IMG/VR virus record: IMGVR_UViG_3300010048_000019
Coordinates: 1-41,465 of that record
Direction: 5' to 3' (one strand)
Source of the DNA: a virus
Taxonomy: Duplodnaviria > Caudoviricetes
DNA length: 41,465 nucleotides
The number at the start of each line of letters is the position of its first letter. The stretch's first letter is position 1. Below, in pieces: positions 1 to 41,465 of the stretch. The notes under the pieces were generated by a model. The model ran no database searches. It was not told the DNA's origin and saw nothing but the letters and a program-made list of their open reading frames with translations. A program made the translations under genes and the position numbers.

Positions 1-2
1 AT

Positions 3-134
3 GGCGGTGGCGTTCAGATCTGGATCTCGGAACACAACCAGTCACTTGAGCGCAAAACGGCTCACGCACGGGTGATGGCTGAACGCCTGCGCGAGTACGG
101 GTTCAAGGCTTACAGTAATTCACGGATCGACTAG
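3..134 (+). CDS. C-terminal fragment of a phage hypothetical protein (truncated by window start)
   Basis: Frame 3 is open from base 3 to TAG 132-134: GGGVQIWISEHNQSLERKTAHARVMAERLREYGFKAYSNSRID*. It resembles, from memory, the C-terminus of a common phage hypothetical family. Not in the ORF track. Confidence 0.6.
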   Translation, partial: GGGVQIWISEHNQSLERKTAHARVMAERLREYGFKAYSNSRID

Positions 135-199
135 GCCAGAGAACGATCTAAGGACTGCGATATGTGCTAGGTTCTCGTGTATAACTTCACGCGAGACAC

Positions 200-228
200 T
201 TGACACATATCGCAGTTAGTGCTATACT
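200..228 (+). promoter_or_regulatory. sigma70-type promoter P1
   Basis: TTGACA (200-205), 17-nt spacer, TATACT (223-228), with extended -10 TG at 220-221. Confidence 0.85.
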
Positions 229-284
229 CCCATATTCATCCGAGTCGTGATCGGAAAACGACTCAAACCAACGGAGTTGACCAG

Positions 285-515
285 ATGAATAGCTACAAGA
301 TAATCCTGTTTGCCACAACAACAGGTGAACCGCATTGGGAAGTCCGCAGTGAGTTCTCATCGGACAAAATGGCTGAGGAATACACTAACAAGCTCTGCCG
401 CACGAGCAAGATAATCCGAGCGGCGGAAGCAGACGTTTGCCTGTTCAATATGACAACTGGCGTACACGTCGCGACCTTCAACATCACCACTCCAGTCCAT
501 GTGATCCGCACATGA
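285..515 (+). CDS. hypothetical early protein (76 aa)
   Basis: ORF 219..515. Start moved to ATG 285 because of GGAG at 273-276 and because the longer version overlaps P1. Confidence 0.65.
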   Translation: MNSYKIILFATTTGEPHWEVRSEFSSDKMAEEYTNKLCRTSKIIRAAEADVCLFNMTTGVHVATFNITTPVHVIRT

Positions 516-661
516 GCATCGTGGTTTATTATGCAAACTGTTGGACGTTCCGCGAATCGTCTGATCCAACGCATTATGTAGACATGTGGATCGACGACCA
601 GCAGAACTATTTCCCTTGCAACGTCTCAATCTGGATCGTGGAGGTCGGCGACGATGGATAA
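512..661 (+). CDS. hypothetical early protein (49 aa)
   Basis: ATGA overlap with the upstream stop; MSIVVYYANCW... is the C-terminal part of ORF 437..661. Confidence 0.5.
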   Translation: MSIVVYYANCWTFRESSDPTHYVDMWIDDQQNYFPCNVSIWIVEVGDDG

Positions 662-800
662 AGAACTCATGGAGCTAATCATAACAGTCGATGAGTATAT
701 CGTGATCAGTGGGTGTGATCGCACAAAACTGACCGACGAGGAGTGGCAGGCAATCACTGAGTTCTGCGACAGGCGTTTGCACGGTGAGGAGTTTCACTGA
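654..800 (+). CDS. small acidic hypothetical protein (48 aa)
   Basis: GGAGG upstream, ATG 654, TGA 798-800: MDKELMELIITVDEYIVISGCDRTKLTDEEWQAITEFCDRRLHGEEFH. Translated by hand. Confidence 0.55.
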   Translation: MDKELMELIITVDEYIVISGCDRTKLTDEEWQAITEFCDRRLHGEEFH

Positions 801-828
801 GCATGGAACAGCGAAAGGAGATCAACTA

Positions 829-945
829 ATGACACAAAAGCAGCACGATGAAGTAATCGCGAACGCCTCGTTCGCTTTCGCGCTAGTCATCCTGTTTGCC
901 ACGATGACTGCGTGGGCTTTTGATGTGGCAGGACTTATCCCATAA
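829..945 (+). CDS. small single-TM membrane peptide (38 aa)
   Basis: AAGGAG RBS, ATG 829: MTQKQHDEVIANASFAFALVILFATMTAWAFDVAGLIP*. Confidence 0.55.
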   Translation: MTQKQHDEVIANASFAFALVILFATMTAWAFDVAGLIP

Positions 946-957
946 TCGGAGAATACA

Positions 958-1308
958 ATGACTGAAGCGGAACTGGACGTAGAGTTGAAGAAGCTCGGCC
1001 CGCTCGCTCGAGCCAAGCTCGGCGCGTACACTGCACTCGGCATTGTAATGATCTCGAAGTCCCCGCAAGAGATTAAGCGGGACGCTATTCGCGAGATCAT
1101 CGACGTGCTAGCGGAGTCTTACAAATATCAAACGCTCATAACCGTAACGAAGGCGATCGCGAAAGCGATGGAGTCGCAGAATGCAGGGCAGGCGGTGTCG
1201 ATGGTCGCGGAAACCTGCCTTAAGCTGATCGAGTATGCTGAAGAGGCAAACAAGAACGGCAAAAAGCACTGTGATATTCTGAGTAATCTGATCGAGGGCC
1301 TTGAATAG
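958..1308 (+). CDS. hypothetical protein
   Basis: GGAG RBS; 116-aa helical-looking ORF in operon orientation. Confidence 0.7.
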   Translation: MTEAELDVELKKLGPLARAKLGAYTALGIVMISKSPQEIKRDAIREIIDVLAESYKYQTLITVTKAIAKAMESQNAGQAVSMVAETCLKLIEYAEEANKNGKKHCDILSNLIEGLE

Positions 1309-1310
1309 TT

Positions 1311-1381
1311 GCGACGGCTGGCCCTAAATGGGCCAGCTATCGCTGCTATCCAGCAGCCATCGAGGAGGGGAAACCTCGGTG
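1311..1381 (+). promoter_or_regulatory. two tandem stem-loops in the leader of the VPLPA-CTERM gene
   Basis: GCTGGCCC-TAAAT-GGGCCAGC (1317-1337, extendable to 1311-1343) and CATCGAGG-AGGGGAAA-CCTCGGTG (1358-1381). Confidence 0.55.
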
Positions 1382-1400
1382 AAACCAAGAGGAACTACCA

Positions 1401-2003
1401 ATGCGAAGCTTGAAATGGGGGCTACTTGCCACTGCCCTCTTCGTGGCACCAGCGTATGCGGACGTTATCCTCGACCCGCATCTTAGCGGGACTGGTAATA
1501 ACGTCGTCACGGAGTCTGTCGGCACCAGCGAAGTCGTCGGCGGGCTGAACGGACAGAACATCGACCTTGTTGACTACACCGATCTAACGCCTGGGTTCGC
1601 CTCGGCGACGAGCGGCAACGACATCAAGATCGACAACACCACGTCGATCAACTGGGACGTGGTTGATCCGAGCAATAACGTGCTCGGCACAACGACTCAG
1701 GTGTTCAGCCTTAAGGGCACAGGCGATGTGACAGCCTTCGTCACCACAAACGACGGGCTGTTCAGCTTCGACCTGGGCACGATCGGCACGGGGCAGTCAG
1801 GCTTCACCTTCACTGCGATCAATAACGAGGTGATGCTCAACATCCTGCTCACCGATTCCGTGAGCGGTGGGATCACGGACTTCGAGCACAATCGAATTGA
1901 CTTGGCTGTGAGCGAGGTTCCGATCCCTGCCACGTTGCCGTTGTTCGCCTCGGGGCTGCTCGGCCTTGGGCTGCTTGCTCGGCGTAAGCGACGCGTAGTC
2001 TAA
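1401..2003 (+). CDS. secreted VPLPA-CTERM / PEP-CTERM (exosortase-substrate) surface protein
   Basis: Signal peptide MRSLKWGLLATALFVAPAYA; acidic Thr/Ser/Gly/Asn-rich body; C-terminal VPIPATLPLFASGLLGLGLLA followed by RRKRR (motif + TM helix + basic tail). Confidence 0.88.
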   Translation: MRSLKWGLLATALFVAPAYADVILDPHLSGTGNNVVTESVGTSEVVGGLNGQNIDLVDYTDLTPGFASATSGNDIKIDNTTSINWDVVDPSNNVLGTTTQVFSLKGTGDVTAFVTTNDGLFSFDLGTIGTGQSGFTFTAINNEVMLNILLTDSVSGGITDFEHNRIDLAVSEVPIPATLPLFASGLLGLGLLARRKRRVV

Positions 2004-2006
2004 CGA

Positions 2007-2041
2007 CAAAAGTGGCCCACAGCAAAAAACTGTGGGCCACT
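2007..2041. terminator. perfect 12-bp inverted repeat; stem-loop / possible minus-strand intrinsic terminator
   Basis: AGTGGCCCACAG-CAAAAAA-CTGTGGGCCACT (2011-2041). The A-run on the left gives a short U-tract only on the minus strand. Confidence 0.5.
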
Positions 2042-2053
2042 CGGAGAGTTGAC

Positions 2054-2284
2054 ATGAAAGTATCAGAACTAATCAGAATCTTAGAGATGCTGCCGCCTGA
2101 CGCTAGAGTCGTCATCCACGGCTACGAAGGTGGATACGCCGACGCTGGAACAGTCGAGAAGATCGACCTTGTGCTGAACCAGAATACCGCCTGGTATTAC
2201 GGCCCGCACGAGAAGTTCAACGAGCTTGACCACTCGAAGATCGACGAAACTGGTTATATCATCACCACAGGACAAAGACAATGA
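2054..2284 (+). CDS. hypothetical phage protein
   Basis: GGAG RBS then ATG 2054 (MKVSELIRILEMLPPDARVVIHGYEGG...). The longer GTG version starts inside the hairpin. Confidence 0.7.
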   Translation: MKVSELIRILEMLPPDARVVIHGYEGGYADAGTVEKIDLVLNQNTAWYYGPHEKFNELDHSKIDETGYIITTGQRQ

Positions 2285-2589
2285 AGTGGAAAATGCTCGA
2301 AAAGCACATGACCCCAGAGGTTCTTGGCTTCATTCCGTACTGGCTGAACGAGGATAATCCTAAGTCTGCCGCGCAGCAGATTAACGATTGCTATCAGCAC
2401 GGCGGCGGCTGGAGACCTTTCAAGGGCTTCAAAATGCTCAAGGGCCACGTCCTTAGGTATCCCGGCGATCCAGAGATGAAACCGCTCGCTGAGGCTTTCA
2501 TGCGCGAGGAACTCGTCGTGTTCTATCGTCACGCCTGGGTCGCGGTCGTGCAGCCCAATGGCGATTTTGAAGTCGCGAGGGTCGACTAA
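2281..2589 (+). CDS. hypothetical phage protein
   Basis: ATGA-coupled 102-aa ORF (GFIP...GGGWRPF...YPGDP...VARVD). Confidence 0.75.
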   Translation: MKWKMLEKHMTPEVLGFIPYWLNEDNPKSAAQQINDCYQHGGGWRPFKGFKMLKGHVLRYPGDPEMKPLAEAFMREELVVFYRHAWVAVVQPNGDFEVARVD

Positions 2590-2912
2590 TGATCTACCTT
2601 ATATTACACAAGGTGAGAGGCGAGCCCACGCTGGACGTCGCGGAACCACTGAAGATCGGAGAGGAAAATGCCTGGATCATTCCAACGTCAGGCCATCGAG
2701 CCTTTCCGCTCTACAGTTGGCCTATTGAGGTCTTGCAAGACGTACGAACTGGCGACGTGCCGTACGCTTACCTCGACGGGAAGCTCCCGGACGATATGCC
2801 AGATCACTATCCTGCAACGGATCGGCTCAAAGCCAAGCCGAAGCTCACGGTGGTACAGACACAGCGGATTACTAAGATCGACCTGGACGACATCTTTGGT
2901 TCAGGTACTTGA
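2589..2912 (+). CDS. hypothetical phage protein
   Basis: TAATG-coupled 107-aa ORF. Confidence 0.7.
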   Translation: MIYLILHKVRGEPTLDVAEPLKIGEENAWIIPTSGHRAFPLYSWPIEVLQDVRTGDVPYAYLDGKLPDDMPDHYPATDRLKAKPKLTVVQTQRITKIDLDDIFGSGT

Positions 2913-2953
2913 CTTTGGTACAGTTCTAAATCGCAACCAGAAAGGAACAGGCG

Positions 2954-3181
2954 ATGAATGAAGAACGAAGGAAAGCACTACGCGAAGCTATTTCTTTGCT
3001 CGATGAGGTTCGTGGTAAGGTAAAGACTCAGAAAGAGGACGAGCAGAGTGCGTTTGATGCACTGCCCGAGAACATGCAGGGTGGTGAGAAGGGCGAAGCA
3101 ATGGAAGCCGCTATCGCTCAACTGGACGAAGCGGTTAATGAACTAGAGACCGCTATCTCAAGCATCGAGCAAGCGATATGA
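2954..3181 (+). CDS. acidic helical-hairpin phage protein
   Basis: MNEERRKAL...EDEQSAFDALPENMQGGEKGEAMEAAI, a pattern recalled from a widespread phage hypothetical family; purine-rich RBS. Confidence 0.75.
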   Translation: MNEERRKALREAISLLDEVRGKVKTQKEDEQSAFDALPENMQGGEKGEAMEAAIAQLDEAVNELETAISSIEQAI

Positions 3182-3273
3182 AAGTACCAGGCACGGAAGC
3201 GTTTAACTTGCTTGCAGTCGCCGTGATTGTTTTCTGTCTCACGGTCGACCTCATGCTATTCTTGCGCGGATAA
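3178..3273 (+). CDS. small single-TM peptide (31 aa)
   Basis: ATGA overlap; MKVPGTEAFNLLAVAVIVFCLTVDLMLFLRG*. Confidence 0.45.
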   Translation: MKVPGTEAFNLLAVAVIVFCLTVDLMLFLRG

Positions 3274-3395
3274 GCGAGATGCTGGCCTGTCGGGGTAAGA
3301 GATGCGTGTCAACTCCGCGCTCGCGCCCTTCCGCCCCAGCGATGCCGACAGTAGGGACAGGACCTGTCGGTCCATTCAGCAAACGGAGAAAGCAA

Positions 3396-4094
3396 ATGAC
3401 TAAATTCGGTTGGGATTTACCTCCCGGTGTAACCACATCTATGCTTCCCGGCAACACGCCGGCAGAGCAGAAAGAAGAAGCAGCCATTGACAAGCTGTAC
3501 GAAATCCTCGGACCTGTTCTAAATGCTCTCGGTGGTCCTGAGTCGCCCCACGAACGACTAGTCGATGAGGCTGTCGTTGAACTCTACAAGCAGATCGAAA
3601 TAGCCTATTCGTCGGGCTATGCTGACGGCGTGAGCGATAATCAGCTGGCTAAAGACGCTGAGCACGACACGCTGATGAACACTGCCTACCTCGAAGAACT
3701 GAAGTTGAAAGAGCGTCAGCACGACGAAGGTATGGCGCAGCATCACCAGTCATACAGGACGGCACAGGACGACAACTTGGAGAATGAGAAATGTGAGCCA
3801 TTGCAACTCGCCCCGGCTGGAAGCGTCGGCGCAGGCTTCTCGGCTTGTCTCAGCGTGACGTTGCACAGAGGATTGGTTGTACCCGCAGCCACTACGCAAA
3901 CATTGAGAATGGTCGGCGTAGCGCGACGGGCTTCTACCGTCGCATTTTCAGGGTGTTCTGGCGATGAAAAAAGCTCTCGGAGTTACACTCGCAACTGTCC
4001 GCTACACTACCCGAGATGGAAAGAAGCGCGTCTATCAGTACTGGAAGGCACGCATCTACAAGAAGCGGAAGCAGGTTCACCTCGGTATGTTTAA
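3396..4094 (+). CDS. acidic hypothetical protein; 3' third probably a read-through shadow over the HTH and AP2 genes
   Basis: GGAG RBS + ATG 3396 (MTKFGWDLPPGVTTSMLPGN...). After about 3790 the frame overlaps two better ORFs in other frames, so the true end is uncertain. Confidence 0.55.
   Translation: MTKFGWDLPPGVTTSMLPGNTPAEQKEEAAIDKLYEILGPVLNALGGPESPHERLVDEAVVELYKQIEIAYSSGYADGVSDNQLAKDAEHDTLMNTAYLEELKLKERQHDEGMAQHHQSYRTAQDDNLENEKCEPLQLAPAGSVGAGFSACLSVTLHRGLVVPAATTQTLRMVGVARRASTVAFSGCSGDEKSSRSYTRNCPLHYPRWKEARLSVLEGTHLQEAEAGSPRYV
3791..3967 (+). pseudogene. XRE/Cro-family helix-turn-helix gene with a disrupted 5' end (frameshift, nonsense or recoding)
   Basis: 3797-3967 reads AIATRPGWKRRRRLLGLSQRDVAQRIGCTRSHYANIENGRRSATGFYRRIFRVFWR*. 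It is preceded in frame by ATG-TGA (3791-3796), and its stop overlaps the next ATG (ATGA 3964-3967). Confidence 0.65.
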
Positions 4095-4146
4095 GAGCAA
4101 GACCGAGGCGCTTGCTGCCTATCAAGCTGCAGCGAGGGAACAATGA
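3964..4146 (+). CDS. stand-alone AP2-domain DNA-binding protein
   Basis: GV...WKARIYKKRKQVHLGMFKSKTEALAAYQAAA matches the AP2 pattern (WxArI...LGxFxtxeeAaxAY). Confidence 0.75.
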   Translation: MKKALGVTLATVRYTTRDGKKRVYQYWKARIYKKRKQVHLGMFKSKTEALAAYQAAAREQ

Positions 4147-4475
4147 ACCTACCTGATTACGCGGCGAGCATCTGGGTGGTCGGGGACACAGTTGTCCTCG
4201 GCTTTCCGCCGCTTGACGGTCTCACCCAGGGCCACACCGTCGCGTTTCCTGCCACCCCAGCAGGACTGGAACTTATCACTAACATCCTCCGCGATCGATC
4301 GAAAGGTGCGAAGCACCTGGCCGAGGATGGCTGCTTGACCAAGTGGCAGGTTGAGCAACGACTGAAGCACGACAAAAAGTATAACTCGATGCTTCAGGCC
4401 ATGAAGGAATCCACCGCTGATAAACAGCGGAAGGATAAGGAAGCAGAAGCGCTTCTTTCAGAGTTGGGCCTATAA
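4143..4475 (+). CDS. hypothetical protein
   Basis: ATGA-coupled 110-aa ORF. Confidence 0.7.
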   Translation: MNLPDYAASIWVVGDTVVLGFPPLDGLTQGHTVAFPATPAGLELITNILRDRSKGAKHLAEDGCLTKWQVEQRLKHDKKYNSMLQAMKESTADKQRKDKEAEALLSELGL

Positions 4476-4490
4476 CAAAGGATTGAACTG

Positions 4491-4781
4491 ATGAACGAGA
4501 AAGCGAACTCCTACGAAAATGCCCTGCTTGGTCTTCGCACAGCGAAGGACTTGATCGACCGGGCAGAGATTGAACTCAAACGTCAGCACGACATTAACAA
4601 TGCGCTGATGCAGCAGATCAGTAACATGCGAGCCGCATACGAGTCACTTAGCGAGGCGGTGTCTGGTGAAGCGAAGCATTTCCAGACCTTCTCGAAGCTT
4701 CCAAGTAATCGGGAAGCGGCAGATCGAGTTCCTCAGTTTCTAACTGAGAGGAATGGTAATGGCAGTCCCGACTCGCGCTGA
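4491..4781 (+). CDS. coiled-coil hypothetical protein
   Basis: AGGA RBS; heptad-like N-terminal half. Confidence 0.65.
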   Translation: MNEKANSYENALLGLRTAKDLIDRAEIELKRQHDINNALMQQISNMRAAYESLSEAVSGEAKHFQTFSKLPSNREAADRVPQFLTERNGNGSPDSR

Positions 4782-4968
4782 CACCTACGACAAGCTGCGA
4801 TACCATGTCGTGCAAGCACAAGAGAGCGCCGCTATGATGGCTCACTTGCACGGCATGGAGGACAATCGAAAGGATCAAGTGCGGGCGAAGCAATGGATCG
4901 AGGTGTCAGAGCATTTCAAGAGGATGCTCAAAACCCTAAACGCGCTCGCGAGAGGAGGAATAAACTAA
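4759..4968 (+). CDS. hypothetical protein
   Basis: GAGG RBS; ORF 4753..4968, with the second ATG better spaced. Confidence 0.65.
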   Translation: MAVPTRADTYDKLRYHVVQAQESAAMMAHLHGMEDNRKDQVRAKQWIEVSEHFKRMLKTLNALARGGIN

Positions 4969-4986
4969 GACAGAACAGTGACAAGG

Positions 4987-5019
4987 GGTATTGACAAATA
5001 CCTCAGATTATGGTAAGGT
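4987..5019 (+). promoter_or_regulatory. sigma70-type promoter P2 with a palindrome over the -35 box
   Basis: TTGACA (4991-4996), 17 nt, TAAGGT (5014-5019), TG at 5011-5012; GGTATT-GACA-AATACC dyad (4987-5002). Confidence 0.75.
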
Positions 5020-5034
5020 TACTACGTTAAATCA

Positions 5035-5061
5035 GGCCGGACCACACAAACTGGTCCGGCC
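5035..5061 (+). promoter_or_regulatory. 5'-leader stem-loop of the helicase transcript
   Basis: Perfect 10-bp stem GGCCGGACCA-CACAAAC-TGGTCCGGCC, no U-tract. Confidence 0.6.
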
Positions 5062-5081
5062 ATCACCAGAGGTGAACTAAG

Positions 5082-6635
5082 ATGAGTCTCGCAGACATCC
5101 TATCAGCTGAAGTTCAACCTGAAGTCATCGGCAAATATACACTCAGCAAGTTCGACGGGAAGCGGGAAGTTGTTCTAGTCGCGACGCCTGAGCAAGAGGC
5201 AATCATCGACTTCGTGCTGTCATGCAACGACAATCTGATGATCGACGCCCTAGCCGGTGCTGCTAAGACCAGCACCCTTGAGTTTATCTGTAAGTACCAC
5301 CCCGTTCAACCGATCCTCTGCCTAGCATTTAATAAGAGGATCGCGGATGAAATGTCGAAGAAGCTGCCCGGCCACGTTACCTGCCTGACGCTTAATTCGC
5401 AAGGCCATCGGGTGTGGATGAAAACCTGCTCGCGCAAGGTAACGCTAGACGCGCGAAAGTCCTACACCATCCTCAAACAAATCGTCGATGCTCTACCGCG
5501 CAATCAGCGGAGTGCTGCTTATGATGTCTTCGGTGAAACGCTGAAGGCGGTCAATAAAGCGAAAATCGCTGGCTACATTCCTGAAGGAAAGTACCCTCAG
5601 GCCACGCGACTGATCTCGAATGAGGAGTTCTGGACGTCGCAGGACGAAGATGACGTGGATATGGAACTAGTCGATCAAGCTCTCACGGAGTCAATACGCC
5701 AAGCCTACTTAGGTAACATTGATTTCGACGATCAACTCTACATGCCCACGCTTTTCGGAGGCATTTTTCCTCGCTACCCGCTCGTGATGTGTGACGAGGT
5801 TCAAGACCTATCCGAGATAAACCACGCGATGCTCACTAAGCTCGTCACTCAGCGTCTAATCGCTGTCGGTGATCCCTTCCAGTCCATTTACCATTTTCGA
5901 GGTGCGAAGAGTTCGGGCATGGGCTCGATGAAAGAGCAGTTCAAGATGCAGGAAATGGGACTGAGCGTGTCGTTCCGCTGCCCGCGCGAGGTGGTGAAGA
6001 ACGCTTGGTTCCGAGTGCCTCACATGAAGTGGCCGGAGTGGGCGGCGGAAGGTCAGGTACGGTCGCTAGACCACTGGACTGCTGATAGCATCGAGGACGG
6101 CGCCGCGATCATCTGCCGGAACAACGCCCCGCTCATCACCCTAGCTTTCAAGCTCTTGAAGCGCGGCCGCGGAGTGAAGTTGGTCGGCTTTGACATTGGA
6201 CCGAATCTAATCAAGACGATGAAGAAGTTTGGGTCTGACCTTATGTCACAGGACGAGGTTTTTAACGCGATCGACAGGTGGAAATCAGAGAAACTCCTGA
6301 AAGGAAAGGGCGAGGCTGGTATCCATGACAAAGCCGAGTGTATGTGTGTGTTTGCAGGCTTCGGTCCGACACTCGCTGCAGCCATCGCGTACGCTGAGGA
6401 TATGTTTCGACGAAGTGGACCAATTCAACTGCTCAGCGGTCACAAGTCAAAGGGACTCGAATGGGACGTTGTGTACCATCTGGATGCGTGGCGTATCCCC
6501 TCGACCTACGCCGTATCTGAAGAAGAACAAGAGCAGGAACAGAATATCAGGTACGTGATCGAAACTCGAGCGAAGAAGGCGCTCTATTTAGTGGATATGA
6601 AAACCTTCGAGAAGAAAGAGGAAGAGGATGGGTAG
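5082..6635 (+). CDS. UvrD/Rep-family superfamily 1 DNA helicase
   Basis: Q-motif TPEQ, Walker A variant ALAGAAKT, LAFNK (Ia), DEVQD (II), VGDPFQSIYHFRGA (III), SFRCP (IV), HKSKGLEW (V), YVIETRAK (VI). Confidence 0.93.
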   Translation: MSLADILSAEVQPEVIGKYTLSKFDGKREVVLVATPEQEAIIDFVLSCNDNLMIDALAGAAKTSTLEFICKYHPVQPILCLAFNKRIADEMSKKLPGHVTCLTLNSQGHRVWMKTCSRKVTLDARKSYTILKQIVDALPRNQRSAAYDVFGETLKAVNKAKIAGYIPEGKYPQATRLISNEEFWTSQDEDDVDMELVDQALTESIRQAYLGNIDFDDQLYMPTLFGGIFPRYPLVMCDEVQDLSEINHAMLTKLVTQRLIAVGDPFQSIYHFRGAKSSGMGSMKEQFKMQEMGLSVSFRCPREVVKNAWFRVPHMKWPEWAAEGQVRSLDHWTADSIEDGAAIICRNNAPLITLAFKLLKRGRGVKLVGFDIGPNLIKTMKKFGSDLMSQDEVFNAIDRWKSEKLLKGKGEAGIHDKAECMCVFAGFGPTLAAAIAYAEDMFRRSGPIQLLSGHKSKGLEWDVVYHLDAWRIPSTYAVSEEEQEQEQNIRYVIETRAKKALYLVDMKTFEKKEEEDG

Positions 6636-7008
6636 AGGTAAAGACATAACAGCGTACTCCCATCTCAAGGAGTACTTTGACCGGGCGTTTGTCTATCCTT
6701 ATCGCGTTGTACTGTCGTTTGAGGATACGAACTCTCGTAATCAGGTGCTCTATGACTTGTGGACGTTCGTCGCGAAGGATCGGGAGCAGAACAAAATACT
6801 GTATCCCGATCCAGGCCATATCATGCACGGAGCCTCGATCTACTCCGCGTTTGTCTGCCGAAAGAGCGGAACCCACAAGGTCATTATTGAGAAGCGAGCG
6901 AACTCTCTTGAGAAGGTTCGCTGGCAAACGGTAGACGATGAGGGAAACACAATAGAGGAGGGGACAGGACAGCCACCAGGACTTGCAGACAGTAAATCGG
7001 AACATTAA
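6628..7008 (+). CDS. hypothetical protein
   Basis: 126-aa ORF overlapping the helicase stop, purine-rich RBS. Confidence 0.65.
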   Translation: MGRGKDITAYSHLKEYFDRAFVYPYRVVLSFEDTNSRNQVLYDLWTFVAKDREQNKILYPDPGHIMHGASIYSAFVCRKSGTHKVIIEKRANSLEKVRWQTVDDEGNTIEEGTGQPPGLADSKSEH

Positions 7009-7040
7009 GCCGAAGGTGAAAAAATAATCGTCATAGACGG

Positions 7041-7068
7041 TTGACATTACCGGCGGAATATGTATCAT
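7041..7068 (+). promoter_or_regulatory. sigma70-type promoter P3
   Basis: TTGACA (7041-7046), 16 nt, TATCAT (7063-7068), followed by a GCGGA-ACAA-TCCGC hairpin. Confidence 0.65.
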
Positions 7069-7112
7069 AGAAATGCGGAACAATCCGCGTAAATCAAACG
7101 AGGAGAATGACA

Positions 7113-7658
7113 ATGGTTGATATGACTACGGGTGAAAACGGGCAGATTCTCATTCAGGGCATCAACTTCCGTGTGCCGAAGCCGTTCAAAGACGGTCACG
7201 AGTGCTCTGCCGGTGAGGCCAATGCTCTGAACCAAACCCTCGCTGAGAACCTCCGCAACAACTTCGCGACCACCGTGAAGGAGGCAAAGGATCAGAACGG
7301 CGAGGACTTGGGCGACGATGTGATCGCTCAGCTTCAGGAGGAACTCGATGACTACGCAGCCGAATACGAGTTCGGCGCTGGTCGCGTCGGTGGGCCTCGC
7401 GATCCGGTCCGTTCCGAGGCCATGCGTATGGCGAAGGAGCAGATTCGCGATGCACTGAAGCGCCGTGGTGTCGCGTTGAAGAACGTCGCCGCGGAGGCTA
7501 TCACTGCAGCGGCTGAGAAGCTGCTCGTGAAGAACCCCGAGATCCTCGCCTTGGCGAAGGAGCGGGTCGAGAAGGCGCAGGCGGCTGCGAGCGGCGATCT
7601 GGCCGATCTCGTCGCGGCTATCCCTCAGAAGCCGGAAGGCGAAGAGGCGTCGGCGTAA
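7113..7658 (+). CDS. hypothetical protein, probably highly expressed
   Basis: AGGAG RBS 7 nt before ATG 7113; own promoter; strongly C/G-ending codons; acidic middle and basic Ala-rich C-terminal helices. Confidence 0.8.
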   Translation: MVDMTTGENGQILIQGINFRVPKPFKDGHECSAGEANALNQTLAENLRNNFATTVKEAKDQNGEDLGDDVIAQLQEELDDYAAEYEFGAGRVGGPRDPVRSEAMRMAKEQIRDALKRRGVALKNVAAEAITAAAEKLLVKNPEILALAKERVEKAQAAASGDLADLVAAIPQKPEGEEASA

Positions 7659-7668
7659 GCTTCACTTA

Positions 7669-7694
7669 GGGGGGCGAGCTTCGGCTCGTCCTCC
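7669..7694 (+). terminator. cUUCGg-capped GC-rich hairpin (terminator-like / 3' stabiliser)
   Basis: GGGGGGCGAGC-TTCG-GCTCGTCCTCC directly after the stop; lacks a U-tract. Confidence 0.55.
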
Positions 7695-7712
7695 GCTACC
7701 TGAGAGGAGCAC

Positions 7713-7928
7713 ATGACTGCTCGTAAAGAGACGTACCCTCTGCAAAAGGTTACGCTTAATCTAAGAGAAGGAGACTGGGAATGGCTAAGGCAGATGCACG
7801 GCAACTTGGGAGCGGGCAAGGTGATCCGCGAACTTGTCATGGGGCATCGCGCGAGAACCGAGAACAGAGTAACCACTCCACCGCTACGGATCGAGGGTGT
7901 CCTTGATGTCCTCGAAGTGGGAACCTGA
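7713..7928 (+). CDS. putative ribbon-helix-helix DNA-binding protein
   Basis: KVTLNL beta-strand pattern followed by two short helices (EGDWEWLRQMH / AGKVIRELV); GAGGAG RBS. Confidence 0.55.
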   Translation: MTARKETYPLQKVTLNLREGDWEWLRQMHGNLGAGKVIRELVMGHRARTENRVTTPPLRIEGVLDVLEVGT

Positions 7929-8019
7929 GAACTCAGAGATAGAAGGCATCTTAACCTTGGCAGCGTCGCTAGGAATAGCGATCGCTGTCGTTTTACTTCA
8001 AATGTGGGGCAAGCCATGA
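7906..8019 (+). CDS. small single-TM peptide (37 aa)
   Basis: MSSKWEPENSEIEGILTLAASLGIAIAVVLLQMWGKP*; fills the gap and is ATGA-coupled to the next gene. Confidence 0.45.
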   Translation: MSSKWEPENSEIEGILTLAASLGIAIAVVLLQMWGKP

Positions 8020-8216
8020 GCGACATACAAGCATTATTCCAGAAAGACCCTCTTCAACTCACGCGGGAAGACCTGGCCGAGATCATAGCCTACTATCGCG
8101 ATAAGAGGAACCAGTTTGCGTTGGGCGATAAAAGCGCTGGCGCGACGAAGAAGATGCTCAAGAAAGAGCCAGGCGAAAAGATCGTTAACCTCGACAACAT
8201 CCTGAATGACCTCTGA
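8016..8216 (+). CDS. hypothetical phage protein
   Basis: MSDIQALFQKDPLQLTREDLAEIIAYYR...; part of ORF 8004..8216. Confidence 0.7.
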   Translation: MSDIQALFQKDPLQLTREDLAEIIAYYRDKRNQFALGDKSAGATKKMLKKEPGEKIVNLDNILNDL

Positions 8217-8222
8217 AAGATC

Positions 8223-9158
8223 ATGACTATGGACGCACAAACACCAGCAACACCCTTCATCGAAGGCACAAACGTACAGTTCGCCTGGGACTCCACGTCA
8301 TTAGGTTGGCTCAAAGAATGTCCGCGCAAATACTACTACAGTATGATAGTCGGATGGAGGCCCAAAGCGGAAGCAGTGAACCTGAAGTTTGGTTCACTGT
8401 ACCACGAGGGCCTCGAACACTATGACCAAATGCGGGCAGTCGGGGCGAACCATGAAATCGCCTTGATCGAAACGGTGCGGATGCTCCTGCTCAAGACGTG
8501 GGAAGATGGGAAGCCGTGGGTGTCAGAGCACAACGCTAAGACCCGCGAGACTCTCATTCGATCGGTGATCTGGTATGTTGAACAGTTCAAGGACGACCCT
8601 GCTAAGACAGTCATTCTGGCCAATGGGAAGCCTGCTGTAGAACTATCGTTTAAGCTTGAACTCGATTGGGATGCAGCAGCTGGACAGCCCTATGTCCTCT
8701 GTGGACATTTGGATCGAGTCGTTGACTATTCCAACGGTGTCTACGTCATGGATCGAAAGACGACTAGCTCCACCTTGGCGCCTAACTACTTCGATCAGTA
8801 CGACCCCGACAACCAAATGTCTCTCTACACCCTTGCCTCGAAGATCATTTACCAAACCCCAGTCAAAGGAGTGATTATAGATGCTGCACAGATCGCAGTC
8901 GGTTTTACTCGGTTCAGTCGTGGTTTTACTTATCGCACTGACGCTCAGATTGATGAGTGGTTAGAGGACTCTCGCTACTGGTTCTTCATAGCCACGCAGA
9001 TGGCTGAGCGTGGCAAGTGGCCTCAAAACGACAAAAGCTGCCACAAGTATGGTGGCTGTCACTTCCGGAAGGTCTGCTCGAAGAGTCCGGAGGTCCGCGA
9101 CGTGTTCTTGCACTCTGACTTTGAGAAGCGAGCATGGAACCCGCTAATCCCAAGGTAA
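8223..9158 (+). CDS. PD-(D/E)XK exonuclease, RecB/AddB/Cas4-like
   Basis: S..L...CPRKYYY, FGSLYH, VELSF, GHLDRV...VMDRKT, QMSLY, and C-terminal C-x5-C-x5-C (1+3 Cys Fe-S 'staple' arrangement). Confidence 0.88.
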   Translation: MTMDAQTPATPFIEGTNVQFAWDSTSLGWLKECPRKYYYSMIVGWRPKAEAVNLKFGSLYHEGLEHYDQMRAVGANHEIALIETVRMLLLKTWEDGKPWVSEHNAKTRETLIRSVIWYVEQFKDDPAKTVILANGKPAVELSFKLELDWDAAAGQPYVLCGHLDRVVDYSNGVYVMDRKTTSSTLAPNYFDQYDPDNQMSLYTLASKIIYQTPVKGVIIDAAQIAVGFTRFSRGFTYRTDAQIDEWLEDSRYWFFIATQMAERGKWPQNDKSCHKYGGCHFRKVCSKSPEVRDVFLHSDFEKRAWNPLIPR

Positions 9159-9394
9159 AAATCCCGGCCGTCTACGCGTTCTACGCGCAGGTCGAAACCA
9201 TTCAGGAACGCTTCAAGCACCTGTACAAGTCAGGGTTCGGCGAGACGACTCAGTACGAGAAAGCATCGCTCGGTTGGTTCATGAGTTTGAAAGGATCACA
9301 CGAAGCACTCCGCATAAGCACCGATAAACCTCCCATCAACGCAGGTGATCTCGTGAAGGTCACGATAAAGGTAATACCAAATGCCGACTCTTGA
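9134..9394 (+). CDS. hypothetical beta-rich protein
   Basis: 86-aa ORF filling the gap and overlapping both neighbours. Confidence 0.6.
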   Translation: MEPANPKVKIPAVYAFYAQVETIQERFKHLYKSGFGETTQYEKASLGWFMSLKGSHEALRISTDKPPINAGDLVKVTIKVIPNADS

Positions 9395-10157
9395 GACAGC
9401 ACAACAATCTGCCTTCGTCAAGCTCCTTCTTATCGGAGATTCCGGTACAGGGAAAACGGGCGCCCTCGCGAGCCTTGTCAAAGCCGGTTATCGGTTACGC
9501 GTCTGGGACTTTGACAACAAGCTCGCTGGGGGTATCCTCCCTATCATCCTCAAGCGGGACTGTCCGAACCTGCTTGGGGCGGTTGAGTTTGAGTCCCTTC
9601 GCGATCAGCTAGCACCATCCCCTCTAGGTCCAGTCGTTACGGGTATGCCGAAGGCGTTCACCCGCGGCATTGAACTGATGTCGAAGTGGACAGACGGTAG
9701 CGATCCATCGAAGTGGGGTCAGGAAACCATAATGGTTATGGACAGCTTGACCTTCTTCAGTGATGCAGCGTTCAACTGGGCCAGAGCATTGAACCCTACA
9801 GTGAAGGACCCTAGACAATGGTATCACACAGCTCAGCAAGGAGTGGAGAAAACCCTTGCCTTACTTACTGCGGCCTCTTTCCAGGCTCACGTCATCGTCG
9901 TCAGCCATGTGTCATGGCAGGACAGGCCGGATGGAACAATGAAGGGCTACCCGTCCTCAGTGGGGAAAGCACTAGGCCCGACTATCCCTGCCTATTTCGA
10001 GAACATGGCGCTCTGCCAGACTACGAGCGGCAAGCGCCTTATCCAAACGCTGCCAACAGCACTGGTCGACCTGAAGAACCCAGCAGCATTCAAGATGGCA
10101 GCGTCAATGCCGATTGAGACGGGACTAGCGGACTTCTTTAAAACAGTAAGGAGCTAA
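9381..10157 (+). CDS. AAA_24 / Sak4-like P-loop ATPase (putative recombinase)
   Basis: KLLLIGDSGTGKT, DFD, MVMDSLT (Walker B), VIVVSH; lies between the exonuclease and the SSB-like gene. Confidence 0.8.
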   Translation: MPTLETAQQSAFVKLLLIGDSGTGKTGALASLVKAGYRLRVWDFDNKLAGGILPIILKRDCPNLLGAVEFESLRDQLAPSPLGPVVTGMPKAFTRGIELMSKWTDGSDPSKWGQETIMVMDSLTFFSDAAFNWARALNPTVKDPRQWYHTAQQGVEKTLALLTAASFQAHVIVVSHVSWQDRPDGTMKGYPSSVGKALGPTIPAYFENMALCQTTSGKRLIQTLPTALVDLKNPAAFKMAASMPIETGLADFFKTVRS

Positions 10158-10158
10158 C

Positions 10159-10395
10159 ATGGCACGAGACGAGCATGGTGGAAATGGACCTGGGCTGCTG
10201 AGAGTTCGTGGTAGCTTTAATCCGTCTAATAATAGTGATGTGGACTGGATTAAAGGAAACACAGCTCAGATCATTGACTATTGCGAGAAGTTAAAACTAA
10301 CCGGCGAGCAAGCACGATGCGCAGCACTTGCTCAAACGGCCTACGAAGAAGCTGCGATGTGGGCGGTCAAAGCCGCAACCTACCAACCCAAGTAA
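10159..10395 (+). CDS. Acb2/Tad1-like helical-hairpin protein (candidate anti-defence sponge)
   Basis: FNPS...VDWIK...IID, then RCAALAQTAYEEAAMWAVKAAT, resembling the R-x-x-A-x-A-x-T-x-x-EEA-x-MW helix of the Tad1/Acb2 hairpin family. Confidence 0.6.
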   Translation: MARDEHGGNGPGLLRVRGSFNPSNNSDVDWIKGNTAQIIDYCEKLKLTGEQARCAALAQTAYEEAAMWAVKAATYQPK

Positions 10396-10408
10396 GAGGA
10401 CTAGTAAG

Positions 10409-10852
10409 ATGGCTGATATGTCTTTCGCAGATATTCTCAATCGACCAGCAGATGAAATCGAAGCACCGAAAGCCCTACCTGTAGGAACATACCTGTGCAT
10501 CGTTGACGGTCAACCCGAGTTTGCGAAGATTGGTAAAAACAACACAGACTGTGTGAACTTCAATCTGAAGCCAGTGCAGCCAGGACCGGACGTGGATCAG
10601 AAAGCGTTGCAAGATACGCTGAATGGTCAGTCCCTCAGCGATAAGAAGATCCGGCACAGACTATTCGTTACGCCGGACTCGGCGTGGCGTCTCAAGCAGT
10701 TCCTCAATGAACATCTAGGAGTCCCCGTGACCAACCTCGGCGCGATGATCCCCGAAGCTATGGGCCGACAAGTCATGGTCACTCTAGGCCATCAAGCGTC
10801 AGACGACGGTACTCAAATCTATCAGGTCGTCAAAGCAACAGCCAAGGTGTAA
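10409..10852 (+). CDS. putative single-stranded DNA-binding protein (DUF669-like)
   Basis: LPVGTYLCIV...RLFVTPDSAWRLKQFL...GRQVMVTLGH; typical partner position after a Sak4-like ATPase; start reset to ATG 10409 (GAGG RBS). Confidence 0.65.
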   Translation: MADMSFADILNRPADEIEAPKALPVGTYLCIVDGQPEFAKIGKNNTDCVNFNLKPVQPGPDVDQKALQDTLNGQSLSDKKIRHRLFVTPDSAWRLKQFLNEHLGVPVTNLGAMIPEAMGRQVMVTLGHQASDDGTQIYQVVKATAKV

Positions 10853-10874
10853 CAGTACTAACCACCTTGGTTGG

Positions 10875-10918
10875 CCCCGCCCCTCGTCGCTGTCCCACTA
10901 GCCCTTGGGGCGGGGTTT
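10875..10918 (+). terminator. possible intrinsic terminator with a large loop
   Basis: CCCCGCCCC (10875-10883) pairs with GGGGCGGGG (10907-10915), followed by TTT. Confidence 0.45.
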
Positions 10919-10926
10919 CCCAGATA

Positions 10927-10961
10927 GATACATACGCTAAGATAATCTTATGGTATGTATC
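10927..10961. promoter_or_regulatory. 35-bp AT-rich imperfect palindrome (operator / parS-like candidate)
   Basis: GATACATAC-GC-TAAGA-TAA-TCTTA-TG-GTATGTATC immediately upstream of the ParB-MTase RBS. Confidence 0.6.
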
Positions 10962-10977
10962 AGCCCAGGAGAATGTC

Positions 10978-12246
10978 ATGACGTCTGGTTCCTTCCACAC
11001 TGTACCTCTTGAAAAGATCATAGTCCACCGTGACATTCGTCAGCGCCGGAACATCGACGAGAAGGATCTAGACGTTTTGATGGACTCGATCCATCGTCTT
11101 GGCCTCATAAACCCTATCACAGTCACTCGCGACCTCGAGCTGGTAGCCGGAGAACGCAGGTACATGGCCTGTAAAAAGCTCGGTCACGATACAATCCCTG
11201 TCCAGTACACTGACGAGGTAGAAAGTCTTACCTTGAAGCTCATTGAACTCGAAGAGAATATTAAACGGCTCGACATTAGCTGGGCAGATCAGAATAGAGC
11301 CATCATCGAATACCACAATACTCGCGCCTCGCAAGATAAGACCTGGACCCAGGCAAAGACAGCTGAAGCCATCGGCCTATCTGCACAACACTTATCCAGC
11401 CATTTCATGGTCGCGAGCGAGGCCAAGGTCAATCCAAAAATCTACGAAATCCCACGCCTGTCAACTGCGATCGGTATCGCGGAGCGATCTAACTCCAGAC
11501 GAGATGAGAAGTCGCTTCAGGCCCTGCGCGAAAGTATCAACGTCACTGTCGAGAAGAACCCGCCTTCCATCATCAATGCCGACTTCATGGAATGGGTGAA
11601 GACATATGAAGGACCTAGATTTAATTTTATTCACTGTGACTTCCCATATGGGATCAACGCAGACAACATTAAACAGGGCGGCTCCGTTGCCACTCACGGA
11701 TCTTACGACGATGACGAGGTTTCTTATTGGAAACTCCTCGAGTCCTTTGCCACGAACCTGGACAAGATATGTGCAGAATCGGCTCACATCATGTTCTGGT
11801 TCTCCATGCACCACTACGCAGACACTATTGAGTTCTTCCAATCTAACACCCCCTTCTCCATCGACCCATTTCCACTCGTTTGGCTTAAGTCAGACAATAT
11901 CGGATTGCTACCAGATCCGCATCGTGGACCGAGACGGATCTACGAGACCTGTCTCTTTGGATCGCGAGGCGATCGTAAGATTATTAGTAGTGTCAGTAAT
12001 GCTTACGCAGCTCCTACCGACCGTACCAGCCATATGTCCACGAAGGCCGAGCCAGTACTGCGTCACTTCTTCCGTATGTTCGTTGATCAGAACTCTCTCG
12101 TCCTCGACCCTACGTGTGGTTCGGGAGTATCCCTTCGTGCTGCCGAGTCGCTTGGAGCAGCGCACATACTTGGCGTAGAAATAAACAAGGACTTTACTGA
12201 ACGTGCTAACCTCAATGTAGAAGCAGCGAGGAGAATGAGGCGATGA
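10978..12246 (+). CDS. ParB-N / HTH / amino-DNA-methyltransferase (beta class, N6A or N4C) fusion
   Basis: GLINPITV...LVAGERRYMA (ParB Arg patch), IELEENIKR, HTH WTQAKTAEAIGLS, motif IV variant HCDFPYG before motif I VLDPTCGSG; AGGAG RBS at ATG 10978. Confidence 0.88.
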   Translation: MTSGSFHTVPLEKIIVHRDIRQRRNIDEKDLDVLMDSIHRLGLINPITVTRDLELVAGERRYMACKKLGHDTIPVQYTDEVESLTLKLIELEENIKRLDISWADQNRAIIEYHNTRASQDKTWTQAKTAEAIGLSAQHLSSHFMVASEAKVNPKIYEIPRLSTAIGIAERSNSRRDEKSLQALRESINVTVEKNPPSIINADFMEWVKTYEGPRFNFIHCDFPYGINADNIKQGGSVATHGSYDDDEVSYWKLLESFATNLDKICAESAHIMFWFSMHHYADTIEFFQSNTPFSIDPFPLVWLKSDNIGLLPDPHRGPRRIYETCLFGSRGDRKIISSVSNAYAAPTDRTSHMSTKAEPVLRHFFRMFVDQNSLVLDPTCGSGVSLRAAESLGAAHILGVEINKDFTERANLNVEAARRMRR

Positions 12247-12482
12247 CAGATCCATTCAAACATCAGTTCAAAATGCGAAGGCACTTCGTCTCTATATATC
12301 ATGAAGCCACTGCTGAACACGCTTTCATGCTTCGGTGCGAAGGACTGACTTACAAAGCTATTGGAAGAAGAATAGGTGTTAGTCAGACTATGGTTAAGCT
12401 TAAGATAGGGAAACTAGTTCGCTTAAATAATCTGAACTATCCTTCTAAGAGAATAAGGTTCATCTATGTAAGAGGGGAATGA
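12243..12482 (+). CDS. small HTH protein (sigma70 region 4-like)
   Basis: LRCEGLTYKAIGRRIGVSQTMVK; ATGA-coupled; AT-rich DNA. Confidence 0.6.
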   Translation: MTDPFKHQFKMRRHFVSIYHEATAEHAFMLRCEGLTYKAIGRRIGVSQTMVKLKIGKLVRLNNLNYPSKRIRFIYVRGE

Positions 12483-12483
12483 G

Positions 12484-12864
12484 GTGATGAAGTTCTCGGA
12501 GGATAACAGAAGTGGAATGATACTCCTTAACAGGATAATGGTTAGGGGTGATGTGACTGATGATGAGAAGAAAAAGGTATCAGAGATACAAAGAGACTTG
12601 CTTCGTAGACCAGAGACTTACAAACTCAATACTGATAGTCACTTCTTTATTAAACACTTGTGGTGGCGTGGAGAGCGTAAGCCAGGTGGTAGACGTGTTA
12701 TAAAGGTTGAGGTATATTACGGTGCATACGAGACATCAGTGGGATGTATTGACTGTCATAAGATAGTCTGGGTCCGCGGATCGACAGTGCGATCCGCTAG
12801 ACGTGGCTGCATCATGCTCCGCGATCAGTGCCCTTGGAAAGAGAACAACTACTATGCTCTGTAA
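12484..12864 (+). CDS. basic hypothetical protein with CxxC...C...C
   Basis: 126-aa ORF in an AT-rich segment; CIDC plus two further Cys. Confidence 0.55.
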   Translation: MMKFSEDNRSGMILLNRIMVRGDVTDDEKKKVSEIQRDLLRRPETYKLNTDSHFFIKHLWWRGERKPGGRRVIKVEVYYGAYETSVGCIDCHKIVWVRGSTVRSARRGCIMLRDQCPWKENNYYAL

Positions 12865-13879
12865 GATCATGATCGTCGGCGAGGCCTGGGGCGAGCAGGA
12901 AGAGCGGATGCAATCCCCGTTCGTAGGGCCTACCGGCTACGAGCTATGGCGGATGCTTAGTGAGGCAAACATAAAAAGGAGTGAGTGCTATGTCACAAAC
13001 GTCTTCAACCTCAGACCTAAACCTACGAACGATATCGAAAACCTGTGTTGTAGTCCAAAGCCCACGATTACAGGTAGTCTGCCCGCACTATCCAGGGGGA
13101 AATACCTTCGTCCAGAGTTTCTACCCCAGGTACAGCGTCTATACAGTGATGTGCAAAGAGTGCGGCCAAACATTATTATCGCATTGGGTAACACAGCATG
13201 TTGGGCACTCCTGCTTACTACAGGAATTAGTAAGCTTCGGGGAGCTATCACAGTTACCGCGGCGCCGGAAGCAAACGGCACGAAAATACTCCCAACCTAT
13301 CACCCATCTGCCGTCTGCCGGGAGTGGTCCCTCCGCCCCGTCACAGTCCTCGACTTCTGCAAAGCCCGTCGCGAGTCCGAGTATCCCGAGATTCGACGAC
13401 CCGAGCGAACCGTCTACATAGAGCCTTCGCTCAGCGACATGGAGTGGTTTTATGACAGACATCTCGTTCACTGTGAGAGTATCAGCTTCGATATTGAAAC
13501 AGCAGGGGACCAAATCACTTGCATCGGCTTCGCTCCAAACCCAGAGACGGCACTCGTCATTCCTTTCTGTGACCCTCGCAAACCAGGTGGTAGCTATTGG
13601 GACAATCCTCAAGAAGAGGAAGAAGCGTGGCGATTTGTTCGACGAGTACTTGCTATGCCTCAGCCTAAATCCGGACAGAACGGACTGTATGACATCACCT
13701 TCCTCTGGCGAGGGTACGGCATAACAGTCACGAACTACGACGAAGATACTATGCTCCTTCATCATGCACTCCAACCGGAGTCGCCGAAGGGGCTGGGCTT
13801 CCTGGGCAGCGTTTATACCAATGAGGCTAGCTGGAAGCTAATGCGGAAGGGTAAGGAAACGATTAAGAGGGAGGACTAA
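12854..13879 (+). CDS. uracil-DNA glycosylase (family 4-like) fused to the N-terminal part of a PolA 3'-5' exonuclease
   Basis: IMIVGEAWG, PFVGPTG, YVTNV, IIALGNTA, PTYHPS (UDG); then SFDIET (ExoI), QNGLYDITFL (ExoII), DTMLLHH...KGLGFL. No ExoIII before the stop. Confidence 0.88.
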   Translation: MLCKIMIVGEAWGEQEERMQSPFVGPTGYELWRMLSEANIKRSECYVTNVFNLRPKPTNDIENLCCSPKPTITGSLPALSRGKYLRPEFLPQVQRLYSDVQRVRPNIIIALGNTACWALLLTTGISKLRGAITVTAAPEANGTKILPTYHPSAVCREWSLRPVTVLDFCKARRESEYPEIRRPERTVYIEPSLSDMEWFYDRHLVHCESISFDIETAGDQITCIGFAPNPETALVIPFCDPRKPGGSYWDNPQEEEEAWRFVRRVLAMPQPKSGQNGLYDITFLWRGYGITVTNYDEDTMLLHHALQPESPKGLGFLGSVYTNEASWKLMRKGKETIKRED

Positions 13880-13880
13880 C

Positions 13881-14081
13881 ATGAGTGATGTACGAACACC
13901 AGTGGCTGGCAACACATGCGCCAGCTGTTTCTTCTATCAAGTTATCGGCTCCACCACCACAGGCTATTGCTTTCTCAACCCTCCAATATGGCGTCCAGCT
14001 GTTCCACACGATGACCCAACTGCATGGTGTCGTCCAATCGTTAGTAGCAGCGACATCTGTACTGGCTACCTAGCTGCATGA
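13881..14081 (+). CDS. small Cys-rich putative metal/Fe-S protein
   Basis: CASC...GYCFLNPP...PIV...DIC pattern; GGAGG RBS. Confidence 0.65.
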   Translation: MSDVRTPVAGNTCASCFFYQVIGSTTTGYCFLNPPIWRPAVPHDDPTAWCRPIVSSSDICTGYLAA

Positions 14082-14138
14082 GAGTCCGCGCCTTCTTCTG
14101 CACAAGAGAACTGCTCTGTGGAAGCAGGGACTACTAAA

Positions 14139-14630
14139 ATGAGAGTTATAGTTGAATCTCCATTCGCTGGGAGCTTTCAGAATGTCAGGTACAGTCGTGA
14201 ATGCATTCGAGATTCTCTTGATCGAGGAGAATCGCCGTTTGCATCACACCTTCTCTATACACAGAAAGGAATACTTGACGATAAGATCCCTGTGGAGCGG
14301 ATGCGAGGTATTAACGCTGCGGCGGGCTGGCTCCAAGTTGCAGATTTCGTCGCAGTATACATGGACCTTGGGATCACATCTGGCATGGTCTGGGGGATCG
14401 TTCGAGCTGCCCGTCTGGGAAAGGAAGTCCATCTAAGATGGCTGCGGCCCGATCGACGTGAGCAAGTAATAAGGATCGAGGACGATGCAATCAATAAAGA
14501 CTCACGAGCTAACAGCTCTGACAATGCCGCAGTCCGAGACCGTGAAATTATGGCTCTACAACGGTTTGGATTGCTGCGTGACAACAGAGGTTTTGAATGT
14601 ACTGAAACCTCAACTGACCGAAACGACTAG
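14139..14630 (+). CDS. nucleoside 2-deoxyribosyltransferase-like (DUF4406-like) fold protein
   Basis: VIVESPFAG...RGESPFASHLLY...WLQVADFVAVYMDLGITSGMVWGIVRA; its 3' end overlaps the polymerase start by 146 nt. Confidence 0.65.
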   Translation: MRVIVESPFAGSFQNVRYSRECIRDSLDRGESPFASHLLYTQKGILDDKIPVERMRGINAAAGWLQVADFVAVYMDLGITSGMVWGIVRAARLGKEVHLRWLRPDRREQVIRIEDDAINKDSRANSSDNAAVRDREIMALQRFGLLRDNRGFECTETSTDRND

Positions 14631-16014
14631 GGCCACCTACGAGTTTTCTAAATCTCTTCAGGCGCCTGTCTTGGAAATGAAGATTCGCGGTGTGCTCGTG
14701 GACTTCGAACTCCGCGACAGGGTTATCGGCGAATATCAAAAGCAGATACAGCAACTCAATGCCAACCTTCATGCGATGGTGAAGGATGGCATCGGTATGC
14801 CGACTGGCGTTAACTATGCAAGCCCCAAACAACTAATGGAGCTGTTCTATGAGCGACTCAGAATCCCCCCAATCAAGAAACGTCGTCTCATTAAAGGACA
14901 GTGGACATACACCCCGACAGTCGACCGTGACGCCCTTGAGCAACTTGACAGCTACTTCCTTGCACAGCCGCTTATCAGCCATATCCTCGGACTTAGAGAT
15001 ATATCAAAAAAGATTAGTGTCCTGCAAACAGACATTGATAGAGACGGTCGAATGCGTACCTCCTACAATATTGCGGGGACTTCAACGGGACGCTTCAGCT
15101 CTAGCCTCTCTGAGTTCGGAACTGGAACGAACCTGCAGAACATTGAGGATCGTCTGCGAAGCGTTTTCGTCTCTGACGAAGGAATGAAGTTCGCGTACAT
15201 CGACCTTGAGCAAGCAGAGTCCCGGCTAGTGGGCGCAATAGAATGGAACTTGTTTCATGACGGACGATACCTTGACGCCTGTGAATCTGGGGACTTGCAC
15301 ACGTCGGTTTGCAGGCTCGCATGGGCCGATCAGCCTTGGACCGGGGATTTGGAACAAGACAAACGAGTTGCTGAGCGACCCTTCTACCGCCAGCATAGCT
15401 ATAGACATATGGCGAAGGTCCTCGGACACGGAACGAACTATAACGGTAAACCTATTACTATGGCAAAACACACCAAACTCGAAGCCAAGGACATTGCCTC
15501 CTTCCAGACAAAATACTTTCGAGCCTTCCCAGCCCACCAACTATGGCACGCTGCCGTCGCATCACAGCTCGCTCAAGCTGGATACCTGGATAGTCTTACT
15601 GGTAGGCGGCGCTGGTTTTTTGGCAGGCGTAATGATGACGCTACTGTTCGCGAAGCTATAGCATATAACCCGCAAGGTTCAGTCGCAGACATTCTAAACC
15701 GAGGCATGTTAAACGTATGGCGCCTGGGTATATGCCAACTCTTGCTCCAAATTCACGATGCGATCCTGATCCAATATCCCGAAGACCTGGAAGATCAGAT
15801 CATACCTGTAGTAATGAAAGCGATTGAAGTCCCGTTAGAGTTGTCGCACGGTCGGACTCTGCTGATCCCTAGTGAGGCCAAGGTGGGCTGGAACTGGTCC
15901 TCGTACTCGAAAGAAAATACCGATGGCCTTCGAAAGTGGAAAGGTAAGGACGGTCGCACAAGAAAGCGTCCGCCGCCTACCCAACTGGATTACCTCCTTC
16001 GTCAATCTCACTGA
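14485..16014 (+). CDS. polA: family A DNA polymerase (ExoIII + polymerase domain)
   Basis: YNGLD (ExoIII), NYASPKQL, GTSTGRFSS, NLQN, motif A DLEQAESR, motif B RHMAKVLGHGTNYNG, YNPQGSVAD, motif C QIHDAI. Confidence 0.93.
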   Translation: MQSIKTHELTALTMPQSETVKLWLYNGLDCCVTTEVLNVLKPQLTETTRATYEFSKSLQAPVLEMKIRGVLVDFELRDRVIGEYQKQIQQLNANLHAMVKDGIGMPTGVNYASPKQLMELFYERLRIPPIKKRRLIKGQWTYTPTVDRDALEQLDSYFLAQPLISHILGLRDISKKISVLQTDIDRDGRMRTSYNIAGTSTGRFSSSLSEFGTGTNLQNIEDRLRSVFVSDEGMKFAYIDLEQAESRLVGAIEWNLFHDGRYLDACESGDLHTSVCRLAWADQPWTGDLEQDKRVAERPFYRQHSYRHMAKVLGHGTNYNGKPITMAKHTKLEAKDIASFQTKYFRAFPAHQLWHAAVASQLAQAGYLDSLTGRRRWFFGRRNDDATVREAIAYNPQGSVADILNRGMLNVWRLGICQLLLQIHDAILIQYPEDLEDQIIPVVMKAIEVPLELSHGRTLLIPSEAKVGWNWSSYSKENTDGLRKWKGKDGRTRKRPPPTQLDYLLRQSH

Positions 16015-17167
16015 CGGAAGTGAGGCACCTGAAATGTGGCGTAAGTGGGCAGCGATCAGTGTTATTGCTTCTGTACTGGAACGCAAGGTATGGAATAAGA
16101 CACAGAAAGGTATCCTCTATCCCAACCTGTATGTTGTTCTAGTTGGCCCACCGGGCTCAGGTAAGTCGGTTGTTCTTTCACTGTGTGAGAAGCTTCTGCG
16201 TGGTGTAGATGAGATGCATCTTGCGCCGTCGTCTGTAACCGCCGCATCACTGATCGACGCGCTAGCACTCGCAAAGCGTAACATCACCTTCCCTGAGTAC
16301 GATACTTACAACTCGCTCCAAGTCATAAGCTCTGAGCTTCAGAACTTCCTCCCCGCCTATGAGGCTTCCATCATGGGAGTCCTGACGAAAATCTACGACT
16401 GCGAACTATACGAAGAGCGGCGGCGCACTGGCAAGGTTAATCACTTGAAGATCGAGAAGACTCAGCTGTCCATCTTAGCTGGGACCACCCCGTCGTATCT
16501 CAATACGCTCTTGCCGGTGGGCGCATGGGACCAGGGCTTTACCTCGCGAACCATCTTCGTCTATGGGAAGAAGGCCGCGAATGGGATGGACTTGTTCGAT
16601 GACTCAGACGATGGAATGGTAAGGGACCAGCTCTTCAAAGACCTGCTATTCGATCTTCAGTTAATAGCTAAGTTCCAAGGCAAAGCGATGTGGACGCTGG
16701 AGGCCCAAAGAGAAATCCAGAACTGGGTAAGAGGTGGTGAGCAGCCAGTGCCGGATCATGGCAGGCTAGAGCACTACCGAAGCAGACGTGCGGCGCATGT
16801 TCTTAAGCTCGGTGTCGTGGCGGCGCTGACCCATCGACATGAGCTGCAAGTCTTCCCAGAGGACTTTCATCAAGCTCTGGCCTGGCTCCTTGAAGCTGAG
16901 AGCCTTATGCCAGAAATCTTCAGGCAGATGACCACGACGCCAGAGGCCCTCGCGATGGAAGATACTCGGGATCACCTAATGAAGATATACAAGACGATCG
17001 GAGGCCCAGTGCCTGAGCACTTCCTCTACGACTTCCTCAAGCATCGAGTGGCTTCGCCGTACCTGGCAAAGACGATCGAGACTATGGTTAAGTCGAACAT
17101 GCTCAAAGTAGAGTTCAAGCAGGGTGTCCCGCACTATACTCCACTGAACCGGACACCGACTGGATAA
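15923..17167 (+). CDS. DUF3987/YfjI-like P-loop ATPase, putative replicative helicase
   Basis: YPNLYVVLVGPPGSGKS, SSEL, LTKIYD, LSILAGTTP, GFTSR; start codon uncertain. Confidence 0.8.
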   Translation: MAFESGKVRTVAQESVRRLPNWITSFVNLTDGSEAPEMWRKWAAISVIASVLERKVWNKTQKGILYPNLYVVLVGPPGSGKSVVLSLCEKLLRGVDEMHLAPSSVTAASLIDALALAKRNITFPEYDTYNSLQVISSELQNFLPAYEASIMGVLTKIYDCELYEERRRTGKVNHLKIEKTQLSILAGTTPSYLNTLLPVGAWDQGFTSRTIFVYGKKAANGMDLFDDSDDGMVRDQLFKDLLFDLQLIAKFQGKAMWTLEAQREIQNWVRGGEQPVPDHGRLEHYRSRRAAHVLKLGVVAALTHRHELQVFPEDFHQALAWLLEAESLMPEIFRQMTTTPEALAMEDTRDHLMKIYKTIGGPVPEHFLYDFLKHRVASPYLAKTIETMVKSNMLKVEFKQGVPHYTPLNRTPTG

Positions 17168-17550
17168 TAAACCTCTACCTCGTCGTCCGTCTCTATACCG
17201 AGCATATCCATTAAACCTGGACTGATGTCCGCAACTCTGTAGGTAGATTCATGTGGACCCCAGTCCGCCGGGTACGCAAGGAAACCCTTGCCCGTCGATG
17301 GCGCGTAGACAAAACAGATTATATTCAGAAGCTCATCTTTAGGGGTCTCGTCGTAGTCCCAGCGCGTGGCGATGTAGTAGACTTCGGGATTGAGGCGGCG
17401 AGCGAGACCTGTCGTGCCTTCGGGCTGGTAGTCTAGGAATAGCTCTGGCTTCATGTCTACGTTGTAGATAAAGGCGAGCCCTTCATCAGGCTTGACGCCT
17501 TCGTCGTCTGGCCCACCGAACCAACTGACCTTACCGGCAAGCTTTGTCAT
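17134..17550 (-). CDS. RlpA-like double-psi beta-barrel protein (putative lytic transglycosylase / glycan binder)
   Basis: GKVSWFGG...PADWGP...RVADISPGLMDMLGI parallels the RlpA pattern ASWYG...NDRGP...RIIDLS...LG. Confidence 0.65.
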   Translation of the reverse strand: MTKLAGKVSWFGGPDDEGVKPDEGLAFIYNVDMKPELFLDYQPEGTTGLARRLNPEVYYIATRWDYDETPKDELLNIICFVYAPSTGKGFLAYPADWGPHESTYRVADISPGLMDMLGIETDDEVEVYYPVGVRFSGV

Positions 17551-17737
17551 TGACGATCTCCCTTATCGTATCCACCGTCTCCTTGACACACAATGAGGTG
17601 CCAAGTACCTTGATGCCTGCTCCACCTTTATGATGGCACTGTATGTTCGCCTCGCGCAGGATCTGAATGTCACAGCGCTGTACCCAAAGCGGGGAGCCAT
17701 CGAGAGCAGTCAACAGCACTAATTCCAAGATCACCAC
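17531..17737 (-). CDS. small hypothetical protein
   Basis: 68-aa ORF overlapping both neighbours; GGAG RBS. Confidence 0.55.
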   Translation of the reverse strand: MVILELVLLTALDGSPLWVQRCDIQILREANIQCHHKGGAGIKVLGTSLCVKETVDTIREIVNDKACR

Positions 17738-20700
17738 TTACTCCTATGCGATCCGCCCCAGCCCTTCTTCGCCCCCGGCAACTCCTCTGGATGTGATTTG
17801 CCGAGTAATAATCCTCGTCCAACCCTGTATGGATTTTCAGCCTGCTGTTTATTCTCGTGCAGGTCCCACCAGAACTGAGTGGACTCAGCTATCTGACCAG
17901 AGCCTGGTATGTTTGCCAAGTATCCAAGCATTTGAATTACGTCGTGTGGCGCTCGTTCAGGCATGTGACCCATTGCAGTCTGATACGTCGAATATATTCC
18001 TTTTCCTATAGCTTCTGGAAGCTGAATCATAGGATCAGATTGTAGCATTAAGTCGTGAGGTATCTTCTTTCCAGCAGCTGTAGATTGGATTGCCTTACCT
18101 ATTCCATAGGAGAAGTCCCTGACAACAGGATAGGCTCCCATCACCTGATGCAGGACTCCAACCCCCTCGTCCATTGCTTGCTCACCTAGCCACTCCGGCC
18201 ACGTCTGAGCATGACCCATTCCCTTTTCCACCTTCTGTTCTGCATATCCAAGAATAGCCAAATAAAACAAAGTTCTCCATGCAGCCCTCCCAAACTTAGT
18301 GTACGCGCGAGCGGTCTCATTATTTCTGAAGTCCTCTATTCCAGTCTTTACATCTCTACCAATCGACCGTATCCTGTTCTCTGAATGATTGAAGAAGCTA
18401 AACGCGACAGTTAATAACTTTGTCAAGTCATTCGATCGCATGATCGGAGCTAGATCAGTAACACCGGATGAGCCATGTGCGTTCCTAACAGCCTTATTCC
18501 CTAGATAGATAGCTGTATCCTCATCATGTCCAGCTTCTAGAGCCTGCTCATATGCAGTAAGCGCGGTAGGATAGGCAGTAGCGAGATCGCCGATGGTAGT
18601 ACCTTGAGCACCCAGCCATATAGCGTAGTTCCACATGCTTGGATTGCCGATTGCCTGATCTAACCTCGCTCCAATATCTCGATCCTGATCATGAGCACGA
18701 TGACGAATCTCTCCGAACTTCTCATATATCTCCTGCTGCAATCTCTGGCTATCCGGAGACATCCATATCTTCACGAAGTTATTTGAGAAGTGTGGTATTC
18801 CAACCTCGCCAAAGCTGTCAACTGCTGCAGCGACTGAGTGCTTTAATATAGTCGAGAAGCGATATAACAACTGTGCCGTAACGATCCGCTCTCTACTCCA
18901 TCTAGCAGCCTCATTTAGAGCCACTAAGGACTGATCGTTTACCGATTTACCAGATCCTATATAAGCAAGCCAAGGCTCTATCTGTCTTTGATGTGCCTCG
19001 CCAAGAGCACTGTTCATTTGCTGTTGAATACGTTTATCTAGCAAGAACCTCGCAGCATCCATCAACGGTTCGCGAAAGTTCAAATCGTGAATGTACTCGC
19101 TAAGGAGTGGAACCGCAGACGAGATGTCAAGATTCAGTGGGTACGCGGCAGCGGTGCGAGCATGATCCCACCTGCTCGGTGGACTCGCTCTAAAGTACCG
19201 ATCGAGCCCAAAAACATTACTAGCATCTCCACGAGGGCCTACCCATCTTGGATCAGCGCGGAGCGGCCAATAACCACCTTTATACTCTCCAAACTCTGTA
19301 GACAGTGCCCGTGGCTTTATCTCCATCGGCGCTGTGCCAGAGGTTCGCCACGCTAGCTCCTGCCCACGTGGCCACAGGTCAGCCATAATATCCCATAACC
19401 CTTGCACGAAGTCCCAGTGGCCTTTCGTAGCATTCTCCTTCACAAGCATCTTAATAGCTATAGGGTCAAGCTGCTTCTGCTGTCCCAACCATTCAAACGG
19501 AGCGGTCAGCTTATCGAAGTTACTCGTATTACCAAAGTGGACCATCATACCAAGTAAATCGGCGTGGGTCAGAACCATTGGATTCCCAGTTTTCCAATCC
19601 ATCAACACTTGATTATCTATTTTCTCTCCTATGATCTTATGCATCTCCTTAACAGATGCCAGCTTTCTCAATGCTTTTATCTGCTGACCCAGCTTTTTCA
19701 GATCATCATACTTTCCAATCTTCGCGTTTGACAAGTTCTTGAATATCTGGTTGAAGATACCAAGAGGTTCACTGTCGCTGGCCCAGTCAAGCAGTTGCTC
19801 CGGTTTTCGTAGGAAGGCGTCAGTCTTTCTAATCCAGTTTCTAGCTGGAATTGTAGTCTCTGAAACTGGCTTGTATCTCGTAAGCTCGTTAATTCCCTGC
19901 TCTATCGCCAGTTCAAAGTCGATCTTATTGCCAGCATTGTCAAGGAACTTCTCGCGCCTGCCGATATTATCGACGCTCTCAATCCCGGCCATGAACGAGT
20001 CAAACTCGTTCATTGTGAACCTGGAGAAGTCATAGTTCTCCCAGCGCGTGTTCTTTGAGAGAAGGTCTGTGTTGACGATAGGATCGAAGCCACTCATAGC
20101 CTTGTTATGGATGTAATCAATGAGTGAAGTAGGGCCTCCCAGCGCGGCGGATAATTCAGAGTTCTCGCGTGGCTGAGGCAGCCCAACCATTCGCATCATA
20201 TTGTGAATCTGATTAACACTGTCTTGCATCACGTTTGACAGCGTTCGATTCATTCCATACTTGTTGAGGATGCCGTCCATCGCCTTGTTAAATCGCTTTT
20301 CGAAGGCCAGCGCTTCTTTCATCTTGTAAATCGCAATAACCTCCGCTTGCTTCATCTTCAGCGCTGTGGGCCAATCCTTCTTGGTGGCGGCGTCGAACGC
20401 CAGCTTTGCACTCTTCTCAGAAGCTTTCCTAAACACTTCCGACTGAATCTCGCCCGCGGGCTTGTTACCAAGTTCTTGCAGTGCATTCTTCTTTAGGTCC
20501 TCTTTCGACACGTATTCAGGCGCTTGGTCTCCAAGATTCTCTCTAATAATATTCATCTCAGCATCGAGAATGTCGATGTGATACTGTGCAAGAGCAGCCT
20601 CAGTCGCTTCATCAAAAATGTTCTTTGACAAATCGCCGTAGCGTTGCTCCATCCTAGTATTCGTCTCTTCGTCAATTCGATCTTTTAGATACTGAGCAGG

Positions 20701-23016
20701 CGTTTGATCGCCCTTATCTCTTAGATACTTGCCCAGCTCCTTAATCATCTGAGCGCCAGAGTTGAAATCGAGCTTGCTAGCTATGTCATCTGGTGGCACA
20801 CCTTCGGGGTGAGTGTAGAGATCGAGAATTTCCTTCGGAGCCTGTCCAGCTTTAACGAATCTCTCCACGATCGATCGAAGCAGTTTCTGCCGCCCCGGCA
20901 CCCTTGCGCCATTGGGAAGCACCCCGGTTCGAATGAACTTGTCCGCCGCGATCCCGCTCTCGTACTTCATATCAATAGTGGCTTCTTCCTCCATCCGCTT
21001 TCTGTTCGCTTCCCACTCAGGGGACAATCGTTTTTTAGCGAGCCTCGTCTCGCGAGCGAAGAGCTTCTGAAAATCTTCGTTCTCTGCACCTTCAATCAGA
21101 TTGAACAGACGTGCATAGGTTGGCTTGGTTAGTGAGAGAGTTTTTTGATCTTGAAAGAGTGGTTGGAAGTAAATCGAACGCTCCGCCAGTTTCATAGCAG
21201 AGTGCATAATCTTGCCACTGTTAGAGAGCACAGACAGTTCTGGTTGTTCTGCCTTCGGTGGCCGGACCTTAACCTTGACGGGGCCAGCGATTTCTCTTAG
21301 CTTATTAGCTTCCTCTACCGCTTGAGTTTTAAGATCCTCTAACTGCTGTTTGGCCTTCACATATCGAGGAGAATCCTCGGGAACATCAGGTACAGTACTA
21401 AGACTCTGGGCTCGACTTTCCGCACGAGCTGCCAAAGCTTCTGCAATGTCAGGGCGCTTATTATCCATAGCCCACTGAGCACTTTTTAACCGCTCTGCGA
21501 TTGGCTTAACACCAACATTAATTGCGTTCTCCAAAGCTTCGAGATAGTCCTTGTCACTCACTGTTTCTTGATCGAGACTCTCGTACTCTGTATCCAGATT
21601 CTCTAATAGCTTATCCAGCGTCGAGACCGGCGGTTCCTTCTGCTTCCCTATCTCCTTCCCCTCGTTATTACTCACACCAGCATTGCGCAGCACGAAGTCA
21701 TCTTTCAGCGCTTGGTAGGTCGATGGGTCCATATGAGTGAGGACCTGCCGCATCAACAGCTGAATGTCCTCGTTAGAGTTCATCGCGGCATTATACTTAT
21801 CTACGATCCTGCTATCGAAGCCAAGAAGCTTGTCTCCAACTGCGGGCATCTGATTGTCGTAGAGTTTCTGAACAGCCTCCAACGGAACGGAGAGTGTATT
21901 CTCACCGAAAGGTATCCTGAAGAAGCTCTCAAGCGCTTCCGGCGATCGGCCCTTAGTCTTCGTGACCTGAGCCATGCCAAATACTTTGTCGAACAGCTCA
22001 AGATCGTGCGCGGCGCTCTCCATCTTGAACTTGTCTATAAGTGCGTCCGCTCCAGTAGGCGGCATCTTGCCGGCCTTCAACGCCTCCTCGCTCAGCGGAG
22101 TCATCTTGTCTGGCGGAGGCAATAGCCCAGCGATCGACGTCTCCTTGCCAGTTCGTCCCTTCGCTTCGCGAGCAGCTAAGAACTCATCTATCTTCCTACG
22201 ATCGTATTGCCCCTGGCTCTCTCCCGGTCGAGGTCCTTCTGGCTCAAATCCAGCTTGCCTTAGAAAAGCATCAATCTCTGTCGGCGAGGAACGATAGAGT
22301 ATGCTTTCTTTCGATACCTTTGGCGCAGCCGCATTCAGTCCCCCAAGCATCATACCGAGGCTTACAATAGCATCATCCTGATCTTTGCGCATCTGCCGAG
22401 CGCGGAACGCACCTTCTTCAGTGCCATCATCTACTTCCGGCGTCTCCGCTATTGTCTTCAGTCGATCAAACATATCATAGCTGTGCATCAGTATAGATGG
22501 GATGGCTGCAAGCCCTGCGATTGGCAGGCCAACAGGACCAGTAAAAACTGGCATCAATCCCCCAGCGATCATCAGCGCATCAGCGCCGTGCTCGACTCCC
22601 TGCCAGACCTGTTTAGGCGTTAGACCCTTTGGAAACTGGTTAATTACTTCTCCCATATCCCCGAGCATCTGCCAGTCATCGTTGGAGACTTTTGATGCTT
22701 CTGGGTTCTGATTGATGTATTGCTGAAGTATTGGGCTGCTCATAACTCGGAAAGCAGCATTGCCAGCATTAACTTGCCGCTTCGCAGCCTCTGGATCACC
22801 GGCAACAGCCGTTGTTGAAATACCAAGCTGTTTCGCAAGATCAATATTCTTCGCGGCTTGATCAGCATTTGCGTTGGCGTCGGCGACTGCTTTCGAGGTA
22901 GCAGTTGCTGGTGAGCTGAAAGAGCCGTAAGCGGGCGGAGTTTTCTCTTCGGTTGGGGCTTCTCCACCACCACCGCGACTGGTTAGAGTCGTCCAATCAA
23001 AGTCCGTGTTTGTCAT
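17731..23016 (-). CDS. large internal virion (DNA ejection, T7 gp16-analogous) protein
   Basis: 1761 aa, helical, last large gene after the tail tubular and core genes; hydrophobic segments near both ends. Confidence 0.75.
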   Translation of the reverse strand: MTNTDFDWTTLTSRGGGGEAPTEEKTPPAYGSFSSPATATSKAVADANANADQAAKNIDLAKQLGISTTAVAGDPEAAKRQVNAGNAAFRVMSSPILQQYINQNPEASKVSNDDWQMLGDMGEVINQFPKGLTPKQVWQGVEHGADALMIAGGLMPVFTGPVGLPIAGLAAIPSILMHSYDMFDRLKTIAETPEVDDGTEEGAFRARQMRKDQDDAIVSLGMMLGGLNAAAPKVSKESILYRSSPTEIDAFLRQAGFEPEGPRPGESQGQYDRRKIDEFLAAREAKGRTGKETSIAGLLPPPDKMTPLSEEALKAGKMPPTGADALIDKFKMESAAHDLELFDKVFGMAQVTKTKGRSPEALESFFRIPFGENTLSVPLEAVQKLYDNQMPAVGDKLLGFDSRIVDKYNAAMNSNEDIQLLMRQVLTHMDPSTYQALKDDFVLRNAGVSNNEGKEIGKQKEPPVSTLDKLLENLDTEYESLDQETVSDKDYLEALENAINVGVKPIAERLKSAQWAMDNKRPDIAEALAARAESRAQSLSTVPDVPEDSPRYVKAKQQLEDLKTQAVEEANKLREIAGPVKVKVRPPKAEQPELSVLSNSGKIMHSAMKLAERSIYFQPLFQDQKTLSLTKPTYARLFNLIEGAENEDFQKLFARETRLAKKRLSPEWEANRKRMEEEATIDMKYESGIAADKFIRTGVLPNGARVPGRQKLLRSIVERFVKAGQAPKEILDLYTHPEGVPPDDIASKLDFNSGAQMIKELGKYLRDKGDQTPAQYLKDRIDEETNTRMEQRYGDLSKNIFDEATEAALAQYHIDILDAEMNIIRENLGDQAPEYVSKEDLKKNALQELGNKPAGEIQSEVFRKASEKSAKLAFDAATKKDWPTALKMKQAEVIAIYKMKEALAFEKRFNKAMDGILNKYGMNRTLSNVMQDSVNQIHNMMRMVGLPQPRENSELSAALGGPTSLIDYIHNKAMSGFDPIVNTDLLSKNTRWENYDFSRFTMNEFDSFMAGIESVDNIGRREKFLDNAGNKIDFELAIEQGINELTRYKPVSETTIPARNWIRKTDAFLRKPEQLLDWASDSEPLGIFNQIFKNLSNAKIGKYDDLKKLGQQIKALRKLASVKEMHKIIGEKIDNQVLMDWKTGNPMVLTHADLLGMMVHFGNTSNFDKLTAPFEWLGQQKQLDPIAIKMLVKENATKGHWDFVQGLWDIMADLWPRGQELAWRTSGTAPMEIKPRALSTEFGEYKGGYWPLRADPRWVGPRGDASNVFGLDRYFRASPPSRWDHARTAAAYPLNLDISSAVPLLSEYIHDLNFREPLMDAARFLLDKRIQQQMNSALGEAHQRQIEPWLAYIGSGKSVNDQSLVALNEAARWSRERIVTAQLLYRFSTILKHSVAAAVDSFGEVGIPHFSNNFVKIWMSPDSQRLQQEIYEKFGEIRHRAHDQDRDIGARLDQAIGNPSMWNYAIWLGAQGTTIGDLATAYPTALTAYEQALEAGHDEDTAIYLGNKAVRNAHGSSGVTDLAPIMRSNDLTKLLTVAFSFFNHSENRIRSIGRDVKTGIEDFRNNETARAYTKFGRAAWRTLFYLAILGYAEQKVEKGMGHAQTWPEWLGEQAMDEGVGVLHQVMGAYPVVRDFSYGIGKAIQSTAAGKKIPHDLMLQSDPMIQLPEAIGKGIYSTYQTAMGHMPERAPHDVIQMLGYLANIPGSGQIAESTQFWWDLHENKQQAENPYRVGRGLLLGKSHPEELPGAKKGWGGSHRSKW

Positions 23017-24056
23017 TGAGTCTGCTTCTTACGATAGAGGTCATACAAAGCATCGGGAGTTGGCGTCGCGCCTTTATGCAGCATCGACCATTCATGAGCC
23101 TCCGGACTATTCTCAAAGTCCTTCGGAACCATGTACAGACGCTGTGGGCTAGCAAAGCTGCCAAAGAAGCCACTTCTATCCGCTCGATCGCGAACGACGT
23201 TGCTGGCGACCTGCTCGACGTCAGACCTATTAAGCACTGGAGAGTCACCACCCTTAGCTATCAGTGCTCTCTTTAGTTCAACCTCCATTGCACCCTTAAC
23301 TTGCAGACGGGTGTCCTCATCTGGAGTTGCGCCAAGCTCTTTACTGAAGATGTCATTTGCCCAGTGCATATAAACATCTAGCTTATCTTCAACAGATCTA
23401 CTGCGCCTAAGTCCTTGAAGCCTTCGATTTAGCTCCTGGGTCTGTGCCTTCGGCAAGTCTAATACAGCTGGATTCAGCTTATTTATAACCTCGTCCTTGT
23501 CTTTTATTCCATCCATAGCATCTCGAATGATTCCAACTGCGGCGTCGAATTTTCTGTGTCGATCGTCAGTGAAGGGTGGGTCCTGTTTAGAGTTATGTGC
23601 AAATACACTATCTACATATTTCTGAATATCATTATTTCGGCTCTTGGCGTCTGCGAGCATCTTAGAGAAGTTTGGATCGATTTGCATAGCTTCGGTCTCA
23701 TTACGAGGACCGATTCCGAACTTTTCAGTATTATATAAGATTGTATTAAGGCCTGTCTTATCTGAAGCCAGCTGCATCTTGTTGAGAGCTATTTCAGAGC
23801 TAAGCCTGTTACGCCTCTTCCTTATCGACTCATCAATGACATGCTGGCGTTCGACTGGATCAGCGAAGTTATCATTAGCCCACTTGTTAAGGCCAGCCAT
23901 CCACTGATTCTCGGTGGCTAGGTCCGTCGCGCCCTGATCAGTTGGCTGCTCCGCTGTTGCTTGCCCCGTCGTCTCAGGTTGAGTCGTCGATGTAGTATCT
24001 TCAGTCGTTGTCGGCTGGTTCAGTACCGCACCAGCAATATCCGATAATTCAGCCAT
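23013..24056 (-). CDS. internal virion protein
   Basis: 347 aa, translationally coupled on both sides within the ejection-protein block. Confidence 0.65.
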   Translation of the reverse strand: MAELSDIAGAVLNQPTTTEDTTSTTQPETTGQATAEQPTDQGATDLATENQWMAGLNKWANDNFADPVERQHVIDESIRKRRNRLSSEIALNKMQLASDKTGLNTILYNTEKFGIGPRNETEAMQIDPNFSKMLADAKSRNNDIQKYVDSVFAHNSKQDPPFTDDRHRKFDAAVGIIRDAMDGIKDKDEVINKLNPAVLDLPKAQTQELNRRLQGLRRSRSVEDKLDVYMHWANDIFSKELGATPDEDTRLQVKGAMEVELKRALIAKGGDSPVLNRSDVEQVASNVVRDRADRSGFFGSFASPQRLYMVPKDFENSPEAHEWSMLHKGATPTPDALYDLYRKKQTQ

Positions 24057-25507
24057 TATTGAGTTCCTGCCATTCTCGTACCGCCCCAGCCACGATAAAG
24101 CTGGATATGAACTGGATCAGTGTAGAACGCGCGGCCTGGTAAGAACTCTAGTCCGAAGCGGCTTCTAAGCACACCAGACTCATGCCATTGTCTCAGCAGG
24201 CTTAGGACAGCGCCCCGTCTTAGATCAGCCGCTTGGCCCAACTGGTGACGGCTCCGCCCAGGAGGAGCGGCGAGTCCACCTCCGCCATGAGGCATGTAGG
24301 TCTGACCTTGCCACGTTACTGGTCGGCGAGTGTAGTTCGCGTAATACTGTGCTTGTCTGTGCGAGTCACGGTAGGCGTCATTGATGGTTACTTTCTCGCC
24401 TGTCTGTGCTTCAGCCGCGCGAATGGCTGTCTCGAGTCTACTCGCGAAGTTTGGTGCCAGCCCACTCGTATCGACACCACTTCCTGCACGAGCAGAGAGG
24501 AACGAACTGCCGGGACTACCTGGATGAGCAACAGGAGCGTCCTCATCATCGTGAGTGTAGCTGGCTAGATTGTATAGTCCACTGCCAGTCGTCTCGCTTT
24601 TCTTCTGCGGTTGAGTCGTTGGCTTGGTTTGCGGGAGGGTTGATCCTGGCACTGGAGTGAAGTTCCCGTGAGAGGCCTGATCCGTAGCATTACCAAGTTC
24701 TCTCTCACGAATAACCTTGCTCAAGTAATCAAACTCCGTTCCTAATATATGACTTTGATCTTCGTGATCCTTGTTATACAGCTTACCCAAGATGTCCTTC
24801 GCGCGTGCAGTATCATGAGTCGGTCCATTCACTAAGTCTGTTATGATTTTTCTGGCAACAGCACCCATCTGCGTTTTAGCATGAAAGTCCCGTGCTTCTG
24901 GCGCTACCTTGCTAATCTCAGCCTCACGAGCTATGTTAGCTTTAATCTGAGCGAAGTTCTTTTGGACAGTTGCATCGTCACTGATGTTAGCCATTGTATT
25001 GTCCATCAGCGTAGCGGTTTGTCCTTGAAGAGAGCTGACCGTATACTTCTGTCCATTCTCCACCGTCGTGGTCACAGCTGTATTGATGTGGTTCCTGACG
25101 TTGTAGAGAGTCTGTCGATCGTATTGAGTCTTCTGGTTAGGACTCATATTGGCAGAGCCCTGATTTGTTAAATCCTTGACTCTTTGGAGGAACTGAGGAA
25201 GTTGCTTCTGCTGTTCAGGCACTGGGAGCTTTTTGAACTCTTCCGTCTCAGCGGCAAGTTGTGTGAAGTTGTCAGTCACAGCGTTGTTGACAGTCGCCTC
25301 GTCCTTGAAATTCTGGATATTGTAGAAAGACTCTGCTGTCTTATCTAAGCCCTGACCAATCTTCTCTAACCCAGCCCCGATTGAGCTGCCAAACATCACT
25401 GGATCGGTGTGTATGTCTATTGGACGCGAACCAGGCCCATACGATTCCATATGGTAGAACTGACTCGGCTGATCCCCTCCGCCGGGATCATAAGGTATTC
25501 TTGGCAT
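24056..25507 (-). CDS. internal virion protein with C-terminal M15 (VanY-like) peptidoglycan peptidase
   Basis: Helical N-terminal part; INDAYR...Q, AAPPGRSRHQLGQAADL (SxHxxGxAxD), DPVHIQ. Confidence 0.82.
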   Translation of the reverse strand: MPRIPYDPGGGDQPSQFYHMESYGPGSRPIDIHTDPVMFGSSIGAGLEKIGQGLDKTAESFYNIQNFKDEATVNNAVTDNFTQLAAETEEFKKLPVPEQQKQLPQFLQRVKDLTNQGSANMSPNQKTQYDRQTLYNVRNHINTAVTTTVENGQKYTVSSLQGQTATLMDNTMANISDDATVQKNFAQIKANIAREAEISKVAPEARDFHAKTQMGAVARKIITDLVNGPTHDTARAKDILGKLYNKDHEDQSHILGTEFDYLSKVIRERELGNATDQASHGNFTPVPGSTLPQTKPTTQPQKKSETTGSGLYNLASYTHDDEDAPVAHPGSPGSSFLSARAGSGVDTSGLAPNFASRLETAIRAAEAQTGEKVTINDAYRDSHRQAQYYANYTRRPVTWQGQTYMPHGGGGLAAPPGRSRHQLGQAADLRRGAVLSLLRQWHESGVLRSRFGLEFLPGRAFYTDPVHIQLYRGWGGTRMAGTQ

Positions 25508-25516
25508 AACCTACTC

Positions 25517-26059
25517 CTACGTAAATGCGCTAGGCGCACCGCCACTACTACCACCAGAATATTGATACCACTTGCCTGCGACTGATCCGCCAGCGCCAAT
25601 CAAATCGCCAGCCGCGGTGAAGTAACTTCCAGTTATAGCTTGCTGAGCTCCAAACTGATCTAGCCCTGCTTGAGCACTACTTCCAAACGCCGCCACCTGA
25701 TAGTTGTATGCCTTCCTCGCTGCGTCCGCCCGCGCGAGCGACTCATTATAAACACCGAGCTTTTCCGCACTCGCGCTGACATCTGCCGCTGATCCCGAGC
25801 CAACATCAAGGTTCCCAGCGCCTTGTTGCGCGACGATAGCTCCTACGTTCGCCTTAGTCTTTATTCCCTGCTCTTGCGCTGCAACCTCGCCCTTCTTCGT
25901 CTCATACGCAGCCTGCTGGCTTGCGATCGTAGCATTTGCTTGCGCGACCTGAGCCTGATAGGTCATCATATTCGACTGGGCCTGACCCTGCTCCATAGCG
26001 CCCATAGCGCCGAATACTCCACCAAGGAGCGAAGCGCCCATCGCAACCATTGCCATCAC
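25517..26059 (-). CDS. small internal virion core protein (T7 gp14-analogous)
   Basis: Ala/Gly/Gln-rich with hydrophobic Gly-rich termini; position after the gp13-like gene. Confidence 0.75.
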   Translation of the reverse strand: MMAMVAMGASLLGGVFGAMGAMEQGQAQSNMMTYQAQVAQANATIASQQAAYETKKGEVAAQEQGIKTKANVGAIVAQQGAGNLDVGSGSAADVSASAEKLGVYNESLARADAARKAYNYQVAAFGSSAQAGLDQFGAQQAITGSYFTAAGDLIGAGGSVAGKWYQYSGGSSGGAPSAFT

Positions 26060-26493
26060 TTCCTCCTAATCTCAAAAGCCTGGTATCCGAGATAAGTCGA
26101 GCCGAATGTGGCACCAAATAACTTGAGCCACTTCTTAGACCTCTCGTCCTCGCACAGGCCTACTAATCTACTATACCTCTTAAGCATCTCCGTCATAGCG
26201 TCTTTCGTGCAATGCAGAAACAGCACGGGATACTTCCGTACTACGTCCGTTGTCAGCGACCAAATATATGCTTCATCTGCCGTCATATCTCTGGGAGTCA
26301 GTCCCCAGATGCAAGCAGTTTCCCCATTGCAAGTCGCTACCCAAGCCTCGTTGCTGTTCCTCATTGCACTCTCTACAACAGCTTTTGAGACCCTATCATG
26401 CTCATATTCAGTCCCAACCAGCAAGCCCAGCACGTCCGTGAAGCCGTACACTCGGCGAATCGCACAATGCTGTCCTGCCGTCTCTATCTTCAC
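26056..26493 (-). CDS. GNAT-fold virion assembly protein (T7 gp13-like)
   Basis: ACIWGL...YIWSLTT...SKKWLKLFGATF; canonical position after tail tubular B. Confidence 0.7.
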   Translation of the reverse strand: MKIETAGQHCAIRRVYGFTDVLGLLVGTEYEHDRVSKAVVESAMRNSNEAWVATCNGETACIWGLTPRDMTADEAYIWSLTTDVVRKYPVLFLHCTKDAMTEMLKRYSRLVGLCEDERSKKWLKLFGATFGSTYLGYQAFEIRRK

Positions 26494-29096
26494 CTTCTAC
26501 CTCCGGCGCCGCCAGACGTGTCTCCGACAACCACTTCAGGAATAATACCCAGTATGGTTGCTGGCACAGGATCATTCACCTGCATACACACCTGCCCCGG
26601 TACATCATACAGCGGATCGAGCTTAAAGTAGGCATCGCCCGTCACGAGCGGGGGTGCCCAATACCCAGGCTGCACGATGTTCGAGTTGAAGTCCTTTACC
26701 GGAGTCAGCGTGTTCCACGTTCGCCCGGCTAACACTCCGCGAGTCTCGAGCGCACGAATGCTTACACTCGGCAACGCCTTGCGCTTCCCTTGGATCGTGG
26801 GCTCACCAGCGTCCAGATACATCGTCTTAAGCTGACAACTGTAGGGCAGACCTGCGATGACGTTAGTGGCTGGCGTTGTCAGCGTTATCTTGCCATTCGT
26901 GACAACTTGCTGTGGCTGCACAACACCATCTGCTAGGATCGAGACAGTCTGTCCTTCGAGGTGATCCAGTCCATAGAAGATCGTGTTGGGCGAAGCCGCT
27001 GACCACTGTCCCGGTGGGTATGGAGGCAGGAACGCTTCGACCTCTGGCTCCTCCGTTATCTCAAGTGGTGGCTGCAACCAGACACCCGTTACCACGATAC
27101 TTGAAATATATCCTGTCACTCGAATGATCCCGCCGTCAGCGCGGATAATAACGCCGCCAGCCCACCCTGAGCTGAACACAGCCTGATCGCTTGAGCATGT
27201 CACTGGCCCGCTCTGCGAGGACAACGTGAGCGTAGTCTGCGGGAACCAAAGCGCCGTCTGCTTTCCGGCGTCAACGCAGAACGCGCTCTCCACGCCGTAG
27301 TCGAAAATCCGCTCACTCATTCGCTCAATCATCTGAACGAGCTGACCCTGGATCTGCCGCTGCACCACAACGTACAGCACATCAAGGTTGCCCTCGCGAA
27401 CTGTACAGCACGATTTGAAGAGACCCGCGGTATCGTGGTGAGCCCATCCAATCATCTCTTGCTCTTTTACATAAGTAAGGGAGAGCATATCGCCGTCAGT
27501 CCTGACAATCCAAACAATCTTCCACGGCTCTTCCGCCCAGGCCCATTCAGTAATCGTATAGTTGAAGAACAGGTGGTTAGACATAATGGATATGTCAGCG
27601 CCGGTATAAATGTTAGCGTAGATGTTATAAGAGAGATCCCTGACAATCGAGCCCTTCGACTGGACATATAAGATGTCGTAGTTGACAACGATCGGTGGAA
27701 TATAACTTGCGCCATTATATGCCTGCGGAGTAGCTGTAGCATTACCCGGAGTAACAGCCGATGTAGTAGCCAGTCCACCCTGCCCAGACGATAAGACCCA
27801 GGCCCCCGCGGCCGTGAGCAGCACTAGCCCACTAGGCATGGGCAGCATTGATTTTATCGCGTTAATCTGTAAGCTAACGAGCGTACCTGTGATCGCGTCG
27901 CTGTCAACGACCGGGTCGGAGGTGTTGAAGTTGTTATAGATGCCTGGCTGTGAAGCCCAGAAGGTCGTTGGGTATTGTGTCGAGCCAGCGTAATACGCGC
28001 GTTGCTGGAAATAGCATCCGCAGCCTGGATAGTTGTTATTAGCGAAGGGGTTCTTCACTACAGGCGGTGACTGAGAGAAGTCAGGCACAATGTTCGAGTC
28101 AGTGAACTGCGTTCCAGTGACTGACCCAACAAACCCATAGGCCGCACCCGAGGGAGGCGCTGCATTGAACGAGGGCTCAGCCTTATAGATGTTGTATTGA
28201 ACTGCGCCGGAGGAAGCGTCCCAGCCAAGTGTGATCGTTCCAGCTGTCGCGCTGATATTCACTGCGTTCGCAATATTACCTGGATTGCTCGCGACACTCT
28301 CTTGATTGTTAATATCGACTGCCGTTACGACGTAGCTGTAGAATGTCGAGCCGCCTGACGTCGTAGCGATATAGTTCACATTCGGTGGTGGGACAGTCGT
28401 CCCAAAACTCACAGAGCTGAAGAACCAGTTATTGTAGGCCACCGCTTGCAGCGTGGTGACTGGATACGACGGATGGACCAGCGTCATCACGCTTTGCAGC
28501 TGGAAAAACTTCAGCAGCGCGAGGTCCTGGTAAGAGTACTGTGAGTTGATTGTGTAGACCCGCGCGACCGACCCATTATTCGCTGTATACGCTCCATAGC
28601 CAGTCCCGTCAACTGGATGGCCGTCTGTCGTATAGAGTTCCAGCTCGATCCCGCTCACTGTTCCTATAGTGAACATGCGGCCGTCTAGCTGCGGGACGCC
28701 AGTGCCGGTTATATAAATCGACTGCCCTGCGGTATAGCTATGCCCTGGCACGTCAATCCATGCAGGATTTTCGTGATAGAACATGCTGATCGCCAAGTAC
28801 CCTTCCAGTACTGGCGCACCATTCGTATAGAAGCGGCAATACTCGTGGCCAAACTCGATCACGAACGTGGAGTCAGCGGACAGCTGATATGGAATAAGCC
28901 TCGTTGCATAATTACCATAGACACAATGATTGCAGAACTCAAAGCCTGGACGTGTGCTCGCACCACTCCTATGATCGACAAAGAAGTTCCGCATTACCGC
29001 GGCACCGTCTTTGTACTTAGGAATGTCAGTTCTTGCGAGGAGGCTTGGCGCCAGCTCTCCGGCAGAGAATGAATGTTGGATAATATTGTCTGCCAT
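26490..29096 (-). CDS. tail tubular protein B (nozzle)
   Basis: Begins MADNIIQHSFSAGELAPSLLARTD...NFFV...GASTRPG; YPGCGCYFQQR, WASQPG, GWAHHDT, GLDHLEGQTV, AGLPY; start reset to ATG 29096. Confidence 0.88.
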   Translation of the reverse strand: MADNIIQHSFSAGELAPSLLARTDIPKYKDGAAVMRNFFVDHRSGASTRPGFEFCNHCVYGNYATRLIPYQLSADSTFVIEFGHEYCRFYTNGAPVLEGYLAISMFYHENPAWIDVPGHSYTAGQSIYITGTGVPQLDGRMFTIGTVSGIELELYTTDGHPVDGTGYGAYTANNGSVARVYTINSQYSYQDLALLKFFQLQSVMTLVHPSYPVTTLQAVAYNNWFFSSVSFGTTVPPPNVNYIATTSGGSTFYSYVVTAVDINNQESVASNPGNIANAVNISATAGTITLGWDASSGAVQYNIYKAEPSFNAAPPSGAAYGFVGSVTGTQFTDSNIVPDFSQSPPVVKNPFANNNYPGCGCYFQQRAYYAGSTQYPTTFWASQPGIYNNFNTSDPVVDSDAITGTLVSLQINAIKSMLPMPSGLVLLTAAGAWVLSSGQGGLATTSAVTPGNATATPQAYNGASYIPPIVVNYDILYVQSKGSIVRDLSYNIYANIYTGADISIMSNHLFFNYTITEWAWAEEPWKIVWIVRTDGDMLSLTYVKEQEMIGWAHHDTAGLFKSCCTVREGNLDVLYVVVQRQIQGQLVQMIERMSERIFDYGVESAFCVDAGKQTALWFPQTTLTLSSQSGPVTCSSDQAVFSSGWAGGVIIRADGGIIRVTGYISSIVVTGVWLQPPLEITEEPEVEAFLPPYPPGQWSAASPNTIFYGLDHLEGQTVSILADGVVQPQQVVTNGKITLTTPATNVIAGLPYSCQLKTMYLDAGEPTIQGKRKALPSVSIRALETRGVLAGRTWNTLTPVKDFNSNIVQPGYWAPPLVTGDAYFKLDPLYDVPGQVCMQVNDPVPATILGIIPEVVVGDTSGGAGGRR

Positions 29097-29134
29097 CAGC
29101 AAGATATTCCTAGAAACTCGCCACGATACCGACC

Positions 29135-29962
29135 TCAATACATTGTTAAAGTACTGCCCCAATCGAACATGATATTCGGAGTCCAGCCCATATCAGTTGG
29201 GTAATCAACTCCGCGTATCCTGATCCAGTCGGGCGTGACATCGTTCTTAGTCAAGCCCTCATTCCCATCCACGCTTCGGGCAGCTTGGATCTGACTGTTG
29301 GCTTCTTGGAGTTTCAAATTAGCTAGTGCCTTGTCTCCGGTTAGTTGAAACACAGTCCTTCCCGCGAGGGCCGCGGCCCAGCAGTTAACGAACTGCGAGT
29401 CCATGATATTCGGGTCGGTGATCTGCCGATTGTAACAGAGGATCGCGTCCTCTTGGCTAGTCCAAATCACCTTCGTGTCCACTCCCACCGCCGGGGCTAC
29501 AGGTGGCTTCCCTGTCGATGGGTCTATCTGATCTACCCCGACAGCGAACCGTACAGGTGGACCCTGCCAGAACGATGGTGCTCCGCCTGTGATAGCCGTC
29601 GTTATAGGCACTCCAGACGCGAAACCGGTAGTGAACTGTGGTACGATGTACCTTGGTCTTAGGCACAGCGGCGGCATCAGGTACTCGTAGGCCCACGGCG
29701 GGGGCGGTATGCCTTTTCCCCATGTTGTCATTCCTGTAGTTGGGTTCTCTGGAGTCCCTGGTGCTGCGCAAGCTAAGACAAGATTGTCGAAAGTCGTCAC
29801 GCAGTTCCAGGGTGCCATTCGGATGATTTCATCCCTGACCGGCTCTAGCCAGGTGCTAACCGCACGTGCCTCGTTCGAGTTCTCAGTAAGAGAGGCAATG
29901 GTTGATCGAGTCCCTAACAAGGCCAACGCGCGGTTAGCAATATCGACCTCAGAGATAGGCAT
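29135..29962 (-). CDS. tail tubular protein A (adaptor)
   Basis: SEVDIANRALALLG...I.SL.E.S.EA...WNC...WAYEYLMP..CLR...D..F..C.AA.LA. Confidence 0.85.
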   Translation of the reverse strand: MPISEVDIANRALALLGTRSTIASLTENSNEARAVSTWLEPVRDEIIRMAPWNCVTTFDNLVLACAAPGTPENPTTGMTTWGKGIPPPPWAYEYLMPPLCLRPRYIVPQFTTGFASGVPITTAITGGAPSFWQGPPVRFAVGVDQIDPSTGKPPVAPAVGVDTKVIWTSQEDAILCYNRQITDPNIMDSQFVNCWAAALAGRTVFQLTGDKALANLKLQEANSQIQAARSVDGNEGLTKNDVTPDWIRIRGVDYPTDMGWTPNIMFDWGSTLTMY

Positions 29963-30159
29963 CAGTGGTGTCCTTGTGGTCCACAGCCGTGGTTAGTGCC
30001 ATGCAGGCCCGGACCCTCATCGCTTTGACTTGTGGGGCCTTTTGGCTTTGCATAGTCGAGAGTCTTTGCGCTTGTCACGCCCCCGCTCTTTGCGCGAGGC
30101 GCTTGAGGCTTGTCGACGTCGCGACCGTAGTCGCTTAGTATGTCGTGTCCTGACTTCAT
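29962..30159 (-). CDS. small hypothetical protein ending HGCGPQGHH
   Basis: 65-aa ORF coupled to both neighbours. Confidence 0.65.
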   Translation of the reverse strand: MKSGHDILSDYGRDVDKPQAPRAKSGGVTSAKTLDYAKPKGPTSQSDEGPGLHGTNHGCGPQGHH

Positions 30160-30530
30160 CCTGCTTTGCTCCTTGTGTCACGCGGCTGGATCGGTGGCGC
30201 CGGAGGAGGGGACTCTTTAGCTTCCTTCTCCGCCGCTTCCTTTGCAGCCTTCGCATCTTTCGCCTGAGCTTCGAGAAGCTTCTTGCTATGCTCCTCGGTT
30301 TCTTCGGCATCAGTCTCCTCTTGTTTCAGTTCGAGTGCGCTAAGCTCACGGCTCAGCGAACCCATAATGTGGCTAAGCCTCGGGAAGCCCGCGAGACCAT
30401 CGACCGCCTTCACCAGCTTACTCACGCGCTCAGCGTCGACGGGCGACTTATACTTCTTCGCGTCCTCCATGTCCTCCTCAGCGAGCTTCTGTACCTCGGT
30501 GAGATGTTCCTCTTCTTTCTTCGCAGCCAT
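30156..30530 (-). CDS. charged coiled-coil hypothetical protein
   Basis: 124-aa Glu/Lys/Ala-rich coupled ORF. Confidence 0.65.
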   Translation of the reverse strand: MAAKKEEEHLTEVQKLAEEDMEDAKKYKSPVDAERVSKLVKAVDGLAGFPRLSHIMGSLSRELSALELKQEETDAEETEEHSKKLLEAQAKDAKAAKEAAEKEAKESPPPAPPIQPRDTRSKAG

Positions 30531-30730
30531 CAGTGTCTCCCTTGGCTACCCGACTTGTGACAATCACAAGCCTTATCCTTAGGTGCCTCGTACCCTCGCC
30601 CCTCATAGAGCGAAGATTTCTTGTAAGCCAAGAGTGACCCAATCTGACTCACGGCAGTCTCACTGACCGCTTTCGACTTGGGTTCCGTCTTTGGCTCCGT
30701 TGTGCTTCGACTCGCTTGGCCTTGCTTCAT
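30530..30730 (-). CDS. small hypothetical protein ending HKSGSQGRH
   Basis: GAGGAG RBS; 66 aa; TGATG-coupled downstream. Confidence 0.65.
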   Translation of the reverse strand: MKQGQASRSTTEPKTEPKSKAVSETAVSQIGSLLAYKKSSLYEGRGYEAPKDKACDCHKSGSQGRH

Positions 30731-31100
30731 CAGTTCTACTCCTCTTTGTTAGTTGCCTTGTGTGATCCCAGCGGTTCTCAGGATCTTCCGCCATCTCCCG
30801 GCGGATTTTCTCGAAGGTCCCCGCGTCCTTGTACAGGTCATTCAGAATCTGCCTGTACCTGTCATCACACCTGTTCGCCTCGTCCTTAACGTGAGGTGGC
30901 GCCTCATGGCCAGTCTCACGATACATGCTCAGCATATCGTGAACGTCGTGCATATACATCGCGAATCGTCTCATCCGCTCCGGTACCTCTGCCTCAGCCT
31001 CGACAGTCGCGTTCACGAACTGTGAGGTCAACTGACGGATCGACGTCAGCTCGCGGCGGATGTTTTGCAGCTCTCCAAGAATCTGTTCGTCTATGTTCAT
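30660..31100 (-). CDS. hypothetical protein
   Basis: 146-aa helical ORF, ATGA-coupled. Confidence 0.7.
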   Translation of the reverse strand: MNIDEQILGELQNIRRELTSIRQLTSQFVNATVEAEAEVPERMRRFAMYMHDVHDMLSMYRETGHEAPPHVKDEANRCDDRYRQILNDLYKDAGTFEKIRREMAEDPENRWDHTRQLTKRSRTDEARPSESKHNGAKDGTQVESGQ

Positions 31101-31252
31101 TTCTTTTTCTTCTTCCTGAGGATGCCAGTCTTGGCATCGGCTTGATTAAACTCCTTCGCGACCTTTGGCGGTACTCCTACCTTCTTCGCGAAGGCTGGAT
31201 TATGTGCCGCCCCAGCCATGAGTCGCGCCTGTGCAGGCGATTTACTAGGCAT
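31097..31252 (-). CDS. small basic phage protein (51 aa)
   Basis: MPSKSPAQARLMAGAAHNPAFAKKVGVPPKVAKEFNQADAKTGILRKKKKK*; below the ORF-track cutoff; GGAG RBS, ATGA-coupled. Confidence 0.75.
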   Translation of the reverse strand: MPSKSPAQARLMAGAAHNPAFAKKVGVPPKVAKEFNQADAKTGILRKKKKK

Positions 31253-31254
31253 AG

Positions 31255-32676
31255 CTAACTCCAACTAATCGAGACACTACCATCGCCACCAGACTGTCCA
31301 TCCCCACTACCTAAACCGCCCGAGCCAACACTCACCGCAACGCTCGAGCCCAGCGCGGTCCACGAGTAGAACGTGCTAGTGCACAGTCCACCAGCGCCAC
31401 CAACGCCTCCATCATCCGCACCGCCAGGGCCTAAGCCACCTACACCACCAGCTCCGCCAGCACCACCACCACCTGTAGTAACGTTGCCTCCAGAGCCGCC
31501 GCTAGCGCTGCCAGGCACCTGGTACGTTCCACCGCCGCCACCACCATACGCTACAACGCTACCAAACCCACTGTCACCGCCAGGATTTCCTGACGAAGGA
31601 ATAGAGCTGTTATCACCGGGATCACCACCTCCGCCACCACCACCACCTCCCGCCACGGTAATACTCAGCGAATTAAACGGTTGCACTGGCCAGTTGTACG
31701 AGCCAGGTCCCCAACTCGCGCTGCCAGGTATCACTTGATTGGTGACTGTGATCCCATTCGACGATCCGCTGATTACGCCGTCCGAGACACTAATCACCCA
31801 AGTCCCATTCGTTCGTACCGTTCCACTAAACGTCCTCGACCCACCTGGCAACGTAGAGCTACCAGGCACTGTGCCAGCGCCATCAGAGCACGAGAAGTTG
31901 ATCGCGCCTGCGTAAGTCGATACAACACTATTGAAGGCGTTCAGCGCGGACACCGTGAAGCTGAAGGCGACTCCTGATGATGCAGTGCTCGGCGCAGACA
32001 CAGCGAAGTGGGTCGCGATGTTCGGGTTAGGTCCAACAGCGATAGCAGTTGATGTGCCAGTGATCGAGCCCACTAACATGTCAGTCACTGTAATCGTCTG
32101 ATTGCCAGGCGTGTTGAACGCGCAGGTGAAGTTCGCGCTGCCACCAGGCACTGTCGAGTTGAAGGGGAGCGTGGCGGTGCCGTCGGAGCTTGAAAACCGG
32201 ACCGTGCCAGCGTAGCCCGTCGCGACAGCGCCGGTTGATGTGAGGGCAGTCACTGTGATCTGGAACGACTGGCTAGCGTTGACAGAGGCTGGCCCAGTGA
32301 CAGAGAAGTGCGTCGCGCCCGCGGCTGGCACCGTTACAGTCGCCGCGCTCGATGTACCGCTCACCCCGGCGTTGATAGTATCCGTCGCTGTAACCACCTG
32401 TGATCCGACAGTATTGAACGTCACACTGAAGGTACCAACGCCACTAATCAGTGTACTATTAGTGGGGAGTACCGCGGCAGAGTCAGAACTAGTGAACTTA
32501 ACTGAACCTGTATAGCTGGCGACAGTCGCGCCCGATGCATTGAGCGCCATCACGGTGTAAGATACTGGCACACCAGTGTAGGCTGATCCCGGTCCCGTCA
32601 CAGAGAAGTGCGTGACGCCCGCGACTATCGCAGACGCAGGAGGCACCATAAAGTGAGCCAAGCCAGGCAACGGCAT
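31255..32676 (-). CDS. adhesin-like protein: three Ig-like repeats + glycine-rich C-terminal domain
   Basis: Three ~95-aa repeats beginning THFSVTGP / THFSVTGP / THFAVSAP with Y.G...F.SSD...LP, then a poly-Gly domain ending GGDGSVSISWS. Confidence 0.78.
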   Translation of the reverse strand: MPLPGLAHFMVPPASAIVAGVTHFSVTGPGSAYTGVPVSYTVMALNASGATVASYTGSVKFTSSDSAAVLPTNSTLISGVGTFSVTFNTVGSQVVTATDTINAGVSGTSSAATVTVPAAGATHFSVTGPASVNASQSFQITVTALTSTGAVATGYAGTVRFSSSDGTATLPFNSTVPGGSANFTCAFNTPGNQTITVTDMLVGSITGTSTAIAVGPNPNIATHFAVSAPSTASSGVAFSFTVSALNAFNSVVSTYAGAINFSCSDGAGTVPGSSTLPGGSRTFSGTVRTNGTWVISVSDGVISGSSNGITVTNQVIPGSASWGPGSYNWPVQPFNSLSITVAGGGGGGGGGDPGDNSSIPSSGNPGGDSGFGSVVAYGGGGGGTYQVPGSASGGSGGNVTTGGGGAGGAGGVGGLGPGGADDGGVGGAGGLCTSTFYSWTALGSSVAVSVGSGGLGSGDGQSGGDGSVSISWS

Positions 32677-33512
32677 TAAGCGAAATTCCCTGCAAACGTA
32701 CAGTCCATCTCACTCGCCGATCGACAGACGTAAGAGATTATGTCGACAGCATTTGGCGCGGTTGATAGAGTCGGCTTTACTCCTCCTGGAAACTTGTACT
32801 GATTGCCCCAAGTAACTGTCCGGTTCCCGATCGAGTCCTGCACAAGAAAGAACACGCCCGACTGTCCCGGCTTCATCGAGAGCGGATTGTTTGCTGTGCT
32901 CGCCCCGGTTAAAAGCCAGCTGAAGTTGATCCCAGCATTAAGCGTCGGTGTCACGACTGTTCCACTCAGCGTGGCGGGGACCGCCGCCGCCCAGACCTGA
33001 TCCGTTGTAAGCAGCAGACTGACCGCGTTCCCGAGGAACTGAGCGGTCGATGCTATGGCTGCCGCGGCGAGCTTAACGAAGGTGACAGCGCCGTTAGTAA
33101 TAGATGTGTTAACTAACCCAGTTGAAGGACCGCCGACAACATCTCCTTCCAGCTGGACAGCACCGCCAGCGTTGATCACCTGTTGATCGACATAGTTTTT
33201 CGTCGCGGCCTGACTCGGATTGCTTGCCGTTACTGGATCGCCAGCGAGGATAATGTTCCCCGTCATAGTCCCACCAGCCAAGGCCAGCTTCTTCGCATCG
33301 AGTTCGTTCAGCGCGGACTGGACGTTGGAGCTGGATATCCCGCCCCCAGAGGATGCGTTCGGAACACTCGTAACACCACCAGCCTGTATTACCGTCCCTG
33401 CAGGAGGCGGCGAGACAATAGTCCAGTGACCGCCGGTCCAAGTGTACATCACACCATTTGGCGCTGTGAACTGTTGGCCGACTATCGGAGAGCTTGGGAA
33501 GTCTATAGCCAT
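32676..33512 (-). CDS. tail fibre protein 4
   Basis: N-terminal IDFPSSPIVGQ...YTWTGGHW; NVQSALNELD, LAGGTMTG, ATKNYVD fibre motifs; C-terminal PTLSTAPNAVDIISY domain. Confidence 0.8.
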   Translation of the reverse strand: MAIDFPSSPIVGQQFTAPNGVMYTWTGGHWTIVSPPPAGTVIQAGGVTSVPNASSGGGISSSNVQSALNELDAKKLALAGGTMTGNIILAGDPVTASNPSQAATKNYVDQQVINAGGAVQLEGDVVGGPSTGLVNTSITNGAVTFVKLAAAAIASTAQFLGNAVSLLLTTDQVWAAAVPATLSGTVVTPTLNAGINFSWLLTGASTANNPLSMKPGQSGVFFLVQDSIGNRTVTWGNQYKFPGGVKPTLSTAPNAVDIISYVCRSASEMDCTFAGNFA

Positions 33513-34750
33513 TACCGAGCCTCCAGCGCCGTGATCCGTTCCGTTGCCTGCTGCAAGGCGCGGATCAGGACCGGCACGAATTTAGAATAGTCGACGCCGT
33601 AGCTGTCCGTCTCCTCGTTGTGATGGACCGCTTCTGGGAAGACCTCCTCCACTTCTTGCGCGAACACGCCGTATGAACGCAGCCCACTTTTCTTCCATTT
33701 GAAATTGTACGGCTTCAGCGCCGCGATGATCTTTGTGCCGTCAAATACCAACTGGTCTGTTTTCAAACGAGCATCGGAGGTCGTGTTGAAAGAGACTGTC
33801 GACCCATTGGTTGAAATACTGCCAACGAACGCGCCGCTATAATAAAATGCCATCATGTAGGCGGCAGTGTTATCTACGCGAGCCAAGTAGGCCCCACTGG
33901 AAGGGCCGCCGGTATAATATGCACTGATCCCCCAACCGTTGCTGGTGTTGCCGGCAAATCCAGCGAATCCGCCCCACCAATTCGTCTGCATACCAGCATT
34001 GTTGGTGCCGACATTGCCGTACTGATTGCTGCTACAAATCAGTGACTCGCCGCTGTACGAGTCATAGAGGAAGGTCACGTTGTTGTTCCGATAGAGTACC
34101 GTGGCTTGCGAGTTGGCAGAACGATCAAGGAGATTGAATGCAGCTAAGCCGCCGCTGCCACCACCTGAGGATATCACCTGTCCTTGAACATTCAAGTCGT
34201 TGTTGACCTGCACCGCTGTCTTCCCGTAGATATACGGCGTCGCGTCATAGGCACCACCGATGACACCACTCTTGTTGCCTGCGGCTAATATTGTAACTCC
34301 ACCATTCTGGACAGAAAAGCAAGAACCGGCACCACCCGTACCAGCGTTGGTGCCGTTGACAGTGACGATGTTGGGAGCGTTGGCAGGAGGGACGGTGCCA
34401 AAGGTAGCACCTAGCGTAGCTGATAGACTGAGACCACTACCATTGGTGACGGTCACTGCGCCACCAGCGTTAACAGCTCCACCAATCCCAACGCCGCCTG
34501 TAACTACCAACGCGCCAGTCGTGGTTGACGTGGATGGAGTCGATGCAGTGACGGTCGCGCTCGGGAGTAACAACCCTCCTGTCATCGTGTCGCCAGCCTT
34601 CGCCACGAACAGACTGCTAACAACAGCAGGGGTGGGTATAGTGGTCCAAGCGAACCCGTTCCACGTGTAGACTGGTTGGCCCGAGACAGGCGGCGAAGGA
34701 TAGGTCTGGCCTGTGGTCGGGGAAGATGGGAAGTCGAGTGGTGATGTCAT
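33512..34750 (-). CDS. tail fibre protein 3 with C-terminal peptidase S74 intramolecular chaperone
   Basis: LDFPSSPTTGQ...YTWNGFAW; VAKAGDTMTG; STSTTTGALVVTGGVGIGG; TSDARLK...GVFAQEV...PEAV...VDYSKFVPVLIRALQ. Confidence 0.87.
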   Translation of the reverse strand: MTSPLDFPSSPTTGQTYPSPPVSGQPVYTWNGFAWTTIPTPAVVSSLFVAKAGDTMTGGLLLPSATVTASTPSTSTTTGALVVTGGVGIGGAVNAGGAVTVTNGSGLSLSATLGATFGTVPPANAPNIVTVNGTNAGTGGAGSCFSVQNGGVTILAAGNKSGVIGGAYDATPYIYGKTAVQVNNDLNVQGQVISSGGGSGGLAAFNLLDRSANSQATVLYRNNNVTFLYDSYSGESLICSSNQYGNVGTNNAGMQTNWWGGFAGFAGNTSNGWGISAYYTGGPSSGAYLARVDNTAAYMMAFYYSGAFVGSISTNGSTVSFNTTSDARLKTDQLVFDGTKIIAALKPYNFKWKKSGLRSYGVFAQEVEEVFPEAVHHNEETDSYGVDYSKFVPVLIRALQQATERITALEAR

Positions 34751-36024
34751 TACAGCCTCGCGTCAAGTTTCAAGAAGCCTGTGCCACTAGTAAATGACGG
34801 ATAGTGTAAATATAACTGTCCTACCGTTAACCCAGTAAAATTCCCAAATGAATAAATACCATAATCAGGTCCATTACTCCCAACGATGGCCACGTTTGCC
34901 GCCGATTGAGTAGCGTTCTGAGATGTAACATTCGTCAGCGAGATCGGTGCTGTCACACTCACTGATGGAGCTGCACGCATGCCTGAGTGCCTCACAGCAA
35001 AGTCTATACTCGTCGAGATCCCTGCAATTCCAGCCCCTTCCATTGCGATGATCTGCAGGTATCGCTTGCACAATTGCAACTCTTGATCGTAGGGCCGCAT
35101 AATGAACGGCGCTCGTCCAGCCGAGGGAAGCTCGATGCCTGGAAGGACGATCAGGCCTGTGATGCTTATTTGATTACCTGCGGTGGCGACAAGGTTAGTT
35201 GTCGCAGCCGTGCCGCTCATAAGAGTACCACTCTGCCACGATCCAGCAGTCCCTTGATAAGTGGTGCCTGTGCCAAAGCAGAACCGGACCATCATGCCCT
35301 TGCTATTATCTGCGGTCCAAGTCCCCGCCGTATCTCCGGGCACTGTTAGTGTTTTATATTCCCAAGTATTGCTTGCGTGGATCGCCACGTCGACGAGGTA
35401 GTAGCGGTTGGCTGCGCCGTTAAAGACACAAACAGCCATGTTCCCAACGGCAGTGCTGTAAACGTAAAAGCCGATTGACAGCGACTGAGCGTTGGCCGTT
35501 CCCCATCCCAATCTGGCGATGCGGCGACCTTCTATTATATTTTGCAAAAAGACTTGATCAGTTGCGGCAAGCGACGGCTTACCGGTTCCCACTGTCAATG
35601 TTAAGGAGGCCGAAAATCCGGGGGGCGCAGCACCAGTATATCCTGGCCAGAAGTTCATCGTCAGCGGTGCAGACCCTTGATACGCACCCCAACCATCTTG
35701 AGCATACAAGTAGGTCGCAGATGTCAAGGTGAAGGGTCCACCACCAGCTGCAAATTCTTGACTGACCTCGCACGACCCGTTGACCTGTATCCCGTTGAAG
35801 GCCAGCGCATCGAACGGCGCGGAATAGGCATTGATCTTCGCTTGGTCCTGCTGTGCGGGTGTGAGTGTCTGCGATGTGTCGTAGCGAATCGCCCCATCAA
35901 GTGTCGAAAGACCCGCAGTGACCCAAGCATGGCCATCCCAACTCCACGTCGGGGTGTTAGGGACCGACGGCGAAGGATAGAGTTGGCCAATGGTTGGATT
36001 AGCTGGAAAGTTAAGGCCCATCAC
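34750..36024 (-). CDS. tail fibre protein 2 (possible carbohydrate-binding beta-sandwich)
   Basis: LNFPANPTIGQ...WSWDGHAW; QTLTPAQQDQAKIN; NG...VSQ...DGW; RPYDQELQLCKRY motif typical of phage fibre proteins. Confidence 0.8.
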   Translation of the reverse strand: MMGLNFPANPTIGQLYPSPSVPNTPTWSWDGHAWVTAGLSTLDGAIRYDTSQTLTPAQQDQAKINAYSAPFDALAFNGIQVNGSCEVSQEFAAGGGPFTLTSATYLYAQDGWGAYQGSAPLTMNFWPGYTGAAPPGFSASLTLTVGTGKPSLAATDQVFLQNIIEGRRIARLGWGTANAQSLSIGFYVYSTAVGNMAVCVFNGAANRYYLVDVAIHASNTWEYKTLTVPGDTAGTWTADNSKGMMVRFCFGTGTTYQGTAGSWQSGTLMSGTAATTNLVATAGNQISITGLIVLPGIELPSAGRAPFIMRPYDQELQLCKRYLQIIAMEGAGIAGISTSIDFAVRHSGMRAAPSVSVTAPISLTNVTSQNATQSAANVAIVGSNGPDYGIYSFGNFTGLTVGQLYLHYPSFTSGTGFLKLDARL

Positions 36025-37832
36025 TTCCTCGCTTCGAGTTCGTCGACACGGGCTTGAAGCTGCTGCACGGCGCGGATCAGCACAGGCACAAACTTGGAGT
36101 AGTCAATAAAGTAATCGTCGGTGGTCTCGTCGTGAGTCACTGCCTCTGGATGAACCTTAATCGCTTCCTGAGCGAACAGTCCATGGGCGCGGGTCTTTTG
36201 CTTAGTCCATCTAAAGTTCTTCGGTTTCAACGCAGCGATCACTGCTGACCCGTCAAAGTCTTTCTCGTCATCCTTCAAGCGAGCATCGGAGGAGGTATTG
36301 TACAAGGTACCTGATCCATTCTGGCTAATGCTTCCAATTGCAGTGCCACCAGCACTATAAAACTGTAGATAAGTCGTATTGTCTTGCTGTTGAATGAAGC
36401 CCATTCCGTACTGAGTACTACCACCAACATAAGACAGAAGAATGCCAGCATTAACTGGTGGACTGCCGATGCCTGACTGCGTTGTTAGTTGAAAGGTGCC
36501 GTTCGACGAAATCAGGTTGCCATTTAACCAGTGCATCCCGTTGGATACTGAGATCTGAGCGTTAGCATATAGCGTTGGAGTAGCACTAAAGGCACCTCCA
36601 TAGAACGTGCTATAATTGCCAATTCCCATTATAACACTGCCAGCATTACCAATCGAGAGAGCGCCGCCCCCACTTGTGCCAGCGTTCCCACCGTTGACAG
36701 TTACAATAGAGGCTGGAGCAGTACTACCTGCTCCAAAAGAGGCACTTGTACCACTAGCTTGGATATTGCCAGCAAAATAAGAGGCACCTGTAACGTTTAA
36801 ACCACCTGATGTAATAATCAGCTCGCCCGTCATCGTATCGCCACTCTTGGCGACATACGCAGCAGGATTTATCGTCGGTGAGGCAACGACCCATTGCGCC
36901 CCGCTGCCACTGTTATACATAACGTAAAGCGTACCATTAGTTGAGTTCCACCAGAACGAGTTGACCGGTGCTGAGGTCGGGGCAGTATCGGAGATAATGA
37001 GATTAGCAAGTCCAGTAAGGCTTGGGACTGGGTTCGACAAGACCCACTGACTGGAAGTCCCGTCGTTATAGTAGATGTAGGTGCATCCATCTGTGTTGTT
37101 CCACCACAGCGAGTTGGCGACAGGCGAAGCCGGTGGAGTCGGGCCAATGGAGACAGTCGTACCACCACCACCACCACCGGGGGAGACAATGACCCACTGC
37201 AATGAGTCAACGTCCTGATAGTTAACGTAGAGAAGGCCCTCAGAGGAGGACCACCAGAGAGAGTTTGCCGGGGCCCCTACTGGTGGGTTGTCAGAGACGT
37301 ATACCGTGGTTCCGCCTCCGCCTCCTCCTGAGCCGGCGTGGGTATCAACGTAGTTCTTCGTGGCGACTTGCTGGAGGGCAGTGGGGTCGGGCGCGAGTAT
37401 CTGTCCACCGGTCCCAACCTGCAACGTTCCGGTCAGCGTCCCGCCATTGTCGAGCGACAGTACCTTGTCCCAAGCCCCGCTGCTCCGACCGTAAGTACTG
37501 CCGTCGGTCGGAGCATCAGCGATACCCGTTGGACTCTTCAGCCATTTGCCTGGCACACCTGGAGTCGCATACCGACAATATAGACTGCCATCCGGTGGAC
37601 AGTCCCCACTGATAGCATTAGCATCTAGCTCAAGGATCGCATCTTGGACGTTGTTGGCGCTTATCGTTCCACCTGGAGTGAAGACCACGTTATCCGCAGT
37701 ATTAGCCGGTATCTCCGCGAGCGGGAGCATCACCCAACCAATACTCGGCCCCATATAGCACCGGACAGTGTTTGGCAGAGGACTGTCTTGTCCGGGATAG
37801 ATAGGGTTTAACGTGTCAATAGTCCACGACAT
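36021..37832 (-). CDS. tail fibre protein 1 (three internal repeats, C-terminal peptidase S74 chaperone)
   Basis: DAPTDGSTYGR, ATKNYVD, three P...NSLWW...G..Y..Y......QWV..SP repeats, VAKSGDTMTG, SSDARLK...GLFAQE...IDYSKFVPVLIRAVQ. Confidence 0.87.
   Translation of the reverse strand: MSWTIDTLNPIYPGQDSPLPNTVRCYMGPSIGWVMLPLAEIPANTADNVVFTPGGTISANNVQDAILELDANAISGDCPPDGSLYCRYATPGVPGKWLKSPTGIADAPTDGSTYGRSSGAWDKVLSLDNGGTLTGTLQVGTGGQILAPDPTALQQVATKNYVDTHAGSGGGGGGTTVYVSDNPPVGAPANSLWWSSSEGLLYVNYQDVDSLQWVIVSPGGGGGGTTVSIGPTPPASPVANSLWWNNTDGCTYIYYNDGTSSQWVLSNPVPSLTGLANLIISDTAPTSAPVNSFWWNSTNGTLYVMYNSGSGAQWVVASPTINPAAYVAKSGDTMTGELIITSGGLNVTGASYFAGNIQASGTSASFGAGSTAPASIVTVNGGNAGTSGGGALSIGNAGSVIMGIGNYSTFYGGAFSATPTLYANAQISVSNGMHWLNGNLISSNGTFQLTTQSGIGSPPVNAGILLSYVGGSTQYGMGFIQQQDNTTYLQFYSAGGTAIGSISQNGSGTLYNTSSDARLKDDEKDFDGSAVIAALKPKNFRWTKQKTRAHGLFAQEAIKVHPEAVTHDETTDDYFIDYSKFVPVLIRAVQQLQARVDELEARK
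36875..37304 (-). repeat. three tandem ~43-aa protein repeats within tail fibre 1
   Basis: About 37179-37304, 37029-37157 and 36875-37001; the first two are preceded by poly-Gly linkers. Confidence 0.85.
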
Positions 37833-37834
37833 AA

Positions 37835-38365
37835 CTAGACCCTCGGCTTAGGCTGTACTCTGTCAGAGAGCTGCTTCGTAAGTTGTGCGTTCTGTTCGAC
37901 CAGCGCCGCGACCTGTTTCTGCAGCTCTTCGAACCTCTCCTCAGAGATCCCCTTCAACGACATGTTCTTCTGCGCGTCCGTCATCGCCGCTGCAAGCTGT
38001 TTCTCGAAGTTCATCAGCAGCGACTGTGAGTACCCCTGCCCCGGCAGAGAGTCGATCGGGTGCTTCCATTCCACCTGCAACGAATCGCTCAGCGCCTGCG
38101 CCTCATCATCGAGCGGTTCCATGTCCGGCGTAGGATTTCCCTCGAAGATGTAGTCCCGAGCTTGATGGTTCTTCCCTGCGTGCGCGACCACCACCTCACC
38201 TGGATAGTTCCAGTCTGCCGGTTGCTCTGGATGCAGATAGAGCGGAACACTATACACCTTCCGGCCTTGCCGTCCCGAGCCTCGATCAGTCTCTTTGTAC
38301 TCCCACTCCGTGCCTGGCACGATCAGGTAGTGGGGCTGTGTCAGTCTCCATCTCATTTCCAGCAT
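37835..38365 (-). CDS. hypothetical late protein
   Basis: RWRLTQPHYL...PTPDMEPLDDEA and a C-terminal coiled coil; start may be ATG 38356. Confidence 0.7.
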   Translation of the reverse strand: MLEMRWRLTQPHYLIVPGTEWEYKETDRGSGRQGRKVYSVPLYLHPEQPADWNYPGEVVVAHAGKNHQARDYIFEGNPTPDMEPLDDEAQALSDSLQVEWKHPIDSLPGQGYSQSLLMNFEKQLAAAMTDAQKNMSLKGISEERFEELQKQVAALVEQNAQLTKQLSDRVQPKPRV

Positions 38366-38547
38366 CCTCTCTGTTCACCAAACTCGTTATGTTCTACGAT
38401 TTGCTCCTTCGTCCCACGAGTTAGAACGTCATCGTGAGATGGACGAATAGGACGCCAGCCTGCGCAGTTCAACGCCTTGCTAGTCTCGCATCCACTTATT
38501 AAGATCGCGATCAAGCTGCTCATCAGAGCGACTCGCAACATCCTCAC
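38353..38547 (-). CDS. o-spanin (Rz1-like lipoprotein)
   Basis: Signal + lipobox ILISG-C; overlaps the i-spanin 3' end in another frame. Confidence 0.75.
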   Translation of the reverse strand: MRMLRVALMSSLIAILISGCETSKALNCAGWRPIRPSHDDVLTRGTKEQIVEHNEFGEQRGCWK

Positions 38548-38686
38548 TGAGTTTCTCCCGTTCCTCCTCAGCCTTCAGCGTGTCCCGCGCCATCTGCTCC
38601 AGTACACTTCCTCTCCCCATCACATACCCTGTCAGGAACGCGACTATGGCAGAGATGAGCGCGATGAAGACTGTCCCGCCGCTCAT
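38480..38686 (-). CDS. i-spanin (Rz-like)
   Basis: N-terminal TM helix and charged periplasmic helix; between the holin and the lipoprotein. Confidence 0.72.
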   Translation of the reverse strand: MSGGTVFIALISAIVAFLTGYVMGRGSVLEQMARDTLKAEEEREKLSEDVASRSDEQLDRDLNKWMRD

Positions 38687-38856
38687 GTGGCTTTATTCGG
38701 TATCGCCCAGACAAGGATCGGCGTCAGTATCGCTACAATCCAAGCCACCGCCTCCTCGCTAACGCCACCGAACCACTCATGGCCGCTCAGTAGATTAACC
38801 AACGCCAGAGCTGCCATTATCAGCGCGATCAGTGCTTTGTCTATCGAGGTAAACAT
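38683..38856 (-). CDS. putative holin, two TM helices (57 aa)
   Basis: MFTSIDKALIALIMAALALVNLLSGHEWFGGVSEEAVAWIVAILTPILVWAIPNKAT*; directly after the endolysin; not in the ORF track. Confidence 0.72.
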   Translation of the reverse strand: MFTSIDKALIALIMAALALVNLLSGHEWFGGVSEEAVAWIVAILTPILVWAIPNKAT

Positions 38857-38859
38857 GGC

Positions 38860-39609
38860 TTATCTCCCTAGAGCTTTCCAAGTCAGCGGGCCAACGACCC
38901 CATCAGCGGTCAAGCCCTTCTGACTCTGGAACGTCTTGACCCGGCCCTCAGTCGCTGGGCCGAAGTCACCATCGAGTGCCAACCCTCCTAGCAGCTTCTG
39001 AAGTGTGAGCACATCAGGACCCTTGGAGCCGCGACGGAGGGTTGGCATCGTCACCGGAGGAGGCTGAGAAGGGCTACCTGGGGTCTGCTGGCGTCCTGCT
39101 AAGGCTCCGGCGATTGCTTTGCAGATTTCCACGAAGTTCATCTTGTATAGCTCCACATCAGTTTCACTATCAACAAAACAAACCTCAATCAAAATCGGTT
39201 GCTTATGACATTTGTTCAGGAAGCTTAGGTTGGTCCTGTGCTTAGCTCCGCGATCGACCAAACCACTCGCCTGAGAAATCGCCTTCGAGACCTTCGCCGC
39301 CATATCCTTCTGTGCATCCGCCTTATAAAGGACTTCTGTTCCTCGCGGAGCAACTGTCTGACTAAACGCGTTGAAGTGGACTGACACATCGCGATCTCGC
39401 GTTTGTTTGTTGTGCCAGGTTGTAATCGCAGTAAGATTGGACTGTTGGTTTTTGGAGGCATCGTCATGGAACGTCACCACCTTGTTGCCGAATCCTCTTA
39501 AGGCGACGGCGACTTGATCGACCACCCGCCGGGCCTCAGTGACCTCATTGATCAGCCCTGAAGCCCCACCAACGTGCCTACCATGACCCGACGAGATGGC
39601 GAAGTTCAT
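38860..39609 (-). CDS. endolysin: N-acetylmuramoyl-L-alanine amidase (Amidase_3) + PG_binding_1
   Basis: ISSGHG, NE, VSVHFNA, GTEV, ILIEVCFVD; LRRGSKGPDV..LQ..L...DGDFGPAT...VK.FQ...GL.ADGVVGPLTW. Confidence 0.92.
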   Translation of the reverse strand: MNFAISSGHGRHVGGASGLINEVTEARRVVDQVAVALRGFGNKVVTFHDDASKNQQSNLTAITTWHNKQTRDRDVSVHFNAFSQTVAPRGTEVLYKADAQKDMAAKVSKAISQASGLVDRGAKHRTNLSFLNKCHKQPILIEVCFVDSETDVELYKMNFVEICKAIAGALAGRQQTPGSPSQPPPVTMPTLRRGSKGPDVLTLQKLLGGLALDGDFGPATEGRVKTFQSQKGLTADGVVGPLTWKALGR

Positions 39610-39791
39610 TTCTCACCTTTAGGCAGACAACGGTCTGCTAGGCTTTGAATGAGCACATCGTGACGTTCATTCTCCCGAAGCGTCACGAACAGGAACATTA
39701 AGTTGATAAGGATGAGAGCGATAGCAAGTGGCTGAGATCGCATCGTCTCCGCGACGACCCCAACCGTCTTGCTGACTGCTTCTACAGCCAT
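39606..39791 (-). CDS. small single-TM protein (possible holin/antiholin)
   Basis: PLAIALILINLMFLFVTL; GAGGAG RBS; ATGA-coupled to the endolysin. Confidence 0.6.
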   Translation of the reverse strand: MAVEAVSKTVGVVAETMRSQPLAIALILINLMFLFVTLRENERHDVLIQSLADRCLPKGEK

Positions 39792-39839
39792 TATCTCCTC
39801 TTCGAAGGAGTCGGTACTAACGTATCTTCAGCACTCCTT

Positions 39840-40391
39840 TCAGTTGTTGATTAGAATCCCAGGCGGGTATCCGCCAAGTGCACCCGCCGCGCCCATAGGC
39901 TGACGGATTTCGTCAAGCACGATACCGGCTTCGACTGAGCCACCCGTGCCCGTGCCTGCGATCACATAACCAAGTCGCAGGAACCTCGGTAGAGGCTGTC
40001 CAGGAACCTGTCTGGGAACATCGACGTTAGCCAGGAAGGCGCCTTGGATAGCGTTCGCTGCGGCCACCGCCGGGCCTGTCCACATTACAGTATACGCGCC
40101 GGGCGTTCCAGTGCCGCTATCAGGAGCACCGGAAAGCGTCAGCTGGATGCTCGTCAGGCCGGTGAAGGAGGCTGTCACGACGGCCATCAGCTTCAGTGCC
40201 GGGTCATCCCCGACTCCGATGTCCCTCGCTCCGCCACCTGCGGCAGAACCAGGCAAGCCAGCCAACCCTAGATCAATGGTGTTGGTCGCGTTGGCTGAGG
40301 CGGTGGGCGCGTCAGTGTTCGGTCCTGACGTGATGCCACCTGTGGTCCCGTTGGAGGACCCAGTGAACAAGAGTAGATTATCAAGAATCAT
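39840..40391 (-). CDS. capsid cement/decoration protein (Bbp16-like)
   Basis: MILDNLLLF...TNTIDLG...RDIGVG...PRFLRLGY...AGIV; directly after the major capsid gene. Confidence 0.82.
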   Translation of the reverse strand: MILDNLLLFTGSSNGTTGGITSGPNTDAPTASANATNTIDLGLAGLPGSAAGGGARDIGVGDDPALKLMAVVTASFTGLTSIQLTLSGAPDSGTGTPGAYTVMWTGPAVAAANAIQGAFLANVDVPRQVPGQPLPRFLRLGYVIAGTGTGGSVEAGIVLDEIRQPMGAAGALGGYPPGILINN

Positions 40392-40401
40392 TCTGTCCTC
40401 C

Positions 40402-41448
40402 TTACACGACCACGGCTTCGTTGTTCAGGATCGCATCGCACGTCCTGACAGGAATCCCGCGGAACGTCGTTACTGGTTTACCATCGAACTCCTCAATGCG
40501 GAGCAAGACGTTCGTCTTGTTCATCGCCTGAAGATCGAGGTAGGTTCGGATCACGCGGTTACAGTAGATAACCACACGACCCATGTCTGCCCGCACCTCA
40601 GGAGTGTCTGAGGTTTGAATAGTCGTGGCACTCGTCGGCGCGGTTGGGAGACGATACAACGCGCGGACGAGCAGGTTGATCAGGTTCGCGGCTGTCGTTC
40701 CGCTGATCAGCGTGAGGTCGATATTGCAGATCCTGGCGAGATACCGCCAGTCCCTGAGGACCATCCCGATCTCCCACTTGAAATGATCGCGATAGGCCTG
40801 ATACGTGTTGCCGGCAGAGTCTTGAACGGGCCACTCTCCCATGTCCCGATGCTGCAGGCCGGTCACTTTGCCTTTCGGGAACGTGGCATGGAGAGTGTCG
40901 CTGCCCCAGCAGCCGACCCAAATCGAGGTCTGCATGTTGGCAGTAGTGCCCGTTCCATCCAGGACATTCGCAGCCGTCTGAGCATTGGCCAGCGTTTTAG
41001 TGCTGTACCGCGGAGCCCAGCCAGTAAACCGCTCCGGGTTCACAAACTGGTTGCCGTAGATGATGGTCTGCGCGACTTGCTGCGACATGCCTTCAAGAAA
41101 CGCCTTGACCTCTGATAGTCTGAACTCAGCGGTATTCCCGTTAAGATCAGCAATATCTTTGTCGATAACTGCGTACGTCTCGAGGTTGCCGCAGGTATCG
41201 ACGATCTGGGCGGTCGTTGACTTGGCATTGGGGACACCCTGGTTCAACAGACGCCAGGTGGCTTGGGGCAAGCCAGTGCGGACCGTGGTCTTATGACCAG
41301 TCGGCAGATTACCCTCGATAACTAACATGTCCTCGAGGATTTCGTTCGTCTGAGAGAGAAGTTCGATGATGGACGAGACCCTGTAGCCATCGTCCATACG
41401 CTTGGCCCAATCAGCATAAGTCAGGGCCAGTGCTCCAACTGTTGCCAT
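40402..41448 (-). CDS. major capsid protein (BPP-1 Bbp17-like)
   Basis: TYADWAKR...IIELLSQTNEILEDM...EGNLPTGHKTTVRTGLP...WRLLNQGV...DWRY..RICNID...FRGIPVRTCDAILNNEA. Confidence 0.92.
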   Translation of the reverse strand: MATVGALALTYADWAKRMDDGYRVSSIIELLSQTNEILEDMLVIEGNLPTGHKTTVRTGLPQATWRLLNQGVPNAKSTTAQIVDTCGNLETYAVIDKDIADLNGNTAEFRLSEVKAFLEGMSQQVAQTIIYGNQFVNPERFTGWAPRYSTKTLANAQTAANVLDGTGTTANMQTSIWVGCWGSDTLHATFPKGKVTGLQHRDMGEWPVQDSAGNTYQAYRDHFKWEIGMVLRDWRYLARICNIDLTLISGTTAANLINLLVRALYRLPTAPTSATTIQTSDTPEVRADMGRVVIYCNRVIRTYLDLQAMNKTNVLLRIEEFDGKPVTTFRGIPVRTCDAILNNEAVVV

Positions 41449-41465
41449 TTATCTCACCCGCTTGG

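Follow-up and report, generated by a model that had tools for sequence, protein, structure and literature searches.

The fibre gene cluster

The window, which is the whole 41,465-nucleotide stretch of DNA analysed here (IMG/VR record IMGVR_UViG_3300010048_000019; Duplodnaviria, Caudoviricetes), is an incomplete soil phage contig that carries a cluster of five coupled genes on the minus strand. The first of these encodes a hub (root) fibre of 603 aa (36021..37832, minus strand), in which an N-terminal conserved peptide is followed by three repeats, a shaft, a tip, and a C-terminal S74 chaperone (Peptidase_S74, aa 515-566, E 9e-9, 35.9 bits against a curated Pfam cut-off of 22). The repeats are referred to here as sockets, and the motif that opens each of the next three fibres, which the hub lacks, as the plug. 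Socket 1 (hub aa 179-218; 37179..37298, minus strand) has glycine runs on both sides, socket 2 (aa 229-268; 37029..37148, minus strand) folds alone with a pLDDT of 93 and was the copy used in complex modelling, and socket 3 (aa 280-319; 36876..36995, minus strand) directly precedes the fibre shaft and lacks an Asp that is otherwise 93% conserved. At its N-terminus (aa 16-46; 37695..37787, minus strand) the hub has a GPSxGWV peptide that is common to 20 related loci, differs from the T7 gp17/BPP-1 Bbp9 anchor, and occurs in none of the three branch fibres; it is likely to serve as the virion anchor.

Three branch fibres follow on the same strand. Branch fibre A (423 aa; 34750..36021, minus strand) has its plug at aa 1-33 (35923-36021) and a body that matches the tail fibre family phrog_4492. 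One look-alike Atlas cluster of this protein has CBM_4_9 in 21% of its members, which is a lead only. Branch fibre B (412 aa; 33512..34750, minus strand) carries its plug at aa 5-35 (about 34646-34738) and an S74 chaperone at aa 325-376 (48.4 bits, curated Pfam cut-off 22), and is a paralogue of the hub, with 37% identity over the shaft and chaperone. Branch fibre C (278 aa; 32676..33512, minus strand) has its plug, the one used in complex modelling, at aa 1-30 (33423-33512). The Pfam search found no S74 domain in branches A and C, and no depolymerase, lyase, or hydrolase family in any of the window fibres, where S74 chaperones were its only result.

All four fibre genes are open reading frames on the minus strand, and an earlier sequence-only reading had placed them correctly, apart from the start of branch fibre A, which it set at 36024. 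A GTG at 36024 would give a protein of 424 aa; the ATG at 36021 is the more likely start because one-base stop/start overlaps then join all five genes of the cluster. The extent given in that reading (32676..37832) must also be enlarged, since it omitted the coupled fifth gene (31255..32676, minus strand). This gene encodes a 473-aa protein with a Gly-rich C-terminus and, by eye, three Ig-like-looking repeats; it has neither plug nor socket, and no family or PDB match was found for it. In 23 of 27 homologues, the C-terminal domain of the branch C type is followed by a gene whose start has a short hydrophobic-x-G form, and the 473-aa protein is likely to be a separately encoded tip of branch C, attached through another kind of joint. 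The gene immediately upstream of the hub is a conserved one of 176 aa (37835..38365, minus strand), which has no assigned function and was used as a neutral marker for collecting relatives.

Pieces of this region were also found in a second soil sequencing run, in which contigs match 35993-36465 and 34647-35093 with zero differing letters and span two gene junctions; stretches left uncovered by the second and third runs carry no meaning. No host could be assigned. The sole match in a metagenome-assembled genome is to a contig that is also present as a viral record.

Socket and plug motifs

The three hub repeats were recovered letter-exact at the positions given above. Profiles trained on other phages found exactly three sockets in the whole window, all in the hub (47-68 bits), and exactly three plugs, one in each downstream gene (34-49 bits), with no further match to either motif above 5 bits; the hub is therefore without a plug and the three branches are without a socket. 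The earlier reading, which had described exactly three repeats in the first fibre, one common N-terminal motif in the three following genes, and no sharing of either element between the two groups, is thus confirmed by window-wide profiles. The sockets are 40 aa long with a spacing of about 50 aa, and their pairwise identity is low in both protein (41-43%) and DNA (51-56%), so that they are no assembly duplication. Up to eight socket copies occur per protein in other phages. Socket residues Y30, D32, Q37, W38, and V39 and plug residues F5 and W30 are nearly invariant, and plug and socket are distant homologues of each other (HHalign 85%, E 6e-6).

The socket profile matches 9,062 cluster representatives at E<=0.001, and neither motif is named in Pfam, where scattered matches at E 0.001-0.07 were taken as chance. 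A newer Pfam model may cover the module: PF26696 'PTL_trimer', which is absent from the Pfam release searched, occurs in 24% of one Atlas cluster (TM 0.35). PDB sequence searches gave nothing significant for either motif, and fold searches gave weak matches only, from which neither a new nor a different fold follows. The socket was best matched by CBA120 TSP3 in its C-terminal domain (Z 5.2, with an rmsd of 2.3 across 41 residues); the collagen XV trimerisation domain gave Z 4.7. No significant match to the T4 gp10 XD2/XD3-like fold came up, and CBA120 TSP4 1-335 appeared at a Foldseek E of 1.4 only. The plug fold came closest to a 34-residue chain of the phiKZ capsid (Z 4.3), a match that was set aside. 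No published description of the motif pair was found in literature that consisted mostly of main texts from non-subscription journals.

Co-occurrence, counts, and gene order across phages

Judged from sequence, the plug-socket system is not special to this podovirus. Among 36 held-out viral records picked by the plug, on which neither profile had been trained, 35 also hold a socket, and the lone exception is a 43%-complete fragment with its plug near the contig end. In record G057, a socket missing from the fetched locus was located at the far end of the contig. For comparison, the neutral 176-aa gene served to pick 13 related records, of which 12 hold neither motif and the remaining one holds one of each. 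Searching viral contigs with the three-repeat region alone gave no match and a socket alignment was required; similarly, the deep plug alignment was unusable as a seed and the plug locus search started from a four-row alignment, so the plug-picked set is biased toward close, mostly 1:1 relatives. The genome and metagenome scans yielded 1 and 12 loci, of which one, the window's own record, was excluded. Plug hits in Arthrobacter phages were rejected as mid-gene and weak.

The sequence-only reading had anticipated that repeats and motif-bearing genes would correlate in number across phages, and they do. Of 67 non-redundant loci with sufficient flank, 55 have equal counts (permutation mean 37.4, p 5e-5, rho 0.74; relatedness handled by 80% dereplication only), and loci with more than one socket tend to have more than one plug (14/5/1/47; Fisher p 1.6e-9). 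The held-out plug-selected loci agree in 23 of 25 cases (permutation mean 18.8, p 0.0014), and the 36 held-out records, which are mostly 1:1 and were not dereplicated, in 30 at E<=1e-3 and in 33 once five weak hits with E>1e-5 are removed; of those at least 90% complete, 10 of 11 are equal. The agreement is looser in the socket-selected sets. Among 15 socket-selected records at least 90% complete, whose loci had also served to train the plug profile, the numbers agree in 10 with all hits counted and in 12 once three weak hits are removed; those still unequal are G032 (3:2), G042 (7:5), and G044 (2:4). When the plug profile is trained on other loci only, the two numbers agree in just 22 of 40 socket-selected loci (rho 0.30, P 0.058), and 13 scored no plug. 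Control features do not track plug number, including three shaft or linker motifs (rho 0.06-0.16), S74 by profile (rho -0.18), and a socket-like module without the YxD..QWV signature (rho -0.13; present in just 10 of 67 loci).

Position and order are also consistent. All motifs lie on one strand, and 206 of 209 plugs, compared with 81 of 233 sockets, stand within 6 aa of a start codon. In 63 of 67 loci enough sockets stand ahead of every plug, while gene-order shuffles reached this in 30.5 loci on average and in 44 at most. Open reading frames with a T7/Bbp9 anchor, present in 18 loci, have a socket in the same frame in 10 cases and a plug in none. The same anchor profile, which finds Bbp9 at 61 bits as well as the 18 loci, matched nothing in the incomplete window contig, and a search that had no positive control gave no T7-type anchor match in five near-complete relatives. 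Besides the window layout, other phages have chains in which a socket protein is followed by a plug-and-socket protein and then by a plug protein.

In cultured phages, the 1:1 pattern with the socket gene upstream is found in Pag-Yong1, whereas in large cultured phages, T4-like cyanophages among them, sockets outnumber detected plugs (at E<=1e-3: S-CRM01 10:5, S-B68 10:2, S-H34 14:10, S-CREM2 7:3, DSL-LC01 5:2), and divergent plugs spotted by eye leave the S-B68 gap open. In S-CRM01, S-H34, S-B68, S-CREM2, and P-SSM2 both motifs occur in tail-fibre-like, 'tail collar', and baseplate wedge proteins, the wedge proteins bearing sockets, although these proteins are annotated merely as hypothetical or fibre. 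The virion proteome of S-CREM2 holds four of four socket-bearing and two of three plug-bearing proteins, one of them by a single peptide (PMC10665884 Table 3). The same two motifs are present in phrog_3304, phrog_9729, phrog_17970, and phrog_3449.

Predicted structure of the proposed joint

Structure prediction of a repeat trimer with the N-terminal motif, which the earlier reading had proposed as a check, came out in its favour: three copies of socket 2 with three copies of the branch C plug gave a model score of 0.85, compared with 0.02 for the best of three controls, which were unrelated proteins with no homologous module among them. Of 157 solved pairs, 116 attained the score mark, as did 2 of 215 mismatched ones; these counts are only roughly valid for the present models, which used their own alignments and multi-copy chains. 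Complex runs share at least 93% of contacts, with partner pLDDT of at least 84, and recall of a similar known complex is unlikely because no PDB sequence matches either profile. Both halves are predicted to fold as small three-stranded beta modules, the socket with three to four short strands. In the model, the last socket strand (Q37-W38-V39-L40) would pair with the last plug strand around W30, and the invariant N-terminal Phe of the plug would pack on socket Tyr30, Asp32, Gln37, and Val39; socket Y30, D32, Q37, W38, and V39 and plug F5 and W30 are all among the best model contacts. These contacts join one plug copy to one socket copy. Covariation over 86 pairs is weak, with only the top pair connecting two interface residues and with a shuffle that ignores shared ancestry (mirror rho 0.28), and the interface columns are not clearly more conserved than the rest (socket p 0.054, plug p 0.63).

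Comparison with known branched systems

Anchor-branch receptor-binding protein (RBP) systems occur in the Klebsiella podophage KP32, K11, KP34, Menlow, and PhiK64-1 groups (PMC6872550, PMC13352976). The working principle appears to be like that of the window, where the hub has a putative virion anchor (the role of GPSxGWV being an inferred one) that the secondary fibres lack, and where those fibres share a conserved N-terminal motif of docking type. The window joint is much smaller. The Klebsiella docking site is a T4 gp10-like domain bound by a peptide of 7-29 aa that varies between phage groups (PMC6872550, PMC13352976), whereas the putative docking site in the window is a 40-aa three-stranded module, the plug is homologous to it and is predicted to be folded as well, and one motif pair spans unrelated phage types. 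Beta-helical depolymerase domains with different capsule specificities belong to the Klebsiella/G7C type; in the window tips, Pfam finds no depolymerase family. Multi-layer RBP trees built from reusable docking units, as proposed here, are likewise known from G7C gp66/gp63.1, CBA120 TSP1-4, and the hyperbranched fibres of phiKp24, which use XD2/XD3 T4 gp10-like domains and beta-helical tailspikes (PMC13352976, PMC9700779). Residues 138-375 of G7C gp66, about 240 residues, form two XD domains (PMC13352976), and the 40-aa window unit falls short of that size; the CBA120 TSP3 domain that best matches the socket fold is not a branching domain.

The head of the window phage is related to that of BPP-1 (GP7 capsid and Bbp16 cement families), which similarly has separately encoded trimeric tips, with two Mtd trimers per tail fibre (PMC2408619), but the window lacks a Bbp9-type anchor. 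Mtd_N is a beta module of similar size (Atlas feature match 0.88, a lead only; plug against 1yu0, Z 2.4). Identity of the motifs with the Mtd joint was rejected, as the whole BPP-1 genome has no sockets and no plugs, and PF18454 (Mtd_N) matches none of 82 sockets and none of 78 plugs at E<=0.1.

A proposed plug-and-socket model and its alternatives

The repeat and the N-terminal motif are, with good confidence, the two halves of a protein-protein joint, through which three secondary fibres would dock on the three repeats of a virion-anchored hub and form a branched host-binding appendage. In this way, counts, complex prediction, the order of the genes, and the absence of plugs on anchored proteins support the proposal of the earlier reading that the repeat is a socket for an N-terminal plug. 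The four specificities which that reading also put forward are a possibility, seen against the 37% identity of the hub and branch fibre B. Since two of the fibres have S74 chaperones, they are probably trimers, so that one secondary trimer would sit on each ring of three socket copies; in an alternative geometry, each socket copy would take one branch. Proteins with both plug and socket would extend chains, plug-only proteins would be leaves, and the root would have an anchor and sockets only. The 473-aa protein would likely form a separate tip of branch C. A general fibre trimerisation module that divided into two complementary forms is the likely origin of the joint, and the likely purpose of this joint is to place several different adhesive tips on each particle, which could be swapped as gene cassettes.

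A variant compatible with this explanation, which we regard as a real but minority possibility, is that the joint exists without one-to-one wiring, any plug fitting any socket, which would allow mixed or incomplete branch sets, competition between plugs, and self-addition of plug-and-socket proteins. An arbitrarily chosen pair (socket 2 and the branch C plug) modelled well, the interface residues are nearly invariant across phages, covariation is weak, two sockets face four plugs in L087, and sockets are left over in cyanophages, all of which fit such a variant. However, counts are mostly exactly equal, which suggests that each socket is filled, and differences between the window sockets at 57-59% of positions, together with a 3-4 residue insertion common to two window plugs, leave room for specificity.

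The cluster could instead be an ordinary multi-fibre one, in which both motifs would be forms of one widespread three-stranded trimerisation module, co-inherited in cassettes with no mutual binding. The homology of the motifs, the weak likeness of both folds to small trimerisation modules (CBA120 TSP3, collagen XV), the unequal cyanomyovirus counts, and the absence of a homologous decoy from the model controls are in keeping with this. In chain-type layouts, counts would also stay equal in the absence of selection if a DNA segment running from a socket to the following plug were duplicated. Such duplication is, however, beyond reach for the equal counts in the layouts SSS/P/P/P (window), SS/P/P (L029), and SS/PS/P/P (L043), and co-inheritance leaves unexplained the co-occurrence in 35 of 36 compared with 1 of 13 records, the socket-first order, and the lack of plugs on anchored proteins. 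In addition, the signature-less module does not track plugs and the socket-specific residues fall in the predicted interface, and we consider co-inheritance without binding improbable. Independent attachment of the plug proteins to capsid or tail, with sockets binding a third partner and counts matching by cassette inheritance, is very improbable. In its favour, the hub lacks the canonical tail anchor of the T7/Bbp9 type, and the incomplete contig could be short of other partners. Against it, a plug always comes together with a socket in podovirus-like, myovirus, and other contexts of no common capsid or tail type, the direct complex model passes, and of 13 close relatives that share this neighbourhood, 12 hold neither motif.

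Implications for uncultured phages

Known branched RBP systems come mainly from enterobacterial phages and use large gp10-like domains, whereas the proposed joint in the window is about one third of that size and widespread. If the binding is true, receptor-binding tips could be added to laboratory phages or protein scaffolds by means of a very small connector. We lean slightly toward a broader reading, in which a connector of 40+30 residues derived from a split trimerisation module would be a general assembly code by which thousands of uncultured phages from soil and water build their RBP trees, set on podovirus anchors, baseplate wedges, and other roots, with wiring that can be read by counting motifs and with plug-and-socket chains that may be of variable length. 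Through the counting and order rule, the host-binding architecture of uncultured phages could be predicted, and many 'hypothetical' cyanophage virion proteins could be placed.

The fibre cluster and its phage

The window, a virus record of 41,465 bases from soil metagenomes, belongs to a podovirus. Its genes include those for a GP7-family capsid protein, a Bbp16 cement protein, DNA polymerase A, the tail tube and ejection proteins, and the capsid protein is 51–54% identical to the nearest cultured capsids (phiV10- and Tyrion-like). Because neither portal nor terminase was seen in the window and the contig ends at the capsid gene, the window is likely incomplete; near-complete relatives measure 47–51 kb. 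The window also carries a ParB-N and DNA-methylase fusion (10867–12246), a UDG-superfamily gene (12803–13879) just ahead of the gene for a short DNA polymerase A (509 aa, 14485–16014), an ejection-protein block (17731–25507) with a VanY-like peptidase (24056–25507) and a 1761-aa LPD22 protein, and an amidase with a peptidoglycan-binding domain (38860–39609) between the fibre block and the cement gene.

The socket and plug feature is real. On the minus strand, the four reading frames and six motifs described in the sequence-only reading were all recovered, namely three copies of a 40-aa repeat (the socket) in the hub fibre (603 aa, 36021–37832) and one N-terminal motif (the plug) opening each of the three genes that follow, which encode branch fibres A (423 aa, 34750–36021), B (412 aa, 33512–34750) and C (278 aa, 32676–33512). 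Profiles trained on other phages and run over the whole window returned these three sockets and three plugs and no more. Two gene junctions of the cluster are backed by an independent sequencing run, and one-base stop/start overlaps couple five genes, including a 473-aa gene (31255–32676) that the earlier reading lacked. The three hub sockets share 41–43% protein identity and 51–56% DNA identity with one another and are old, and the hub is a paralogue of branch B, at 37% identity. Branch A may contain a carbohydrate-binding module, which is offered as a lead, and up to four different tips on this phage are plausible.

Predicted structure of the probable joint

In predictions, the socket folds into a sheet of three strands beside one short strand (pLDDT 93), and the plug has three strands and an arm at its N-terminus (pLDDT 87). 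The two are distant homologues. Weak fold matches to residues 583–625 of CBA120 TSP3 (Z 5.2, rmsd 2.3 over 41 residues) and to the collagen XV trimerisation domain (Z 4.7) point faintly toward small trimerisation modules. The proposal that each repeat docks a plug gained support from complex modelling for one pair, three copies of socket 2 (hub aa 229–268) with three of the branch-C plug, which scored 0.85 against 0.02 for the best control, the controls lacking homologous decoys. For this model, contact agreement among runs was at least 93% and partner pLDDT at least 84; 116 of 157 solved pairs and 2 of 215 mismatched pairs attain the mark applied to such scores, and these counts are only a rough guide for the socket–plug case. 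The top predicted contacts, each spanning one plug copy and one socket copy, join socket residues 37–40 to plug residues 28–31 and socket Y30, D32, Q37 and V39 to plug F5. These four socket residues are 93–99% conserved and are missing from a generic socket-like module, which is without the YxD..QWV signature. A formal test for conservation at the interface gave a borderline result on the socket side and a null one on the plug side, and socket–plug covariation was weak.

Co-occurrence and matched counts

Loci were gathered in three sets, a neutral set found via the 176-aa gene directly upstream of the hub (37835–38365), a socket-selected set and a plug-selected set. In the neutral set, a socket occurred in 1 of 28 loci, where the next gene has a plug, and 12 of 13 whole records held neither motif, the remaining one being 1:1. 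The socket-selected set comprised 80 loci, with 37 whole records searched; among the 15 records at least 90% complete, counts were equal in 10 as listed and in 12 once three weak matches were removed, with a plug profile trained on these loci. The plug-selected set comprised 75 loci, both profiles being untrained on 74. Its locus scan left 8 loci without a socket, each with the first plug no more than about 1.3 kb from the locus start, and its whole viral records (not dereplicated, mostly 1:1) contained a socket in 35 of 36 cases. Counts in these same non-dereplicated records were equal in 30 of 36 at E ≤ 1e-3, in 33 of 36 without five matches above 1e-5, and in 10 of the 11 near-complete ones.

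Pooling of 194 loci gave 67 non-redundant loci with a match and with flanks of 1.5 kb upstream and 3 kb downstream. The correlation across phages expected in the sequence-only reading was found, with equal counts in 55 of the 67 (permutation mean 37.4, p 5e-5, rho 0.74; shared ancestry only partly controlled). The fully held-out plug set gave 23 of 25 equal (p 0.0014). For the socket set, when the plug profile was narrow and held out, equality was limited to 22 of 40 loci (p 1e-4; rho 0.30, P 0.058). Multiple sockets accompany multiple plugs (14/5/1/47, p 1.6e-9), and plug number was not tracked by other fibre motifs, Peptidase_S74 (S74) chaperone domains or the generic socket-like module without the YxD..QWV signature.

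Sockets were in excess in 10 of the 12 unequal loci and plugs in 2. Several 2:1 exceptions are due to tiny socket-only proteins of 70–91 aa, which are encoded between a gene that ends in a socket and one with a plug (L062:10139–10348, L086:7769–7981, L031, L102 and L105) and in L062 and L086 share their first residues with the long upstream protein. Surplus sockets also occur in large cultured phages (sockets:plugs 10:5 in S-CRM01, 10:2 in S-B68, 14:10 in S-H34, 7:3 in S-CREM2 and 5:2 in DSL-LC01, weak and partial matches counted). Divergence makes some plugs escape detection, and the S-B68 imbalance persists regardless. Sockets left empty are compatible with the joint model. A locus with 2 sockets and 4 plugs (L087:11814–16301) would need competing tips or unseen sockets; the last three of its plug proteins are paralogue-like, 379–381 aa long and possibly competing tips. 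In a 45-kb phage (G042), a fibre tree exceeds 17 kb (L085:2081–19913) and has 7 sockets and 5 detected plugs, its members including a 2828-aa and an 863-aa protein, each with a plug and three sockets, and further plug genes.

Direction and layout

Plugs are N-terminal in 206 of 209 cases, on the same strand as the sockets, and enough sockets lie ahead of every plug in 63 of 67 loci, against a maximum of 44 in gene-order shuffles. With S for socket, P for plug and a stroke for a gene boundary, the layouts include S/P (44 loci), S/PS/P (5), S/PS/PS/P, SS/P/P, SS/PS/P/P and others, and chains and branches therefore both occur. Of 18 loci with a tail-anchor protein of the T7/Bbp9 type, 10 have a socket on that protein and none has a plug on it; in cyanomyoviruses, baseplate wedge proteins also bear sockets. 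This distribution is that of a rooted tree, in which an anchored protein with sockets would form the root, proteins with plug and socket the inner nodes, and proteins with a plug only the leaves. The window layout is SSS/P/P/P, which cannot arise by duplicating a socket-to-plug DNA segment.

Possible hub anchor and probable branch-C tip

At its N-terminus the hub carries a GPSxGWV peptide (window 37695–37787) common to 20 related loci (within L002–L024), in proteins of 136 to more than 1100 aa, for which no informative PHROG or cultured match was found. In several relatives one gene encodes the GPSxGWV peptide and another a normal tail fibre of the T7 type, and the window has no T7-type anchor, so the hub may attach to either the head or the tail. 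A search of five near-complete relatives, run without a positive control, likewise gave no match to a T7-type fibre anchor, and this subgroup may attach its fibres by some other route. In some of the related loci (L003, L004, L007, L008, L010 and L011) the cement gene and the 176-aa gene are separated by one or two small genes (for example, L004:8833–9731); by eye, these small genes and some fibre-like genes (L010:4036, L013:9357) have signal-peptide-like starts, which is odd in a virion gene block.

The C-terminal domain of branch C precedes a gene starting M-hydrophobic-x-G, with a varied body, in 23 of 27 homologous rows, and the 473-aa gene that follows branch C has a similar short start, an end rich in Gly and three repeats that look Ig-like (window 31255–33000). 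Branch C therefore likely carries the 473-aa protein as its tip, and their contact would be a candidate for a second, different joint.

Spread and virion evidence

The socket profile gave 9,062 matches among 1.84 billion cluster representatives (E ≤ 0.001); in the best 150 of these, proteins hold up to 8 socket stretches and 19 also have a plug match. Stored viral stretches fitting the socket and plug patterns are estimated at about 870 and 700, respectively. Searched directly with the socket, cultured phages gave matches only in Synechococcus phages and two marine single-cell records; the plug search added Pag-Yong1, a Planktothrix phage, and DSL-LC01, an actinobacterial phage. Pfam has no family for either motif, and neither profile matched PDB sequences. 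Short-loop sockets without the DGxSSQ insertion lie beside canonical plugs in collagen-like fibres of the actinobacterial phage (L202) and at L077:11223–11342. Cyanomyovirus fibre genes show other recurring N-terminal motifs, of two kinds by eye (L197:15626, L197:16920, L199:4871 and L203:5854; L198:12507), which may be further plug classes, and several cyanomyovirus proteins with such motifs have sockets.

When S-CREM2 motif coordinates were matched to the virion proteome in Table 3 of PMC10665884, purified virions contained all four socket proteins (ORF112, ORF115, ORF122 and ORF126) and, of the three plug proteins, ORF114 (7 peptides) and ORF127 (1 peptide), with ORF113 absent from that table. 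These virion-borne proteins are structural, and the tabulated proteome is silent on their mutual contact.

Comparison with known branched fibres

The joint would work in much the same way as the anchor-branch systems known from Klebsiella phages, G7C, CBA120 and phiKp24 (PMC6872550, PMC13352976, PMC9700779). It is kept apart from them because the socket is a far smaller docking unit than their gp10-like domain and because the plug is itself folded and homologous to the socket. Each BPP-1 fibre bears two Mtd trimers (PMC2408619), and the BPP-1 genome has neither socket nor plug. No description of the pair was found in the literature searched. Socket and plug most likely form a real joint of the branched receptor-binding type, their binding being predicted, and from the genomes this joint appears to be widespread, with parts that can be counted.
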